64,000 bases of DNA, taken from contig CP092821.1 of NCBI GenBank assembly GCA_022530585.1, forward strand, positions 1,025,509-1,089,508, in the 5' to 3' direction. The DNA is from Candidatus Nealsonbacteria bacterium DGGOD1a (GTDB lineage: Bacteria > Patescibacteriota > Minisyncoccia > Minisyncoccales > UBA5738). A model generated the notes under the pieces. That model had not been told where the DNA came from and did not search any database. It saw nothing but the letters and a program-made list of their open reading frames with translations. A program made the translations under genes and the position numbers. Of this stretch, positions 1-64,000 are shown in pieces. Numbering within the stretch: position 1 is the first letter of the stretch; every line of letters begins with the position of its first letter.

Positions 1-391
1 AAAGATTGAAAATAAAAATACGCCCGACCAAATATTTGATCGCGTTAACCGACAAATCGATTGCCGACGATCCCGATATCAAAATTTTTATTTTCCGCGT
101 ATCGAAAATGTATTTAAGTTTTTTTCCGCCGTTTCTCGAATACTGAAATTCGTCAATAAACAGGTATTTATAATTCTTCGCGTAAAGATTTATAAAATCA
201 TCGATGTTCTTATTAAAGAGACCGAGAGCGACCCGATCTTCAAAACTGATAAAATTTGCGCCCGAAAGGCCGGAAAATATCTTTTTTAACATTGTGGTTT
301 TGCCGCACTGCCGCGGACCCATAATGGCGATAATTTCCGGCTTATCGAGATATTTGTTAATCTTACCCTCTAATTTGCGCTTAATATACAT
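1..391 (-). CDS. AAA+ ATPase (AAA_14/DUF4143-type), N-terminal part; gene runs off left edge
   Basis: Own minus-strand translation from ATG 391..389: MYIKRKLEGKINKYLDKPEIIAIMGPRQCGKTTMLKK...YLFIDEFQY. Walker A GPRQCGKT and Walker B-like hhhDE. Open to the window edge, so absent from the ORF track. Confidence 0.75.
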   Translation of the reverse strand, partial: MYIKRKLEGKINKYLDKPEIIAIMGPRQCGKTTMLKKIFSGLSGANFISFEDRVALGLFNKNIDDFINLYAKNYKYLFIDEFQYSRNGGKKLKYIFDTRKIKILISGSSAIDLSVNAIKYLVGRIFIFNL

Positions 392-881
392 AATTTCACT
401 AAAATTTAACTATAGTTACATTTTAGTACAAACTAAAATTAATATCAAGTTCTTATTCATTAACCAATCTAGTACCATTAAAACATTTGGCGGGATTTTT
501 TGACATTATACTCTGAAAGGGTTGGACCCTTTCAGAGAGTTCGTTCCTCCGGACACCTTCATAAAATAAAATTTGCAATGCTTTAAGCATTCCAAAAATA
601 AAGCCCAATAGTGGATTGATACTACTCCGAAAATTTAAACGACATTACAGTTAATCAATCCCCCAAACTCCCCCGCCAAACCCAAACGCCTCAAAAGGCG
701 TTTTTTGTTTTTCTCGCTCCCCCGCTTGAAAAAGCTCGCGATTTTATTTTTTGAAATTCTGGATTGCCCGTGTCTTCACAGTTTATAATTCTTGCGCTTG
801 CGCGAAATGTCAAAACAAATAAATCATTAAAATGCGACATTATGTTTGAAATTTGATATTATCCAAAATAATGGATAGCAA

Positions 882-1625
882 ATGAAAGAAGAAATTAAAA
901 TAATTCCAAAAAAAGAAATGCCTTCAATGAGAAGGAAAATTAACGCGCTGGCAAGAGCGTCTTATCCTGATTTTGTTTTATGGGAAAATGCCACATTGCA
1001 ATATTGGGATAAAATATATTCCGATTTTATTGACTATCAGATTATTTTTTACGCGGGGCAAAAACTGGCGGCAATCGTCAATTCCATCCCTGTTTTTGTG
1101 CCGGACAAAACTATCTCGCTCCCCGACGAGGGATGGGATTGGGCTTTGGCCACCGGCTGTAATCAGCACGATGAAAAAATCAAACCAAACACACTCATAG
1201 GATTGTCAATAGTGGTTGCTCCAGAAATGCGCGGGGCCGGATTGGGCAAACTTTGTCTTTTGGAATTTAAAAATCTGGCCAAACGGAAAAATCTAAAAAA
1301 AGCTTACATCCCGGTACGGCCAACCAAAAAAGCCGACTTTCCAAAAATCCCTTTTGGCAAGTACATCAACAAAAAAGCCGACGGCAAATATCTTGATCCG
1401 TGGCTTAACTTGCATTACAGATCAGGCGGTAAATTTATCGGAATTTGCCGCAAATCAATGAGGACCGAAACGGACATTAAAACATGGGAAAGCTGGACCG
1501 GCAAAAAATTTGCCAAAAGCGGGAAATATGAAATTAAAGGCGCATTGAGCAAAATAATTATTAACAAGAAAAACGACAAAGGCATTTATCTTGAACCGAA
1601 TGTCTGGATAGAACATACCGTTTAG
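882..1625 (+). CDS. GNAT-like acetyltransferase with C-terminal extension
   Basis: 247-aa ORF. VVAPEMRGAGLGK resembles the R/Q-x-x-G-x-G/A acetyl-CoA motif of the GNAT fold. Motif-level call only. Confidence 0.5.
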   Translation: MKEEIKIIPKKEMPSMRRKINALARASYPDFVLWENATLQYWDKIYSDFIDYQIIFYAGQKLAAIVNSIPVFVPDKTISLPDEGWDWALATGCNQHDEKIKPNTLIGLSIVVAPEMRGAGLGKLCLLEFKNLAKRKNLKKAYIPVRPTKKADFPKIPFGKYINKKADGKYLDPWLNLHYRSGGKFIGICRKSMRTETDIKTWESWTGKKFAKSGKYEIKGALSKIIINKKNDKGIYLEPNVWIEHTV

Positions 1626-1737
1626 CTTTTGAATATGGCTTTGGCTTAAACCTTGGGAAGATTATTAATGTCTTAGTAATTCGTGATCCTTAAAAAATCA
1701 GAAGGTTAGGCCCTCTGATTTTTTAACAAAATACTGG

Positions 1738-1980
1738 TTGCGAGTTGAGAGATTTCCGGCCTACGCGCCCGAGCTTAATCCCGTTGAATATTTTTGGGCG
1801 GCAATGAAAAACAAATATGTCTGCAACTTGCGGCCGCAAGGCCTGCCCGCCCTGGGGCGGGCGGTCAAATCCGGCAAACGCAAGATCGCCGGAGACAAAG
1901 AATTAATGAAAGGATTTTTAAAATCTTCCGAATTGTATTTATATGATATCCAATCTATTATGCGAAGATCGATAGTTTAA
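1738..1980 (+). pseudogene. IS630/Tc1-mariner-type transposase C-terminal remnant
   Basis: 80-aa frame with FPAYAPELNPVEYFWAAMK, the last DDE block (PELNPxE). No upstream catalytic region and a non-ATG start. Confidence 0.6.
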
Positions 1981-3677
1981 TTCCGGTTCGCGGATTCGCG
2001 GCCGGCACGGATGGCCAGGCCGATCACGGCGATGGCGGCGGCAAGGGACAAAACGATCGAAAACACGGCCCAAAACATAAAATCGCTTTTGAATTCCTGC
2101 ACATTTGCCGGCGGCGCGGCAATTTTATTTGTCGTCGCGCGCGCGACGCTGGCGCCGGCCTTGATGAAAACAAATTCTTCGGAACGGGCAACGATTTCTC
2201 CCGCGGTATCGGACAAAACCGCGTAAACCGAATGCCGGCCATCGGCCAAAGCGCGGTCAAGGATATATGCCCAACGACCGGAAGCGTCCGCCTTCACCAT
2301 CGCGACTATCGGCACCGAATAAATATAAATCGCCGCGAACGCGTTCGGCAAAGCCCGGCCTTCAAAACGAATGCCCAAACCGCCGTCGCCGAGCTTGATC
2401 GTTTCGACATTTTCCACTCCGTAAATATCGGTTTTTAACGGCGGCGGCAAACGCGGATCGTTAAAATCGATTTTCGCGAATTCATCGGGTTTCAGAGGAT
2501 CATAACCGCGGGAAATTTCGTCGCCGTCGAGCGCGCCGTCGCCATCGGTATCGGGATTTGAAGGATCGGCGCCCGTCTGAATTTCCCGATCATCGGCCAA
2601 GCCGTCGCCGTCGGTATCATTGAGAAGAGTTTCCCATTCTTTGATGTTTTCTTTTTCCTGTCGGGATATCTCATTTTCAAGATCGGCCAATATTCGGCCA
2701 ACGCTTTCATCCCCGGCCGCGGCCGTTAAAATCGAACCGGTCAAATTACGCTTTTCGGCGATTTTTTGTTCCAAACCTTCCTCATCCGCCGCGATTTTGG
2801 CGCCAATCCGCATGATTTGGTTTCTGTAATTTTCCAGTTCATTTAATTTTTCATTTTTAATCGACTGCAAAACATTTTCCGAAAAATTAGCGACATCGTC
2901 TTCAAGCCGGCGAACACGGATGTCGATATCGCTTCGTTGCTCCTCGAGCTTTTCCAGCGAATAGCCAAGCTGTTCGATTGCCGCGACAATATCGGCAATT
3001 TGAAAAATGATTTCAACTTGGCCATTGCCGATTTTCGCGGCAATCGCGTCCGCGGCGGCTTTAACTCTCTGCCGGGAAAATTCCCGGCCTTGAACGATTG
3101 CTTGATTGCTCCGGCGGATATTTTCCGTGATTATGGCATTCCGGCCGTCGGCGGCGGCCGCTTCGTTGTCGATCTCAACCCTGATTGAAGAACTGTCGTA
3201 TATTTTTCCGCTCCGATATATCCGGCCGCGGATATCGTAAATTCCGTTTGGCAAAATTTGTCCGTTGAAATCCAATTTATATTTCCAAATCCCTTCCCTT
3301 CCCGGCAAGGCTTTCCCGATATGCAAAACCGTTGCCGGCACCCGACCTTGGGCATAGAAAAAAACTTCATCGGCGTTGGCGGCTTTTAATTGCAACTCAA
3401 CGCCCATTTCATCTTTTGCCGCCGCCGGCGCCGCTTCAAACTCCGGCAAAACGGCGGCCGCGCCAAAATCGATTTCACTTTCCGCGGCGTTTCCCGTATC
3501 GCCGGTACCTCCACCGCTCTCCCCGCCCGATAAAATTGGCGCGCTCAAATCGGCCCGCATACCGGTAAAATCCGGTTTTGGCGCGGAAAAGAAACCGCGC
3601 GAGCCCGGCAAAACGAACGCGCCGCAAACGAATGACAAAAACGCGATTGAAGATAAAATTGTTTTCGCGAAATTCAT
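1977..3677 (-). CDS. Secreted/anchored surface protein with thrombospondin type-3-like Ca-binding repeats
   Basis: 566-aa ORF with an N-terminal signal-like segment, a coiled-coil middle, DTDGDGLADD...DTDGDGALDGDE, and a C-terminal hydrophobic anchor. Confidence 0.7.
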   Translation of the reverse strand: MNFAKTILSSIAFLSFVCGAFVLPGSRGFFSAPKPDFTGMRADLSAPILSGGESGGGTGDTGNAAESEIDFGAAAVLPEFEAAPAAAKDEMGVELQLKAANADEVFFYAQGRVPATVLHIGKALPGREGIWKYKLDFNGQILPNGIYDIRGRIYRSGKIYDSSSIRVEIDNEAAAADGRNAIITENIRRSNQAIVQGREFSRQRVKAAADAIAAKIGNGQVEIIFQIADIVAAIEQLGYSLEKLEEQRSDIDIRVRRLEDDVANFSENVLQSIKNEKLNELENYRNQIMRIGAKIAADEEGLEQKIAEKRNLTGSILTAAAGDESVGRILADLENEISRQEKENIKEWETLLNDTDGDGLADDREIQTGADPSNPDTDGDGALDGDEISRGYDPLKPDEFAKIDFNDPRLPPPLKTDIYGVENVETIKLGDGGLGIRFEGRALPNAFAAIYIYSVPIVAMVKADASGRWAYILDRALADGRHSVYAVLSDTAGEIVARSEEFVFIKAGASVARATTNKIAAPPANVQEFKSDFMFWAVFSIVLSLAAAIAVIGLAIRAGRESANRN

Positions 3678-3691
3678 AATTATATTATACC

Positions 3692-4591
3692 TTGGACGGC
3701 GGCAATTTTGAAAATAAAGAGAAAAAGAATAAAATGAAGTTAATGTCCGCGAATATTAATTTTGACGCCGCTCTCTTCGCCCTGGCAAACATATCAAATG
3801 CCGCGGGATCGTTTTTGATTTATCTCGCCGCGGGGGTTTTGCCGTGTTTTCTCTGGCTTCTTTTTTATCTGCGGCGCGATCGGCACCCGGAACCGAAAAG
3901 GGAAATCATCTGGGTTTTCGGGCTGGGAGCTCTGGCAACCTTGCCCGCGGTTTTAATCGAAATTTTTCTGATCAATGTATTTGGATTTTTCGGCCTGCCC
4001 GGATACATCTCGCTGATCGCCACGAATATCGTTGCCGTGGCGTTCATTGAAGAATTCGCCAAATACGCCGCCGTCTGGATAAGAGAGGAAGCCGCCAATC
4101 AAAACCGCCATCTGGACGAACCGGCGGATTTTGTAATCTATATGACGGTCGCCGCGCTGGGGTTCGCCGCGGTTGAAAATCTTTTGTTTCTGCTTCCCAC
4201 GGTGCGAGAACAACTGATGGGAAGCGCCACCCTTCTGAAAAACGGCGGCGCGGCTTTTTTGATATCGCTGTCGCTGTTCCGGTCGATAAGCGCGATTCTG
4301 TTGCACACCCTGTGCTCGGGAGTCATCGGCTACCATATGGCCGCGGCGTTCTGCCACAGAGAAAGAAAAATCGGCATATTGGCCGCCGGATTTTTCATTG
4401 TCAGTTGCTTGCACGGCCTGTATAATTTTTCTATAATGGAAAGCGAGAACAACATATTGTTTTTGTTTGTCCCGCTGGCAATAATACTGTCGCTGTCCTT
4501 GACTCTCTATATCCAATTCCAGTGGCTGTTGCGGATGAAAAGCGTGTGCAACATAAAAAATGCAAGATTAAAAAATCAAAATGGAAAATGA
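3692..4591 (+). CDS. PrsW-family intramembrane protease-like membrane protein
   Basis: 299-aa polytopic ORF with FIEEFAKY and LHTLCSG / LHGLYNF motifs typical of PrsW-type proteases. The true start may be the internal MKLMSAN. Confidence 0.55.
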   Translation: MDGGNFENKEKKNKMKLMSANINFDAALFALANISNAAGSFLIYLAAGVLPCFLWLLFYLRRDRHPEPKREIIWVFGLGALATLPAVLIEIFLINVFGFFGLPGYISLIATNIVAVAFIEEFAKYAAVWIREEAANQNRHLDEPADFVIYMTVAALGFAAVENLLFLLPTVREQLMGSATLLKNGGAAFLISLSLFRSISAILLHTLCSGVIGYHMAAAFCHRERKIGILAAGFFIVSCLHGLYNFSIMESENNILFLFVPLAIILSLSLTLYIQFQWLLRMKSVCNIKNARLKNQNGK

Positions 4592-4685
4592 CAATTCAAA
4601 GTAAAGTTACAAAATGTCAAAATCACGGCATTTTAACATTTTACATTGTCATTTAAATCTTTGATATTTACATTTTAAATTCACC
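4556..4685 (+). repeat. Family-A upstream module (copy upstream of hsp20)
   Basis: Aligns by eye with 32269-32412 and 37425-37565 (reverse complement). Shared parts are AAAAATCAAAATGGAAAATGACAAT, CGGCATTTTAACATTTTACATTGTCATT and TTTGATATTTACATTTT, ending about 10 nt before the ATG. Confidence 0.7.
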
Positions 4686-5402
4686 ATGTCTTTCCTTGAA
4701 AAACTGCAAAAGGGAATGCGCGAAACCGCGCCCGAGGAAAACGCGGAAAACGCCGGCATTGACAATATTGAAGAAAGCCAACCGCAAGAAATCGCGGCGG
4801 AAGCGGTTTTCGCTTCTTATAAAAGCGAAAACGCGGATATTTCCGGCAAAAACGACTCCCGCGGCCGGGAACCGGCGGCGGTAAAAAAAACCCGCGGCCG
4901 GCCGAAGAAAATGATCACCGCCAATAATTTGGATGAAATAACCGAAACAACCCAGCCACCCGCCGAAGATAAAGCGGCGGAAACGAAAAATTACTCTCAA
5001 AATGATCCCAAAAAAAATATGGCGAATAAAAAAATAATCGTAGCGGATGATGGCGCCGAAAGCCAGTGGCTGGACAACGAAGGCCGACTCGCCGTCAATG
5101 TTTACCAAACTGAAAACGATCTGGTCTTGCAATCGGCGATTGCCGGCATAAAAGTGGAAGACCTTGATGTGCTTATCGAAGACGATGTCATCACCATTAA
5201 AGGCAACCGCGCCAATCCCCTCGAAGAAACCGGCGATTACTTTATCGAAGAATGCTATTGGGGTCCATTCTCGCGCAAGATTATCCTTCCCGCGGAAGTT
5301 GATTCCTCCCGCGCCGACGCGGCGATGAAAGACGGCATCCTGACCATCCGCATCCCCAAAATCCAACGCGAAAAGAAAAAGAAACTCACCATCAAAGAAT
5401 AA
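4686..5402 (+). CDS. hsp20: Hsp20/alpha-crystallin small heat-shock protein with long acidic N-terminal extension
   Basis: C-terminal ACD: LAVNVYQTENDLVLQSAIAGIKVEDLDVLIEDDVITIKGNR...GILTIRIPK. Confidence 0.9.
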   Translation: MSFLEKLQKGMRETAPEENAENAGIDNIEESQPQEIAAEAVFASYKSENADISGKNDSRGREPAAVKKTRGRPKKMITANNLDEITETTQPPAEDKAAETKNYSQNDPKKNMANKKIIVADDGAESQWLDNEGRLAVNVYQTENDLVLQSAIAGIKVEDLDVLIEDDVITIKGNRANPLEETGDYFIEECYWGPFSRKIILPAEVDSSRADAAMKDGILTIRIPKIQREKKKKLTIKE

Positions 5403-5406
5403 TCCG

Positions 5407-5436
5407 AAAAAAACCACCTTTTATGGTGGTTTTTCT
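5407..5436 (+). terminator. Rho-independent terminator of hsp20
   Basis: AAACCACC-TTTTAT-GGTGGTTT stem-loop followed by a T-rich run, directly after the hsp20 stop. Confidence 0.7.
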
Positions 5437-5599
5437 TTAAATCAAAATGTAAATATCAAAGATTAAAATAACAAATTATTTTGAATTACAAAACCCTTTG
5501 TATTTGGGGTCTATCCCTCGCGCTTGTCCCGAGGCTTTTGCGAGGGATAATCGCAAGGGTCAGACCCCTTCAATGATACTTGAATTCAATGGTTTCTTA

Positions 5600-5643
5600 G
5601 CTGGAGGAGAGATTTGAACTCTCACAGGTTTCCCCACCCCGCC
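5600..5643 (-). other. tRNA-like 3-prime half (Leu-like variable arm, T-arm, acceptor)
   Basis: The reverse complement reads GGCGGGGTGGGGAAACCTGTGAGAGTTCAAATCTCTCCTCCAGC. It has a T-arm GAGAG-TTCAAAT-CTCTC and no 5-prime partner adjacent. Confidence 0.5.
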
Positions 5644-5649
5644 TTTCTT

Positions 5650-5734
5650 TGGTGTCGAGAGGGAGACTCGAACTCCCATGGGTCACCCCACTAGCTCCTA
5701 AGGCTAGCGCGTCTACCGATTTCGCCATCTCGAC
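5650..5734 (-). tRNA. tRNA-Leu(UAG), CCA encoded
   Basis: Hand-folded cloverleaf: acceptor GTCGAGA/TCTCGAC, anticodon stem CTAGC/GCTAG, loop CTTAGGA, long variable arm, T-arm GGGAG-TTCGAGT-CTCCC, then ACCA. Confidence 0.85.
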
Positions 5735-5750
5735 ATTATTATTATATTTC

Positions 5751-5783
5751 GGCGGGGCGCGTCTGCCGTTCCGCCACTCCGGC
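5751..5783 (-). other. tRNA-like 5-prime half (Leu-like acceptor and D-arm)
   Basis: The reverse complement reads GCCGGAGTGGCGGAACGGCAGACGCGCCCCGCC. Its acceptor pairs with CTCCAGC of 5600-5606 (one mismatch). CCCCGCC pairs with GGCGGGG at 5637-5643. Confidence 0.5.
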
Positions 5784-5880
5784 GTTTGTTTGCTCTATCA
5801 ATTTATTTAAACCATTAACGCTGAAAAGTAAAATTTTTATTCTTTTTATACCCCGTCCGCTTGCTGCGGGGTATGAAAAG

Positions 5881-6013
5881 AATCAAAAATATATTTTCCA
5901 AATGTATTTCGTCGAGCGGGGTATGAACCCCGCACGACGACCAAAGGGGGCACCCCTTTGGAATCCTCTTGGTGCACCCCGGGGCAAAGCCCCGAGGTAT
6001 TGCACTCAATAAA
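5881..6013. repeat. 133-bp structured repeat, copy 1 (identical to 23387-23519)
   Basis: Read by eye as 133/133 identical to copy 2. Three GC-rich hairpins: GCGGGG..CCCCGC, CCAAAGGGG..CCCCTTTGG, and CCCCGGGGC..GCCCCGAGG inside GTGCA..TGCAC. Confidence 0.8.
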
Positions 6014-6057
6014 AAATGAGCCTTACGGCCCATTTTCAATTCGCGAAATAACTCTCG

Positions 6058-6426
6058 CTAACCATTGCTAATCGCGCTGAGAACCAGCGAAATAATACCT
6101 TTCGCCAGCAACGCCACCACAATGCCGATCGCGGCAAACATTATTCTCTGCCGCGCCGTGTTAATCTTTTCCGTATCGCCCGACGATGTCACAAAAGTAT
6201 AACCGGCCCAGATCACATAAAATACCGCGATAATTATCAATATTCCAATCGCGTAATTCGCGACCGTGTTAAGGGTCTGGTCAAGCGGCTGATCCGACAT
6301 TTTAACATTTTTGCCAATATCTCCCGCCAAACTGCTGTCGGCTTTCGGCGTAATGGAATCAGCGGCAAAAATCAACGCGGGCGCCATCAATAAACTTAAC
6401 AATAAAGAAGCGATTATTTTTTTCAT
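6058..6426 (-). CDS. TrbC/VirB2-like pilin-type small membrane protein (paralog 1 of 3)
   Basis: 122 aa with a signal peptide plus two hydrophobic helices joined by a short charged loop (TSSGDTEKINTARQRI). Architecture-level call. Confidence 0.45.
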   Translation of the reverse strand: MKKIIASLLLSLLMAPALIFAADSITPKADSSLAGDIGKNVKMSDQPLDQTLNTVANYAIGILIIIAVFYVIWAGYTFVTSSGDTEKINTARQRIMFAAIGIVVALLAKGIISLVLSAISNG

Positions 6427-6513
6427 TTTTTTGCTTTAAAACTGTTACTTTAATATCTATATATTTATTCTAATCTCCGGCAACGAAATTTGCAATAGCC
6501 CGCAAATCGCGTT

Positions 6514-6906
6514 TTATTCGGTTTGCTCAACCTCCTGCTCCGAACCGCTTGAAGTTGAACTCCCTTGGCCGGATAAACCGGTGGCGATGCTCACGATTGT
6601 CGCCGCCAACCCGGCCACGATCAAACCGATAACCGCGTAAGTGATGGTTTTCTTGGCGGTTTCGGTTTTTTTCTCGTCGCCGCTGGAAGTGACATATTGA
6701 AACGCGCCCCAAAGAATCATAAATACCGAAGCGATAATCACCGCGCCGAAGAAAAGATTGCGCACATTGATCAAAACTTCTTCAAGATTGACCTCTTTTA
6801 CTTCTTGGCCGATCGCGCCGACGCCGGTATCGGCCGCAAAAATTAAAGCTGGGATCAATAATCCGATCGCGGGTACAATCAATTTTTTCTTCAAAAAATT
6901 TTTCAT
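6514..6906 (-). CDS. TrbC/VirB2-like pilin-type small membrane protein (paralog 2 of 3)
   Basis: 130 aa with the same architecture (TSSGDEKKTETAKKTI loop) and an acidic Ser-rich tail. Confidence 0.45.
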   Translation of the reverse strand: MKNFLKKKLIVPAIGLLIPALIFAADTGVGAIGQEVKEVNLEEVLINVRNLFFGAVIIASVFMILWGAFQYVTSSGDEKKTETAKKTITYAVIGLIVAGLAATIVSIATGLSGQGSSTSSGSEQEVEQTE

Positions 6907-6925
6907 ATTTATTTATTAGTTTTGA

Positions 6926-7294
6926 TTATTCGCCTTCAACGCCCAAAATTCCCTTGATAACCGCCACAAATGTGCTCGAGAGCGCGATGATCACCAAGCC
7001 GACCAAAGCGTAAGTGATTTTTTGCCGGCCTTCTTTGATTTTAGTGTCCGCGCCGGCCGCGGTCGCGATCTCAAACCCGCCCCAAATAATGAAAATCGGG
7101 CAAATCAGCAGCGCGAGTCCGAAAACGAAATTTATCAATCCTTGGATGATATCGGTCAAATCCTTATCGCCCAAAGGATTGGTAATCGTTACCGTGTCGC
7201 CGGTTTCCTCCGCCGCAAGCGCCGAATTGGCGCAGGATAAACCAATAACCGCGGCCGCGACAGTTTTGGAAAACATTTTTTCAAGATATTGCAT
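6926..7294 (-). CDS. TrbC/VirB2-like pilin-type small membrane protein (paralog 3 of 3)
   Basis: 122 aa with the same architecture (TAAGADTKIKEGRQKI loop). Confidence 0.45.
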   Translation of the reverse strand: MQYLEKMFSKTVAAAVIGLSCANSALAAEETGDTVTITNPLGDKDLTDIIQGLINFVFGLALLICPIFIIWGGFEIATAAGADTKIKEGRQKITYALVGLVIIALSSTFVAVIKGILGVEGE

Positions 7295-7314
7295 ATTTTA
7301 TTGTTAGACCTTGT

Positions 7315-7848
7315 TCATTTTTTCTCGAAAACCATGCCAAAATGGAAACTCCCGGCTTCAAATTCGCTTGCCAAGGCAAAGCCCGCGGCCCGGGCGATAT
7401 CTTTAACCTCTTGGGGCGATATCTTGTCCGCCGGACCGATTGCCGCGTTCTTCGCGTTCTTGTTCCAGTCGACCGCCAGAACCTTGCCGCCGGTTTTCAA
7501 AACCCGGAATGCCTCGGCGAATATCGCTTTTTTATCGCCGGCCTGGAACAACAGGTTGCTCATTAACACCACATCCAATGAATTGGCAAGCAAACGCGAA
7601 ACTAATTTTTCAACATCTCCCTTAACGATTTCTATGTTCTCCAGATTTTTTATCCTAGCCTTGCTGCGCACCGCCGACAGCGATTCGTCCAGCAAATCAA
7701 TGGCGTAAACTTTGCCATTCACCAAAACTTCGGCCAGCGCCGCCGCCCATTCCCCCGAACCGCAACCAAAATCCGCGGCCAGCATATTCCTCTTCAGCTG
7801 CAGCCGCTCGGCTAAAATTTGTCTGGGATTTACAAAAGAGGAAACCAT
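7315..7848 (-). CDS. Class I SAM-dependent methyltransferase
   Basis: 177 aa with motif I ADFGCGSGEW and post-I D (AIDL). Confidence 0.75.
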   Translation of the reverse strand: MVSSFVNPRQILAERLQLKRNMLAADFGCGSGEWAAALAEVLVNGKVYAIDLLDESLSAVRSKARIKNLENIEIVKGDVEKLVSRLLANSLDVVLMSNLLFQAGDKKAIFAEAFRVLKTGGKVLAVDWNKNAKNAAIGPADKISPQEVKDIARAAGFALASEFEAGSFHFGMVFEKK

Positions 7849-7867
7849 AAATTAATAATTTGGTTGC

Positions 7868-8040
7868 CTAATTACTTTAAATTGCGAAACAGCGAATTTT
7901 GAAATCAATTTTTTTGCGTAATCGCCAAAAATTTGATTTCAGAATTCGCGCGGTAACCGCCGCGTTTGGTGAAAATTGACTTCCCAAAAGCTGAAGTCAA
8001 ATTTCCCCAAACGCTAATTTCGTAATTTAATTTAATTATA
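7868..8040. repeat. Family-B nested palindromic element (variant with two inner hairpins)
   Basis: Outer arms TTAAATTGCGAAAC / ATTTCGTAATTTAA. Inner hairpins AGCGAATTTTGAAATCAATTTTT..AAAAATTTGATTTCAGAATTCGCG and GCGTTTGGTGAAAATTGACTTC..GAAGTCAAATTTCCCCAAACGC. Confidence 0.65.
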
Positions 8041-8058
8041 TTTTACCGCGGTCAAAAT

Positions 8059-10593
8059 TTATATGCAACTGGCGCTGGCCACTTTGTCCCCTTCGTCGAG
8101 GCGCATTATGCGCACGCCCTGCGTGGCCCGCGACAACTTGGAAATGCCTTCGATCGGCACGCGGATCACTTGGCCCTTTTTGGAAATCACCATCAGCTCT
8201 TCCTCGTCGGTGAGCATAAACGAAGTCACCAGATCGCCGGTCTTGGCCGTGATCTCGGCAACCTTGATGCCCGAACCGCCGCGGTTTTGCATCCGGTATT
8301 CCTTGATGTTGGTGCGCTTGCCGTAACCGTTTTCCATCACGACCAACACCAGCCTTTCAAGCGGCTTGCCGTCGGCGCCGACAGCGGGTTTCGCCGGCAC
8401 CACATCCATTCCCACCACTTCATCGCCGCGCTTCAGAGTTATTGCTTTAATCCCCGCGGCTTGGCGGCCCATCGGCCGCGCCTGGCTTTCCTTGAAACGC
8501 ACCGACTGGCCTTTTTTGGTAACCACGATAATCTCGTCGCCGCCGCCGGTTTTGGAAACTTTGCGCAATAAATCGCCTTTTTTCAAAGTAATCGCGATCA
8601 AACCCGAGCGCCGGATATTGTCGAATTCGTCAAGACTGGTCTTTTTGGCCACGCCGTTTTTGGTAACAATCAGAAGATATTTATCGTTGTTATCCTGCCC
8701 TTCTTTGGCTTTCGCGGCTTTTTCTTTGTCGGTCAACGATTTTCCCAAAGACATCGTGTAAAGCACTTTTTCTTCCGGCCCCAATTCCAAAAAATTAACC
8801 AGCGCCCGGCCCTTGGCCACGCGCGCGCCTTCGGGAATTTCATAAGCAAGCGTCTGGAAAACCCGGCCCGTATCCGTGAAGAATAATATCCGGTCGTGCG
8901 TGTTGGCGATCAGCGACTGCTCAACAATGTCATCGCCCACGGTCTTCAAACCGATGATACCCTTGCCGCCCCGTTTTTGAATCTTGTAAGTCGTGGGGTC
9001 GATGCGTTTGATATAACCCGAATTCGTCAAAGTGATCGCCACTTCTTCGTCGGGAATAAGATCCGCCTCGGAAATCTCGCCGATTTTATGGGCATAGACT
9101 TTGGTGCGGCGGTCATCGCCATAGGTTTCCTTGATTTGAATAAATTCTTTTTTCATCACCGCTTTAATCCTGGCCGGACTGTTCAAAATGCCGGTATAAT
9201 CTTTGATCTTCGCCAGCAATTCTTTCAATTCGTTATCAATCTTCTCCCGTTCAAGCTTGGCCAGCGCCGCCAGTTTGGTTTCCAAAATCGCGTTGGCTTG
9301 GATTTCGTCGATCTTAAAGCGTTTCATCAAATTATTGCGGGCGTCCTCGCGATTTTCCGATTTGCGGATAATGCGGATCACTTCATCGATATCGGCCAAA
9401 CATTTCACCAAACCTTCCAAAATATGCGCCCGTTCTTTGGCTTTGTCCAGTTCAAATTGCGTGCGGCGGGTGATCACCTGCCGGCGATGATTCAAAAAAT
9501 GCGTCAAAACATCGGGCAGATTCAAAACTTCCGGTTGAATACCGTCCACCAAAGCCAGCATATTCAAATGAAATGTCCGCTGCAGCGCGGTAAATTTATA
9601 AAGCCGGTTTAAAACCTTTTGCGGCTGGGCCTCGCGCGTCAAATCAATGGTAATCCGCATACCATCCTTGTCCGATTCATCGCGCACATCTTTCACGCCG
9701 TCGATCTTCTTTTCCGTAACCAGCGCGGCAATTTGTTCCAGCAAACTCGACTTCTGAACCTGATAAGGAATTTCGGTGATGATGATTTGGTAACGGTCGG
9801 TTTTTTCGTTCTGAATGATTTCGGCTTTGCCGCGGCAAACAATCGGCCCCTTGCCTTGCGAATAAGCCGCGATGATTTCGCGACGGTCAAAAATTTCGCC
9901 GCCCAGCGGAAAATCGGGCCCCTTGATGAATTGGAACAAATCTTCCGTGGTCGCTTTGGGTTCGTCAAGCAAATAAGCCAGCGCGTCGCAAACCTCGCCC
10001 AAATTATGCGGCGGGATGTTGGTAGCCATACCCACGGCGATACCCAGCGAACCGTTCAATAAAAGCTGCGGCAAAGGCGACGGCAAAACCGACGGCTCCT
10101 TGCGGGTGCCATCATAATTTTCAACAAAATCAACCGTATTTTTATCAATATCTTCAAGAGTCGCCTCGCCGATGCGCGACAAGCGGGCTTCGGTATAGCG
10201 CATCGCCGCGGCCGAATCGCCGTCAATCGACCCAAAGTTGCCTTGGCCCTGCACCAAGGGATATCTCAAAGTGAAATCCTGCGCCAAACGCACCATCGTG
10301 TCATAAACCGAGCTATCGCCGTGAGGATGATAACGGCCCAAAGCGGAGCCGACCACCGTGGCCGATTTGCGATATTTGGCCGTGTGGCGCAACCCTTCCT
10401 CGAGCATCACATATAAAACGCGGCGTTGAACGGGTTTTAACCCGTCGCGCACATCAGGCAAAGCCCGCGACACAATCACCGACATCGCGTAATCAATGTA
10501 TGAATCCTTCATCATTGAAACTATCTCGGTCGATTTGACTTGCTCAAACTCCAGTTTTCCCTGGTCTTTATCCGATTTTTTCGATTTAGCCAT
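8059..10593 (-). CDS. gyrA: DNA gyrase subunit A
   Basis: 844 aa with [24 protein letters not shown] and AAMRYTE (catalytic Tyr region), plus C-terminal beta-pinwheel repeats. Confidence 0.95.
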
Positions 10594-10596
10594 AAA

Positions 10597-10706
10597 CGGT
10601 AATCATAAAATCATAAAAACATAAGAGCATAAAAATACAAATTTGGTACTTTATTTTTTTGTGATCTTGTAATTTTATGATCCTATACTTTTATGATTTT
10701 ATGATT
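10597..10706. repeat. Long AT-rich intergenic palindrome
   Basis: AATCATAAAATCATAAAAACATAA ... TTATGATTTTATGATTTT arms fill the gap between gyrA and the next gene. Confidence 0.6.
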
Positions 10707-11381
10707 TTACGGGTTCAGCACGATGATTTTCGCTTCTTCGGCCGCGATTTCTTTTTTCTTGATCGTCAATTTCGGCAACGGCTCAAGTTGTCCCACTCCG
10801 GCGGCTTTCAAAAATTCTTTAAGGTTGCCGGCATCGAGTTTCAATTTCGGAATTTCATAATTCATCGGAATGGCAATGCTGGGTTCGATCTGCGACACAA
10901 TCTTGAGCGCGTCTTTGGCGCCAATCTTTTGGCCGTCGCCCACGGGAAACATCAAAATATCGATGTTGCCGATCTTTTCTATCTGCCCTTGCGTCAATTC
11001 CGCTTCTTTCAGATTCCCCAAATGGCAAAGCTTCATCTCTTCGGTTTCAATGGTATAGATCACGCTGCCTTCTTTGCCCGTCTGCGCGAGCGCTTCCGCG
11101 GTTTTGCCGAAATTGGAATTGATTCCCCGGATATAAATATCTTTTATTTCGTATTCCCCCGGCCCGTCAACGACAAAAGCGCCGGCCGCGGCTTTTTTTA
11201 TGTCGGACGGATCGGCGGTGTAATCATGATTGGTCAGCAAAACCACCTGGGCATCGGTTTTGAAAGATCTCAAACCGGTTTTGGCTTCATTTAAAGGATC
11301 CGCCAAAACCGTGATGTGCTCCCCCTTGCCCTTGGCGATAATCAATTCAAAACAAGATTGCCCGTGCCAAATTATTTGCAT
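10707..11381 (-). CDS. MBL-fold metal-dependent hydrolase (UPF0173-like)
   Basis: 224 aa. The N-terminus MQIIWHGQSCFELI and overall pattern fit the UPF0173 beta-lactamase-fold family, but the His motif is degenerate (TNHDYTAD). Confidence 0.55.
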   Translation of the reverse strand: MQIIWHGQSCFELIIAKGKGEHITVLADPLNEAKTGLRSFKTDAQVVLLTNHDYTADPSDIKKAAAGAFVVDGPGEYEIKDIYIRGINSNFGKTAEALAQTGKEGSVIYTIETEEMKLCHLGNLKEAELTQGQIEKIGNIDILMFPVGDGQKIGAKDALKIVSQIEPSIAIPMNYEIPKLKLDAGNLKEFLKAAGVGQLEPLPKLTIKKKEIAAEEAKIIVLNP

Positions 11382-11522
11382 AAATTTGTTTCCGATTCAA
11401 AAATCACGCTTCTCCCGTTTAGACGGGACAATCTTTGATTTTAGCACATTAAAAAATCTAATTCAAACGCTTTCGCCCGACCCGAAAATTACGCGCGAAA
11501 AACCGCCCGGACGGCAAACCTG

Positions 11523-12098
11523 TTATTTTCCTTTGCGCAAATAATCTTGAATTTCAATATAGACGCTTTCGATCCTTCCGGGGAAATCCGCGATATCGCA
11601 ATCGTTATCAACCGTAAAGTTGGCCATTTCAACGCATTCTTTTATCTGCTGGCTTGACGACAGTTGCGATTCCAGCTCATCGGCTTCAAACTTCTTAAAC
11701 TCCTCGAAACTGATGATCTCCTTTTCGTTCTTGCGATTCCTGTCGATTATCCGCTTGAATCTCGTTTCAACGGGAGCGTCAACCGCCGTCAAAATAAAAT
11801 TGCCGGCTTTCTTGAGTTCCTTGATTTCATTTGGATTTCTGATGCTGGTGACAACATAATTTTTGCTTTCATCCATCCGGTCCAAAGCAAGCTTGGCAAG
11901 GATCCCCGGACCGGAAATTTCACGCATCCGGTTGCCCACATCGTGCAGATTGTGCCGCGCCAACTCCAATCCCTGCCGCGCGGTTTCTTCGCGGATGAAA
12001 TCCGAAAGCGAAATATGAATGAATCCTTTGTTGGAAACGATATATTGCGCAAACGTATCTTTCCCCGAACCATTGTTCCCCGTAACGCCGATAATCAT
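11523..12098 (-). CDS. P-loop nucleoside/nucleotide kinase family protein
   Basis: 191 aa with an N-terminal IGVTGNNGSGKDT Walker A, similar to CoaE/dNMP-kinase-type small kinases. Confidence 0.6.
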   Translation of the reverse strand: MIIGVTGNNGSGKDTFAQYIVSNKGFIHISLSDFIREETARQGLELARHNLHDVGNRMREISGPGILAKLALDRMDESKNYVVTSIRNPNEIKELKKAGNFILTAVDAPVETRFKRIIDRNRKNEKEIISFEEFKKFEADELESQLSSSQQIKECVEMANFTVDNDCDIADFPGRIESVYIEIQDYLRKGK

Positions 12099-12252
12099 AA
12101 TTACTAAATCCGAAGCGCGAAATTCGAATATCGAAACAATATCGAATTTCCAAAATCTGAATGACCAAAACGGAATTCCATTTTAATCATTTTTAATTTC
12201 GATATTTGATATTGTTTCGGATTTCGATATTCGATATTCGGATTTTACAGTT
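12099..12252. repeat. Long intergenic palindrome
   Basis: AAATCCGAA..CGAATATCGAAACAATATCGAA ... TTCGATATTTGATATTGTTTCGGATTTCGATATTCGATATTCGGATTT. Confidence 0.6.
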
Positions 12253-12906
12253 TTATTTAAGTCTTTCTTCAATCTCCTTTAAAATTTTTGCCGCCAGATC
12301 TTTGCCGCCCAAACCGAGCGCCAAACCCACCGCCAAGGAAATCGTCACCACAATACCCACGAATATCGCCAACACCAGCGGCGCGATAATTTTTAATTGG
12401 TATAATATCGCCAAAACCGCCAGAGTCCAAATCGTGCCCGACACGCATTTGGACAAAAAACGGGAATAAACGAATTTATCTTTTCCCAAATTGTCCGCCA
12501 AAGTCCTCTGGGAAAAATCCGCGAAAAACACCGCCACCGCGAAGATAATGAACGCGATAAAGATATTAAAGAAATAAACTACGGCCGCGCTCAAAAGCTG
12601 GCTCAACTGCGCCAGTTGCAAAATGCCGGCGCTCACCATCAGAAAAAACAACAACACCCAAACCTCAACCGCCTTGCCGAACAATTTCGCGATGGTCAAA
12701 TCGCGCCAAACCCGGCCAACCGGCTCATCCCAACCCAGCCGCTTGATAGTCTGGTTTAACTTGGTATTGCCAAAAACCTGCGCCGCCTTGTTGCCGATCT
12801 CGTAGGCGAAATACCAGCCGAACAATCCAATCGCCGCCGCCGACGCCAGATCGAACATTGAATCGGAAAATCTTCCGGCAATGTAATTCAATATATTTTC
12901 GAACAT
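12253..12906 (-). CDS. Polytopic membrane protein (conserved-TM-helix repeat type)
   Basis: 217-aa ORF with about 5 hydrophobic helices. No catalytic motif recognised. Confidence 0.6.
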   Translation of the reverse strand: MFENILNYIAGRFSDSMFDLASAAAIGLFGWYFAYEIGNKAAQVFGNTKLNQTIKRLGWDEPVGRVWRDLTIAKLFGKAVEVWVLLFFLMVSAGILQLAQLSQLLSAAVVYFFNIFIAFIIFAVAVFFADFSQRTLADNLGKDKFVYSRFLSKCVSGTIWTLAVLAILYQLKIIAPLVLAIFVGIVVTISLAVGLALGLGGKDLAAKILKEIEERLK

Positions 12907-13006
12907 GAACTTAATAAGATCATACGATTATAAGATCATTAAATCATAAATCCAAATTTCTTTTTTATGATTTTATGTTTTTATAATCTTGTGATTCTAT
13001 GATTTT

Positions 13007-13609
13007 TTACCATTTTGCTTTATGCAATCCCAAATCATACCCGAATCGATTGAACAATAGATGCAAAAAGAATGTCATTATGAAAACCGCCGGCCACACA
13101 ATCAAATCGCCGGACAAATAACGGCCGATGTAAGGCTCCAGAAAAATAAAACTGCCGATCACATAGTTAGTCTGGTCCCAGGGCATAAACGACGCGCCCG
13201 GCGCCAAATTCAACCGCCGCTTGATAAACGCCGCGGCCAAATCCCCGGTCACCGCTCCGCCGGAAATCAAGAAAGCGAACGCCCAGAGATTTACCGATTT
13301 GTAGTCGAGAATCGAAAGCTCTATGGCCCAGGAAAATTTATACAGCCACCATTGCAACAGCGCTACGCCCGCGCCCACCGCCATGGCTCCGATCAAACCG
13401 CGCCAGGTTTTATGATCCCCGAATATCCGCTTGCCCCGCCAGCTCTTGCCAAAATCAACCGGCTTGGCGAAAAAATCAAATGCCTTCGCGTTCCTAAGCA
13501 AAGGCGGCGTCATATTGGCAAAATATGCCGGCAAAAAGAAATACAAGCACGAAATTAAAAAAATAAAATCAAAATCCATATCCGACCGCTGTTTATTGAT
13601 ACAATACAA
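13007..13609 (-). CDS. CDP-archaeol synthase (CarS/DUF46)-like membrane protein
   Basis: FGDHKTWRG and GDLAAAFIKRRLNLAPGASFMPWDQ resemble the CarS family signature. The alternative ATG at 13579 (MDFDF) may be the true start. Confidence 0.5.
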   Translation of the reverse strand: MYCINKQRSDMDFDFIFLISCLYFFLPAYFANMTPPLLRNAKAFDFFAKPVDFGKSWRGKRIFGDHKTWRGLIGAMAVGAGVALLQWWLYKFSWAIELSILDYKSVNLWAFAFLISGGAVTGDLAAAFIKRRLNLAPGASFMPWDQTNYVIGSFIFLEPYIGRYLSGDLIVWPAVFIMTFFLHLLFNRFGYDLGLHKAKW

Positions 13610-13630
13610 CTATATGCTAAAATTTCAAAT

Positions 13631-14314
13631 ATGATCAAGTGCGACCTGCATATCCACAGCAAATATTCGTTCGACGGCATGGCCGATCCCAAGAAGATCG
13701 TCGATCTGGCCGTTAAGCGCGGGATTCAATGCATTGCCGTCGCCGACCACGGCAACATCAACGGTTCGTTAAAAGCCGCCGAATACGCCAAAAAAAATAA
13801 TCTGCCCATTCTCATTATAATCTCTGAAGAGGTTAAATCCAAATCCGGCGATATCCTCGGGCTTAATATCAAAGAATCGATCCCCGACCACTTATCGGCC
13901 GAAGAATCGATCGCGCGCATCCACGGCCAAGGCGGCCTGGCCATCGTGGCCCACCCTTTCGGGTTGTGGTGCGGCTTTAAAGACAATCTGGAAAATTATC
14001 TTGGCCAAATCGACGGCATTGAAATTTTAAACTCTTCGGTATTCAGCGGCAACGAAACCGCGGCGGCGTTCGCGAAAAAGCACAACCTGCCGTTTACCGC
14101 CGGCTCCGACGCGCATTTTGCCAACCATTTCATCGGTAAAACTTGGCTGGAATTGCCGCTTGATTATTCGCCAACTCTCACCGCGGAAACGGTTATCGCC
14201 GCGATCAAACAAAAAAAAGGCGCGGCTGGCGGCAAAATGGCCTCGTTTATCGAAAAAGCCATCGACCACCCTTTCCGCACCCTGGCGAAACTGAAAAGTT
14301 TAGTAAAAAAATAA
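13631..14314 (+). CDS. PHP-domain phosphoesterase
   Basis: 227 aa with CDLHIHSKYSFDG, VADHG, AHPF and GSDAH metal-binding His motifs. Confidence 0.75.
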   Translation: MIKCDLHIHSKYSFDGMADPKKIVDLAVKRGIQCIAVADHGNINGSLKAAEYAKKNNLPILIIISEEVKSKSGDILGLNIKESIPDHLSAEESIARIHGQGGLAIVAHPFGLWCGFKDNLENYLGQIDGIEILNSSVFSGNETAAAFAKKHNLPFTAGSDAHFANHFIGKTWLELPLDYSPTLTAETVIAAIKQKKGAAGGKMASFIEKAIDHPFRTLAKLKSLVKK

Positions 14315-14315
14315 G

Positions 14316-14434
14316 TAAATTGCTTTGAATTGCGAAACGCTTTGCATTTTGGGGTCGTTCCCCTGTGTAATCACAGGGGTGCGACCCCTTCAATAGTATT
14401 TGGATTTAATAGTTTCGTAATTCAAAGTAAATTA
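14316..14434. repeat. Family-B nested palindromic element
   Basis: Arms CTTTGAATTGCGAAAC / GTTTCGTAATTCAAAG. Inner hairpin GGGGTCG-TTCCCCTGTG-TAATC-ACAGGGG-TGCGACCCC. About 95 percent identical by eye to 37284-37394. Confidence 0.8.
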
Positions 14435-14554
14435 AAAATTTACAAAATTTAACTTTCCAAAAAATTTTCCGTAAGTAACGCTTTATTTTAAGTTCAAATT
14501 TATCAATTTTTTCCAAAAATGAAATTTATGGAATATACTCCATAAATTTAAAAT

Positions 14555-14983
14555 TCAACCGCCGGACACATTTTCAAAATGCGAGAGCTTGAATTTGGGG
14601 CCGAGGAGTTTTTGCACCAACATTGAACGGTCGTCGGGCAAAAGCTCCACGGCAATCACATCGATTTGCCATTTGGAATTAAGCGGAATTCGATTCTTTA
14701 TCAGCCACATTTCCGCGGCTTTGGCGATCTTCCATTTTTTCGTTTCATTAACTTTATCCTGCGCCAAAAATTTGTTGTTGGCTTTGATGGTCTTCACCTC
14801 CACGAACGCGAAAACATCGCGTTTTTTGGCAATAATATCCACTTCGGCGATTTTGGGACCGTGCGACGCGCGCAAGAAATAATTTCTCTCCAAAATTCGG
14901 TATCCCCTGCTTCGCAGATAATCCGCCGCGATTTTTTCACCCCGCGCCCCGGTTATTTTGGTATTTGCCATATTCATTGTCAA
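14555..14983 (-). CDS. yraN: YraN-family (UPF0102) endonuclease
   Basis: GARGEKIAADYLRSRGYRILERN...EVDIIA...FVEVK signature. The start may be the MANTK ATG at 14971. Confidence 0.75.
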   Translation of the reverse strand: MTMNMANTKITGARGEKIAADYLRSRGYRILERNYFLRASHGPKIAEVDIIAKKRDVFAFVEVKTIKANNKFLAQDKVNETKKWKIAKAAEMWLIKNRIPLNSKWQIDVIAVELLPDDRSMLVQKLLGPKFKLSHFENVSGG

Positions 14984-15668
14984 GCCGGACTTTCAAGCGC
15001 CGGGTATTTACCAAGGAAATCGTAAAATATATCGCCACAACCAAAATAATAATGGCGATAAACGCCGCCAAGCCGATGAAATTGTTATAGGCTTCCCACC
15101 ACGGTTTCCCGAAAAAATCCTGTTTCACGGCCGGTAAAACCGACAATGTCCGCAAAAACCGGCCCGGCGATAAATTTTCGGCCTTTCCTATCGCCAAAAC
15201 ATAATTACCGCTGTTGCCCGAATTATAAACCTCAACCCGATAATTTCCGGCGGACGCCGGCACTTCATATTCCGGCCCTTTAACATAATAATCGTTGGCA
15301 AACGGTTCGTATGCCACCAGCCAAACCGCATCGTCGCTGTTTAATGCCGCCAGTAATTTCCCGTCTTTATAAACTTTTGCTGAAAAATCCTGCCGGGCGC
15401 CGTCGGCTTGCGGCGACAACAAATTCAAATACAACAAGAACCGTTTGGCCGAATCGATCGAATAAACCGCCGGCTTGCCTTGCAGCCAGCCATAATAAGT
15501 TTTAGAAATTTCCGGCTCATCGACCGTGATCCCGGAATTACTCCCCGCCATATAAGGCAAATACGCCGAAGCCGGCGCGGCCATGGCAAAAAAACAAACA
15601 AAGATCGCCAACGGCAAAAATCTTTTTCCCATATGATTACAGGATACCAAAATCGCGTTTATTGACAA
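14937..15668 (-). CDS. Exported protein with C-terminal membrane anchor, unknown function
   Basis: 243-aa ORF with a signal-like N-terminus (LPLAIFVCFFAMAAPASA) and a C-terminal TM (LAAFIAIIILVVAIYFTISL). Confidence 0.6.
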   Translation of the reverse strand: MSINAILVSCNHMGKRFLPLAIFVCFFAMAAPASAYLPYMAGSNSGITVDEPEISKTYYGWLQGKPAVYSIDSAKRFLLYLNLLSPQADGARQDFSAKVYKDGKLLAALNSDDAVWLVAYEPFANDYYVKGPEYEVPASAGNYRVEVYNSGNSGNYVLAIGKAENLSPGRFLRTLSVLPAVKQDFFGKPWWEAYNNFIGLAAFIAIIILVVAIYFTISLVNTRRLKVRLDNEYGKYQNNRGAG

Positions 15669-15914
15669 ATGGGTCTGTTGCCGAATTGGCTTCAGAACGA
15701 AATTTTCAGTTTTCGAGCGAAAAGAATGAAGAATGAGGAGGCATATTTAAGCTAAATCCGGCGGCGAATGATGAATTCTTTGCCGCCGAAAAATGGAAAT
15801 TGCGGTTGACAACAGACCCAAACAGCCGTTATTAAAAATATATTCCATTTTATAGCGGCATTTTTTACGCTATAATGATTTTGTATTTGGTTCTATATTC
15901 TAAATTACGCCCCA

Positions 15915-16319
15915 ATGAACGCAACAAAAAAACTGGCCGCCGCGTTATTCTTTCTCATTGTCGCTTCGTCGTTCACGATAACCGGCCTGGCCAAAGAAAG
16001 AAAAATCTCCGCGACCGGCGACGACCGCAAAACCCCCGCGTTTGTTTTGTATTACGGAAACGGCTGTCCCCATTGCGAAATCGTCGAAGAATATCTTGAT
16101 CAAAACGACCCGGAAAATAAACTGGGTGTTGTTCAAAAAGAAATTTGGAACAATCCGGCGAATAAAAACGAAATGGTTGAACTCGCGCGCGCCTGCGGCC
16201 TGGATATGGGCAAATTGGGCGTGCCGATGCTCCAAGACGAAGAAACCGGCAAATGCTATGGCGGCCAGACCGACAAAGGATCGGATGAGATCATAAATTT
16301 CTTGGCACGGAACAAATAA
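15915..16319 (+). CDS. Exported thioredoxin/glutaredoxin-fold CxxC protein
   Basis: 134 aa with a signal peptide followed by YYGNGCPHCE. Confidence 0.65.
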   Translation: MNATKKLAAALFFLIVASSFTITGLAKERKISATGDDRKTPAFVLYYGNGCPHCEIVEEYLDQNDPENKLGVVQKEIWNNPANKNEMVELARACGLDMGKLGVPMLQDEETGKCYGGQTDKGSDEIINFLARNK

Positions 16320-16323
16320 CACG

Positions 16324-16836
16324 ATGTTAAAAAAAACTTCATTATTTCTGGCTTTGTTCGCGGGATTGGCCGCCGCGCCGAAAACGCTGGCGGTTTGTCC
16401 GGCTTGCACCGTGGCCGTGGGCGCGGGCATCGGAATGTCGCGCTGGCTGGGAATCGATGACTCGATCACCGGCTTGTGGCTGGGCGGATTTTTGCTGTCA
16501 ATCAGTTTGTGGACCATCGACTGGCTGGACAGAAAAAAAATCCGTTTCTTGTTCAAGAAATTTTTCGTGATTCTGGCTTACTACGCGTCCGCGATCGTGC
16601 CGCTCCATTACGCCGAAATCATCGCCGATCCAACGGCATTCGCTTGTTCCTGCGCCAGCGATAAATTGATGCTTGGGATTATCGAAGGCACGGCCGTGTT
16701 TTTCTTCGCCGCCAAACTGTACGAATTTCTGAAACAGCGCAACAACGGCCATGCCCATTTCCCCTTTGAAAAAGTGGCTTTCCCGGTTGCGTTTTTGCTT
16801 GTTTTCACCATACTTTTCTATTTACTAACCAAATAA
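16324..16836 (+). CDS. Membrane protein with exported CPAC and CSC motifs
   Basis: 170 aa, 4 nt after the thioredoxin-like gene. AVCPACTV follows the signal-like segment, and ACSCAS lies in a later loop. Confidence 0.55.
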   Translation: MLKKTSLFLALFAGLAAAPKTLAVCPACTVAVGAGIGMSRWLGIDDSITGLWLGGFLLSISLWTIDWLDRKKIRFLFKKFFVILAYYASAIVPLHYAEIIADPTAFACSCASDKLMLGIIEGTAVFFFAAKLYEFLKQRNNGHAHFPFEKVAFPVAFLLVFTILFYLLTK

Positions 16837-16839
16837 ACA

Positions 16840-17382
16840 ATGGAAACAAAAAATGCCGGCCCGATCAAAAATTTGGATGAATTCGTCGCCAAATTCGACG
16901 AAATGAAAAAAAAGGACAAGATGGATTTGTCCAGCGATCAAGACCTGACCGTGGCCATCATGAATTTGATCGGTATTGAAGAACATTTCTTTTTTACCGC
17001 CGAGAAAACCGGCAAAAAAGAATACTATGATTTCCTTTATGAAGTGCGCGAGATGCGCAAAGAGTTGCTAAAGAAAATCGTGGGCGAACCCGAAGGCGAA
17101 ATTTGGTGCATCTCCAAGCACCTGCTGGCCGCCTCCTACCGCCTGATGGAAGTGGGTACCAAACAACTGACGCTTGGCAAGAAAGAAGAAGCTTACCGGC
17201 TTTTTGAAAAATCTTTCAAGTGCTACACCCTCTTCTGGGGTTTGAATATGGGCGTTTTAAAAACCGGCGACATAAAAAAAATCGACGACGAAGCGATCAA
17301 CAAACACGACGATAATCCCCGCGGTTTCATGGGCAAACTCGGCGCCATGGTCAAAAAAGCCATCAACTGTTGCATTGAATAA
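16840..17382 (+). CDS. Hypothetical cytoplasmic protein
   Basis: 180-aa ORF, 3 nt after the previous gene. No motif recognised. Confidence 0.5.
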   Translation: METKNAGPIKNLDEFVAKFDEMKKKDKMDLSSDQDLTVAIMNLIGIEEHFFFTAEKTGKKEYYDFLYEVREMRKELLKKIVGEPEGEIWCISKHLLAASYRLMEVGTKQLTLGKKEEAYRLFEKSFKCYTLFWGLNMGVLKTGDIKKIDDEAINKHDDNPRGFMGKLGAMVKKAINCCIE

Positions 17383-17487
17383 ATTGGGTTCTTGCGTCGG
17401 GGCATTAGTCCCTCGCGGCCGGATTGCCGGCCGATGTTTCAAATGATCGTTCCCGCCTCAAGCAAACCAAAAAATACCGCCATGCGA

Positions 17488-18243
17488 TTATTCCGCGCCC
17501 CGAATCTTTTTTTCCAAATTCTTCAATTCATCGGCAAATTCCCCCATCGAGATCCGGTATGCCAGATAATTCGGAAACGCTATTTCGGTTCCCGACGGCA
17601 ATTTTATTTTTATTCCTCCATTTTTCTCCGGCGCCGGCGAAACTTTATTTTCCTGTTCGTCGAAACCGCCGCCTAAAACATTCTGCGGCTCTTCGCTTTC
17701 CGGCGCGCCGCCGATTTCCGGGACATCCAACCGCCCGTCTCTGGCGATTCCGGCGAAATTTATCGTTTCAACAAAATTGGCCGCGGCAATCGCCGCGGCC
17801 TTTTGCGTTATCCCATAATCCGCGGTCAATACCGCTCCCAAATTATTGGGCAAAAAATCGCCGGCAAATCGCGCGACCAGCGCCCGGTAAAGCGCCGGTT
17901 GCAGCGCCGCGGCGCCGATTTCGATAACGCAATTTTCTTCAGGATATTTAAAAATCGCCCGGGCGCGGACGGTAACCGAATAACGCCCGGCGAAACGCGA
18001 CAATAATCCAAAATGAACCAGCGCGCCCACCTTGCCCGAAACCGCGCCGGAAAACGAAGCATAACCCAATCCCTGCGCCAGCGCGGCGCGCGAATGCGGC
18101 CCCGCTCCCAGATTTTCATAGATTTTCTTGGCCGCCTCGACCGCCCGCGGCAGAGACAGCAACGGATACGCCGCGCTGCGGGATTTTTTCGCGGTCAAAT
18201 TCCGCGCTTTAAATTGTTTTCCACTGTTTTTGACCATTATCAA
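17488..18243 (-). CDS. Hypothetical protein
   Basis: 251-aa ORF, the longest frame in a region of slightly higher GC. No motif recognised. Confidence 0.5.
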   Translation of the reverse strand: MIMVKNSGKQFKARNLTAKKSRSAAYPLLSLPRAVEAAKKIYENLGAGPHSRAALAQGLGYASFSGAVSGKVGALVHFGLLSRFAGRYSVTVRARAIFKYPEENCVIEIGAAALQPALYRALVARFAGDFLPNNLGAVLTADYGITQKAAAIAAANFVETINFAGIARDGRLDVPEIGGAPESEEPQNVLGGGFDEQENKVSPAPEKNGGIKIKLPSGTEIAFPNYLAYRISMGEFADELKNLEKKIRGAE

Positions 18244-18348
18244 TAATTTTATCTTTTTTTATCTTATCAAAACCAACTCCGGAGCGCAAATTATAAAATC
18301 CGCTATGTCTTACAACCAAAATTCGCTTCAATCCCCAACTCCAACCAC

Positions 18349-18437
18349 TTTTCCACAGGGTTGAGGATAAAATAATTATTTTTATCTTATTTTAAGATAA
18401 AATATGGAAACCAACCATGTGATTTGCCTGTGGATAA
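18349..18437. promoter_or_regulatory. Cluster of three DnaA-box-like 9-mers around an AT-rich tract
   Basis: TTTTCCACA (18349-18357), TGAGGATAA (18362-18370, reverse complement TTATCCTCA) and a perfect TGTGGATAA (18429-18437, reverse complement TTATCCACA). Confidence 0.3.
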
Positions 18438-18556
18438 AACAAAAACCGCCGGTGATGGCGGAGCACGAAACCATATTTCAAGGTCATCTAATCAATGCCT
18501 GCATCAACACAACCCCTTTGAAAAAGCGCTTGCACTGCGTAGCTTTAGCGAAGCAG

Positions 18557-18629
18557 TGGACCTGACCGGGCTCGAACCGACGACCTCTTCGATGCCATCG
18601 AAGCGCTCTACCAACTGAGCTACAGGCCC
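18557..18629 (-). tRNA. tRNA-Ala(GGC)
   Basis: Hand fold: acceptor GGGCCTG with G3:U70, D-arm GCTCAGTTGGTAGAGC, anticodon loop ATGGCAT, T-loop TTCGAGC. No encoded CCA. Confidence 0.8.
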
Positions 18630-19348
18630 ATTATAATTTTGGGTATTTCCAAAAGTTCCCTTACAATATCCGCGGAAAAATAATCAATGCGGCAAACGCC
18701 CTTATATTCTAATTTTTTTGACGGTTTGTCAACCGTCCTTGGATCGATCCTTGCCTCATAAAATTGGTTTAAGGGTATTTTTGTAATATTCGCCCAAAAA
18801 TGTTCCAATTTTTGAATATTTTGATCTGCCCTGCATTGAACTGTGCAACGAAATTTTTTTTCATCCAATTTATAAACCCTTCTTAACAAAGATAAAAATA
18901 AACCGATCGTTAAGGGATCTGAATTTCCAAAATACAAACAGTGCCTTACATTTTTTCCGCCTTCCCCCAGATACAACATCGCCAGCGCGATTTTCGCGGT
19001 ATCCGCGCTTTTTATCACATCTGGCAGATGCCGATTAATTTCTCTATACCTTTCAATTTTCCGCTCTATTTTTTTATGGATGGCAATCACGGCGAATTTT
19101 CGCGCCTTTTGCAATGTAAACAACTTATACGCGGTCAACTTTTTCCCATAGCCAGACGGCAAAGGTATATCTTTGCACCATCCCGAGAGTGTGCTTTTGG
19201 GAATTTTAACATCTAGCAAACCGCATATTTCTTTATATGTTTTCCCATCTTTTCGCAATTTGATCGCTTGTTCTCTAAATTGTTTATGCATTGATAATAT
19301 CGTACCATAGATTTTATCAATGTGGAATGAATTCAATTTTTCTATCAA
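18620..19348 (-). CDS. HTH + LAGLIDADG-like putative homing endonuclease
   Basis: 242 aa with an N-terminal HTH-like KTYKEICGLLDVKIPKSTLSGW. ALAMLYLGEGGK resembles a LAGLIDADG motif with a retained acidic residue. The stop codon lies 10 nt inside tRNA-Ala. Confidence 0.4.
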   Translation of the reverse strand: MIEKLNSFHIDKIYGTILSMHKQFREQAIKLRKDGKTYKEICGLLDVKIPKSTLSGWCKDIPLPSGYGKKLTAYKLFTLQKARKFAVIAIHKKIERKIERYREINRHLPDVIKSADTAKIALAMLYLGEGGKNVRHCLYFGNSDPLTIGLFLSLLRRVYKLDEKKFRCTVQCRADQNIQKLEHFWANITKIPLNQFYEARIDPRTVDKPSKKLEYKGVCRIDYFSADIVRELLEIPKIIMGL

Positions 19349-19431
19349 AACAAAAAACGCATTCCGACGCTAATCGTCAATTTTCAATAAATCAAATTTG
19401 TGGTGGGACGCCAATCCCACGATTAGTGCAG

Positions 19432-19503
19432 TGCCCCTGCCAGGAATCGAACCTGGATCTAGAGCTTAGGAGTCTCTCGTTCTATCCATTGAACTATAGG
19501 GGC
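19432..19503 (-). tRNA. tRNA-Arg(CCU)
   Basis: Hand fold: GCCCCTA..GTTCAATGGATAGAAC, anticodon loop CTCCTAA, T-arm CCAGG-TTCGATT-CCTGG. Two non-canonical pairs lower confidence. Confidence 0.7.
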
Positions 19504-19655
19504 GGATACCTCCCGCCTGCCGGCGGGATAATTTTCAATTTTCAATTTTCAAATAAATACAAACAACGCGAGTCAAGGGAAGCTTAGCAAAAAAATGGCT
19601 TGTTGGCAACGAAATTAGGTGATAAAATGGCTGATAATCCGATAATCCAAAACAA

Positions 19656-20699
19656 ATGCCAAAACAAAGAATAACCCGCTCGCCGATCGTTTCGGTTGCC
19701 AAGAAAGTGTGTCCGGCGGTAATCACCATTGTCGTCTCCAAAGATGTTTCCAAAGTGGAAGGATTTTATTTTGTGCCGCTGGGAGACCAGCAAACCGTAA
19801 TTCCCAAGATCAACAATTCCAAAGAAAAAACCAAGATCGGCGGCGGATCGGGATTCGTCATTTCGCCGGACGGATATATTCTCACTTGCTCGCATGTGGT
19901 TGACGATGTCGATGCCAGCTATACCGCGATTATCGACCCGGAGCATAAATATGCCTGCCAAGTTCTGGCCAAAGACCCGCTAATCGATGTAGCGATTCTA
20001 AAAATCAACGCCGAACGGTTGCCAAGTTTAACAATGGGAAATTCGACAAAAATACAACTGGGCGAAGATGTGCTGGCCGTGGGCAATCCCATGGGAGAAT
20101 TCGACGATACCCTATCAGCCGGCATCGTTTCCGGTTTGAGCCGCAAAATCACCGCCTATGGCGGAAGCAAAATGCAGGAAACCAGCCTCCGCGGCCTGAT
20201 CCAAACCGACGCAGCCATCAACCCGGGAAATTCCGGCGGGCCGCTGGTGAATATGAACGCCGAAGCCATCGGCATCAATACCGCCATGGTTATGGGCGCG
20301 CAAAATCTGGGATTTGCCATCCCGGTCAACTATGCCAAAAAGATGCTTGACGAAGTTCTCAAATACGGCAAATTAAAACGGCCGTTCATGGGTATCCGCT
20401 ATGTGATCCTCAATGCCGAAATCACGCAGGCCAACAAGCTTCCGGTTGACTACGGCGCCTTGATCGTGCGCGAAACATTCGGCGAACCGGCGGTGATCCC
20501 GGGAAGCGCCGCGGACCTCGCCGGGTTGAAAGAATATGATATCATTTTGGAATTCGGCGGCCAAAAAATCTCCAATGAACGGCTGTTAACCGATATTCTG
20601 CAAGATTGCAAAATCGGAGACGAAATTCCAATAGCGGTGATGCGCGACGGCAAGATCATCAAACTTGGCATCCGATTGCTGGAAAAAAAGAGCTGCTAG
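19656..20699 (+). CDS. HtrA/DegP-family serine protease with PDZ domain
   Basis: Catalytic blocks TCSHVV (His), DVAILKI (Asp) and GNSGGPLV (Ser), with a C-terminal PDZ-like region. Confidence 0.85.
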   Translation: MPKQRITRSPIVSVAKKVCPAVITIVVSKDVSKVEGFYFVPLGDQQTVIPKINNSKEKTKIGGGSGFVISPDGYILTCSHVVDDVDASYTAIIDPEHKYACQVLAKDPLIDVAILKINAERLPSLTMGNSTKIQLGEDVLAVGNPMGEFDDTLSAGIVSGLSRKITAYGGSKMQETSLRGLIQTDAAINPGNSGGPLVNMNAEAIGINTAMVMGAQNLGFAIPVNYAKKMLDEVLKYGKLKRPFMGIRYVILNAEITQANKLPVDYGALIVRETFGEPAVIPGSAADLAGLKEYDIILEFGGQKISNERLLTDILQDCKIGDEIPIAVMRDGKIIKLGIRLLEKKSC

Positions 20700-20755
20700 A
20701 ATTTTCCCGCAACATAAAAAACGGCCTTAACCCAAGGCCGTTTTTAAATATCCAA

Positions 20756-20980
20756 CTATTGCTGTTGCCTTGCCAATTTGGGCGCGACAATCGCCAGGTA
20801 AATGGCGGACAATCCAACCAGATCGTAAACGATTTTGGCAACAATCGGCGCCGCGCCGAATAATTGCGCCACCAAATCATAATCAAAAAGGCCGAATAAT
20901 CCCCAATTCAAACCTCCCGCGATCACCAAAACAAGAGCCGCAATGTCGAGCCAATTAAGTTTCATAAATTTAAAAAACAT
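20756..20980 (-). CDS. DUF378-type small membrane protein
   Basis: 74 aa. LDIAALVLVIAGGLNWGLFGLFDYDLV is the typical DUF378 pattern. Confidence 0.6.
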   Translation of the reverse strand: MFFKFMKLNWLDIAALVLVIAGGLNWGLFGLFDYDLVAQLFGAAPIVAKIVYDLVGLSAIYLAIVAPKLARQQQ

Positions 20981-21010
20981 TAATGAATTTAATAATACCC
21001 GACCTTTCGA

Positions 21011-21667
21011 TTATTGTAATATATTCTTGATTTCTGACAATGATTTGATTTTTTTCCATGCGATTTTTTCCAATTCCCGATCATAAGGATAAATCGCGAT
21101 TCCATGCCCGGTGAGCTTAAAAGCTTCAATGTCGTTTCGGCTGTCACCGACAAAAATTACTTGCCGGTCCGGCACATCCAGCTTCCGCGAAAGTTCTTTT
21201 ATTTGTCTGGCTTTCGTCGGCCCTTGTTCGCGGCCGTAATTGATTTTCGCGAGCGCTCCGCTATTGTCAAAATCGAATGACGCATGGCCAAAAAAACCAT
21301 CCGCTTCCACCTTTTGCGCGACAATATCCAGATAAAGATCGATGCTTCCTGAAATCAAATACACTCCATAGCCCGACTGCTTGAGATAATCAACCGTTTC
21401 TTTTGCGTCATCCCTTAAAGAGATTTTATTGAAAATATCTTGAATATTTTGTTTGGAAGCTTTGCCGCTCTCAAAATACATTTTTTCAAGACAATCGACG
21501 CCTTCCTCAAACGGCATCGAACCATTTTCGGTTTTTTCATATATTTCAACCACCTTTTCAACCGGGCAACCCAAATTACCGGTAAGAAACGCCCACGAAG
21601 ATTTGTTTTCGGTCAATGTTCCGTCAACATCAAAACAAATCAGTTTTTTATTAGACATATTATTCAA
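21011..21667 (-). CDS. HAD-superfamily hydrolase (phosphoserine phosphatase-like subfamily IB)
   Basis: Motif I FDVDGTL, SGS, and motif IV GDSRND. Confidence 0.7.
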   Translation of the reverse strand: MNNMSNKKLICFDVDGTLTENKSSWAFLTGNLGCPVEKVVEIYEKTENGSMPFEEGVDCLEKMYFESGKASKQNIQDIFNKISLRDDAKETVDYLKQSGYGVYLISGSIDLYLDIVAQKVEADGFFGHASFDFDNSGALAKINYGREQGPTKARQIKELSRKLDVPDRQVIFVGDSRNDIEAFKLTGHGIAIYPYDRELEKIAWKKIKSLSEIKNILQ

Positions 21668-22739
21668 AATATTTTAAAATTTCCGCGCAAGAATCGGACC
21701 GCGCCGCTCCCTGTCCGGCGCGCGGCATAATCAATATCTTTTCAACCGCCGCGACGATTTCATCCGGCGCAAGCGCCAACACGCCATAGCCGTATTTGGC
21801 AATAAACTCCGCGTTGCGTTCTTCCTGGCCCGGAATCGGATCGGTCATAATTATCTTCCTGCCAAGCACCAGACACTCCGAAATCACCAATCCCCCGGGC
21901 TTGCTGATCACCGCGTCGGCAATTTTCATATATTCGTCGATGCGGTTGGTCCAATTAACCAATTTAAAATTTTTTCGCGGCGGGATTTCATTTTTGATTT
22001 TTTTATAAAGATCATTATTGCCGCCGCAAACCATTACCAAATTTATTTTTTCTTCGCGTTCCAGCAACCCTTTGATAACCGGAATTACGAAATCCTTTGA
22101 CAAGCGGCTGATGAATGTCACCGTTTTAAAACCATTGCCAAACCCAAGCTTGCGTTTCAAGCCGCTTTGATCGTAGCGGCCGTAAAATTTCTGGCCGACG
22201 GGTATGCCGGTAACGGCAATTTTTTGTTCGTCCACGCCCACCCGGATCAAATCGTTCTTAACTTCGGGAATCGCCACGAAATACCGGTCGATCAGCGGCA
22301 CATTATAATAAGAGTGGCCATGGTAATCGGTGACCACAACCGCCATCGGTATTTGAGGATAAATTTCGCGGCACACCGGCGCCACCATGGGCGCGGGGAT
22401 GACATTGGTGAAAATAACTCCGTCCACGGCTTGCCTTCTTAAATAACGGCCAATGCGGCGCCGGAACAATCTCTGGAATCCGTTCGCTTTGCGAAACGCC
22501 GAAGAAACCATCTCTTTGTCGAATGTTTCATAAACCGCGCCCCAAATCGTTGGCAAACGGTCGTTGGTAATGTCATAAAAAATTTCGAAAAATTTGCCGA
22601 GTCCCGGTTCGATCTCGCAAAGGTCGACATGCCTGATCTTAAAATCCGGCAAATTATTTTTGGCATAGTCTTTCAACGCCTCCGCGGCTTTAATATGGCC
22701 CCACCCGGTTTTCATTGAGATCGCCAAAATCTTTTTCAT
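21660..22739 (-). CDS. MGDG-synthase/UgtP-like diacylglycerol glycosyltransferase (GT28)
   Basis: 359 aa with N-terminal SMKTGWGHIKAAEAL and a GT-B C-terminal half (SKPGGLVISE). Confidence 0.65.
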   Translation of the reverse strand: MKKILAISMKTGWGHIKAAEALKDYAKNNLPDFKIRHVDLCEIEPGLGKFFEIFYDITNDRLPTIWGAVYETFDKEMVSSAFRKANGFQRLFRRRIGRYLRRQAVDGVIFTNVIPAPMVAPVCREIYPQIPMAVVVTDYHGHSYYNVPLIDRYFVAIPEVKNDLIRVGVDEQKIAVTGIPVGQKFYGRYDQSGLKRKLGFGNGFKTVTFISRLSKDFVIPVIKGLLEREEKINLVMVCGGNNDLYKKIKNEIPPRKNFKLVNWTNRIDEYMKIADAVISKPGGLVISECLVLGRKIIMTDPIPGQEERNAEFIAKYGYGVLALAPDEIVAAVEKILIMPRAGQGAARSDSCAEILKYFE

Positions 22740-22912
22740 ATTCTTCTAAAAAATAACGGCGTTATTGTTTTTGTAATGATTCGCAAATTTTAAAAAATCT
22801 TGCGACCTTCCCCGCCACAAACAATCAGTTTTCCGCAACAACTAACCTTTTACACAAGATTTTTTAAAATTTGCGTGAGCCCCATTACAAAAACAATAAC
22901 GCCGCGCCCGCG
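22740..22912. repeat. Long intergenic palindrome
   Basis: AATAACGGCGTTATTGTTTTTGTAATG..CGCAAATTTTAAAAAATCTTG ... CAAGATTTTTTAAAATTTGCG..CATTACAAAAACAATAACGCCG. Confidence 0.65.
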
Positions 22913-23245
22913 TCACCCATGTCGGTCGATTTTCTCCCTTTCTTCCAAATACAACATCAAATCGGCATCCTCTTTTTGATCAATTCCATTCACGGAAAAT
23001 TTCACCGGACGGTTGAATATCTTGCGCTTGGTTTCTTTGACGCGGTTTACCACTTCCTTGTTGAGCAAGTGTTCCACATCTTCATCTTTCCAAGTCTCGG
23101 CCAGCAACTGCCGCCGCACATATTCAAACGACATCGTCCAAAATAACTTGGTCTTGGCGGCGCGATTATCCGCGATAAAATAAACCCTCCCCCAGTAAAG
23201 CCGGTTTTTTATATCCGTCTTGAATTTTTCCTTAATTATTTTCAT
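22913..23245 (-). CDS. Hypothetical protein
   Basis: 110-aa ORF. No motif recognised. Confidence 0.45.
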   Translation of the reverse strand: MKIIKEKFKTDIKNRLYWGRVYFIADNRAAKTKLFWTMSFEYVRRQLLAETWKDEDVEHLLNKEVVNRVKETKRKIFNRPVKFSVNGIDQKEDADLMLYLEEREKIDRHG

Positions 23246-23386
23246 CTTAATTCCGCCGCGATTAGTAATACACTGCTAATTAAATTACCCCTCTATTTTA
23301 TTCTTCCCCTTCTCCACCGCCGCGAAATAATTCTTCCGATCTAAAATTAAAAGTAAAAATACAACAAATACCAATACTAACGGCCA

Positions 23387-23519
23387 AATCAAAAATATAT
23401 TTTCCAAATGTATTTCGTCGAGCGGGGTATGAACCCCGCACGACGACCAAAGGGGGCACCCCTTTGGAATCCTCTTGGTGCACCCCGGGGCAAAGCCCCG
23501 AGGTATTGCACTCAATAAA
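23387..23519. repeat. 133-bp structured repeat, copy 2
   Basis: Identical by eye to 5881-6013, in the same orientation. Confidence 0.8.
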
Positions 23520-23607
23520 TATTATTATTTAATTTTCTATGATGCAATTTTTGTTTTAACGGGAATTTGGATTTTGTATGATGTCTTATCCATTGAATAT
23601 TTTTAAA

Positions 23608-23898
23608 TTATTTTGCGCCCATTTCCTCCTTAATCTTATCCGCAAGAATCATTTTAACCAAAGATTGATATGGCACATCCCGCTTATTGGCGATTTCTTT
23701 TAATTTAACAATCATATTTTCCGGCAAACGAATGGAAATTGCGCGAGTGGAAAATTTCAAATTGGAAAATTGGGCATCGGTTTTTGCCGCGCTCCAATCA
23801 ATATAATCGCCACTGTCGTTTTTAGCCCAAAACTCCCGCTCTTCATCTTGGGATTTAAATTTCGGGATAACTTTAAGTTTTTTATTTTTACCGTTCAT
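23608..23898 (-). CDS. brnA: BrnA-like (RHH) antitoxin
   Basis: 96 aa with EEREFWAKNDSGDYIDW and a C-terminal ribbon-helix-helix-like segment. Overlaps the brnT stop by 11 nt. Confidence 0.6.
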   Translation of the reverse strand: MNGKNKKLKVIPKFKSQDEEREFWAKNDSGDYIDWSAAKTDAQFSNLKFSTRAISIRLPENMIVKLKEIANKRDVPYQSLVKMILADKIKEEMGAK

Positions 23899-24110
23899 AT
23901 TGTTTCAAGTAAATGTCCCTTTCGTTTTTGTTCATCGAGCGGGACGATATAACGCGTATTTTAAAATTTCTAATCGTAAACACTTCAAATAAAAATCTGC
24001 TTTCGTTGGTACGGCCAAGGGCGTAAAAACGCTTTTCGCCATCCAACGAATGTTTGTCGTCCGATTGGATCAAAAGCGGCCGATTGGCAAATATCTCCTC
24101 GCATTCCCAA

Positions 24111-25573
24111 TGTCAAATGATAATAGAAATGTCATACCCTGAATTTTTTTAGAAATGTCATACTTGGAAAAATTTTTAGAAAATTTCGCTTTCAAGAAAA
24201 TACCTTTTCGTATTCTTCCAGCTTGGCAAACTTTCCGCGCCAGGGATGGTTCGGCGCCGGAGTGCGCGCCTTGCTCGCCGCAATAGCCACCGGCAGCGGC
24301 TCAGCCGCCTTTTGCGGCTTGGCCGGCAAAAGCTTGAAATTCAAGTATTTGCCGCGCAATCTGATCGCCAGCGATCCGTCAAGCCGTTCTTCAACCAGCG
24401 CTTTTTCTTGCCGCCGGATTGTTAATGGCTGTTCTTTGCTTAATTGATACCAATGATTTTTGAATTGAATGGTAAAGTCATTTTTCACTTGCCGGGTTGA
24501 CTGGACCGAGAATATCGCGTCCAAATTCGATAATTCCTTGTCGGTCAGTTTGCGATGCAGATCGGTCTTGATTTTGGGAGCGACGGCGAATCTTTTGCCG
24601 TAGTCGCCGGCCCAGAATTCTTCCAAAAACTCATTGGCTTCTTCAACAGTGGAAATGTTTTGCAAGCGCAATTCCTTTACCAGCCGGTCTTGGAAGGTGC
24701 CGAAAGGATTCTCCACCCGGCCTTTGGCTTGCGGACTGTGGGCGGTGATCAGGGCAATATCCAATTCTTTGCAAGCCCTTTGAAATTGCGTTAACAGCTC
24801 ATGATTGTCTTTGGCGTTCTTGTGGTTGATTTTGTAAGTGCTGAATTTGTCCAAGTAGATGGCAATCGGCTTGCCGTATTTTTGAATGTATTCCTTCCAG
24901 TAGGCAAAGACATCTTGAATGCCTTCGCTTGTGCCGAGTTTGAGCTTGACCGGCTTGCCGGTGGCATCGTCAATGCCGGAGAGCAGGCAAAATTCCCCGC
25001 CGCGACCTTCAAACCAGAAATGGTAGCAACCGTCAAACTGGATCATCTCGCCGAAACTGTCCTTGCGTTCCCTTTGGGAGCGATATTGTTTGTTGCGCTT
25101 TCGTTTTTTGGGAATCCAGATTTTTTCTTTGATCATCAAGTTTCGCGTGGCGGCCGGGCCGATATCCAGACGATGGATTTCCACCAGCTTTTCATGGGCG
25201 AATACGGGACCGAAATCAGGGTAATTTGTTTCAATTATATCTTTGGCTTCTTGATACAATGCCGGATCGGTTTTGTGGTTGCTTTCCCTGCCTCTTAATT
25301 TGTGAATGATGCCTTTGGCGCCATTGGCGATTGTTCTTGCCTTCAAACGCTTTACCTGCCTTACCGACAGAGATAATTGCTTGGCCGCGTCCGTGCCGTT
25401 GATCAATTTGGCAATCAAATTCTTGATCACTTGATACTTGGCTAAATCTTTTTGCGTCATACCAATAATTTCTTTTTCCATGGTTGATGGGATTAATTTA
25501 TTAATCCCATCATACCGCGAGGTATGACATTTCTATTATCACCGTACTATGACATTACTATTATTAAATGACA
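24111..25573 (-). mobile_element. ISNCY/IS481-like insertion sequence (1463 bp) with 15-bp target duplication
   Basis: Ends TGTCAAATGATAATAGAAATGTCATAC and GTATGACATTACTATTATTAAATGACA match 23/27 as an inverted repeat. Flanking direct repeat TCCTCGCATTCCCAA at 24096-24110 and 25574-25588. Subterminal AGAAATGTCATAC repeats. Confidence 0.8.
24192..25481 (-). CDS. DDE (rve-type) transposase, ISNCY/IS481-like
   Basis: 429 aa with an N-terminal HTH (QLSLSVRQVKRLK). Integrase core has GIDDATG, YLDKFSTY and SPQAKGRVE. Confidence 0.75.
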   Translation of the reverse strand: MEKEIIGMTQKDLAKYQVIKNLIAKLINGTDAAKQLSLSVRQVKRLKARTIANGAKGIIHKLRGRESNHKTDPALYQEAKDIIETNYPDFGPVFAHEKLVEIHRLDIGPAATRNLMIKEKIWIPKKRKRNKQYRSQRERKDSFGEMIQFDGCYHFWFEGRGGEFCLLSGIDDATGKPVKLKLGTSEGIQDVFAYWKEYIQKYGKPIAIYLDKFSTYKINHKNAKDNHELLTQFQRACKELDIALITAHSPQAKGRVENPFGTFQDRLVKELRLQNISTVEEANEFLEEFWAGDYGKRFAVAPKIKTDLHRKLTDKELSNLDAIFSVQSTRQVKNDFTIQFKNHWYQLSKEQPLTIRRQEKALVEERLDGSLAIRLRGKYLNFKLLPAKPQKAAEPLPVAIAASKARTPAPNHPWRGKFAKLEEYEKVFS

Positions 25574-25895
25574 TCCTCGCATTCCCAAAACAAAACTTTG
25601 TGTTTTGTCCAATTTTTATCAATATTGCCGCTATCCCAATCAAATCCCTGGATATCGCTAAAATCAAATTCATTCATTGTATATTATGATTATATACAAA
25701 TACAAACTACTTTGTCAAGTCGCCATCCCTAGCTAACAACTTCCATTAGACACATTGCCGGAATCAAACCAATTAAAAAACTCATAAAGGCTGTTTTTGT
25801 TTTAATGGGAATTTTAATTTTGTTTGAGGTTTGGTTCATATTCAGTTTATAGAGGTCGCACCTTGCCGTAATCAGCAAGGTGCGACTTCCCAAAT

Positions 25896-27446
25896 TCACA
25901 GCGGGGTGTTCCCGTGCTTGCGCTGAATCTTCTCTTCGCGCTTGGTTAATAACGATTCCAGCAATTTGGTCAGAATCGAACGGGTATCTTTGGGATTGAT
26001 TACCATATCCACCTGGCCCATTTTCGCCGCTTCGAAAGCGCTGTTCAGCAGTTTCATTTCGTTGATTTTTTCCTGCTCGAATTTGGGCGCGTCATTGCGC
26101 TCCGCCAATTCGCGGCGGTAAATAATTCCCACCGCCTGTTCCGGCCCCATCACCGCGATCTGCGCCCCCGGCCAGGCAAGAACGCAATCGTAACCCAAAG
26201 CGCGGCTGGCCATGGCAATATACGCGCCGCCAAACGCCTTGCGGATAATCACGCTGATCTTGGGCACGCTGGCTTCGGCATAAGCGTACAAAACTTTGGC
26301 GCCATGGCGAATAATCCCGTTGTGTTCTTGATTGGCGCCGGGAAGATATCCGGAAGTATCAACCAAATTGACCAATGCGATGTTAAAGGAGTCGCACAAC
26401 CGCACAAACCGCGCGATTTTGTCCGAAGAATCAATATCCAAAACTCCGGCCATCGTTTTGGGCTGGTTGGCCACCACGCCCGTGACATAACCGCCCAAAC
26501 GGGCCAAACCAACGATCGCGTTAACCGCAAATTCCGGCTGGATCTCAAAAAATGAATTTTTATCGAAGATCTCTTCGATCACCGCTTTCATATCATAGCC
26601 TTTGCCGCCGTCTTCGGGAACAATGTCTAAGAGTTTGGCATTGTCCTCTTTTTCGAACAGCTCCGCCAAAATGCTTTTTGACCGCGGCGCGTCATCCATA
26701 TTGTTCTGCGGCAAATAACCCAGAAGTTTTTTAACGCCGGCAAAACAGTCTTTCTCGCCGGCACAGCGGAATTGGGCGCAACCGCTTTTGGCGCAATGAG
26801 CGTTGGCTCCCCCCAGCGCGTCGAACGATACCTCCTCGCCGGTAACCTTTTTAATCACTTCCGGCCCGGTGATAAACATTTGCGAAATGCCGTCGACCAT
26901 AAAAACAAAATCCGACAATCCCGGCGCGTAGCACGCGCCGCCGGCCGACGGCCCGACGATAACGCTGATTTGCGGCACCACCCCCGAAGCCTTGACCATC
27001 GCGTTGAATATCCCCGCGTAACCGTCCAGACTGGCGATGCCTTCCTGAATCCGCGCGCCGCCCGAATCAATGATACCGATTATCGGACAACCGATCTTGC
27101 GCGCCCGATCAATCACTTTAATAATTTTTTTGCCGTGCATTTCGCCCAACGAACCGCCGCCCACCTTGGTAAAATCCTGGCTGTAAACGCAAACCGGCCG
27201 GTTGTTGATTTTGCCAAAACCGGCGATCACCGCGTCGCCCGCGGCTCTCTTTTTGTCCAACCCAAAACGGGAAAATCTTGTTTCCGCGAACGGATCAAAC
27301 TCCACGAATGTTTCCGGATCAATCAGCGCGGCAATCCTTTCCCGCGCCGCCATCTTCCCTTTTTGATGCTGCTTTTCGATCAATTCGGAGTTTTCCAACC
27401 CCTCCAAGTTTTTGTTTAATTGTTCGATTTCTTTTTCAAAATTCAT
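25896..27446 (-). CDS. Acyl-CoA carboxylase carboxyltransferase subunit (PccB/AccD5 type)
   Basis: 516 aa with two crotonase-like CT halves. Blocks GGARIQEG and SVIIRKAFGGAYIAM are typical of the propionyl/acetyl-CoA carboxylase beta chain. Confidence 0.85.
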   Translation of the reverse strand: MNFEKEIEQLNKNLEGLENSELIEKQHQKGKMAARERIAALIDPETFVEFDPFAETRFSRFGLDKKRAAGDAVIAGFGKINNRPVCVYSQDFTKVGGGSLGEMHGKKIIKVIDRARKIGCPIIGIIDSGGARIQEGIASLDGYAGIFNAMVKASGVVPQISVIVGPSAGGACYAPGLSDFVFMVDGISQMFITGPEVIKKVTGEEVSFDALGGANAHCAKSGCAQFRCAGEKDCFAGVKKLLGYLPQNNMDDAPRSKSILAELFEKEDNAKLLDIVPEDGGKGYDMKAVIEEIFDKNSFFEIQPEFAVNAIVGLARLGGYVTGVVANQPKTMAGVLDIDSSDKIARFVRLCDSFNIALVNLVDTSGYLPGANQEHNGIIRHGAKVLYAYAEASVPKISVIIRKAFGGAYIAMASRALGYDCVLAWPGAQIAVMGPEQAVGIIYRRELAERNDAPKFEQEKINEMKLLNSAFEAAKMGQVDMVINPKDTRSILTKLLESLLTKREEKIQRKHGNTPL

Positions 27447-27466
27447 TGTAATTAATTAAAATTTTA

Positions 27467-27994
27467 TTAGCTGATCGTTTTAAATATCTGTTGCAACTGG
27501 CTTATACTATGCTCTAAAATTTGATTATTGTCAATGGTCTCGCCCAGTTCGATCTCAAGCGAAGTCGCATTCGCCAATTCCGCCGGAAACGCCCCGATAT
27601 TGGTATTCACGCCAATCCCGATCACCGATGATTTCACTTCGCCCGCGATTATATTTTCCGTCAGAATTCCGCAAATTTTTTTGCCGTTAAGATACACATC
27701 GTTGGGCAGTTTTACGAACGGTTCCACTTCGAATCGGTCTTTGACGGTTTGAGCCACGGCGAACGCCGCCAAAATTGTCAAAATCCGCAAATCGTCAACA
27801 TTGCTCTTGGGCAGAATCACGGAAAAATACAGCCCTCCTTGAGGCGAAAACCAAGCATTGCCTTTCCGGCCATAGCCGTTGTCTTGCTTTTTGGCGACAA
27901 CAATGGTCCACGCCGCCGCCCCCCCAGCCGCCAGTTCCTTGGCCCTGACGCTGGTGGAATCCAGATTATCAAATTTTTTAATATCTAAATCCAT
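27467..27994 (-). CDS. birA: Biotin-protein ligase (short, no HTH)
   Basis: 175 aa with GYGRKGNAWFSPQGGLYFSV, resembling the GRGRxGRxWxSP motif. Confidence 0.65.
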   Translation of the reverse strand: MDLDIKKFDNLDSTSVRAKELAAGGAAAWTIVVAKKQDNGYGRKGNAWFSPQGGLYFSVILPKSNVDDLRILTILAAFAVAQTVKDRFEVEPFVKLPNDVYLNGKKICGILTENIIAGEVKSSVIGIGVNTNIGAFPAELANATSLEIELGETIDNNQILEHSISQLQQIFKTIS

Positions 27995-27999
27995 AAAAA

Positions 28000-28386
28000 T
28001 TATGCCAGAACGATAAGAATATCGCCTTCTTTGACTTTTTGATCTTTTGCGACTTTGATTTCTTTGATTTTGCCGCCGGTTTCCGATAAAATTTCATTTT
28101 CCATTTTCATCGCCGAAAGCGTAAGCAGTTTTTGCCCCAATTTTACGATATCGCCCGCGTTAACGGATATTTCCGAAATCGTCCCGGCCAAAACCGCTTT
28201 GACTTCTTTTGACGAAAGGTCTCTTTTGGGCAGGATTGCCTGCGGTACCACCGCCGCCGCCTGAACCGCGTCAAACGATCCGTACGAAAACTCTTTGCCG
28301 TTGACAACAACCTTCATGGCTTGTTCGCCTTGGTCAATGATTTCCACATCATAATCCTTGCCTTGATTGTTGAATTTGAATTTCAT
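28000..28386 (-). CDS. Biotin carboxyl carrier protein
   Basis: 128 aa with the C-terminal biotinyl-lysine motif LSAMKMENEI. Confidence 0.8.
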   Translation of the reverse strand: MKFKFNNQGKDYDVEIIDQGEQAMKVVVNGKEFSYGSFDAVQAAAVVPQAILPKRDLSSKEVKAVLAGTISEISVNAGDIVKLGQKLLTLSAMKMENEILSETGGKIKEIKVAKDQKVKEGDILIVLA

Positions 28387-28398
28387 GGTTTTTGGCCC

Positions 28399-29943
28399 TT
28401 ATTCTTCGGGGTTTGCCATCCGCCCGGATAAAACCCATTTTGAAACCGCCGGCTCATCGCCCAAAGATCCATTGAAATTTTTTATTTCCCGATATATCGC
28501 GCGCGCGATATCGGCAATCGCCTGTTCTTCGATCTCCTTGCGTCCGCAAACGACTTTTTTCTGCAAATACGGCTTGAGCATCAAATCCTGGACAATGCCG
28601 CTTTTCTCAATGAAATTAGTGTAAAAATTACCGCTGATGAAATCATCTTTTTCCAACAATAATTTGAAAAATGGAATCGTGGTGGCAACACCCTCGATAA
28701 CGGTTTCGGAAAGCGCGCGGCGCAACTTGGTGATTGCCGAATCCCGATCCTTTCCGTACGCGATCACCTTTGCCAGCATCGAATCAAAATAGGGATAAAC
28801 CTCCTGGCCGTCCTGCAAGAAACTGTGGACAAAAACCCCCTGGCCTTGCGGAGGGATGTATTTTGAAACCGCGCCCGGCGAAGGAATGAAATTTTTTCGC
28901 GGGTCTTCGGCGTTAACGCGCACCTCGATGGCCCATCCGCTCTGATAAACGCTTTCCTGGCCGAACGACAGCTGTTTGCCTTCGGCGATCCTGATCTGCT
29001 GCTCCACGATATCGATTCCGGTAACCGCCTCGGTAACCGGATGCTCAACCTGAATCCGCGGATTCACTTCCATAAAATAATAATTTTTGTCTTTATCCAG
29101 CAGAAATTCTATCGTGGCCGCGCCGCGATAACTCAAATATTGCGCGATCTTAACCGCCCAAGCGCCCATTTCGGCGCGCAAACGATCGTCAATCGCCGCG
29201 GAAGGCGATTCTTCCACCATTTTCTGGAACCGGCGCTGGATCGAACATTCGCGTTCGCCCAAATGCACCGCCTTGCGGCCGTCGCCCAAAACTTGGAATT
29301 CGATATGTTTGACTTCGGGCAAATATTTTTCCAGAAAAAAATCAATGTCGTCGAAAGCGCCCGCAATCTGCCGCTGGACTCCCAGCGACAGCGTCATCAT
29401 TTCCTCATAATTCATCTGGCCGTTAACCACGCGAATACCCATCCCGCCACCGCCCCGCTGGGCTTTGATGATAAATGGCGGCTTGATGCGGTCGGCCCAT
29501 TTGATCAAATCTTTTTTGCTTTTTATCGATTGGTCGGAGGCCGGAACCGTGGGAATGCCGATTTTTCTGGCGATTTTTTTGGCCTCGATTTTATCCTGCA
29601 AAGTCCGCAAGGTCTTAAAATGCGGCCCGATGAATTTTATCCGGCTGCGATCGCACATCAAAGCGAATTGCCAGTTCTCCGACAAAAAACCATAACCCGG
29701 ATGGATGGCGTCGACTTTGGCCTTTTTGGCGATCGAAATTATTTTTTCTTTATCGAGATACCCCGCCGAACCTTCTTTCTCAAGATAATAAAATTCATCG
29801 GCCAATGATGTTTCCAAAAAATTTTTTTCCTGGCCGGGCATCGGGCACAAAACCACGGTTTTAATGCCCATTTCACGGCATGTCCGCAAAATGCGCAAAG
29901 CGATTTCTCCCCGGTTGGCAATAAGAATTTTTTTAATTTCCAT
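28399..29943 (-). CDS. accC: Biotin carboxylase (ATP-grasp) with C-terminal extension
   Basis: 514 aa with KILIANRGEIALRI, HPGYGFLSEN, ECSIQRRFQK and EVNPRIQVEHPVTE. Confidence 0.9.
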   Translation of the reverse strand: MEIKKILIANRGEIALRILRTCREMGIKTVVLCPMPGQEKNFLETSLADEFYYLEKEGSAGYLDKEKIISIAKKAKVDAIHPGYGFLSENWQFALMCDRSRIKFIGPHFKTLRTLQDKIEAKKIARKIGIPTVPASDQSIKSKKDLIKWADRIKPPFIIKAQRGGGGMGIRVVNGQMNYEEMMTLSLGVQRQIAGAFDDIDFFLEKYLPEVKHIEFQVLGDGRKAVHLGERECSIQRRFQKMVEESPSAAIDDRLRAEMGAWAVKIAQYLSYRGAATIEFLLDKDKNYYFMEVNPRIQVEHPVTEAVTGIDIVEQQIRIAEGKQLSFGQESVYQSGWAIEVRVNAEDPRKNFIPSPGAVSKYIPPQGQGVFVHSFLQDGQEVYPYFDSMLAKVIAYGKDRDSAITKLRRALSETVIEGVATTIPFFKLLLEKDDFISGNFYTNFIEKSGIVQDLMLKPYLQKKVVCGRKEIEEQAIADIARAIYREIKNFNGSLGDEPAVSKWVLSGRMANPEE

Positions 29944-30598
29944 TTTCTTTTAACAATTTCCGCACCTCATCTTCAATCCGTCCGGAAACACCGGCGCAAA
30001 GTTTGCGGTATTCGAACGACTCCTTGTCCATTTTTCCCGCGGCCGCGATTTCAGGACCGAAAATCAACGGTTTGCCGATATTTATTCGCGCCGCTTTTCT
30101 GAATTTCAACCGGCCATGGGGCGGCATCAATTCCTGGGTTCCCTCGATGGCCACCGGCAAAACGGGAACGCCGCTGTCCAAATGCAATTTGCCTACGCCT
30201 GATTTGAAATTGCGCATTACTCCGTCATACGCCCTCCCGCCTTCCGGATAGATCACCACGCAATATCCGCGGCCAAGCATTTTTATCGCCGTCGCGACCG
30301 CGTCTTTCTTTGATTGATCGCTTTTGCGGTCGATCGGAATTATCCCGCCGTAAAAATAAATAATGTTGCGCCACAATTTTTTAAAACCCGCGTACTGGTC
30401 GACTTGGGCGATGAAAGTAAATCTGCGCGGCGTGGTGATATAGCCGCTCATAAACCAGTCCATATGGCTCAAATGATTGGAAGCCAAAATAAAGTTGCCC
30501 TTGGGAATATTATTCCCGCCCTTGATGTCTTTGATCAGCAAATTCCTGACCGCTCCCCCAAGCAACATTCGCGATAAAGTTGAAACGAAAGTATTCAT
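29933..30598 (-). CDS. plsC: 1-acyl-sn-glycerol-3-phosphate acyltransferase family (PlsC-like) 1
   Basis: HX4D block NHLSHMDW, plus YPEGGR and PVLPVAI. Confidence 0.8.
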   Translation of the reverse strand: MNTFVSTLSRMLLGGAVRNLLIKDIKGGNNIPKGNFILASNHLSHMDWFMSGYITTPRRFTFIAQVDQYAGFKKLWRNIIYFYGGIIPIDRKSDQSKKDAVATAIKMLGRGYCVVIYPEGGRAYDGVMRNFKSGVGKLHLDSGVPVLPVAIEGTQELMPPHGRLKFRKAARINIGKPLIFGPEIAAAGKMDKESFEYRKLCAGVSGRIEDEVRKLLKENGN

Positions 30599-30665
30599 CG
30601 AAAAAATTTAAAATTAAAATTCCACAAAAAATTTTGCCTTAATTTTACATTTTGATTTTTCAATT

Positions 30666-31322
30666 TTAATCTTTTAACAATTCTCTAACCGCTTCCTCAA
30701 CCTTTTTGGCAACATCAACGCAAAGCCCGTAATAGGCTTGCGATTTCTTGTCCAGCAATTCCGCCGCCTTCCTTTCTTTGGCAAAATCAAGAGGTTTGCC
30801 GATTTTTATTTTTACGATTCTTTTCGCCCTGAATTTCTCCCCCGGCGCCATCAACTCATAAGTGCCAAAATGCGCCACCGGCAAAACGGGAACGCCGCTC
30901 TCCAGATGAAACCGGCCCACGCCCGGCTTGAATTCGTGCAATTTGCCGTCGCGCGACCGCGTGCCTTCCGGATAAACTACCAAGCAATAACCTCTTTTAA
31001 GTATTGTTTGCGCGGCCATCGCGGCTCTCTTTTTTGATTCGTGATCGTTGCGGTCAACCGGAATCACCTGGACCCACCAATAAATCAAGTCGCGCAAAAA
31101 TCCTTTGATCCCGGTCATTTTATCCACTTGACCGATAAAAGTGAATCGCCGCGGCGTCAGAATCGCGCCGTCAATCAGCCAATCAATATGGCTCAAATGG
31201 TTGGCCGCGTAAATAAAATTCCCTTTAGGAAAATTTTCCCGGCCTTCCACTTCCTTGACAAACATCCTTTTAATGCATTGCCCGGGGAAAAGCCACGCGA
31301 TCGTTGAAACCGTCTTTTCCAT
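30666..31322 (-). CDS. plsC: PlsC-like acyltransferase 2
   Basis: NHLSHIDW, YPEGTRS and PVLPVAH. Paralog of the adjacent gene. Confidence 0.8.
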   Translation of the reverse strand: MEKTVSTIAWLFPGQCIKRMFVKEVEGRENFPKGNFIYAANHLSHIDWLIDGAILTPRRFTFIGQVDKMTGIKGFLRDLIYWWVQVIPVDRNDHESKKRAAMAAQTILKRGYCLVVYPEGTRSRDGKLHEFKPGVGRFHLESGVPVLPVAHFGTYELMAPGEKFRAKRIVKIKIGKPLDFAKERKAAELLDKKSQAYYGLCVDVAKKVEEAVRELLKD

Positions 31323-31326
31323 CTTT

Positions 31327-32268
31327 TTATTTTACCAAATCCGCCGCCGCCGACAGAATTTTTTGGGTATCGGCAATAATTTCGTCAACAATCTCCCGGC
31401 AAGTTTTTATTTCTTTGATCCCTCCCGCGCAAGTGCCGCACAATAGCGGCGACAAATCGGCGTTCGCGCCGCCTTTGTTGCCGGCGAACCGTTCAGATTT
31501 GATTTCTTCGGGGAACGGATTTTTTTCCTCGATCTTGCGCACCGATTCAACGAATTTGTTATTGATCATCCGTACCGGATGGCCGGTAAAACGCGCCACC
31601 ACCGCGATATTCTCATCGGCGGCGTTAATCACCGCCTTCTTATAGCTTTCGCTCACCTGACACTCGGTCGCCGCCAAGAATCGGGTGCCGATCTGTACGC
31701 CATCGGCGCCCAAAACCATTGCGGCGGCCATTGCCCGTCCGTCGCAAATTCCGCCGGCGGCGATCACCGGAATATCTTTAACCATTCCGGCGGCCTGCGG
31801 CACCAAACACATTGTCGTGCTTTCGCCGATATGCCCGCCGGATTCAAGCCCCTCCACCACCACCGCGTCCGCACCCGCCTGCTCCATTTTCACCGCCAAA
31901 CGCGCGTAAGGCACCACGGGAATAATTTTAACGCCCGCCTGTTTCAAAAACGGCATTAACGACACCGGGTTGCCGCCGCCGGTGAACACAACCGGAACTT
32001 TATTGGCAATGATCGCCTTGACCAGTTCGGAAACATTCGGGTTTTGCAATAAAAGGTTCACGCCAAACGGCTTGCCGGTCAACAGCTTGGTTTTTTTAAT
32101 TTCTTCATCCAGCCAAGCGGCCGACGCGAATCCCGATCCGATCACGCCCAACCCCCCGGCATTGGAAACCGCGGAAGCCAGAACCGATTCCGAAACGCCC
32201 GCCATGCCGCCTTGGATGACCGGATACTTGATATTCAAAAGTTTTGCGAGTTTATTGTTTTCAAACAT
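31327..32268 (-). CDS. FabK-like enoyl reductase / nitronate monooxygenase-family flavoprotein
   Basis: YPVIQGGMAGVS, GADAVVVEGLESGGH and AAGGICDG. I chose the ATG at 32268 because the track start 32295 is a TTG inside the family-A repeat. Confidence 0.7.
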   Translation of the reverse strand: MFENNKLAKLLNIKYPVIQGGMAGVSESVLASAVSNAGGLGVIGSGFASAAWLDEEIKKTKLLTGKPFGVNLLLQNPNVSELVKAIIANKVPVVFTGGGNPVSLMPFLKQAGVKIIPVVPYARLAVKMEQAGADAVVVEGLESGGHIGESTTMCLVPQAAGMVKDIPVIAAGGICDGRAMAAAMVLGADGVQIGTRFLAATECQVSESYKKAVINAADENIAVVARFTGHPVRMINNKFVESVRKIEEKNPFPEEIKSERFAGNKGGANADLSPLLCGTCAGGIKEIKTCREIVDEIIADTQKILSAAADLVK

Positions 32269-32412
32269 ATTCCAAATTAAAAATGTAAATATCAAAAATC
32301 AGTTTGGTGGGCAGTTTTACTAAACTGATAATGACAATTTAAAATGTTAAAATGCCGCGTTTTAAAAATTTTGCGATTTTGCATTGTCATTTTTCATTTT
32401 GATTTTTCAATT
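32269..32412 (-). repeat. Family-A upstream module (upstream of fabK-like gene)
   Basis: See 4556-4685. Carries an extra hairpin ATCAGTTT..AAACTGAT and the long stem AATGACAAT..ATTGTCATT. Confidence 0.7.
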
Positions 32413-33939
32413 TTAAACAATCAATGGTTCTTTGGCCAGAATCGCGTTGGCTTCTCCGACCAATTCTTTGATTAATTTTTTGACCGTGGTGATTTCTTTC
32501 ACGCGCCAGACATTTGACCCGGCGAAAACAATACCGTTCTCGACATCGCCTTTGCGCGCGTTCTCCAGCGCCTTCAAAATACAATAGCTCTTGTCGCAAA
32601 CCGGCCCGATACAGCCCTGACATTCGGCGGGGTTGGGCTTGGGCGCCGTACCGGCCTCCACTTTATCCGAAAACGGCGTGCGGATCGCGCGGCCGGGCAA
32701 CCCGACCGGCGAATGGACAATGATGCTGTCTTCCTTTTTGGCGTTAATATGCGCTTCCTTGAATTTGATGTTGGCGTCGCATTCTTCGGTGGAAACAAAG
32801 CGCGTTCCCAATTGCACTCCCACCGCGCCCGCGCGCATCATTTCCACGATATCGGCGCCGGTGAAAATCCCGCCCGCCGCAATCAGCGGAACCTTAATGC
32901 CCGCCGCCGCGACTTCTTTTAAAATATCGATCATTTTGCGGAAAGGGATTCCGTGCGGGAATCCAAGATGTCCGGCCGCGTCCGCGCCCACGACAATGAT
33001 TGCCGCCGCGCCCGCGTCCTGCGCTTTCTGCGCGACTTTGGCCGAAGAAGCCAGGGAGAATATCGGAGTGTTGCTGTCGCGCGCCATTTCAAAAATATCT
33101 TTTCGGAAACCCGCGCCTTGGACGATCAAATCAACTTTTTCCTCAATCGCGGCCTGAACCAATTGTTGGAAACGGCCAACCACCCCCATAATGTTGATGC
33201 CGATCACTCCGTCGGCGCCGGCAATTTTCCGCGCCTGGCTGATTTCGCTTTTCAATTCTTCGGGATCTCTCATCCCGGAAGCGGCCACAAGCCCCACGCC
33301 GCCCTCTTTGGCCACATTCCCCGCCAAATTGTGCAATGACACGCGCACCGCCATTCCGCCCTGAATAATCGGATATTTAGCCGTCCAGTGCGCGATTTTT
33401 AACGGCGGCAACTCATAAAGTTTCGCGCCGGTCTTTTGCGCCGAAGTAATCGCCGAAACCGGCTGAACCGCGGCGCGGTGAACAAAATTCCGTTTCATTT
33501 CTTCCTTATCCATAACCGCCACGGAAAATCTGACCTCGCATTTAAGAACGCCGCCCACATACGCCTCGCCGACAAAATTGGCGATCTTTGAATTATAAAC
33601 CCCCAAGAGCTGGACCCGGTATTTTATCCGATCGCCGGGAAGTATCGGCGAATAAAACATCGCTCCCCGGACCTGATAAGCCAGCAAATGTTTTTGCTTG
33701 TGGCTGTCGCCCAATTTCGTCCTCAACAAAAGCGTACCGGTCTGGGCGACGCCCTCAACCACCAAAACTCCCGGCATAATCGGAAAATCAACGAAATGCC
33801 CCTTAAAATAAGGATCCAGCGATAAAGTTTGTTTATAGCCGACAATAACATCCCCTTCTATTTTCTCGATTTCATCAACCCACAAAAAAGGGTCGTCGTA
33901 AGGAATTATCTGTTTGATTTGTTCTTTTGTGTATAACAT
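32413..33939 (-). CDS. FabZ-like hotdog dehydratase fused to FabK/NMO-like TIM-barrel, Cys-rich tail
   Basis: N-terminus: DDPFLWVDEI..YFKGHFVDFPIMPGVLVVEG (FabZ/FabA motif). Middle: YPIIQGGMAV, AGADAAGHLG, AAGGIFTG. Tail: ECQGCIGPVCDKSYC. I chose the ATG at 33939. Confidence 0.7.
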   Translation of the reverse strand: MLYTKEQIKQIIPYDDPFLWVDEIEKIEGDVIVGYKQTLSLDPYFKGHFVDFPIMPGVLVVEGVAQTGTLLLRTKLGDSHKQKHLLAYQVRGAMFYSPILPGDRIKYRVQLLGVYNSKIANFVGEAYVGGVLKCEVRFSVAVMDKEEMKRNFVHRAAVQPVSAITSAQKTGAKLYELPPLKIAHWTAKYPIIQGGMAVRVSLHNLAGNVAKEGGVGLVAASGMRDPEELKSEISQARKIAGADGVIGINIMGVVGRFQQLVQAAIEEKVDLIVQGAGFRKDIFEMARDSNTPIFSLASSAKVAQKAQDAGAAAIIVVGADAAGHLGFPHGIPFRKMIDILKEVAAAGIKVPLIAAGGIFTGADIVEMMRAGAVGVQLGTRFVSTEECDANIKFKEAHINAKKEDSIIVHSPVGLPGRAIRTPFSDKVEAGTAPKPNPAECQGCIGPVCDKSYCILKALENARKGDVENGIVFAGSNVWRVKEITTVKKLIKELVGEANAILAKEPLIV

Positions 33940-34075
33940 ATTTTTTATCGAACCCGCCCCGCCGGGCCAAAACCGGCGCGGAATTTGCCGAATTTGATTT
34001 GTACCATAAAAGTGCCGGCAAAGCAATCTTCACCGCCGCTTAATATTATAGCACTTAGTATGCCAAAACGGTCAA

Positions 34076-35290
34076 TTATGAATACAAATAATCCCGAGTC
34101 GGCGGCAGATCATTGTTGACTCCATTGGTAAAAGTTATCTGATACAATCGATTGCCGGCATTCTTAAAAGCGACCGCGCTGCCGTTCAAATAAAGCCGCC
34201 ACATCCGGATGAATTCCTCGGCCCGGATCCGATCTTTTATTTCTCGGGCCAAGACATTCTTCACTTCGGCGCCGGCCGCTTCAAAATTAGCGATCCAAAG
34301 ATCAAGCGTTTTGGCGTAATGCATCCGCAAATCTTCGACATCATAGAAAACCAACTCGGCTTTATTCATCGCGTCGGCAATCATTGCCAGCGTCGGAACA
34401 AACCCGCCCGGAAAAATGTATTTGGCGATAAACGGATCGGTCGCTCCCCCGAATCGGGAACCAATGGTGTGCAAAACGCCGATACCCGAAGGTTTAAGCG
34501 TCTTTTTAACCATTGAAAAAAAATCCGGATAATAGTTTTTCCCCACATGCTCGAACATTCCGATGGAAACAAACTTGTCAAAAACTCCCTGGACTTGGCG
34601 GTAATCTTTCAAATAAACCTTTATCTTGGCGCCCAAATTATTTTCTTTAATCTTTTGCGAAATGTATTCGTATTGGTTTTGCGACAATGTGCAACCGACG
34701 CAATCGGCGCCATAATTTTTCGCGGCGTGAAACATCATCCCTCCCCAACCGCAACCGACATCCAGCAATTTCTCTCCGCCTCGCAAGCAAAGTTTCTTGC
34801 AAATATAATCGTGTTTGTTCGCTTGCGCGATCTCCAGACTGTCGAAGCCGTTTTTAAAATACGCGCAGGAGTAAGTCATCGCCGGGTCAAGCCATAAAGA
34901 ATAAAAATCATTGCCGATATCATAATGATATTTGATATTCTTTTTTGAATCGCGGGCCGCCGCGCGCGCCAAAATCGCGTTTGCCAACACCCGGAGCTTT
35001 ACCCCCGGCGAGATGTTCCGATTAAGATCGCGCCAATGATCGTACAGCCCCAGCATCGCTTGCATATCTCCGGCAACCTCGATATTGCCGGCCATATATT
35101 CCTCGCCGAAACCCAATGTGCCGGCCGACAAAAACTTCTTTAACGCGCTTTCGCGACGAAAGATAATCTTGAATTTTTCCGTCCCCCGCCCATATTGTTT
35201 TTTTGTTTCATCCCAAAATTCGACCGAGAACGGCGTATGCGGCGCCCGTTCGCTGATGTTTTTAAGAATATCGTCTAAAATATTATCCAT
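34076..35290 (-). CDS. cfa: Cyclopropane-fatty-acyl-phospholipid synthase family methyltransferase
   Basis: 404 aa with YSCAYF, SAM motif LLDVGCGWGG, and FEHVG. Confidence 0.8.
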   Translation of the reverse strand: MDNILDDILKNISERAPHTPFSVEFWDETKKQYGRGTEKFKIIFRRESALKKFLSAGTLGFGEEYMAGNIEVAGDMQAMLGLYDHWRDLNRNISPGVKLRVLANAILARAAARDSKKNIKYHYDIGNDFYSLWLDPAMTYSCAYFKNGFDSLEIAQANKHDYICKKLCLRGGEKLLDVGCGWGGMMFHAAKNYGADCVGCTLSQNQYEYISQKIKENNLGAKIKVYLKDYRQVQGVFDKFVSIGMFEHVGKNYYPDFFSMVKKTLKPSGIGVLHTIGSRFGGATDPFIAKYIFPGGFVPTLAMIADAMNKAELVFYDVEDLRMHYAKTLDLWIANFEAAGAEVKNVLAREIKDRIRAEEFIRMWRLYLNGSAVAFKNAGNRLYQITFTNGVNNDLPPTRDYLYS

Positions 35291-35343
35291 ATTTTTTGGT
35301 TATTCTTATGCCCGACCCGCTTTAATTTTGGATTGAACAAAAA

Positions 35344-36096
35344 TCACAGCCACAAACCGCCGTCGATATTGATGATGTCCCCGGTCACAAAACTTGCTTC
35401 GCTTGAAGCCAGAAACGCGATCACATTCGCCACTTCTTCGGGCTTGCCGGTCCGCGCCAATGAAGTTAATTTTTTCACCATCGCCTTGATGTCTTCGGGC
35501 ATCGCCTCGGTCATTTTCGACTCGATAAATCCCGGGGCCACCGCGTTAACGCGCACGCCGAATTTACCGACTTCTTTAGAAAGCGTCTTGGTAAATCCAA
35601 TGATGCCGGCTTTGGCCGCGGTGTAATTGGTTTGCCCGAAATTGCCCCGCAATCCCGAGAAAGACGACATACTCACGATATTGCCCTGATTGGCGATCAG
35701 CATCGGCAACGCGGTTTTTGAGCAGTTGAAAACGCTGGTCAAATTGATGTCAATCACGCGCTGCCATTCTTCCACGGTCATTTTCGCCAGCGTCCGGTCC
35801 TTGGCAATGCCCGCATTATTGATCAGAACATCCAAACGGCCGAATTCGGTTTGGATCGCGGCCATCATTTTTTCCACATCATCGTATTTGGAAACATCGG
35901 CCATAAAATATTTCGCGTCCGGCGCGGCCGCTTTTTTGGCTTCCTCAACCGCCGCCTTTAAATTTTCCTCTTGTGCCGCGATATCGTTAAACGCGATTTT
36001 CGCGCTCAATGAGGCGAATTTCAACGCGACCGCGCGCCCGATTCCCTGCGACGAACCGGTGATTAAAACAACTTTCCCGTCAAATATGTTTGCCAT
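35344..36096 (-). CDS. fabG: 3-oxoacyl reductase (SDR, FabG-like)
   Basis: TGSSQGIGRA, NNAG and YTAAK. I chose the ATG at 36096 because the track start is a TTG inside the repeat. Confidence 0.8.
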   Translation of the reverse strand: MANIFDGKVVLITGSSQGIGRAVALKFASLSAKIAFNDIAAQEENLKAAVEEAKKAAAPDAKYFMADVSKYDDVEKMMAAIQTEFGRLDVLINNAGIAKDRTLAKMTVEEWQRVIDINLTSVFNCSKTALPMLIANQGNIVSMSSFSGLRGNFGQTNYTAAKAGIIGFTKTLSKEVGKFGVRVNAVAPGFIESKMTEAMPEDIKAMVKKLTSLARTGKPEEVANVIAFLASSEASFVTGDIINIDGGLWL

Positions 36097-36228
36097 AGTT
36101 TTAATTAAAAATGTAAATATCAAAAATCAAAATTATGAGGATTCCAAAGGAAACATCCTTTGGTTGATGGCGGGGTTAATACCCCGGCATCAATGTATTT
36201 TTTTATTTTTGATTTTTCAATTTTAAAT
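36097..36228 (-). repeat. Family-A upstream module variant (upstream of fabG)
   Basis: The conserved ends are TTAAAATTGAAAAATCAAAA and GATTTTTGATATTTACATTTTTAAT. The centre is replaced by hairpins TTGATGCCGGGG..CCCCGCCATCAA and CCAAAGGATG..CCTTTGG. Confidence 0.6.
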
Positions 36229-37257
36229 TTAAAAGATTTCCGCTTGATATTGCACCTCCTTCACGCTTCTCCCCGCCACCGGTATGCCGGCGGCGGGAAT
36301 GTCTTTTATTATTTCCGGTATTTTAAACGACTGCGCCGCCTCGTTGAAAACCCGGTCCAGATTCCGGCCGGATTTGGCAGCCAAAACCAACCCCATAAAA
36401 GTGGTCAGTTTGTTCGACCGCTGGACATATTCGGCCTCGCCAATCGTGATGATATTTTTCAACACCGGTTCCAGGTTCGCGGCAATCTCCGCGTCCGAAG
36501 ACAAATATTTTTGGCCCAGATAATTTTCTTTTTTCAAAATTTTGAAAAGGTTTTCCGCGGCGCTTGCCCGCCCGATCTTTTCCATCGCCAGGTTAATCAC
36601 CAAGTCCGCATCCAAAACCGGCTTGGCGATTTCAAAGTTGCCGGATTTGACGAATTCGGCCGCGGCCAGATCAAGCGCGCTCACTTTCAATTTGGCTCCG
36701 GCATCGATCAAACCTGATTTTTGCGCGATCGCGACCACCGGCACTTCGTCAAAGCTTTGCCCGGCCACGATAATGTTTTCCGGCTCAACTCCGCGATCGA
36801 TAAGCATTCGCAAAACCGCGTTCAAAAATTCCGGGGATGTGTTGTCGCGAAAATAACCGTGGCTCGGCTTGGCCAATGTGGGCAGAACCACGATTTTTGA
36901 ACCTTTGCCGACATTGATGCCTCCGGCCAATTCCAGAACTTTCTCGATCCCTTCCCGAATATCGTATTTCACGCGCCATATCGCCACGGCGCCGGCATTC
37001 GGTTCGAATTTCAGTTCATCGCCGGTTTGGTATTCGATTTCCGATTTGTGGCCCCATGTGTTGCCCGCTTCGTCTCGCAAGAGTAAAATATAATACGGCA
37101 CATTGGGATGCAAAAGCGTCGGAATCGCCACTTTGATCGAACCAACCACCCGCGCGTTCCCGTTTTTCATTTTCTCCGGCGGCGCGAAACAGTAAGGACA
37201 CTCCGCCAAAGGATATTCCCACCGCCGCTTGCATTGTAAGCATTGATAAAAAGCCAT
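36229..37257 (-). CDS. DUF35 (Zn-ribbon + OB fold) fused to DUF362-like domain
   Basis: N-terminus: CLQCKRRWEYPLAECPYC then VVGSIKV..PYYILLLRDEAGN (DUF35 pattern). C-terminus: KIVVLPTLAKPSHGYFRDNTSPEFLNAVLRMLIDRG (DUF362-like). Confidence 0.55.
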   Translation of the reverse strand: MAFYQCLQCKRRWEYPLAECPYCFAPPEKMKNGNARVVGSIKVAIPTLLHPNVPYYILLLRDEAGNTWGHKSEIEYQTGDELKFEPNAGAVAIWRVKYDIREGIEKVLELAGGINVGKGSKIVVLPTLAKPSHGYFRDNTSPEFLNAVLRMLIDRGVEPENIIVAGQSFDEVPVVAIAQKSGLIDAGAKLKVSALDLAAAEFVKSGNFEIAKPVLDADLVINLAMEKIGRASAAENLFKILKKENYLGQKYLSSDAEIAANLEPVLKNIITIGEAEYVQRSNKLTTFMGLVLAAKSGRNLDRVFNEAAQSFKIPEIIKDIPAAGIPVAGRSVKEVQYQAEIF

Positions 37258-37283
37258 AAGTGTTTTATCGTTAGTATGTTTAA

Positions 37284-37394
37284 CTACCTTGAATTACGAA
37301 ACGCTTTGCATTTTGGGGTCGTTCCCCTGTGTAATCGCAGGGGTGCGACCCCTTCAATAGCATTTGGATTTAATAGTTTTGTAATTCAAGGTAA
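37284..37394. repeat. Family-B nested palindromic element
   Basis: Arms ACCTTGAATTACGAAAC / GTTTTGTAATTCAAGGT. Nearly identical core to 14316-14434. Confidence 0.8.
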
Positions 37395-37424
37395 TTATAG
37401 ATTTTAATTCTGCAACTTTTAATT

Positions 37425-37565
37425 TAAAATGTAAATATCAAAAATCAGTTTGGCGGGCAGTTTTACTAAACTGATAATGACAATGTAAAATTTAAAAATG
37501 TCTGATTATAGATATTTTAACATTTTAATCTGTCATTTTCCATTTTGATTTTTCAATTTTAATTT
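37425..37565 (-). repeat. Family-A upstream module copy
   Basis: About 80 percent identical by eye to 32269-32412, in the same orientation. Confidence 0.7.
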
Positions 37566-38084
37566 TTGATGAGAACCTATTTTTTACCGGAAAAATCGCG
37601 GACGAAAATGCAAAAAGTCTGGGGCAAGCCGCTGTTCGGAACCGAAGAAGAAATCAAAGCCCGCTATCAAAAGATATTGGACAAAAATAAATACAAGACC
37701 GTGATCACCGTGGGCGATTACTGTTCGCATCATTTGCCATCCGATATCAAAATTTTCGACAAAAAAGTCCGGCGCAAAGCATTCGCTCAAAAACACGAAT
37801 GCTCCCTGAATGTTAAAAATCCCGCCGGCACCATCCAAAAAGAAAGCTGGGATGCCATTCGGCAAGCAATTAAAAAAAGAGTCAATGTTTGTGTTGACGG
37901 CGAAGAAGATTTGCTGGTGATCCCGGCGGTGATTTTGGCCAAACCCAAAACTTTGGTCGTCTACGGCTACCCCAACAAAGGTATTTGCCTTTTGGAAGCC
38001 AACCTGAAAAACAAAACTATCTTCCGCCTTATCCTAAAAAAATATTTTGCCACTGAATCCAAGCGAGGGTCTATCCCCCGTTAA
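37566..38084 (+). CDS. DUF359-type (archaeal GTP-dependent) dephospho-CoA kinase-like protein
   Basis: VITVGDYCSHHL, IKIFDKKVRRK, VCVDGEEDLLVIPAVILA and VVYGYPNKGICLL match the DUF359/COG1909 pattern as I recall it. Confidence 0.55.
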   Translation: MMRTYFLPEKSRTKMQKVWGKPLFGTEEEIKARYQKILDKNKYKTVITVGDYCSHHLPSDIKIFDKKVRRKAFAQKHECSLNVKNPAGTIQKESWDAIRQAIKKRVNVCVDGEEDLLVIPAVILAKPKTLVVYGYPNKGICLLEANLKNKTIFRLILKKYFATESKRGSIPR

Positions 38085-38350
38085 CGCGGGGGTTAGTCCC
38101 TCGCACCCATTAGCGCGATGGTAAATTTAATTTTCGTCAACATTGACCCCAACATTAAAATTTGATAAACAATCATAATATGTTCATTCACAACTGAACA
38201 AATTAACAATATTAACCTCTGGTAAGTGATAAGTTATGGCGCCAAGAATCTTTGAAAAAGGATTTTTCGCGCCATAACTTACGGAGATGCCTTCATTTCC
38301 GCAAAATGGTGAATGTATCGCCGAACTGAACAATACCAATGGAGGTGTAA

Positions 38351-38803
38351 ATGAGCCTTCTACTTATGGTGGCGGCGGTCGCATTGGCTCTTCTCTTGAG
38401 CCTCAACAACAAGGACGCTATCGTTGCCGTTGCACCGCGACCACCCGGATTAGCCGCTCCGCCCAACGCCGGCATGCATAATGGGATGAGGGGCTTAATA
38501 TCTAGAATAAGATATATATCGCTTGAGAGATTATTCTGCAATCTACTGGCTCTGGCCGACTACATGGAGGAATATTTAGGCATCCGCAGATGCACAAATC
38601 GCTTTGATGCCTCTGCCCTGTTGCTCAACCTATCCAGAATCGTATCTCCAAAATTCGCCACCATAAATCTGAGATCCCAAAGCGGCAAACCAATGACAAG
38701 CTCTACCTTTGTCGCCAACGCCGCTACGCGGATCATTTCCTTCGTAGGACAGATTACGAGCCACATGTTGCCGACCGGAGACAAACGGTCGGACTGGGTC
38801 TAG
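38351..38803 (+). CDS. Hypothetical exported/membrane-anchored protein
   Basis: 150-aa ORF with GGAGG 6 nt upstream of the ATG and a hydrophobic N-terminus (LLLMVAAVALALLLSL). Locally higher GC. Confidence 0.45.
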   Translation: MSLLLMVAAVALALLLSLNNKDAIVAVAPRPPGLAAPPNAGMHNGMRGLISRIRYISLERLFCNLLALADYMEEYLGIRRCTNRFDASALLLNLSRIVSPKFATINLRSQSGKPMTSSTFVANAATRIISFVGQITSHMLPTGDKRSDWV

Positions 38804-38949
38804 CCGGCCCGTGAGAAATCATAAGTCAACAAATTTTTTCAAATTTTTTTGGACAATGTTGGCTTTTTCTTTTTTCAAAAAGCACCATGAGATTTATAAC
38901 AAAATTGCGCCGGATAATCCGGCGCAATTTTGTTTTTAATTCCAAAAAA

Positions 38950-39141
38950 TCATTTTTTAATGATAGCAACAATCGCCGATACCGCAAAAATCGCGACGAA
39001 AGTATAGGCAACCTTGATGAGCAAATCCTTTGCCGCGGAATTTTCTATCACATCCCAGATCGCCAGTATCGCGATTGATAATGCCACCGCCAAAAACAAT
39101 GTTAAACAAAACAACGCTACCGCTTTGATGTTTTTTAACAT
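38950..39141 (-). CDS. Small two-helix membrane protein
   Basis: 63 aa from the ATG at 39141 (MLKNIKAVALFCLTLFLAVALSIAILAIW...AIFAVSAIVAIIKK). Confidence 0.4.
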   Translation of the reverse strand: MLKNIKAVALFCLTLFLAVALSIAILAIWDVIENSAAKDLLIKVAYTFVAIFAVSAIVAIIKK

Positions 39142-39189
39142 TTTTTTATTTTTTATTCTCGCGCCAAAAACCAAACCGGCGTAATTCTA

Positions 39190-39368
39190 AACTACTTTGA
39201 ATTACGAAATTGTGTTTTGCATTATTCTCCCTTTGGAAAAGGGAGCACTTTGAGCGAAGCGAAAAGGAGGGATTTGAAGTTTGAATTAAGGAATCCTCCG
39301 GCGCCGCCGTAGCAGGGCCACCTCCTTTTCCAAAGGAGGAATAAATTCGTTTCGTAATTCAAAGAAAC
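39190..39368. repeat. Family-B-armed palindromic element (different core)
   Basis: Arms ACTTTGAATTACGAAA / TTTCGTAATTCAAAG. Core has CTCCCTTTGGAAAAGGGAG and CCTCCTTTTCCAAAGGAGG hairpins. Confidence 0.65.
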
Positions 39369-39384
39369 TAACAAAATTAGATAG

Positions 39385-39804
39385 TCAGAGATTGAAATAT
39401 TTTTCGACAATATTGGCAAATTCGGACAGATCGTTTATGTCTTCAATTATCGCCTTATAAATAATTCCGAAATCAAGATTTTCATAATCGTGAGCCACGA
39501 CATTGCGAAATTTTGCCATTTCAACCAATTTTTTCTCCAATTTTTGCGGAATAACTTTCTCCTCACCCAAAATATAAAAAATTTCTGAATATGTCCCCGG
39601 TTTGCGAAAATCTTTAAACGAAATCACCGCTTCTCCCAAATCGAGCGCCGCCTGGCACGCCAAATACAAATACCTTTCCGCCGAACCGCGCAAAAACACA
39701 TCCGATTTAATTTCTTCAATGGAATATTTTTCATAATTGCCAAGTAATTTTATGTATTTTTTTACCGCACTGATTTTCCTTATGACAGTATTGATATCAA
39801 CCAT
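39385..39804 (-). CDS. hepT: HepT (DUF86 HEPN) toxin
   Basis: 139 aa with the R-x4-H-x-Y motif FRNVVAHDYENL. Confidence 0.75.
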   Translation of the reverse strand: MVDINTVIRKISAVKKYIKLLGNYEKYSIEEIKSDVFLRGSAERYLYLACQAALDLGEAVISFKDFRKPGTYSEIFYILGEEKVIPQKLEKKLVEMAKFRNVVAHDYENLDFGIIYKAIIEDINDLSEFANIVEKYFNL

Positions 39805-39805
39805 A

Positions 39806-40198
39806 TTATTTTGCGAAATTAAACCTTAGAAATGATTCCCTCAAATCAAAGTACTCGCTCATAATTGCCGTTTCCACGGCAACTTTGAAAAATTCCTTTT
39901 GGAAAAGCAATATCCCGTCTTTGATCGCGGCATATTTGAGAAAAGGGCTTTCGGTGTCATTGATCACCGCCACATCAACGGCGTTGGTCTGTAATATGGA
40001 AGTCAATTTGCCAATCAAATATAATTTGATATCAAATCTTTTTTGCGCATCATTTTCATCCAAATAAACCGCGAAATCGTAATCGCTCAACGGTCCCGCG
40101 TCACCGCGCGCTTGCGAACCGAAAATATACAGCAATTTTACTTGCGGATATTCTTGGCACAAGTTTATTATTTTTTCTATAATTTCTTTGGATAACAT
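39806..40198 (-). CDS. mntA: MntA-type nucleotidyltransferase antitoxin
   Basis: 130 aa with LYIFGSQARGDAGPLSDYDFAVYL (GS-x10-DxD). Confidence 0.75.
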   Translation of the reverse strand: MLSKEIIEKIINLCQEYPQVKLLYIFGSQARGDAGPLSDYDFAVYLDENDAQKRFDIKLYLIGKLTSILQTNAVDVAVINDTESPFLKYAAIKDGILLFQKEFFKVAVETAIMSEYFDLRESFLRFNFAK

Positions 40199-40217
40199 AT
40201 TGCTCTATCTCAACATT

Positions 40218-41360
40218 TTACGATTTTTTGAAAATATGCACCGTCACGCTTCCCCCCGCGCCGCCAATGTTGTGCGTCAGGCCGATTTTGGCGTTTTTCA
40301 CTTGGCGTTCGCCGCAATTGCCGCGCAATTGGTTGGTAATTTCGTAAATTTGCGCCAAACCCGTGGCCGAGATCGGATGGCCCTTGGCTTTCAACCCGCC
40401 CGACGGATTGACCGGCATCGCGCCGCCCATATTTATTTTGCCTGAACGAATCAACTCCCCTCCTTTTCCGGGCGCGGCAAATCCCAAATCTTCATAGGAC
40501 AAAAGCTCCACCGAAGTGAACGCGTCGTGAATTTCGGCGACATCAATGTCGTCGGGCGACAAATCCGCCGCCGCGAACGCTTTTTTGGCGGCGATTTGCG
40601 TGGCGGCAAAATGCGTCATATCTTTTCTTTCAAAAGTCAAAATATAGTCCGTCGCGAATCCCGAACCGATAATTTCAATATCGGTTTTATCTTTGGAAAC
40701 GATCGCCGCCGCGCCGCCGTTAACCGACAGTGAACAATCCATCAAGCGCAACGGTTCGGCCACAACCGGGGAATCCTTGATCTTTTCCATGGTTACCGGC
40801 CGCTTATAGTAATACGCCTTAGGATTCAATACCGCGTTCTGGTGATTTTTGAACGCGATCAATTCCAAGTCTTCGTGCAAACCTCCGTATTTTTGGCAGT
40901 ATTGCTGGTAAACCAGCGCGTTTTGCGCCGGAAACAACAACCCCTCGGTTTGCTCAATCACCCGCTCGGCGGCGGACAATATCCAATCAGTGGTCACTTC
41001 GGCGCGGTTATCCACGAGTTTTTCGCCGGTCAACACCAAAATATTTTTAAACTCCTCATCGCGCAACAAGCGCAACGCCGTCCAAAACGCCGCGCCGCCG
41101 CCGCCGCAAACCGACGGCAATTCAATGATCGGCACATTGGTTTTAAACAATCCCGACAGCAAAGAAACCTTGTGCGTCTGGTGTTCCCCGCCCGCGGCGC
41201 TGGAAACCGCGGAAAATGCAATCGCGTCAATGCCGGACATATTCATCTTGGCGTCTTTTAAAGCGTCGATCGCCGCGTCATAAGCAAACGCCCACCAAGG
41301 CTTCTGCGTATAATCAAACCTCGTCATCCCCACCCCCTTGATATAAAATTTTGGATTCAT
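40218..41360 (-). CDS. Thiolase-like condensing enzyme (archaeal/SCP-x type)
   Basis: 380 aa with catalytic Cys context LPSVCGGGGAAF, plus EIHDAFT, GHPISATG and HNIGGAGGS. The start overlaps the hepT stop (ATGA). Confidence 0.8.
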   Translation of the reverse strand: MNPKFYIKGVGMTRFDYTQKPWWAFAYDAAIDALKDAKMNMSGIDAIAFSAVSSAAGGEHQTHKVSLLSGLFKTNVPIIELPSVCGGGGAAFWTALRLLRDEEFKNILVLTGEKLVDNRAEVTTDWILSAAERVIEQTEGLLFPAQNALVYQQYCQKYGGLHEDLELIAFKNHQNAVLNPKAYYYKRPVTMEKIKDSPVVAEPLRLMDCSLSVNGGAAAIVSKDKTDIEIIGSGFATDYILTFERKDMTHFAATQIAAKKAFAAADLSPDDIDVAEIHDAFTSVELLSYEDLGFAAPGKGGELIRSGKINMGGAMPVNPSGGLKAKGHPISATGLAQIYEITNQLRGNCGERQVKNAKIGLTHNIGGAGGSVTVHIFKKS

Positions 41361-41728
41361 AATAATTTTTTCTGTTTTGCTTCTATTTTTTTCAAATCCT
41401 TTAAAATTATCTCTATTTGCTTCTTTAAAACCGGTAAATCATCTTTAATTATATTCCAAACTCTTTCAGCATTGATACCAAAATATTCATGGATCAACCT
41501 ATTTCTTAATCCACAAACATCCCTCCATGGTATCTCTGGATATTTTTTTCTAAACAATGTTGATGTATGGTTTGCCGCTTCACCGATTATTTCCAGTTTT
41601 CTGAAAATCGCGCTTTGCTTTTCGTCATTGTTCCAAAAATCTTTTTTACTGACCCCTTTCGTAAATTGCTCAACACTCTCAATACACTTCATTATGTCGA
41701 AAATGTAATTTTGTTGAGTTCTTTTCAT
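41357..41728 (-). CDS. hepT: HepT (DUF86 HEPN) toxin, second copy
   Basis: 123 aa with GLRNRLIHEYFGI (R-x4-H-x-Y). Confidence 0.75.
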   Translation of the reverse strand: MKRTQQNYIFDIMKCIESVEQFTKGVSKKDFWNNDEKQSAIFRKLEIIGEAANHTSTLFRKKYPEIPWRDVCGLRNRLIHEYFGINAERVWNIIKDDLPVLKKQIEIILKDLKKIEAKQKKLL

Positions 41729-41742
41729 GTCAAATCAAAAAA

Positions 41743-42024
41743 TTAAAAAACTGGTATCTGCTCTTTCATTATTTGATCCTTTAATAAGGGATGCAAACAT
41801 TCATACTCAACCAAATCAACTTTTCTTTTTAATTTTTCCTCGAGCTCGAATTCCAACCGGATAAAACCAAGCAAGCTCATCTTTTCCGGAACTTCCACCA
41901 AAATATCGATGTCGCTGTTTTTCTTTTCTTCCCCTCGCGCGAACGAACCGAAAACCGCGGCTTTTTTGACCCCGTTTCTTTTCAGAATTTCAACAATTTT
42001 TTCCCGAGTTCGCTTGTTTATCAT
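41743..42024 (-). CDS. mntA: MntA-type nucleotidyltransferase antitoxin, second copy
   Basis: 93 aa with AAVFGSFARGEEKKNSDIDILVEV. Confidence 0.75.
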   Translation of the reverse strand: MINKRTREKIVEILKRNGVKKAAVFGSFARGEEKKNSDIDILVEVPEKMSLLGFIRLEFELEEKLKRKVDLVEYECLHPLLKDQIMKEQIPVF

Positions 42025-42148
42025 ATGCCATTATCCTATCCAAAAACCGCCAAATTGGCAAATCAAGCTTTTTATGTTATCGTAAACCCGTTGAAATTCA
42101 ATTTGATAATTGAAAATTGAAAATTGCCCCGCTTCAACGGGGCGTCCC

Positions 42149-42221
42149 GCCCCCGTAGTTTAATGGATAAAATACAAGGTTGCGGACCTTGAGACTACAG
42201 GTTCGATTCCTGTCGGGGGCA
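42149..42221 (+). tRNA. tRNA-Arg(GCG)
   Basis: Hand fold: acceptor GCCCCCG/CGGGGGC, anticodon stem CAAGG/CCTTG, loop TTGCGGA, T-arm ACAGG-TTCGATT-CCTGT, discriminator A. Confidence 0.8.
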
Positions 42222-43716
42222 CAAGAATCAAATTTTCGGGTAAAAGCCCGATTTTTTGTTGCGCGGCGGCTAACGCCGCCCATTCATTTCGGGGCTCCCC
42301 GCTGATTTTTTTGGCGGAAAGCGAGAGGTTCGAGCCGAAGATTTTTTTGGCGGATGATTTTTTGGCGGAAAGATCGGAATTTTCGGCGATTTCCCGCATA
42401 TTTTGAGCGTCTTTTAACCATTGGCGGAGAGGTTCGAGCCAATTATTGCCGCCCTTCTCGATTTCGATGATTTTTTCCTCCAGCGTTCTTTTGGCGGAAA
42501 TAAGCTTGGCTTTTTCTGCGCGGTAGGTTTCCCGCTCGATGTCCTGTTCAAGGTAAGCGTCCAAAAGCCGCTGGATTTTGATTTTCAGATTTTCCAGTTC
42601 CGCCCGCGATTTTTCAATGAAGCTGGCCGAAGATTGGGCCAGCTTCCGCTCGTCTCCGTTTGCCATTGCAAACAGCCGCTTTGCCCAGTTTTCGGACAAA
42701 GCGAATTTTTCAATTTCTTGCGACAGCTGGCGGTCGAGTTCTTCTTCCCTGATAAACGGTTCGGAGCATTTGACGGATTTTCTTTTTCTGGTGCAGCGGT
42801 AATAGACATATTCGTGGGTGTTGCCGTTTTTCTGGTGTTTGGTTTTTCTTTCGGCGGTGATCGCCATTCCGCAAGTGCCGCACCGGATCAAGCCGCAAAA
42901 CGGCCGGGGGTCGTTTTGGGGCTGGCGATGGATATGCGTCCTTTGTTGCAATACTTCCTGCACTTTGTCGAAAAGCTTCTTCGGGATAATCTGCTCGTGT
43001 TTGCCTTCGTGAAGTTCGCCGGAATAGCGGAACAATCCGCAATAGAACGGATTGGAAAGGATAAACGATACCCTCGAAAGGTGGAGAGGTTTCTTGCTTT
43101 TGGCGGTTATGCCGTTTTCGGCGAAAAAGGCGGCAATGTCTTCAAGGCGTTGGTCGCCTTGGGAATACATCTCAAAAGCCTGCCGCACTATCTTTGATCT
43201 TTTCCGGTCAACGACAACCTTTTTTATCCGCACATCGTTTAAATAGCCCAATGGCGCGATGCCCGGATAATCGCCGCGCCGCACTTTTTCACGCTGGCCG
43301 CGCTTGGTATTCGCGCTTAAATCCAAAATGTATTGGTTGGCCATTCCAAACTCTACGCTCATCATCAATACATTATCGGCGGGGAGATAGCCGCGGTCGT
43401 TGGTTTGGATGTGCTGGATGATTCCTCTTTGCAAAAACCAGCTTATCTGCCCGCCGTCAATCGGATTGCGGGCCAGCCGGTCAAGCTTCCAGCAGATTAT
43501 GCCTTGCGCTTCGCCCTTTTCAATCCGCGCCAGCATATCGGAAAATATCGGTCGGCCCGGAACCTTAGCTGATTGTTTTTCAACAAAGGTTTCAACGATA
43601 TGCAGGTTTTCCCGTTTGGCAAAAGCGCGCAACTCGGAAAGCTGCGCGGCGATGGATAAAACCTGCCGGTCTTCGGTATCGGTGGATTTGCGGGCGTATA
43701 GGAAATAATTAAACAT
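42160..43716 (-). CDS. Large serine recombinase
   Basis: 518 aa with an N-terminal resolvase domain (YARKSTDTEDRQVLSIAAQ), a recombinase domain, a Zn-ribbon (CGLIRCGTCG...YYRCTRKRKSVKC) and a coiled coil. The last ~20 codons are antisense to tRNA-Arg. Confidence 0.85.
   Translation of the reverse strand: MFNYFLYARKSTDTEDRQVLSIAAQLSELRAFAKRENLHIVETFVEKQSAKVPGRPIFSDMLARIEKGEAQGIICWKLDRLARNPIDGGQISWFLQRGIIQHIQTNDRGYLPADNVLMMSVEFGMANQYILDLSANTKRGQREKVRRGDYPGIAPLGYLNDVRIKKVVVDRKRSKIVRQAFEMYSQGDQRLEDIAAFFAENGITAKSKKPLHLSRVSFILSNPFYCGLFRYSGELHEGKHEQIIPKKLFDKVQEVLQQRTHIHRQPQNDPRPFCGLIRCGTCGMAITAERKTKHQKNGNTHEYVYYRCTRKRKSVKCSEPFIREEELDRQLSQEIEKFALSENWAKRLFAMANGDERKLAQSSASFIEKSRAELENLKIKIQRLLDAYLEQDIERETYRAEKAKLISAKRTLEEKIIEIEKGGNNWLEPLRQWLKDAQNMREIAENSDLSAKKSSAKKIFGSNLSLSAKKISGEPRNEWAALAAAQQKIGLLPENLILVPPTGIEPVVSRSATLYFIH
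42222..42368. repeat. Inverted repeat IR-1, left copy (recombinase 3-prime end)
   Basis: The reverse complement recurs at 45398-45552. The first ~100 nt next to the tRNA are identical by eye. Confidence 0.8.
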
Positions 43717-43772
43717 GGTGCTATAATTATTGTAATTTATCTGTAATTTATTATATATAAAATTTTATAAGT

Positions 43773-43982
43773 ATGTCAAAAGAATCGTCAATTATTGGAA
43801 AAGCTATCCGAAAATATAGACAAGAAAAGAATATGTCGCAGGAAGCTTTGGCGCGGGCGGCCAATTTATCCCTTCCTACCGTGGTTAAGATTGAATCCGG
43901 GGAAACGCCGAATCCAGGTATCGAAACAGTGAAAAAAATTGCGGACGCACTTAGCGTGCTACTTGATGATTTAATGAAATAA
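43773..43982 (+). CDS. XRE-family HTH regulator
   Basis: 69 aa with IRKYRQEKNMSQEALARAANLSLPTVVKIESG. Confidence 0.85.
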   Translation: MSKESSIIGKAIRKYRQEKNMSQEALARAANLSLPTVVKIESGETPNPGIETVKKIADALSVLLDDLMK

Positions 43983-43986
43983 AATT

Positions 43987-44451
43987 ATGGATAAAAAAAT
44001 AGTCAGAGAAAAATTAAGTTTGCTTAGAGGAACTATTATTTCAGACGCAACTGTGATAGAGAGAGCACTTGGCTGGAAATTAAGAGTATATTTTTTCCCA
44101 AAAACCAATCAACAAGCCGCTGATTTTCTTTATTATATTATAGAAACATCCCACTTCAGTTTTGATAAAAAAATTTCACTTTATGAACAAATTCCATATT
44201 TTAAGAAATTAAAACAATACTCAAAAATAAAAACCTCTTTGAGGTTTGTTCAACAATTAAGAAACGCGTTAGCTCATTGGGATTTAGATGAAAAAATGAG
44301 CAACGAGAATGAAATTATAATTTATAATCCGAACACTTTTAAAAAAATAAAACTAAATGATGAGATAATGGAGAAATTTCAAGAACACGAAAAAATTATT
44401 TTGAAAGCGTTTGGTTGGACGCAAACTTTTAAAGAAAAATATGGAAAATAA
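43987..44451 (+). CDS. HEPN-like (MtlR/Abi-like) protein with R-x4-H motif
   Basis: 154 aa, all-helical by composition. LRFVQQLRNALAHWDLD contains R-N-A-L-A-H. Starts 4 nt after the XRE gene. Confidence 0.5.
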   Translation: MDKKIVREKLSLLRGTIISDATVIERALGWKLRVYFFPKTNQQAADFLYYIIETSHFSFDKKISLYEQIPYFKKLKQYSKIKTSLRFVQQLRNALAHWDLDEKMSNENEIIIYNPNTFKKIKLNDEIMEKFQEHEKIILKAFGWTQTFKEKYGK

Positions 44452-44845
44452 ACAAAAACATCTCGAATTTATACAAGGAATCATTGCCAGAATGGCTGGT
44501 AATTTATTTTTCCTAAGGGGTTGGACGATTACTTTGATAGGTGCATTGCTCGCGTTATTTTCAAAAAACAATAGTCCTGATTATGTTTTTTATTTTCTTA
44601 TAGTTGTTGTCCTTATTTTTTGGATTTTGGATGGATATTTTCTTTCACAAGAAAGATCGTACCGTGATTTATACAATTATGTTAGAAAATTAAAAGAGGA
44701 AGAAATCGATTTTTCAATGGAAATTAGCGAATATCAAAAATACAAGAAAAACACTTTGATTTATTCAATGTTTTCTTCAACTCTTTTAATTTTCTATCTA
44801 CCGCTTGTCGGAGCGGCAATCTATATTTTATTTAAAATAAAGTAA
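44441..44845 (+). CDS. Three-helix membrane protein (possible SLATT-like effector)
   Basis: 134 aa from the ATG at 44441, overlapping the upstream stop by 11 nt. Hydrophobic helices WTITLIGALLALF, YVFYFLIVVVLIFWILDGYFL and LLIFYLPLVGAAIYILF. Confidence 0.55.
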   Translation: MENKQKHLEFIQGIIARMAGNLFFLRGWTITLIGALLALFSKNNSPDYVFYFLIVVVLIFWILDGYFLSQERSYRDLYNYVRKLKEEEIDFSMEISEYQKYKKNTLIYSMFSSTLLIFYLPLVGAAIYILFKIK

Positions 44846-44849
44846 AAAT

Positions 44850-45353
44850 ATGGCAACAAAAAGACAAGTTTTTTATAGTTTTCATTACAAGCCAGATTGT
44901 TGGCGTGCTTCAATGGTGCGCAACATTGGTGCTATTGAAGGAAATAAGCCAGCTACTGATAATGATTGGGAAACAATCACAAGCCGAGGAGATGAAGCAA
45001 TAAAGAAATGGATAAAAGATCAGATGCAGTATCGTTCATGTACGGTTGTCCTTGTCGGTAATAAAACTGCCAATAGGAAATGGATAAATTATGAAATAGT
45101 GAGGTCGTGGGATGCAGGAATGGGTGTTGTTGGTATATATATTCACGGATTGAAAAATAGCCAAGAATTAATTTCTGAAAAAGGAGATAATCCTTTTGAT
45201 TATATAACCCACGGAAAAACCAAGAAAAAATTGTCTACGATTGTAAAATGTTACAATCCATCAGGAACCAATAGCAAAGAAAGATACGATTGGATTTCCC
45301 GAAATATAGCAAATGCAGTTGAAGAAGCAATAAAGATTAGGGATAATAATTAA
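44850..45353 (+). CDS. TIR-like (DUF1863 / ThsB-like) protein
   Basis: 167 aa with QVFYSFHYKPD, TVVLVGNKTANRKWINYEIVRS, GVVGIYIHGLKN and GDNPFDYI. Resembles Thoeris ThsB-type TIR-like proteins as I recall them. Confidence 0.65.
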   Translation: MATKRQVFYSFHYKPDCWRASMVRNIGAIEGNKPATDNDWETITSRGDEAIKKWIKDQMQYRSCTVVLVGNKTANRKWINYEIVRSWDAGMGVVGIYIHGLKNSQELISEKGDNPFDYITHGKTKKKLSTIVKCYNPSGTNSKERYDWISRNIANAVEEAIKIRDNN

Positions 45354-45397
45354 CCTTGTATATTTAGAAAAACTACATACATAACTGATTTTTAATT

Positions 45398-45552
45398 CCG
45401 CCAAAAAATCATCTGCCAAAAAATCTTCGGCATTTCGTTCTCGATCTTTTCGCTTTCCGCCAAAAAAATCAGCGGGGAGCCCCGAAATGAATGGGCGGCG
45501 TTAGCCGCCGCGCAACAAAAAATCGGGCTTTTACCCGAAAATTTGATTCTTG
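45398..45552 (+). pseudogene. Inverted repeat IR-1, right copy: orphan 3-prime fragment of a serine recombinase gene
   Basis: Plus-strand frame ..SAKKISGEPRNEWAALAAAQQKIGLLPENLILV matches the C-terminus of the 42160-43716 product. No upstream recombinase body. Confidence 0.6.
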
Positions 45553-45753
45553 TGAATCTTTATGATTCAGCTCGAACTTACTTTAGCAAAAATTGTTGAC
45601 TTTGGACAGGGTGAGGGGGCGGGTTATGCCCCCGACTAAGCTTCGCTTGCCCCTCCAAACTGCTGTTTTCCGGGGCGGCGCTCGCAAAGGGGCAGCCGGG
45701 CCCGAATCGGGGCTTGGCCAACGCATTTTAGCCGCAAGGTGGGGGGTAAAAGG
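45550..45753. repeat. ~204-bp terminal inverted repeat, left copy
   Basis: The reverse complement recurs at 54167-54369, with only a few mismatches seen (for example CCGGGGCGGCGCTCGC versus CCGGGTCTGCGCTCGC) and a 1-nt indel. GC-rich with several internal hairpins. Confidence 0.85.
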
Positions 45754-45919
45754 GGGTATTTCGCATAAAAAAATATAAATCGAAGCCAGCAGGCTTCGCA
45801 AATTTTGATAATTTGATCGTTTTTTTGTTTCGGATTAAAACATCAAATAATATGGACAAAAATTTCCATTCGAATTAATATTCTTTCTAGAATATTTAAA
45901 ACAGAGGAGGTGAAAAGAC

Positions 45920-46012
45920 ATGGAGCTTAATCCGTTGCTTATTGTTGCAATAATTATAATAATTATTGCGGGATACGCGATCGGTGAGTTGAAAAAGAGA
46001 GAATATTTATAG
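45920..46012 (+). CDS. 30-aa hydrophobic peptide
   Basis: GAGGAGG lies 8 nt upstream of the ATG. Product MELNPLLIVAIIIIIIAGYAIGELKKREYL. Followed by the hairpin GCCAGC-ATTTCAAA-GCTGGC plus a T-run (46018-46046). Confidence 0.45.
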   Translation: MELNPLLIVAIIIIIIAGYAIGELKKREYL

Positions 46013-46076
46013 ACCTTGCCAGCATTTCAAAGCTGGCTTTTTGTTTTAAAAATTTACTTATTGCGCGATTAAATCC

Positions 46077-46130
46077 TTGACACAGATTTATTGATTTGAT
46101 AAATTCTAAATTAGCTTACCGCTCGGTAAG
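46077..46130 (+). promoter_or_regulatory. Sigma70-like promoter plus palindromic operator upstream of the TetR gene
   Basis: TTGACA (46077-46082), a 17-nt spacer, then TAAATT (46100-46105). Perfect palindrome CTTACCG-CT-CGGTAAG at 46115-46130, 2 nt before the ATG. Confidence 0.55.
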
Positions 46131-46132
46131 TA

Positions 46133-46744
46133 ATGACATTTATTAAAACTATGGAAACAATTACAGTCCGATCCGAAGGTGTCGTTGGCGATACCAAAAA
46201 ATATATCATCGGCACGGCTCGACGTCTTTTTTCAAAATACAGTTATTTAGGTGTTTCGATGAGCGATATCGCTAAAAAACTCAATTTTACTAAGGCCGCG
46301 CTTTATTATCATTTTACCGGCAAAGCCGAAATTTACGGGAATGTTCTTGATGAGGTTTTTAGTGATTTAAATTCGCTGATCCTTCAGGCGTTAAACGAAA
46401 AAACGGATGATAAAAAATTGCGCCGGGTAATCACAAGCTATCTTGTTTTTGGCTTGAAAGAAAAAAACCTTGTTAAAGCGCTGGTGTTGAAATTATCACC
46501 CAAGGAACGCGATACAACCGAGCACATCGCCCGTTTAAGAGAAAGGGTCGCTGGCTTGATTGAGCCTATAGTCAAAGAGGCTTTAGTGGACAAAAAATTG
46601 GCGGAAAAAACCGACAGCAAACTTTTGACATCCCTGCTTACCTGCATGATGGACGGGCTGCTTTTGGAATGTTCGTTTCTTGATAAAAAAATCGATCCGG
46701 AAAAAGTATCGGATCAAATAATCAAAATATTATTCCAAAACTAG
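46133..46744 (+). CDS. TetR-family transcriptional regulator
   Basis: 203 aa with N-terminal HTH YLGVSMSDIAKKLNFTKAALYYHF. Confidence 0.85.
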   Translation: MTFIKTMETITVRSEGVVGDTKKYIIGTARRLFSKYSYLGVSMSDIAKKLNFTKAALYYHFTGKAEIYGNVLDEVFSDLNSLILQALNEKTDDKKLRRVITSYLVFGLKEKNLVKALVLKLSPKERDTTEHIARLRERVAGLIEPIVKEALVDKKLAEKTDSKLLTSLLTCMMDGLLLECSFLDKKIDPEKVSDQIIKILFQN

Positions 46745-46759
46745 CGCCGGTAAATTTAT

Positions 46760-47455
46760 ATGTTAAGCATCGTTATTCCCACGTTCAACGAAGAAAAATA
46801 CCTCCCGCGCCTTCTAAAATCAATCGAAAGACAAACCTTTAGGGATTATGAAGTGATTGTCGCCGACAACGATTCAAGCGACTCCACGCGGGCAATTGCG
46901 AAAAGCTTCGGAGCGAAAATTGTTTCCGGCGGAATGCCCGGTCGGGGTCGCAATCAGGGAGCGAAAGCTGCCCGCGGCGAGTGGCTTTTATTTTTGGACG
47001 CTGATGTAGTATTGCCGCCCGATTTCTTGGGAAGAGCCATGACGGAAATCAAAAACAGCGATTTTTCCGTGGCAACATGTTTGATCGATCCGTTAAGCGA
47101 TCGGCGAATCGACAAATTGTTGCATGGTTCGGTGAATCTGTATATGCGGGCGACTAGAAAATTTTTTGCCCACGCGCCGGGATTTTGCATATTTTGCGAA
47201 ATGAAAATCCATCGAAAGTCGGGCGGATTTAACGAAAAAATAAAACTCGGCGAAGACATTGATTATGTCCACCGCCTGAGCAAAATCGCCAAGTTCGGTC
47301 TGCTCCGCAATGTATGTATTCCCGTGTCGGTGCGAAGGCTTGACGAAGACGGCCGGTTCAAAATCGTTGTCAAATACGTTGCCGCCGAAGTACATCTTAT
47401 CTTTTTTGGGCCGATATATTCCGATAAGTTTCATTACACATTCGGCCATCGCTAA
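46760..47455 (+). CDS. Family-2 glycosyltransferase
   Basis: LSIVIPTFNEEKYL, VADNDSSD and FLDADVV (DxD). Confidence 0.8.
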   Translation: MLSIVIPTFNEEKYLPRLLKSIERQTFRDYEVIVADNDSSDSTRAIAKSFGAKIVSGGMPGRGRNQGAKAARGEWLLFLDADVVLPPDFLGRAMTEIKNSDFSVATCLIDPLSDRRIDKLLHGSVNLYMRATRKFFAHAPGFCIFCEMKIHRKSGGFNEKIKLGEDIDYVHRLSKIAKFGLLRNVCIPVSVRRLDEDGRFKIVVKYVAAEVHLIFFGPIYSDKFHYTFGHR

Positions 47456-47500
47456 AATTACGCTTTAAGGACAATTTCAAAAATAACCAAAAATAAAATT

Positions 47501-48835
47501 ATGCCAATGCAAATCAAGAATAACCTTAAGAAAGAAGCAGCTTTGGAAATCTTTCGTATTTTGTCGAAAAGTTCCGATGAAAACATAATCAGATTTGCTG
47601 CCATGGCAGAAACGCTCGCATCCCCGAATTACAAACCGATGATCGGAGCGGTCAGGGATATGTATGAGAAAAAGGGATCGGCCTTGGTTTTGACCAAAAG
47701 GATAATTCACGATGTGGATAAAAGATGCCAGGAAAAATTCCTGGAAAATTTCGTTTTGCCGGAACTACTGGAAAGGCTGGATAAAAGGGAAAAATCATTG
47801 ATTCAGAGATCGGCCGCCCTTTTCACGCTTTTGATTTCCCCCTCAATGAGGTGCACTTTGCATTGCAAGGGATGTTACGCCGAGAATTACAAGAAAGAGG
47901 ACGATCTTCCTTTTAATGTTTTGGACAGGGTTGTTAGTGAGGCCGAAGAAATGGGCGTGGCGTATTTTACCATTTTGGGCGGCGAACCGTTTATTCGGGA
48001 AGATCTTTTCGATCTTTACAAAAAGCATTCGGATTCTTATTTCGTTCCCTACACTAACGGCACGGTGATTACCGATAAAATTGCAAGAAGGTTACTTGAA
48101 GTTGGCAATGTCATGCCGCAATTCAGCGTCGAGGGATTCGAGGAAGATACGGATTTTAGAAGAGGCAAGGGTACTTTCCAAAAAGTAATGCAAGCGATGG
48201 ATATTTTAAAAAAGAATAAAGTTCCATTCGGTTATTCGGTCTGTGTAACTAAGAAAAACGCGGAAGTCGTTATGTCCGACAAATTCGTCGATCTGATGGT
48301 AGATAAGGGAGCGTTAATGGGCTGGTATTTCCTTTACATGCCAGTTTGTGGCGATAAAAACACAGAATTGATGCCGACGCCCGATCAAAGGAATCGTCAA
48401 AGAATCCGCCGTGATTACATCCGGGCCAATAAACCTCTGTTCATAATCGATTTTTGGAACGACGCGCCTTATGTTGGAGGTTGCATTGCCGCAAAGCATT
48501 ATTCCCATGTAACCAATTTCGGCGATGTCGAACCGTGTATTTTTACTCATTTCGCGCAAGCGAATATAAAAAATGTTTCCTTGAAGGACGCGATGGACTG
48601 TGATTTCTTTAAAGAAATAAGAAAACGCCAACCATACAGCCCGAATCTTTTAACGCCCTGTATGTTGATAGACAACCCGCAAGTCAGCCGGGAACTTTGT
48701 CAAACTTGCAAAGTTCGACCAACGCATCCAGGAGCCCAGACCTTAATGAACGAGTTAAAGGGCGACATTGACAGATACTCAATCCAAGTGCACCAGATTT
48801 TTGACAAAATTTGGGAAGATGAACATAAAAAATAG
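47501..48835 (+). CDS. Radical SAM enzyme with C-terminal Cys-rich (SPASM/twitch-like) region
   Basis: 444 aa with the CTLHCKGCYA (CxxxCxxC) cluster motif, GGEPF, and later Cys residues (GGCIAAK, EPCIF, TPCML). Confidence 0.75.
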   Translation: MPMQIKNNLKKEAALEIFRILSKSSDENIIRFAAMAETLASPNYKPMIGAVRDMYEKKGSALVLTKRIIHDVDKRCQEKFLENFVLPELLERLDKREKSLIQRSAALFTLLISPSMRCTLHCKGCYAENYKKEDDLPFNVLDRVVSEAEEMGVAYFTILGGEPFIREDLFDLYKKHSDSYFVPYTNGTVITDKIARRLLEVGNVMPQFSVEGFEEDTDFRRGKGTFQKVMQAMDILKKNKVPFGYSVCVTKKNAEVVMSDKFVDLMVDKGALMGWYFLYMPVCGDKNTELMPTPDQRNRQRIRRDYIRANKPLFIIDFWNDAPYVGGCIAAKHYSHVTNFGDVEPCIFTHFAQANIKNVSLKDAMDCDFFKEIRKRQPYSPNLLTPCMLIDNPQVSRELCQTCKVRPTHPGAQTLMNELKGDIDRYSIQVHQIFDKIWEDEHKK

Positions 48836-48858
48836 TAATAAAATTACGTTATGCAGTT

Positions 48859-49815
48859 ATGCCGAAAGACAAACTAACAAAGCTTTTGGATATAAAATAT
48901 CCGATTATCCAAGGCGGCATGGCCGGAATTTCGGAATCAATGCTGGTGTCGGCAGTGTCTAATGCCGGGGGCTTGGGCGTTATTGGTTCGGGATTTGCGT
49001 CTCCGGAATGGCTGGCCGAAGAAATTAAAAAGACCAAGACGCTTACCGATAAACCGTTCGGGGTGAATTTATTGATGCAGAATCCCCAAGTTGGCGATTT
49101 GGTTAAAGTGGCTGTTGATGCGAAAGTTCCCGCAATTTTTACGGGTGGCGGGAATCCTTTACCGTTGATGTTCTGTTTAAAAAAAGCGGGAATAAAAATA
49201 ATTCCCGTAGTTCCTTCGGTGAGATTGGCGGTAAAAATGGAGCAGGCGGGAGCGGACGCGGTAGTAGTGGAAGGGCTGGAATCGGGCGGCCATATCGGAG
49301 AAAACACGACCATGTGTTTGGTGCCGCAGGCGGCCCACGCCGTAAAAAACGTTCCGGTTATCGCCGCAGGAGGAATTTGCGACCACAAAACATTCATTGC
49401 CGCTTTGGTTTTGGGGGCTGACGGCGTACAAATGGGGACGCGCTTTTTGGCCTCATGCGAATGCCGAATTCACGAAAATTACAAGAAAGCGGTTATAAAT
49501 GCCAGCGACGAAGATATTATTGTGGTTGCTCGTTCGACCAAACATCCATTACGGTTGATCAAAAACAAATTCGCTGACCGGATTGATAAAATTGAAAGCG
49601 AGAAAATCGATTTGAAAACAGATCGTTTTTCGGGCGCGATGGTTATAAATGGCAATACCGATATGTCGCCGCTGTTATGCGGTATTTGTGCGGGCAGTAT
49701 CCGCCAAATTAAAACTTGCGACGAAATTATCAAAGAAATAGTCGGCGAATCGAATCGGAATCCTAAATTTGTTGATGAATTTATTATGGATTGCCAAAAA
49801 GCTGTTAGCAATTAA
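48859..49815 (+). CDS. FabK-like/NMO-family flavoprotein, paralog of 31327-32268
   Basis: YPIIQGGMAGIS, GADAVVVEGLESGGH and AAGGICDH. Roughly two-thirds identical by eye to the chromosomal copy. Confidence 0.7.
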   Translation: MPKDKLTKLLDIKYPIIQGGMAGISESMLVSAVSNAGGLGVIGSGFASPEWLAEEIKKTKTLTDKPFGVNLLMQNPQVGDLVKVAVDAKVPAIFTGGGNPLPLMFCLKKAGIKIIPVVPSVRLAVKMEQAGADAVVVEGLESGGHIGENTTMCLVPQAAHAVKNVPVIAAGGICDHKTFIAALVLGADGVQMGTRFLASCECRIHENYKKAVINASDEDIIVVARSTKHPLRLIKNKFADRIDKIESEKIDLKTDRFSGAMVINGNTDMSPLLCGICAGSIRQIKTCDEIIKEIVGESNRNPKFVDEFIMDCQKAVSN

Positions 49816-49826
49816 ACATCAAAACT

Positions 49827-50480
49827 ATGGATACACTTGTTTCGATTGCTTCAAGAACGGTTCTTGCCTTTCCGATAAAGAGATTGCTTATCAAGAAAAT
49901 AACCGGCCTAGAAAACATTCCCGAAAAAGGTAACTTTATTCTGGTATCAAATCATTTAAGCCATGTTGATTCTCTCATGTGCGGTTATTTGATGACACCG
50001 CGCAAATTTACTTTCTTAAGCCAAACCGATCAATATTCCGGGTTGAAAAAAGTTTTGCGAAATACCGTCTATTGTTGGGGCGGTGTGATTCCATTTAACC
50101 GCAAAGATTCTTTATCCAAGAAACAGGCAATTGCGACCGGAATAACAAAATTGCGCGAAGGTTATCGTCTTGTAATTTATCCCGAAGGCGGTAGATCGTA
50201 CGATGGGATAATGCGCGAATTCAAACCCGGCGTAGCCGTAATACACTTGGAAAGCGGTGCGCCGGTGCTTCCGATTGCGCTCAAAGGAACACGCGAAATA
50301 CTGCCGCCTCACGGCAGATTTAAAATAACGAAATCGGCGGAAATCACTATCGGGAGAATATTGGATTTTTCAAAGGAAAGGAAACAAGCAGTGAAATTGG
50401 ATAAAAAATCAGAAGAATATCGCAAAATTTGCGATAATATCGCCAAAAAAATAGAAAATGAAGTTCGGGGTTTATTGTAA
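49827..50480 (+). CDS. plsC: PlsC-like acyltransferase, third paralog
   Basis: NHLSHVDS, YPEGGRS and PVLPIAL. Same fabK-plsC order as the chromosomal cluster. Confidence 0.8.
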   Translation: MDTLVSIASRTVLAFPIKRLLIKKITGLENIPEKGNFILVSNHLSHVDSLMCGYLMTPRKFTFLSQTDQYSGLKKVLRNTVYCWGGVIPFNRKDSLSKKQAIATGITKLREGYRLVIYPEGGRSYDGIMREFKPGVAVIHLESGAPVLPIALKGTREILPPHGRFKITKSAEITIGRILDFSKERKQAVKLDKKSEEYRKICDNIAKKIENEVRGLL

Positions 50481-50547
50481 TTTTTTAAGTAACGATATTA
50501 AAAAATCTCGAAAGTGCGGAATTTTACAATAAGAAAAATTTTTCAAA

Positions 50548-51399
50548 GTGGCAAAGCGAGTATTCAAAAAATTCGAGAGAAGCCAAACCCCGCCGAAATT
50601 CCGAATCGGCGCGGTAGATATGCAGATACTAAACGACCTGACCTCTTACCGGTTCTTGGACACAAAACAGATTCTAACGCTCCATCCCGACTATTCGTCG
50701 CGGACGGTGCGCTCAAGGCTGCAGCTTCTTTTCCATGCCGGATATGTGGATCGGCCCCGCGGCCAGTTTTCGTATTACGAACACCCGCATTTGATTTATT
50801 CTCTGGCCAAAAAAGGGGCCGCGCTGGTTTCTCAAAATAAGGGACTGCCGATTATGACCGACAGGCCCCATGAAATGGGAGTGTCTTTTATGCGCCATTC
50901 CCTGATGATTTCCAATTTTCAAGCGGCTCTGCGCCTTGCGCTCAAGAAAGCCGAAGGCTTCAAGCTGGCGGTATGGCGCGATCTGGGCGCGATTGACGCG
51001 GTGCAATGCGAAGGCCAAAGGCTGCCGATTGCGCCGGACGCATTTTTTACAATCGAATCCGACGACTATTTCCTGCATTTCTTTTTCGAGGCCGACCGCT
51101 CGACAATGGCCGCCGACAGAATGCTCAACAAATTCAAAGGATACTGGAACTGGAAGCTGGAGGGCGGGCACAAGCGGAAATTGGATATTCCCAATTTCCG
51201 CGTCCTGACGGTCTGCCTTTCCGAAGAGCGGGCGGAACGCTTGCGGCTTATCGCCGCGAAAGCGAACGGGCGGGAAACCGGAAGCGATACATTCTGGTTT
51301 GCCTGCGAAAAGTTGTACGGCTTGGAAAATCCCGACAGCATTTTGACGCCAATTTGGAGATCGGCGAAGGGCGGCAGTCCGCGCCACTTGCTCGAATAA
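50548..51399 (+). CDS. Replication-relaxation family protein
   Basis: 283 aa. IGAVDMQILNDLTSYRFLDTKQILTLHP..RSRLQLLFHAGYVDR is the typical N-terminal wHTH of the Replic_Relax family. GTG start. Confidence 0.6.
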   Translation: MAKRVFKKFERSQTPPKFRIGAVDMQILNDLTSYRFLDTKQILTLHPDYSSRTVRSRLQLLFHAGYVDRPRGQFSYYEHPHLIYSLAKKGAALVSQNKGLPIMTDRPHEMGVSFMRHSLMISNFQAALRLALKKAEGFKLAVWRDLGAIDAVQCEGQRLPIAPDAFFTIESDDYFLHFFFEADRSTMAADRMLNKFKGYWNWKLEGGHKRKLDIPNFRVLTVCLSEERAERLRLIAAKANGRETGSDTFWFACEKLYGLENPDSILTPIWRSAKGGSPRHLLE

Positions 51400-51434
51400 A
51401 GGCCGATGGCGTTTTTTTATGTAAAACAAAAAAA

Positions 51435-52001
51435 ATGGCGAAAGTAAAAGAAAGCGAAATCGTCGAAGAGTGGAGCGTTTTGATCGAAGGCGCGCAAGGC
51501 CATCAGCAGGAATTTTACCAGCTCATTGAAAACCGATTGGACGAGCTGCAGCCGCCCGCGCTTTCGGTTGCGCAAGAAAAAGTCTACCCTTCGCTAATAA
51601 GAAGAATGAAAGGCGACGGCAAGCTGTTCTTGATCATCAAGAGCAAGTATTTCGACGGCTATGTCGTTAATGTTTGCGCCCAAGAGTACGGCAAGCAATT
51701 GCTCATCGCTTGGTATCTTACCCAGCGCGTCAGCAAGTTTATGCAGTTTATGGCCGCCATGCCGGGCTTTGTCGTCGTCGCGATCTACCCGGTATATCTT
51801 TTGATACAGCTTTACGACAAGATCACGAACCGCCGCGTTACGCTGGAAAATATGGACTTGTTCGACCGGCAGGAATTGAGCGCGTTCGCCGGAACCGTCC
51901 ATCATTGCGTATTGTTCGGATCGGAGAACGTCGCCGATGCCGTGAATTTCGATTTCTCAAAGGTTGACCGCAAAACAAGGGGTTTCCTGAACCTCGCATA
52001 A
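51435..52001 (+). CDS. Hypothetical protein with central hydrophobic hairpin
   Basis: 188 aa from the ATG at 51435 (MAKVKESEIVEEW...). The track ORF 51006.. extends through the upstream gene and was trimmed. Confidence 0.5.
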   Translation: MAKVKESEIVEEWSVLIEGAQGHQQEFYQLIENRLDELQPPALSVAQEKVYPSLIRRMKGDGKLFLIIKSKYFDGYVVNVCAQEYGKQLLIAWYLTQRVSKFMQFMAAMPGFVVVAIYPVYLLIQLYDKITNRRVTLENMDLFDRQELSAFAGTVHHCVLFGSENVADAVNFDFSKVDRKTRGFLNLA

Positions 52002-52005
52002 CGCA

Positions 52006-53547
52006 ATGTCCGAAGAACGGAACCGCCGGGCCTTGGCCCCTCTCAAGGCGTTTTTTAAAACTATGCTTGGAAAAAACGACAAGCCGCTTGAATCGGAAAC
52101 GAAAGCGGCGTATTTGGAATATCCGCTTTGGCGGTTTCCGATTGAGAGGGGCCGGATGGGCTTGGGCTGGGTTGACGGCGCGCTGAATCCGGCGACCGGC
52201 CTTGTGGGCAACATCAAGGGAATCGATACGAAATACCGGAGCACCCATTTTTACGCCGTGGGCGCGTCCGGTTCGGGCAAGTCGAAATTCCTTGAATCGC
52301 TTATCATTCAAGACATCCTCCAAGGCGAGGGCTTCGGCGTTATCGATCCGCACGGCGATCTGATCGAGGACATAAAAGGCTGGCTGTATTTTTGGACGCA
52401 AAGGGATTTTAAAAAGGAGATTGTTTTGATCGACCCGACGGATTCGGAGAATACGGCCAGCTTCAATCCGCTGGAAAGGGTGGACGGCATTCCGCCGGAA
52501 CGCTTGGCCGGACAATTGGTGGAAGCGTTCAAAAAGATATGGGCGGACGCTTGGGGCGAAAGGATGGCCGACATTATGCGCAACTCCTTGATCGCTTTGG
52601 CGGAAAACAATTTGACGCTTTTGGAATTGCCCCTGCTTTTGACGGAGCCGGAGGCCCGCAAAAAGATTTTGCAGAACGTCAAAAGCGTTTCCTGCCGCCA
52701 GCGTTTCAAATACTTTGAATCGCTGTCGGCCCATACTTGGCGCGAATGGCTGGAATCGACGCTTAACAAGGTGGACGCGTTCCTTTCCGATCCGGCGATC
52801 CGCCAGATATTCGCTTCTCCTAAAAGCTCTTTCAATCTGCGCGACATAATGGATAACAAAAAAATCCTGCTGGTGAATTTGAACAAAGGCAGATTGGGCG
52901 ACAGCGCGAATCTGCTGGGGGCTTTGCTGGTAAGCAAAATCAAGATGGCGGCGTTTTCAAGAACCGACATCCCGCAAACCGACCGCCAGCCGTTCTACCT
53001 CTACATCGACGAGTTCCAAAACTTCGCGACCAACAGCTTTATCGAGATATTGAGCGAAGCCAGAAAATACAAGCTTTCCCTCATACTGGCCCACCAGAAC
53101 CTAAGCCAGCTTTCCGACGATCTGCGGGATTCCATCCTTGCCAACTGCGGGATACAAGCCTGTTTTAGGGTGAACCGCCCGGACGCGCAGCTGCTGGCCC
53201 GCGAATTGATGGGGCCGATCTACCGCCACGTTCCGGGTTGGGAGTTGAACATCCAGTTTTTGCAGGAAGTCCCGCCCCGCTGCTGCTATGTCGCCAACAA
53301 GCCGGAAAACGGCATTGTCGGCATCCGCACTCTGCCCGTGCCTTCCCCGTGGGAATTTATGAGCTATGCCGACAACCAATGGGACGAAGAAACCTTCAAT
53401 TCCCTTATACGGGAAATCGGGATCGGCGCGGGCTACACCCGGAGCAGGGAGGAAATCGAGCGGGAGTGCATTGAACGCGCCAGCGGCTTGATGGCCGGGG
53501 AAGAAGAGGAGGACTTTAAGCACCATAAGAGCGACGCCGAAGCGTAA
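52006..53547 (+). CDS. TraD/VirD4/HerA-like P-loop ATPase (coupling-protein-like, no TM)
   Basis: 513 aa with Walker A AVGASGSGKSKF, Walker B FYLYIDEFQNF, and ARKYKLSLILAHQNLSQL. Confidence 0.7.
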   Translation: MSEERNRRALAPLKAFFKTMLGKNDKPLESETKAAYLEYPLWRFPIERGRMGLGWVDGALNPATGLVGNIKGIDTKYRSTHFYAVGASGSGKSKFLESLIIQDILQGEGFGVIDPHGDLIEDIKGWLYFWTQRDFKKEIVLIDPTDSENTASFNPLERVDGIPPERLAGQLVEAFKKIWADAWGERMADIMRNSLIALAENNLTLLELPLLLTEPEARKKILQNVKSVSCRQRFKYFESLSAHTWREWLESTLNKVDAFLSDPAIRQIFASPKSSFNLRDIMDNKKILLVNLNKGRLGDSANLLGALLVSKIKMAAFSRTDIPQTDRQPFYLYIDEFQNFATNSFIEILSEARKYKLSLILAHQNLSQLSDDLRDSILANCGIQACFRVNRPDAQLLARELMGPIYRHVPGWELNIQFLQEVPPRCCYVANKPENGIVGIRTLPVPSPWEFMSYADNQWDEETFNSLIREIGIGAGYTRSREEIERECIERASGLMAGEEEEDFKHHKSDAEA

Positions 53548-54062
53548 CCGGCGAAAGGAGGCCGCCCGGCCTTGCGTTCTTTGACGGCAGGAAAAGTGCG
53601 TTTTAAAAGTCCCGCCCCAAAGCGGGATTTTTAAAAGCCGGGCGGCCTCCTTGAGCACCCGAGCCGGAAATTTTCGGAAAGGCTTTTGCGGCTGAGCAAA
53701 AGGCTTTCGGGAAAAGCGGAGGAGCAAAAAGACATAGAAACCGGAGGAAAAAATATCAAAGTCCGCTGATAAGCGGTATTTGATATATGGCGAAGCCGGT
53801 TTTGCCGGAGGTTTCGTTAAGTGGCTTTTTGCGGGGGAGCGGTTTCCGGCGGCCCCTGCCTGCTTGCTTTCCGAATTGGGCAGAGAGTTTGGCATTGCGA
53901 GGGCAGCCGCGGAAAGGCTCAAAGCTTGGAACAGCCGCAAACCAGAGGTGCTGTTTCCCTGAAAGCCCGGAGCGGGCGGCGCACCGCCCGCGCAGGGGAA
54001 ACAGCACCGGAACAAAGGCGCAGGCCTTGGATTAGGCACTGGCTTGGCTCGAATCGGGGCTT

Positions 54063-54150
54063 AAAAACTCTGCATTTACTCTGCAACTCCTTGGTTAAAA
54101 AGTCTGCATTCTAGATTGCAGACTTATTGCAGAGTAAATGCAGAGTTTTT
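54063..54150. repeat. Perfect 24-bp-arm palindrome with inner 8-bp hairpin
   Basis: AAAAACTCTGCATTTACTCTGCAA (54063-54086) / TTGCAGAGTAAATGCAGAGTTTTT (54127-54150). Inner AGTCTGCA-TTCTAGAT-TGCAGACT. Confidence 0.85.
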
Positions 54151-54166
54151 CTCTGGCCAACGCACA

Positions 54167-54369
54167 CCTTTTACCCCCACCTTGCGGCTAAAATGCGTTG
54201 GCCAAGCCCCGATTCGGGCCCGGCTGCCCCTTTGCGAGCGCAGACCCGGAAAACAGCAGTTTGGAGGGGCAAGCGAAGCTTAGTCGGGGGCATAACCCGC
54301 CCCCTCACCCTGTCCAAAGTCAACAATTTTTGCTAAAGTAAGTTCGAGCTGAATCATAAAGATTCACAA
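54167..54369. repeat. ~204-bp terminal inverted repeat, right copy
   Basis: Reverse complement of 45550-45753. Confidence 0.85.
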
Positions 54370-54628
54370 ATTTTGCGAACAAAATTTGCAGTAATTAGTA
54401 ATTTGTACTTAGTAATTAGAAGAACACAAAATACCCGGGTTACCAAAAGCAAAATTTCCCAAATTACCAATTACCCACACAAATTACAAATTCCGCGCCC
54501 TCCGGCGCGGTTTTTTAGTACATAACCGCGATATTATTCGTCACCCATAGCGCCTTCATATCTTCCACTTATCTAAACGAAAAAGAACTCAAAAAAATAA
54601 GAGTCCCTGGAGCGCTCGGCAATCCCAT

Positions 54629-55369
54629 CTATGCGGGCATTTGTATAAGGCTGCGACCGTCTACCGCCAGCGACCCTGATTTGCACAAATCGCAATTATC
54701 AGCAGGATATTTTGGCACCTTAACGGTCGCTGTTGCAACCACAGAATATGGCCTTGAATCTTTATATGTTGCAGAATAATAACCTCTCCGTACTATCGGC
54801 GGTATATCTTCTGGCCTCAGAAACAATGTACCTATGAGTGGTCGACCATCCAATGTCAGTATTTTCCCTGGATATACCTGCTGCACATTGTCTGCAGTTG
54901 CCAATGTGGTCATAAGTTCTTCGACATTGATTCCTGTTTGCTCCTTAACCCAGAAACCATTCTTTTTCCACATTTGGCGCCCTTTTGAGTCTTTCTCCGT
55001 GAAAACATCCTCTGCGTCGATAATTCGCGCAACGCTTTCCAGAAGCTGTATTGAAGAACTCGAAGATCCAAAGACATACTTAACTGCGCCCAAATCTGCC
55101 CCGACGGCATCAAGACTTCTTACCAAATTTGATGCCGCTGCGTCTCGTCTCTTGTAATACTGCAGATATGGTCTGCTGTTGACAAAGAGACCGCTATGGT
55201 TCGGGATTACCTGATCGGCTTTCAACGACAGGATTCCATGCCGATTATCCGTCACGCCATACTGATGTACCACGCCAAAATGCAACAAATCTTGATAATA
55301 ACCGAAGGGGTCGTCAATGACCACTATACCATCATTCCTTTTCATAGATATTCTCCTTTTAAAGTGCAT
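54629..55369 (-). CDS. Divergent phosphoribosyltransferase-like (OPRT-like) protein
   Basis: 246 aa. GINVEELMTTLATA resembles the PRPP-binding hhhhEDhhTTGgS loop but is degenerate. C-terminal CDLC. Weak call. Confidence 0.35.
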   Translation of the reverse strand: MHFKRRISMKRNDGIVVIDDPFGYYQDLLHFGVVHQYGVTDNRHGILSLKADQVIPNHSGLFVNSRPYLQYYKRRDAAASNLVRSLDAVGADLGAVKYVFGSSSSSIQLLESVARIIDAEDVFTEKDSKGRQMWKKNGFWVKEQTGINVEELMTTLATADNVQQVYPGKILTLDGRPLIGTLFLRPEDIPPIVRRGYYSATYKDSRPYSVVATATVKVPKYPADNCDLCKSGSLAVDGRSLIQMPA

Positions 55370-55530
55370 TCTCTATCCAATACCAACCTCATTGCGAGGC
55401 AACCGCGCTTTTCTGTATTTACAAATAACCACCCACGCACAAATATTTTGTAAACTATAACAAATTGCTTTCAAAAATAAAAGACGGAAGGCCAAACGCG
55501 CCAACCGCCACTCAACGACAATCTGTTATT

Positions 55531-56292
55531 TCATGCCAGCTGCCTGGCAAGGTCTTCAATAACCAATGCCATCTCCTCAACAGTATTCTTTGACATTATT
55601 GCATCGCCCACTATCGCATGCCAATTCGGACCAGCCACCTCGTTTGCTTTCTGGACGCTACCACCCTGTTTGATTAGCCCTGGAGACATAAGCATGGAAT
55701 TATCAACACCAAGAACTTCATCAAATATGGCGCGATACAATTTCATCTGTTCCAGCTTATTACCAGGAACCACGAAATGATCAACACCTTTTTCGGCAGC
55801 AATGCGGAACATCTTCGGAGGCACATGGTCAGGAATGAAACCTCCCTGACTAACCAAGAAATCGGGTATGGTCATTTCTGCTCCGAAAATAATATCAAAA
55901 CCAAGTTCCCGGCACATATCAATCGTCGTTCTGATGGTTGATGGACCAACCCAAGGGAACATTATTATCGCATCAAATCCCGCACGCGATCCAACGCTTG
56001 CAATTTTTCTTAGCACCCTATCGACATCATTGCCGAATTTTTGAAGATCCAAGATTCTGATTATCTCGCTATCCAGATTGTTCAAAACACGAGTTACTAT
56101 CGACGCACTATTCTCCAGCACAGGTGTTGCGCCAATCTTCACTGCCGTTACTTGATCAAAATGTTTATCCTTGGCTGCATGTATCGCCAATATCAACATT
56201 TCAAGCAATCTCAGCGTTTCATCATCAAATCCCGGGATAAGACCTTTCTTGTTACCTAAAAAACTTTGCATACTTTCATCCCCTATTCCCAA
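55531..56292 (-). CDS. Divergent OMP-decarboxylase-fold (OMPDC/KGPDC/HPS family) protein
   Basis: 253 aa with VKIGATP, ILDLQKFGNDVDR, MSPGLIKQGG and AIVGDAIMS. These align with OMPDC blocks but deviate (D-x-x-K-x3-D instead of D-x-K-x-x-D, and GD instead of GR). Confidence 0.45.
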   Translation of the reverse strand: MGIGDESMQSFLGNKKGLIPGFDDETLRLLEMLILAIHAAKDKHFDQVTAVKIGATPVLENSASIVTRVLNNLDSEIIRILDLQKFGNDVDRVLRKIASVGSRAGFDAIIMFPWVGPSTIRTTIDMCRELGFDIIFGAEMTIPDFLVSQGGFIPDHVPPKMFRIAAEKGVDHFVVPGNKLEQMKLYRAIFDEVLGVDNSMLMSPGLIKQGGSVQKANEVAGPNWHAIVGDAIMSKNTVEEMALVIEDLARQLA

Positions 56293-56404
56293 TATTTTTT
56301 CAAACAGCTATCCCAAGCTATACCCAAAAATAACCATCTTATCTTCGGCTATTTTAGACTAAGGTACATTAAACATTTAAAAAAGTAAACAAGGCAGGCA
56401 AGAG

Positions 56405-56983
56405 TTATTCTTGCCTGCGGGCGGTTTTGCGCCATTGGTACAATAGCAATGGCGCGATAACCGCGGCAGCGCCGGATACCAGCCAGACGTTCGCGATCGA
56501 ACCGTGCTGGAGCATCGCGCCGCTGATCAGGAAAGCCGTGATCGAGCCGGCTTGTTCGAAAAACGAGCTGGCCGAACCGATCGTGGCGCGCTGGGATTCT
56601 TTAGTGATCGCGGCCTGCAAATAGGCCTGGCGCGTCACCATGAACGCTCCCCGAGCGCCTTCGTGGACGATGTAGAACAATAGCGACACGGCAAACACCG
56701 GCACGGTTGCCGCGGCGACCATTGCCGCCCCGATCAGAAGATGGGAAACCACCAATTCTTTTTCCTGGCGCTGCGCGTCATTTTTGGCGAAGAATTTTTC
56801 GGCGATTTTTGCACCGGCAAAATTAACCGTGAAAAACGAAAAGCACAATATTCCCAGGATTTTCGGATCCGGCGCGATCGGCGCGTAAAACGGCTGCCAA
56901 TAAAGATTGGTGGTCGCGGTCGCGAAGCATAGAAGAAAACCCAGCGCGCAAACAAATTTCAATGTTGCGCTTTTGGCCACCAA
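56405..56983 (-). pseudogene. C-terminal half of an MFS-type transporter (5-prime truncated)
   Basis: 192 aa with about 6 TM helices and no ATG start. The frame runs upstream into IS200-end hairpins with no N-terminal six-helix half. Confidence 0.5.
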
Positions 56984-56989
56984 AGTCAG

Positions 56990-57640
56990 ATTACCGCCGC
57001 CATAGGCGGCGGCTTGATGAGCGGGACTCCCTCGAAGGGAGTTGTCCCGATATCAAGCCTTGGGTGTTAAATGTATTTTAATCGGTGCTACTTTGACATT
57101 GCAAATGGTCCTTCGTCTTCGTGGTCGCGCTGTTCATGGATATATTTTCTGATCTGTTCCAGTTCGAAGCCGATCGTCGATACCGCGCAGCCTTTGGCCC
57201 AAAAATGTTCTCCGGTAAAGTTTTTCTCTTTGCCGCACAGCCTTGCCACCGCAATGGCGCTTTTGCCTTTCAGATATCCGACAATCGAAGCGACCATGTG
57301 TTTGGGCGGGATGGAAATACACATATGCACATGGTCAGACATATTGCTACCTTCCAATATTTCACATTCCTTTTGTTTTGCGAGTTCGTGGAATATTTCT
57401 CCCAGCTGTTTTGCCAAAGATACGAACAATACTTTTCTTCTTCGTTTTGGAATAAATACGATATGGTATTTGCAATCCCATTTTGTGTGCGATAGACTCT
57501 GATACAAGGTTGACATGTTGTGTAATTCCCAAGGCTCGCTCACAAGCCGCCTTGTGGAATTATACACCATACCCCTTTTGTTCTCTGGGCAACGGTCAAA
57601 CCGGCGCAAGCCTCACCGCTGAAAGCGGTGGATTACGCAA
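56990..57640 (-). mobile_element. IS200/IS605-family element (tnpA only), approximate limits
   Basis: tnpA is flanked by subterminal hairpins: CCGCCGCC-ATA-GGCGGCGG and GCGGGACTCCC..GGGAGTTGTCCCG on one side, GTGTAATTCC..GGAATTATACAC and CACCGCT-GAAA-GCGGTG on the other. Confidence 0.5.
57088..57516 (-). CDS. tnpA: IS200/IS605 Y1 transposase TnpA
   Basis: 142 aa from the ATG at 57516 with KYHIVFIPKRRRK, HVHMCISIPPK (HUH) and IRKYIHEQ (catalytic Tyr region). Confidence 0.85.
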   Translation of the reverse strand: MSTLYQSLSHTKWDCKYHIVFIPKRRRKVLFVSLAKQLGEIFHELAKQKECEILEGSNMSDHVHMCISIPPKHMVASIVGYLKGKSAIAVARLCGKEKNFTGEHFWAKGCAVSTIGFELEQIRKYIHEQRDHEDEGPFAMSK

Positions 57641-57751
57641 TGTTATTATTTAAAACGATGTAAATCTTGCGATAGCAAAAATTACATTGTTTCAGGTTAT
57701 TGACAATACCTATCTAAAATATATAATTTAGATAGATTATAAATAAAACCT

Positions 57752-58027
57752 ATGCAAACAATGTTGAGCATCAAAATTGAAAAATCGCTCAAAGACCAAG
57801 CTCGGAAAACCGCGCAAGATTTAGGCGTGTCTTTAAACGCGGTCATCAACCAGCACATAAAAGAATTCGTTAACACCCGCGAGATATTTTTTACTGAATA
57901 TGAAATGCCAAACGCAAAAACGCAAAAGATATTAAAAATGGTTGATAAAGATATTAAAAATGGCAAAAATATTGTCGGTCCTTTTAATTCTGCCGAAGAA
58001 TTTATAAAAAGTCTGGAAGAAAAATAA
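57752..58027 (+). CDS. RelB/DinJ-family antitoxin
   Basis: 91 aa. LSIKIEKSLKDQARKTAQDLGVSLNAVINQHIKEF is an RHH pattern. Confidence 0.65.
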   Translation: MQTMLSIKIEKSLKDQARKTAQDLGVSLNAVINQHIKEFVNTREIFFTEYEMPNAKTQKILKMVDKDIKNGKNIVGPFNSAEEFIKSLEEK

Positions 58028-58028
58028 T

Positions 58029-58292
58029 ATGCGGATAGCTTATCACAAAACATTCAAAAAAAGTTTTGAAAAATTATCCGCTGAATCACGGGAAAAATTC
58101 CGGCAAAATATCAAATTATTCACCATTGATCAATTTGACCGACGGCTAAACAACCATATTCTCAAAGGCGAATTCGCCAATTGCCGCAGTATTAATGTCG
58201 GCGGTGATTTGCGTGCGATTTACAAACGCATTGGCAACGAAGAATTGCTTTTTATAAAAATCGGCACCCACCACGACCTCTACGGAAAATAA
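58029..58292 (+). CDS. RelE/YafQ-family mRNA interferase toxin
   Basis: 87 aa, 1 nt after the antitoxin, with LNNHILKGEFANCRSINVGGDLRAIY...IGTHHDLY. Confidence 0.7.
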   Translation: MRIAYHKTFKKSFEKLSAESREKFRQNIKLFTIDQFDRRLNNHILKGEFANCRSINVGGDLRAIYKRIGNEELLFIKIGTHHDLYGK

Positions 58293-58455
58293 TCGCTACC
58301 CCACTCTACCCCGTGCCCCACGTGATTTTTTATTACACGATTCTTGCATCTTGCAAATTAAAAATTTTGATATAATATCACCCCAAGCAAACGAATCAGT
58401 ATTTTTTGCGGCTCTTTTTAAAAAACCGCGCTGTTCGTTTAAAATTAGGAGGAGG

Positions 58456-58770
58456 ATGGAGATGGATACAAAAAGAGAAAAACCAGCACCAAAAATTACA
58501 GTCGAAGGGCTTACGACTGTTCCAATAGGATTTGGAGAAAGCCAGAACCCAATGGAAGACGACCCCCGAATACCCAAAGTTTTTTTGAGCTTAATCAAAA
58601 GTCGCGGCGGAACAATCATCGGCTTTGAAGCCAAACCGGAAAACGATCGCGGCCACTGCTGGTGCACCAGAGTATTACACGGATTAAACAGGTGCGCCTT
58701 CACCGCCAACATACAAACCGGCGCCAATTATATAATTACTTTGAATTACGAAACTCCTAAAAAATGCTAA
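58456..58770 (+). CDS. Hypothetical protein
   Basis: About 104 aa from ATG 58456/58462, preceded by AGGAGGAGG. No motif recognised. Confidence 0.4.
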   Translation: MEMDTKREKPAPKITVEGLTTVPIGFGESQNPMEDDPRIPKVFLSLIKSRGGTIIGFEAKPENDRGHCWCTRVLHGLNRCAFTANIQTGANYIITLNYETPKKC

Positions 58771-58817
58771 AATGACACCAGAGCCGGCGACTGGTAAATC
58801 GCCGACTCAACACCAAC

Positions 58818-59627
58818 ATGAAAGTTGTAATTCCATTTTACAACGAAATCAGGAAGGTGGTAAGTATTTTTTCACAACAATTAAAAATTGACAAGCTCAC
58901 AAACAAAACCGGTCGAAAATTGGCGTTGCCGATAATCACAGTATTATCGCTGGCGATATTCAAGCAAGCCGGCGGTATCGCTACCAAAAAATCATTATTC
59001 ACCATTTTCAATCTTCACAAAATCTGCTCTTACAAAACATTGGTCATGAGCATCAATCGTTGGGCAATTCTGGCATTGCGATTAATGTTTATCATCATGA
59101 GGATGAGCAAGAAAAACCAACACATTATCAAACATATTGATTCCACCGATATTCCCGTTTGTTTGTTCAAAAATGCCAACAAGAACAAAGTGATGAAAAT
59201 GTTCGCCAGTTTCGGCAGAAGCGCAAAAGGTACCTATTTCGGCTTAAAAATGCATCTGATCGCGGATTTCAAAAGGCAAATACTGGCCATCAAATTCACT
59301 TCCGCGAATGTTGACGACCGCGATGTCGTTATCAAATTATCCAAGAAATTGAACGGCGTGTTCATTGCCGACGCCGGATATGTTTCCGAGAAATTGCAAA
59401 GAAAATTCCACCGCGCCCGCAAAAGAATTTTGCTGGTGAAAGCCAGGAACAACATGAAAAAAGTCATCACTCAATTCCAGAAAAAATTATATGATACCAG
59501 AATGATCATTGAATTGAATTTTCGCAATTTGAAAATGTTCTACGGGCTGATTACCAGCCTCCCCAAATCAGTGGACGGATATTTGTCCAATTATATCTAC
59601 AGTCTGCTGGCTTATCAAATTATTTAG
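58818..59627 (+). CDS. IS982-family DDE transposase
   Basis: 269 aa with HIDSTDIPVC, FIADAGYVSEKL and MIIELNFRNLK (DDE blocks). IS ends not resolved. Confidence 0.7.
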   Translation: MKVVIPFYNEIRKVVSIFSQQLKIDKLTNKTGRKLALPIITVLSLAIFKQAGGIATKKSLFTIFNLHKICSYKTLVMSINRWAILALRLMFIIMRMSKKNQHIIKHIDSTDIPVCLFKNANKNKVMKMFASFGRSAKGTYFGLKMHLIADFKRQILAIKFTSANVDDRDVVIKLSKKLNGVFIADAGYVSEKLQRKFHRARKRILLVKARNNMKKVITQFQKKLYDTRMIIELNFRNLKMFYGLITSLPKSVDGYLSNYIYSLLAYQII

Positions 59628-59716
59628 TTGTGAACCGTGAAAAAACTTACCGCAATCGAATGTTTTCCGCCAAACTCCGCGACGCGGGCAAGTTTTTGTT
59701 TCGTAATCGTTTTTGT

Positions 59717-60022
59717 TTAAAAGCGGGTTTCGTAATTCAAAGTAAAAAAAGTAAATTTAACGCCTTGCGTGATGAAAGTAAGCTCGTCCAAACGGCTGAC
59801 GATAATTTCATCGATTTTGATATTTTCAAAAATTTTGTTTTTTATTCGGGTATTGCTGAATTTTTTTTGCGAAAACATATCGAAATCGATTGACCGCCGG
59901 TGGCCGATTTGCAACGCAATCGCCGTACCGCCGACCAACCCAAAACTTTTTGAAAACAATTTTAAAACCGGCAATAATTTTATTTGATTCTCTGTCAGAA
60001 TTTCTTTATGAATTGCCGGCAT
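59717..60022 (-). CDS. AbiEii/AbiGii-type nucleotidyltransferase toxin, short or truncated
   Basis: 101 aa with GLVGGTAIALQIGHRRSIDFDMF. The C-terminus runs into a family-B repeat arm. Confidence 0.5.
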   Translation of the reverse strand: MPAIHKEILTENQIKLLPVLKLFSKSFGLVGGTAIALQIGHRRSIDFDMFSQKKFSNTRIKNKIFENIKIDEIIVSRLDELTFITQGVKFTFFTLNYETRF

Positions 60023-60272
60023 ATTTTTGAAAATACAAATTAAAATAATGTTTGACTTCTGGGCGCAAATTGCATCTTTTCTGCGCGGCTTGTTCTCTGA
60101 AAATTTCTGCCACTCTTTTAATGCCCAGGATTCTTATAACTTCATTCACGTCTTTGAAGTTGCCGTAGTTTAAAACCGCCTCCACGATCGATTCCTCGGA
60201 AAGCTTGTCGTATTGCATCGTTGACCAAACTAATCCCGGTCTTTTTTTTATGAATTCGTTTATTTCCGCCAT
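60006..60272 (-). CDS. Small protein, putative cognate antitoxin
   Basis: 88 aa. Overlaps the downstream NTase gene by 17 nt. No motif recognised. Confidence 0.4.
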   Translation of the reverse strand: MAEINEFIKKRPGLVWSTMQYDKLSEESIVEAVLNYGNFKDVNEVIRILGIKRVAEIFREQAAQKRCNLRPEVKHYFNLYFQKYAGNS

Positions 60273-60297
60273 AAGTCGATTTTAACATAAAATCGGC

Positions 60298-61662
60298 TTA
60301 AATTCTATATTTCGTCCCCTCTTTGGTGTCGTAGATCTTCACGCCCATGGAAAGCAGGCGGTCACGAATTTCGTCGGATTTGGCAAAGTCTTTCGCGGCT
60401 CTGGCGGCATTGCGATCGGCGATCAGCGATTCGATAAAGGCGTCGCTTTTGGCGGCATCGAATTTCATAAAGTCCATAAAAGAATTGATTTGGCTCAAGA
60501 ATTCAAACGACCTGCGGCCGGATTTTTCTTTCATATTTTGACTGCGGATAAATTCAAACAAAATTGCAAATGCCTGCGGCGTATTGAAATCAACCGCCAG
60601 CGCTTCGTGAAATTTGGCCTTTGCTTCCCCCACCGCCGCCTCGTCATCGACATCATCGAAATTCGCATCCATTTTATTGAAAATAAATTCATCAATACGG
60701 CCCAGCGAATTTTTCGCCTGCTCCAGCGCCGCTTCGGAAAAATCAATCGCGGCGCGATAATGGTTGCCGATAAAAAGATAGCGCAGAACGCGGTAATCGT
60801 AAACTTTCAAAATATCGCGAATGGTTTTAAAATTACCCAAACTCTTGGACATTTTTTCCGAACCGATATTCAAAAATCCGGTGTGCATCCAATAGCGCAC
60901 GAACGGCACCTTGCCGGTGATTGACTCTATTTGCGTGATCTCGGCTTCATGATGCGGGAAAATCAAATCGATCGCGCCACCATGGATATCATATTGCTGC
61001 CCGAATTCAATTTCCGTGATCGCGGTATCTTCAATATGCCATCCGGGACGACCCTTGCCCAATTCGGTTTCCCACGACGGCTCCCCTTCTTTTGAAGATT
61101 TCCACAAGCAAAAATCATTCCAGCCCCGCTTGAAATCGCTTTCATCGATGCGCGACACGCCATCGGTTTCTTTCAGCTCGGTGCGCCCCGAGAGTTTGCC
61201 GTAATCGGCGAATTTGGCAATCTCAAAATACCAACTGCCATCGGGAGCTTGATAGGCTAATCCTTTTTCAATCATCCGTTTTACCTGGCTCACGATATTA
61301 TCGATATAATCCGTGGCACGCGCGTATTTAGTCACCGCGGTATTGCGCAACGCGGCCATATCGTCGATGTAGATTTTTTCAAACTCATCGGCCAAATCGC
61401 GCCAACTGATATTACGGTCTCTTGCTCTTTGGATAATCTTGTCATCGATATCGGTAATATTTACAAGGTAATCCACATCAAAACCGCTCCAGCGCAAATA
61501 CTTCACGATAAAATCGAATTGCGTGTAGGTTTTGGCATGGCCCAGATGCGGAAAATCATAAACCGTGGGCCCGCAAACAAAAAATTTGATCTTCCCCTCC
61601 TCCATCGGCGCCAACTCGGAAACCTTGCGCGACATTGTGCTGTAAATTGATATTTTATTCAT
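60298..61662 (-). CDS. cysS: Cysteine--tRNA ligase
   Basis: 454 aa with HLGHAKTY (HIGH), the Zn-site context CGPTVYD, and KMSKSLGN. Confidence 0.95.
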   Translation of the reverse strand: MNKISIYSTMSRKVSELAPMEEGKIKFFVCGPTVYDFPHLGHAKTYTQFDFIVKYLRWSGFDVDYLVNITDIDDKIIQRARDRNISWRDLADEFEKIYIDDMAALRNTAVTKYARATDYIDNIVSQVKRMIEKGLAYQAPDGSWYFEIAKFADYGKLSGRTELKETDGVSRIDESDFKRGWNDFCLWKSSKEGEPSWETELGKGRPGWHIEDTAITEIEFGQQYDIHGGAIDLIFPHHEAEITQIESITGKVPFVRYWMHTGFLNIGSEKMSKSLGNFKTIRDILKVYDYRVLRYLFIGNHYRAAIDFSEAALEQAKNSLGRIDEFIFNKMDANFDDVDDEAAVGEAKAKFHEALAVDFNTPQAFAILFEFIRSQNMKEKSGRRSFEFLSQINSFMDFMKFDAAKSDAFIESLIADRNAARAAKDFAKSDEIRDRLLSMGVKIYDTKEGTKYRI

Positions 61663-61669
61663 TGTTTTT

Positions 61670-62545
61670 TTAATTTATTCCGATTTTCCAAATTCCTTTT
61701 TCTAAAAACGCCTCTATCGTCTGGCGATTTGCTTTATTGATTACATTCGGATGTGAAAAATTATTTATTTTAGCAAACTCTTTTAAAGTTATTATTTTTT
61801 TGCCTTCCAAATAAGCAAGCCGTTTATGATAGCTGTTTAAAAGCGCCCGGGCAACAATTTCTTCCATTATCTCGGTTTTTCGCCCTGTATCAAATTCTTT
61901 AAACGCCTCGTAATATTTTTTTCTATCGATAAACTTGATATTTATCGGCACGAATCCTTCTCGAATAAGCAAATAATTATTCAACGCTCGGCCGATGCGC
62001 CCGTTGCCGTCAATAAACGGATGGATATGTTCAAAAGTCAAATGCAGGCGCGCGATTCTTTTTATGATGCTTTCGTTTATATTGGCGTTATAATCAATAA
62101 TCATTTTTTCCAATTGCCCCGCCACCTCTTTGGGATCAACTGCGATATAGCTTCCCACCCTGACCCATTCATCGTTATTCCTGAATCTGCCCGCAACATC
62201 ATCGCGAATATTTGAAAGAAGCATTTTGTGTAACAATAAAATCAACTCAATGTTCAATTCTCGCTCTTTGGCTTTTTTATTTATGTAAGAGACAACCCGC
62301 GCCAGATTTTTCGCTTCGAATATCTCTCTTTCGGAAATATATCTATCCAAATCTATCTGCAATAATATTTTTTCAGTTTCTTCAAAAGTTAAAGTGCTGT
62401 TTTCAATCGCGTTGGAATTATAAACTTGTTCGGCGATTTCCGCCTCGTCAATCAGTTCCAAAAGCGGTTGCTTGCCGGCCAATGCCGCATAATAACGCAC
62501 GCGCAATTCATTGATTTTATTATAAACGCTTGATGTTTTTGCCAT
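61670..62545 (-). CDS. Fic/DOC-family protein
   Basis: 291 aa with the Fido motif HPFIDGNGRIGR. Confidence 0.85.
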   Translation of the reverse strand: MAKTSSVYNKINELRVRYYAALAGKQPLLELIDEAEIAEQVYNSNAIENSTLTFEETEKILLQIDLDRYISEREIFEAKNLARVVSYINKKAKERELNIELILLLHKMLLSNIRDDVAGRFRNNDEWVRVGSYIAVDPKEVAGQLEKMIIDYNANINESIIKRIARLHLTFEHIHPFIDGNGRIGRALNNYLLIREGFVPINIKFIDRKKYYEAFKEFDTGRKTEIMEEIVARALLNSYHKRLAYLEGKKIITLKEFAKINNFSHPNVINKANRQTIEAFLEKGIWKIGIN

Positions 62546-62595
62546 AGTTTAAATATACTATATTTTCACGATTTAAACAATTATAACCGTGAAAA

Positions 62596-64000
62596 TGTCA
62601 TTTAAAAGTAGTAATGTCATACTTGCGTCCAAGTAGAAATGTCATACCTGGTATGATTGGTGGATAAAACATAACCCACCAATATGGAAAAAGAATTATT
62701 CAAGATGACGCAAAAAGAGCTGGACAGGTATGAAGTAATAAGAAAATTGATCGCCAAAGAAATCACTCCGGGCGATGCGGCCAAGCAGCTGGGGCGGTCG
62801 GTAAGGCAGGTAAAGCGATTGCGCAACAAAGTGCGGGAGAAAGGCGCCAATGGGATCATTCACGGCTTGCGAGGCAAGCAAAGCAACAATAAGACCGATC
62901 TTAAAATCTGGGAAAAATCCGGACAAATAATTTCAGAAAAGTATCCTGATTTCGGCCCGACCTTGGCGCATGAAAAACTGGTTGAGGTTGAAGGAATAAA
63001 AATTGGCAAGCAGACCACGCGCAATTTAATGATCGCAAAAAAGATTTGGATGCCCAAACCAAGAAAACAAAACCAGGAATTCCGCTGCCAAAGAGAACGC
63101 AAAGAATCGCCGGGCGAGCTGGAACAATTCGACGGCTGTTACCACTTCTGGTTTGAGAAACGCGGCGATGAATCTTGTTTGTTGGCCTCCGTCGACGATG
63201 CCACCGGCCGGATCACCCGGGCGGAATTCACGGATAGCGAAAGCGTCATCAATGTGTTTCAATTCTGGAAAGGCTACCTCCAAGAATCAGGCAAACCGAT
63301 AGCCATCTACCTGGATAAATTCAGTACATATAAGATCAATCACAAAAATGCAAAAGACAACAGCGAAATGATCACCCAGTTTCAGAGAGCCGCCCGGGAA
63401 CTGGATATAACCCTGATCACCGCCAACAGCCCGCAAGCCAAAGGCCGAATCGAACGGCTCTTTGACACTTTGCAGGACCGGCTGGTCAAGGAATTGCGAT
63501 TGCGCGGCATCAGCGATATCGCCGCGGCCAGCAAATTCTTAAAAGAAGAATTCATTCCGGATTTCAATCAAAGATTTTCGGTGATTCCCAAAAAGAAAAA
63601 CGATCTGCACCGGCAGCTGCCCGATTTTCAAAGTTCAAATCTTGACGCGATATTTTCCGTCCAATCGCAAAGGCGGGTACAGAATGATTTCACGATAAGG
63701 TTCAAAAACCAATGGATACAGATCGCCAAAGAGCAGATCGCCACCGTGCGCCGCAAGGATGAAATTTTGATGGAAGAGCGGCTCGACGGATCGCTGGCGA
63801 TCCGTCTGCGGGATAAATATTTAAACTTCAAAATCCTGCCGGCCAAGCCGTTGAAAGCCAAAGAATTGATTGCCGCCATACCGGCAAAAAGAATCATCTC
63901 CAAGCCACCGGCGGATCATCCTTGGCGCAAACAAATCGCCGCTGAAATCGCAAAAATCAATTGTTAAAATATTTTTCCGGAAATAACAATACTAATTCTA
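62596..64000 (+). mobile_element. Second ISNCY/IS481-like element, right end beyond the window
   Basis: Left end TGTCATTTAAAAGTAGTAATGTCATAC..AGAAATGTCATACC is homologous to the tnp-proximal end of the IS at 24111-25573. The expected ~1.46-kb length would end near 64058. Confidence 0.7.
62684..63967 (+). CDS. DDE (rve-type) transposase, paralog of 24192-25481
   Basis: 427 aa, collinear with the first copy (MTQKELDRYEVIRKLIAKE.., YLDKFSTYKINHKNAKDN, SPQAKGRIE). Confidence 0.75.
   Translation: MEKELFKMTQKELDRYEVIRKLIAKEITPGDAAKQLGRSVRQVKRLRNKVREKGANGIIHGLRGKQSNNKTDLKIWEKSGQIISEKYPDFGPTLAHEKLVEVEGIKIGKQTTRNLMIAKKIWMPKPRKQNQEFRCQRERKESPGELEQFDGCYHFWFEKRGDESCLLASVDDATGRITRAEFTDSESVINVFQFWKGYLQESGKPIAIYLDKFSTYKINHKNAKDNSEMITQFQRAARELDITLITANSPQAKGRIERLFDTLQDRLVKELRLRGISDIAAASKFLKEEFIPDFNQRFSVIPKKKNDLHRQLPDFQSSNLDAIFSVQSQRRVQNDFTIRFKNQWIQIAKEQIATVRRKDEILMEERLDGSLAIRLRDKYLNFKILPAKPLKAKELIAAIPAKRIISKPPADHPWRKQIAAEIAKINC

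Follow-up and report, generated by a model that had tools for sequence, protein, structure and literature searches.

A probable integrative island beside a tRNA-Arg gene in a Patescibacteria-type genome, with a second, inverted attP

Introduction

Elements and prophages moved by large serine recombinases (LSRs), such as A118, SPbeta, phiC31, Bxb1 and the SCCmec Ccr elements, share a Resolvase, Recombinase and Zn-ribbon architecture, short attP and attB with a tiny common core, a 5-bp shift of the outer motif between the two sites, and hybrid attL and attR. IMEs and AICEs combine a site-specific recombinase with a relaxase-like protein and one DNA-translocating ATPase, which in AICEs is by definition of the FtsK/TraB type. 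Yeast 2-micron-type plasmids (FLP/FRT) have two unique segments and two long inverted repeats, each repeat holding the target of the plasmid's own tyrosine recombinase. In SSV1-type archaeal integrases and in mycobacteriophage integration-dependent immunity, integration alters the product of a gene that spans attP. Inverted attP pairs were found in the literature only for engineered cassette exchange (e.g. MiMIC landing sites), where the cassette lies between two inverted attP sites and the artificial construct acts on paired attB sites.

The island described here has all of the LSR features just listed, but it targets the extreme 3′ end of a tRNA gene, whose T loop supplies the half-site motif, and its attP lies inside the recombinase ORF and is accompanied by a second, intact, inverted attP. 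Its recombinase is only ~25% identical to phage integrases, and no recombination directionality factor was identified for the element. It has the IME/AICE set of recombinase, relaxase-like protein and single ATPase, and the present copy shows no complete set of mating-pore genes, while its ATPase is VirD4/TraD-like, its Replic_Relax and coupling proteins are cargo of the present copy, and its host is of the Patescibacteria type. Its predicted circle resembles the 2-micron plasmid in having two unique segments and two long inverted repeats, each holding a target of its own enzyme; here, however, the enzyme is a serine recombinase, the sites are attP for chromosomal integration, and flipping and autonomous replication would be hypothetical. 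As in the SSV1-type and mycobacteriophage cases, integration would alter an attP-spanning gene, here that of the recombinase itself (a serine enzyme), although only the last ~14 codons would be swapped. Unlike the MiMIC-type constructs the arrangement is natural and uses a single attB. We found no published description of a layout with a spare inverted attP.

Extent and insertion sites

We conclude that positions 42222-54367 of the window (the whole 64-kb stretch of DNA analysed) are very probably a single integrative and probably mobilisable island of 12,146 nt, placed directly 3′ of tRNA-Arg(GCG) by the LSR encoded at its left end (Table 1). The same 12,146-nt element, 99.5-100% identical, is found at tRNA-Arg(GCG), tRNA-Arg(CCG) and tRNA-Arg(TCT) in independent contigs, each insertion having both junctions within one contig. 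Its sequence is identical up to ...GATTCAC (54367) in these three different chromosomal contexts, where the B′ flanks are unrelated to each other (AAATTTTGCG, TTTTAAACGA and CATATAAAAT) and only a CAC core is common to the sites. A further copy, 98% identical in the recombinase region, lies at tRNA-Arg(CCT). At least three different tRNA-Arg genes, and probably four, have recently received the element. GC skew is reversed over 42-54 kb and regains its chromosomal sign from ~54 kb. Metagenome contigs contained no exact match to an empty attB for the GCG site; the excised circular junction is indistinguishable from the internal attP by short sequence.

Table 1. Features of the island and its flanks (window coordinates)
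Feature	Position	Strand	Remarks
tRNA-Arg(GCG)	42149..42222	+	ARAGORN, Rfam; T-arm and acceptor 3′ end form the attB B half-site
Large serine recombinase, 518 aa	42160..43716	-	Pfam Resolvase, Recombinase, Zn_ribbon_recom
attL crossover core CACAA	42220..42224	+	CAC (42220-42222) alone common to all sites; three-junction comparison
X arm, left copy	42220..42334	+	P′ side of attP; diverged extension to ~42374
Coding content of left X arm		-	Last ~38 conserved recombinase codons
Terminator-like sites in left X	42236-42251, 42263-42280	+	Hairpins reading from tRNA into element
Promoter-like site for recombinase, TTGACA-18-TATAAT	43750..43779	-	12/12 consensus match; putative function
XRE-type HTH protein, 69 aa	43773..43982	+	Pfam HTH_3; PADLOC HTH/control-protein models
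Segment a cargo, total	43987..45353	+	Starts with 154-aa ORF
PDC-M50A-like membrane protein	44411-44845	+	PADLOC E = 1.6e-45
PDC-M50B/ThsB-like TIR protein	44850-45353	+	PADLOC E = 4.2e-65 / 9.3e-70; Pfam ThsB_TIR
X′ diverged extension	from 45396
X′ arm	45440..45554	+	Non-coding internal copy of recombinase 3′ end; P′ side of internal attP
Internal attP core TTGTG	45550..45554	+	Reverse complement of CACAA at both ends
Y arm, left copy	45550..45773	+	attP P arm with GTTCG motif; remainder GC-rich hairpins
Hydrophobic 30-aa peptide ORF (MELNPLLIVAIIIIIIAGYAIGELKKREYL)	45920..46012	+	Gene call in other assemblies too
Segment b cargo operon	46133..50480	+	TetR, GT2 glycosyltransferase, radical SAM/SPASM, FabK-like (NMO) enoyl reductase, PlsC-type acyltransferase
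Mobilisation module	50548..53547	+	Pfam PF13814, PF02534, PF12696, PF10412
Replic_Relax protein	50548-51399	+
188-aa ORF	51435-52001	+
VirD4/TraD-like coupling protein	52006-53547	+	T4SS coupling-protein Pfam families above cut-offs
Non-coding GC-rich, palindrome-rich stretch	53548..54145	.	Perfect 24-nt inverted pair 54063-54086 / 54127-54150
Y′ arm, right copy	54146..54369	-	attR P arm, true right end of element
attR crossover core CACAA	54365..54369	+	CAC (54365-54367) alone common to all sites
attB B′ flank	54370..54520	+	Bidirectional terminator-like hairpin 54493-54510

Two abutting pairs of inverted repeats

The order of parts is tRNA(B) / X - a - X′ / Y - b - Y′ / B′. The Y arms are 224 nt long and 94% complementary without gaps (repeat search), and contain a 204-nt core of 98.5% identity (45550-45753 against 54369-54167, E = 3e-99, blastn within the 64-kb window) whose copies differ by 2 substitutions and one 1-nt indel, in agreement with a preliminary description of this DNA. 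That description lacked the second pair, X (115 nt, 97%), which is prolonged, with divergence, to ~160 nt. X ties the Y repeats to the tRNA-Arg gene and the recombinase: the left X copy starts at the 3′ end of tRNA-Arg(GCG) and includes the 3′ end of the recombinase gene, and X′ meets the left Y arm exactly, with a 5-nt overlap that is the internal core. X and X′ are identical over the ~103 nt nearest the core; beyond that come a run of substitutions and a length difference.

Of the three junctions, B/X is attL, Y′/B′ is attR, and X′/Y joins P arm, core and P′ arm into a complete, inverted attP. The P-arm side of attP is Y, of which attR and the internal attP have one copy each; the P′ side is X, which doubles as the recombinase gene 3′ end. 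The core is CACAA at either end of the island and TTGTG at the internal junction, and this inversion of the internal core excludes two separate elements in tandem.

The recombinase and its C-terminal tail

Among solved structures, the recombinase comes closest to the A118 and SPbeta integrases. Its final 19 codons run antisense to the tRNA gene, and the crossover point falls within its ORF. Joining X′ to Y gives the recombinase the tail NLYDSARTYFSKNC (codons 45555-45596, stop 45597-45599). This X′-to-Y tail is 12-18 codons long in 78 of 92 distinct elements (median 14, consensus xLYDxxRTYFxxNx); in the integrated form, tails run from 2 to 124 codons (interquartile range 11-41). Y encodes a conserved 14-codon recombinase tail, so integration would exchange that tail.

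The T-loop GGTTCGA of tRNA-Arg(GCG) lies 19-20 nt from the junction. Measured from the junction, the GTTCG motif of the recombinase family sits 5 nt farther out in the P arm than on the tRNA side at 55 of 63 loci, and 4 nt farther out at seven more. This offset matches the published rule for LSR attP and attB, by which the zinc-ribbon-domain motif of attB sits 5 bp nearer to the centre (PMC3783163), and the comparison presented here shows that the tRNA T-loop motif serves the family as outer half-site motif. The P′ arm (X) does not read as a mirror of the P arm, which would make this attP unusually asymmetric for an LSR site. The promoter-like site of the recombinase overlaps the start of the divergent HTH gene.

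Relatives of the element

Our family set comprises 160 loci that encode recombinases related to that of the island; nearly all carry a Patescibacteria label. The X pair is present in 113 of them, and the layout is seen in the single-contig chromosomes OY970354.1 and OY970358.1. Downstream sequence suffices in 129 loci, and in 106 of these the recombinase 3′ end directly adjoins a tRNA gene, the tRNAs spanning 28 anticodon types. The attP-duplicating layout appears common to over a hundred CPR relatives. A Y pair strictly abutting X was found in 10 loci (with a 3-5 nt overlap in eight) and a looser one in ~10 more. Some 30 loci with 3-9.5 kb upstream of X have no strictly abutting second Y, ~10 of them having the looser pair; where the strict outer Y is missing, either segment b extends beyond the stored flank or not every member has the outer copy.

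Over the 90 nt nearest the core, X is a median 98.9% identical within an element and 86.7% identical to the nearest other element, which suggests that the arms undergo concerted evolution near the core. Segment b has no gene conserved across relatives and holds restriction-modification systems, OLD, GmrSD and metabolic genes. By tblastn, Replic_Relax and the coupling protein occur in only a handful of other family loci.

Role of the spare attP

The excised circle would bear two inverted attP-bearing repeats of ~340 bp each, parting recombinase segment a from cargo segment b. Integration would split the attP copy located at the recombinase 3′ end and put antisense-tRNA codons in place of the Y-encoded tail; excision would restore the conserved 14-codon tail and the downstream hairpin region, both encoded by Y. 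Given this tail swap, the recombinase is probably altered or down-regulated when integrated. The hairpin and T-run elements of X and Y point away from the core and probably terminate transcription entering the element. Spread from cell to cell would probably use the relaxase and coupling protein in the present copy, genes that most relatives do not have. We favour the reading that the spare inverted attP preserves, within the integrated element, an entire recombinase 3′ end together with a usable attP, and that it turns segments a and b into cassettes that can be inverted or exchanged.

A different view, which we think rather unlikely, is that the repeats serve mainly for DNA inversion, in the manner of the yeast 2-micron plasmid or a shufflon. 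Inversion of a between X and X′ would reconnect the recombinase with the Y-encoded tail and so switch it on, and flipping in the circle could raise copy number or shuffle cassettes. The architecture agrees with this: two unique segments are parted by inverted repeats that hold the recombinase target, the arms evolve in concert near the core, and the conserved tail is lost on integration while a spare inverted copy is retained. Two related elements, L008 and L010, also carry a in opposite orientations beside the same tRNA cluster, and L154 is another candidate for the flipped orientation. Yet the recombinase abuts the tRNA in 106 loci against these two opposite-orientation candidates (L010 and L154), both of which stop within X′ and may reflect a wrong path through the assembly graph, and all reliable copies of the element have one internal orientation. 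No LSR is known to recombine attP with another attP, with attL or with attR, and attP x attP events are unexpected under published LSR rules, so flipping would need host homologous recombination. More broadly, contigs L010, L154, L127 and L193-L196 hint at an inverted a or b, or at a recombinase between two intact attPs; wrong turns through the perfect part of the repeat could explain them, and L196 has Ns exactly at the junction.

Other explanations of the repeats

That the repeat encodes a structured RNA, as the preliminary description suggested, and is duplicated because two RNA gene copies are needed, now looks improbable. Y is GC-rich and 74-78% conserved in close relatives with a few compensatory pairs, and in other family members it has long hairpins whose stems, read from single-sequence folds, differ in sequence yet pair. 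On the other hand, folding energies are no better than those of shuffled sequence (z = -0.78 and +0.09), Rfam has no match in the window or in eight relatives, the alifold covariation term is unfavourable (+1.34, from five distinct sequences), and hairpins in several other family members are followed by T-runs, as in terminators. The first ~45 nt of Y, moreover, are coding sequence and P arm.

We consider it very improbable that the Y arms enclose an autonomous 8.8-kb element, whether plasmid-like, transposon-like or derived from a linear replicon, with 204-bp termini and the recombinase outside, as first proposed. Long inverted repeats do flank a relaxase, a coupling protein and a palindromic non-coding stretch, but the mobile unit is the 12,146-nt island, which includes the recombinase and has the left Y arm internal: in three or four independent insertions the ends are identical, at the tRNA and at ...GATTCAC, and the recombinase moves too. 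The left Y arm is bordered by X′ in every copy and never by host DNA, no target-site duplication surrounds the 8.8-kb segment, and relatives carry unrelated cargo between their Y arms. Rather than transposon, Tn7-like or linear-replicon termini, the arms are each the P-arm side of an LSR attP and hold its motif.

Assembly error, which the preliminary description had named as a possible refutation, is a scarcely credible source of the repeats, for example through a fold-back contig or a chimera of the integrated and excised forms. Repeat-induced misassemblies do occur around the element (a palindromic a-b-a′ contig, L193/L194, and the Ns of L196), but the Y arms differ by the substitutions and the indel given above, distal X has diverged in sequence and length, and a single-attP element present both integrated and as a circle offers no inverted repeat to collapse. 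The same order is found in >20 contigs that come from different samples and different record sets; among them are k127 and k141 contigs, whose k exceeds the longest perfectly identical stretch. The layout also recurs in the 113 diverged relatives, single-contig chromosomes among them. Contig LQYC01000131.1, from a different record, spans segment a with both X arms. The ends of 54 family contigs fall within 160 nt outside X, as expected of a real repeat.

Gene content

The genes listed between the Y arms by the preliminary description are all present, along with the ~600-bp palindrome-rich non-coding stretch, and as it had stated the annotated content there includes no recombinase. Its comparison with integrative elements holds for the combination of a serine recombinase, Replic_Relax and a TraD/VirD4-like ATPase in a CPR-type genome; the AICE analogy fails on the translocase. 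The coupling protein matches the NCBIfam VirD4-like CD1115 family at E = 1e-15, below the cut-off, and FtsK_SpoIIIE only at E = 0.008 (16 bits against a 24-bit cut-off). From its place beside the relaxase and coupling-protein genes, the non-coding stretch is a candidate oriT or other cis site. The XRE-type HTH protein is a candidate regulator: its gene is divergent from that of the recombinase, and homologues adjoin the recombinase in 15 other loci. The segment b cargo operon was annotated from Pfam and NCBIfam; its TetR-GT2-NMO-PlsC genes recur in L007 and L044, two relatives in which the radical SAM gene is absent from the set.

Boundaries of the moving unit

The island has the layout tRNA, X-a-X′, Y-b-Y′, host flank, in which X/X′ and Y/Y′ are pairs of inverted repeats, segment a carries a large serine recombinase (LSR) gene and segment b carries cargo. 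Its features are listed in the table.

Features of the island and its surroundings, with the junctions of its complete insertions. In the insertion rows a slash marks the junction between tRNA gene or flank and element.
Feature	Window position	Detail
tRNA-Arg(CCT), unoccupied	19431-19503 (minus)	3′ end ...CCTGGCAGGGGCAC/TGCACTAATCG
MNT/HepT-thiolase block	39385-42024	directly left of the tRNA-Arg target
tRNA-Arg(GCG), target	42149-42222	
LSR gene	42160-43716 (minus)	
X (left copy)	42220-42334	115 nt
Moving unit	42222-54367	12,146 nt
X hairpin, example	42236-42251; mirrored at 45538-45523	TCGGGTAAAAGCCCGA-TTTTTTG, directly after the tRNA
PDC-M50A/B pair	44411-45353	in segment a
X′ (right copy)	45440-45554	115 nt
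Y (left arm)	45550-45773	224 nt
Radical SAM/SPASM gene	47501-48835	in segment b
Inverted pair around second palindrome	54063-54150	AAAAACTCTGCATTTACTCTGCAA and TTGCAGAGTAAATGCAGAGTTTTT
Y′ (right arm)	54146-54369	224 nt
Y1_Tnp transposase gene	about 57088-57609	L169:9083-9542
Left junction (attL)		GGGGG-CACAA-GAATC
Middle junction (internal attP), reverse complement reading		GATT-CACAA-GAATC
Right junction (attR)		GATT-CACAA-ATTTTG
Insertion at tRNA-Arg(GCG): window and 273-kb JGI contig		left CTGTCGGGGGCA/CAAGAATC; right GATTCAC/AAATTTTGCG
Insertion at tRNA-Arg(CCG): ERZ922796 k127_10846, NAPDCCLC_10000151		left CTGTCGGGCGCA/CAAGAATC; right GATTCAC/TTTTAAACGA
Insertion at tRNA-Arg(TCT): ERZ27315036 k141_408776		left CTGCCAGGGGCA/CAAGAATC; right GATTCAC/CATATAAAAT

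Other copies were located by exact-protein look-up with the coupling protein, the TetR regulator and the TIR protein. The element occurs in more than 20 contigs from many samples, hydrocarbon-culture metagenomes among them, at 99.5-100% nucleotide identity over more than 8 kb. Three versions, at different tRNA-Arg genes, have both junctions in single contigs, and since they share the same element ends and the same length the moving unit is the whole island, recombinase included. The Y repeats are not the outer ends of a transposon or insertion sequence, including the Tn7-like ends to which the preliminary description had likened them: the left arm is internal in every copy, the actual ends are the tRNA gene and the right Y arm, and no target-site duplication was found past a 3-nt core. 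Linear-plasmid or virus termini, the other likeness drawn there, find no favor: each of the contigs found is integrated or broken inside the repeats, with no free linear molecule among them. A further contig (L094), with a recombinase region 98% identical, lies at tRNA-Arg(CCT), where only the tRNA-side junction was recovered. The core common to this copy and the three complete insertions is CAC only. Movement of the element was recent.

The predicted unoccupied GCG attB is GGGGGCAC/AAATTTTGCG, and its pattern GATTCCTGTCGGGGGCACAAATTTTG had no exact match in metagenome contigs. All same-species contigs that reach the GCG site are occupied, and exact-protein look-up with the right-flank ORF returned no record. 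The several distinct insertion sites stand in for empty-site evidence.

The window holds an unoccupied tRNA-Arg(CCT) 3′ end that resembles the sites used by the element, and the flank of L094 is 65% homologous to window 19.7-20.6 kb. Recombination between the internal attP and secondary sites such as this one is conceivable in principle. Two MNT/HepT (nucleotidyltransferase/HEPN RNase) toxin-antitoxin-like pairs surround a thiolase gene left of the target, and an IS200/IS605-type transposase gene lies about 2.7 kb right of the island.

Repeats and junctions

The inverted repeat of about 204 bp is real. A repeat search gave arms that are 94% identical ungapped, and blastn within the window gave 204 nt at 98.5% (E = 3e-99). 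The few mismatches and 1-nt indel seen by eye prove on alignment to be two substitutions and one 1-nt indel. The contents between the Y arms are likewise as first described: a 30-aa peptide ORF, TetR, GT2, radical SAM/SPASM, NMO/FabK-like and PlsC-type genes, Replic_Relax, a 188-aa ORF, a VirD4/TraD-like ATPase and a palindrome-rich non-coding 600 bp, with no recombinase.

A further inverted repeat, X, which that description lacks, came to light when the window was searched with the tRNA region. Its copies are 97% identical and the pair extends, diverging, to about 160 nt. The left copy begins at the final bases of the target tRNA gene and lies within the 3′ end of the LSR gene, and the left Y arm starts exactly where the right X copy stops. 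The middle junction so formed is an unbroken P arm-core-P′ arm site in inverted orientation, with the P arm in Y and the P′ arm in X, and the outer junctions are its halves joined to host DNA. Thus attL and attR are hybrids of attP and attB, and the intact internal attP shows both attP halves joined. A pair of elements that inserted in tandem, each having its own palindromic attP (X′-X and Y′-Y), is excluded because the non-palindromic core at the middle junction is inverted. GC skew is flipped over 42-54 kb of the window.

Recombinase and target recognition

The LSR has, in order, N-terminal resolvase catalytic (PF00239, E = 9e-21), recombinase (PF07508, 4e-16) and zinc-ribbon (PF13408, 1e-12) domains, all above Pfam cut-offs. 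It is far removed from characterised enzymes: it is about 25% identical to phage integrases, matches structures of the A118 and SPbeta integrases at E about 1e-9 to 1e-8, and matches the NCBIfam models CcrB and XisF under cut-off. A viral origin of the element was rejected, as IMG/VR held no recombinase relative. The sole gene that recurrently adjoins the recombinase encodes a 69-aa XRE-type HTH protein (15 other loci).

Aligned on the junction and read up to it, the P-arm consensus is ..AAAAtA.GTTCgagc...gTAtA... and that of the tRNA arm is GGTTCGA.TCC....... Measured from the junction, the shared GTTCG stands 5 nt farther out in attP than it does in the tRNA arm at 55 of 63 loci, and 4 nt farther at seven. 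In serine integrases the zinc-ribbon-domain motif is 5 bp nearer the center in attB than in attP (Rutherford et al., PMC3783163). This LSR family appears to read the universal tRNA T-loop as its outer half-site motif, which would explain the many tRNAs used by closely related enzymes.

Distribution of the family

In species-representative genomes the pattern scans yielded 172 confirmed matches, and in metagenome contigs 526. We took a set of 160 loci from the recombinase scans, 80 from each source, and read the architecture by self-comparison of each locus. Nearly all loci with a named organism are labelled Patescibacteria. An X pair was found in 113 of the 160, and a tRNA gene abuts the recombinase 3′ end in 106 of the 129 with enough downstream sequence, with 28 anticodon types represented. 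Ten loci have a Y pair strictly abutting X, with an overlap of 3-5 nt in eight, and about 10 more have a looser pair. The layout also appears in the single-contig chromosomes OY970354.1 and OY970358.1. Fifty-four contigs start within 160 nt outside X, as expected if Y is a true repeat at which assemblies break. Among loci whose upstream sequence spans 3-9.5 kb, about 30 lack a strictly abutting outer Y. About 10 of these have the looser pair; in the remaining 20 or so, segment b may extend past the stored flank, or an outer copy may not be a feature of every element.

At one locus without a detected tRNA (L049:6459-6746) a group I intron (Rfam RF00028, 82 bits) adjoins the recombinase 3′ end at the expected tRNA position, and the junctions of two others (L038 and L022) have visible tRNA-like 3′ ends where ARAGORN calls no tRNA. 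Intron-containing tRNAs may be targets at some such loci.

Literature searches found no account of serine-integrase islands targeting tRNA 3′ ends in CPR bacteria, and to our knowledge the mobile DNA of Patescibacteria is poorly described. These islands form a widespread class of integrative elements there, bringing defence systems and metabolic genes into tRNA loci. Serine integrases are genome-engineering tools, and the near-identical copies at several tRNA-Arg genes with a common 3-nt core bear on how such enzymes are understood and re-targeted. In CPR genome bins the att repeats also account for many breaks in contigs and for some of the misassemblies that are palindromic.

The recombinase gene crosses attP

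In the window, the integrated form, the recombinase ORF continues past X on the antisense strand of the tRNA gene, and its ending is LILV, PPTGIEPVVSRSATLYFIH and a stop. When X′ is read on into Y, the order expected of an excised circle, the ending is LILV, NLYDSARTYFSKNC and a stop. The two forms of the tail end in ...LILVNLYDSARTYFSKNC (Y-encoded) and ...LILVPPTGIEPVVSRSATLYFIH (antisense tRNA). The attP-form tail is 12-18 codons long in 78 of 92 distinct elements (median 14, interquartile range 14-16), with the consensus xLYDxxRTYFxxNx, while across the family the integrated-form tail has a median of 21 codons (interquartile range 11-41, range 2-124); control frames have an interquartile range of 3-23. 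It follows that the first 45 nt or so of Y code for the end of the recombinase in the excised form and that the tail is swapped on integration. The codons for RTYF, CGAACCTATTTT, read AAAATAGGTTCG on the other strand and are the same bases as the P arm, which means that DNA-level and protein-level constraints overlap here. The recombinase would be altered or silenced upon integration, and its transcript would then run head-on into the tRNA gene, having lost the Y hairpin region.

The spare inverted attP

Without a directionality factor only attP x attB recombines among the site pairings, and attP x attP is disallowed by the canonical serine-integrase rules (PMC3783163). In our full-text literature searches inverted attP pairs turned up only in engineered cassette-exchange systems, and no natural element that has them was found.

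Our preferred reading of the duplicated inverted attP, to which we still give a fairly low probability, is a functional design shared by a large, CPR-specific family of these tRNA-targeting islands. Integration through an attP within the recombinase gene would remove the conserved C-terminal tail and lock the island; the spare attP would keep a complete recombinase 3′ end and a usable site inside the locked island; the full-length recombinase would be rebuilt by excision or by homologous inversion of segment a, a rare event; and segments a and b, being flanked by repeats, would serve as exchangeable cassettes. If true, this would be a natural two-attP serine-recombinase system with directionality control built in. 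That attP falls within the recombinase ORF, and that a spare inverted copy is conserved, suggests a means of controlling directionality or expression. Other possibilities are that the spare attP insulates the segments from each other or is an accessory site for excision.

All reliable copies of the element have one orientation, and in the family 106 loci have the recombinase abutting the tRNA against two candidates for the opposite. Coexisting orientation isomers would mark a 2-micron-like plasmid or an invertible-segment system; the candidate isomers here (L010 and L154 for segment a; L193, L195 and L196 for segment b) can all be explained by repeat-induced misassembly. The same applies to the wider candidates for flipping or for a two-attP circle (L008 compared with L010, L154, L127 and L193-L196), all of which wrong turns through the perfect part of the repeat could yield. 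Contigs with a next to inverted b looked at first like evidence for inversion of b, but we regard them as unreliable. L193 and L194 belong to opposite ends of a single palindromic contig, a-b-a′ (Ga0192804_1000791, 15,458 nt), with the left-arm variant in both Y copies; L196 has Ns exactly at the X′-Y junction (L196:5690-5710); and L195 is apparently of the same sample series, from sample numbering. The palindromic contig and L196 are repeat-induced misassemblies, which calls for caution with orientation isomers from short-read contigs. Evidence for a free circular form was likewise not accepted: the recombinase is joined to Y in six contigs (e.g. L127, L009 and L036), but terminal overlap shows none of them to be circular, and a wrong turn in the perfect part of X could account for all six.

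Sequence features of the arms

Hairpins with T-runs in X read from the core towards segment a. Many relatives have a long GC hairpin in Y, whose stems differ in sequence but still pair, and in several a T-run follows, reading from the core towards b. Our reading is that these are putative inward-facing terminators that would insulate the island.

The suggestion that the repeat encodes a structured RNA was not borne out. Single-sequence folding of the window Y on both strands gave no sign of a specific structure, covariance analysis with RNAalifold on five distinct relatives gave no convincing support, and in Rfam only tRNAs reached the gathering threshold, with nothing over Y at E <= 1. An RNA guide was considered because Y has TGCCCCCGAC, complementary to the tRNA acceptor 3′ strand; CCCCCGAC is unchanged in relatives targeting other tRNAs, and the idea was rejected because the motif does not track the target.

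The core-proximal 90 nt of X are 98.9% identical (median) within an element against 86.7% to the nearest other element, and distal X is only about 76% identical with an 8-10-nt indel; the pattern indicates that the repeat arms evolve in concert. In the tRNA-Arg(CCG) copy L180/L188 (SCADCLC_10008394) the attL X has loop and trailer variants (CGGGCGCAAGCCCG...TTTTTTCGTGC) missing from the internal X′, and L002, another locus, has a similar CGGGCGCAAGCCC variant. Such variants confined to the attL X mean that homogenisation is not instantaneous.

Next to the right arm, on its inner side, an inverted pair of 24 nt with perfect match surrounds a second palindrome. A near-identical AAAAACTCTGCATTCACTCTGC motif follows Y in locus L003, and the stretch matches locus L009 at 92% over 48 nt. 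These palindromes are a possible protein-binding or oriT element, and the region 53548-54145 is a candidate oriT.

Cargo and transfer genes

In the window copy, segment a carries an XRE-type HTH gene together with two genes of a candidate defence system, the PADLOC pair PDC-M50A/B. One product is a membrane protein like PDC-M50A (E = 1.6e-45), the other a TIR protein like PDC-M50B/ThsB (E = 4e-65 / 9e-70). The HTH gene lies upstream of the pair, as does a 154-aa ORF with a weak HEPN-like match. Segment b carries a TetR-regulated lipid/glycosyl operon and the Replic_Relax and coupling-protein module. Cargo in b of 11 relatives comprises restriction-modification systems (Type III and NgoPII), an OLD nuclease, GmrSD, a glycosyltransferase or a multicopper oxidase. 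All-against-all comparison of 55 ORFs from 11 loci found no conserved gene in b, and in many relatives segment a is the recombinase alone. What the family conserves is the recombinase and the att repeats only.

The window copy may be an integrative mobilisable element: it has an integrase, a putative relaxase (Replic_Relax, PF13814) and a VirD4-like protein, and no VirB4-type gene was seen among its ORFs. The proposed likeness to actinomycete integrative and conjugative elements (AICEs) fails on the FtsK/SpoIIIE-type (TraB) dsDNA translocase that defines them and is not found here. The ATPase is above cut-offs for T4SS-DNA_transf, TraG-D_C and TrwB_AAD_bind, and its FtsK_SpoIIIE match (E = 0.008) has 16 bits against a 24-bit cut-off. 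That the transfer genes belong to the cargo of the window copy is an argument against a conjugative label for the family.

Loci L007 and L044, the two closest relatives in cargo, have an otherwise similar TetR-GT2-NMO-PlsC operon that lacks the radical SAM/SPASM gene, which looks like a later insertion. The 30-aa ORF upstream is hydrophobic and, to the eye, unlike a typical precursor of a RiPP (ribosomally synthesised, post-translationally modified peptide).

Compound loci

At L168:4037-7602 a recombinase segment has X on both sides and, beyond X on either side, a tRNA gene, tRNA-Arg(TCT) and tRNA-Val(TAC) in inverted orientation; the arms are 82% identical over 316 nt. This layout is the product expected from recombination of an internal attP with a second attB, or from a double (cassette-exchange-like) insertion.

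Locus L099 (7300-18821) has three different recombinase genes of the superfamily, with identities to the query of 61%, 36% and 39%. The second element ends at tRNA-Leu(GAG), and its Y arm adjoins the first recombinase 3′ end directly; the third gene has its own repeat pairs further along. The arrangement suggests tandem accretion beside a tRNA gene. At L069:2248-15444 four copies of a 350-410-nt repeat, in alternating orientation, surround a single recombinase gene, with tRNA-Leu(GAG) about 160 nt past the final one; att-bearing repeats may form a chain here, more than two in number.
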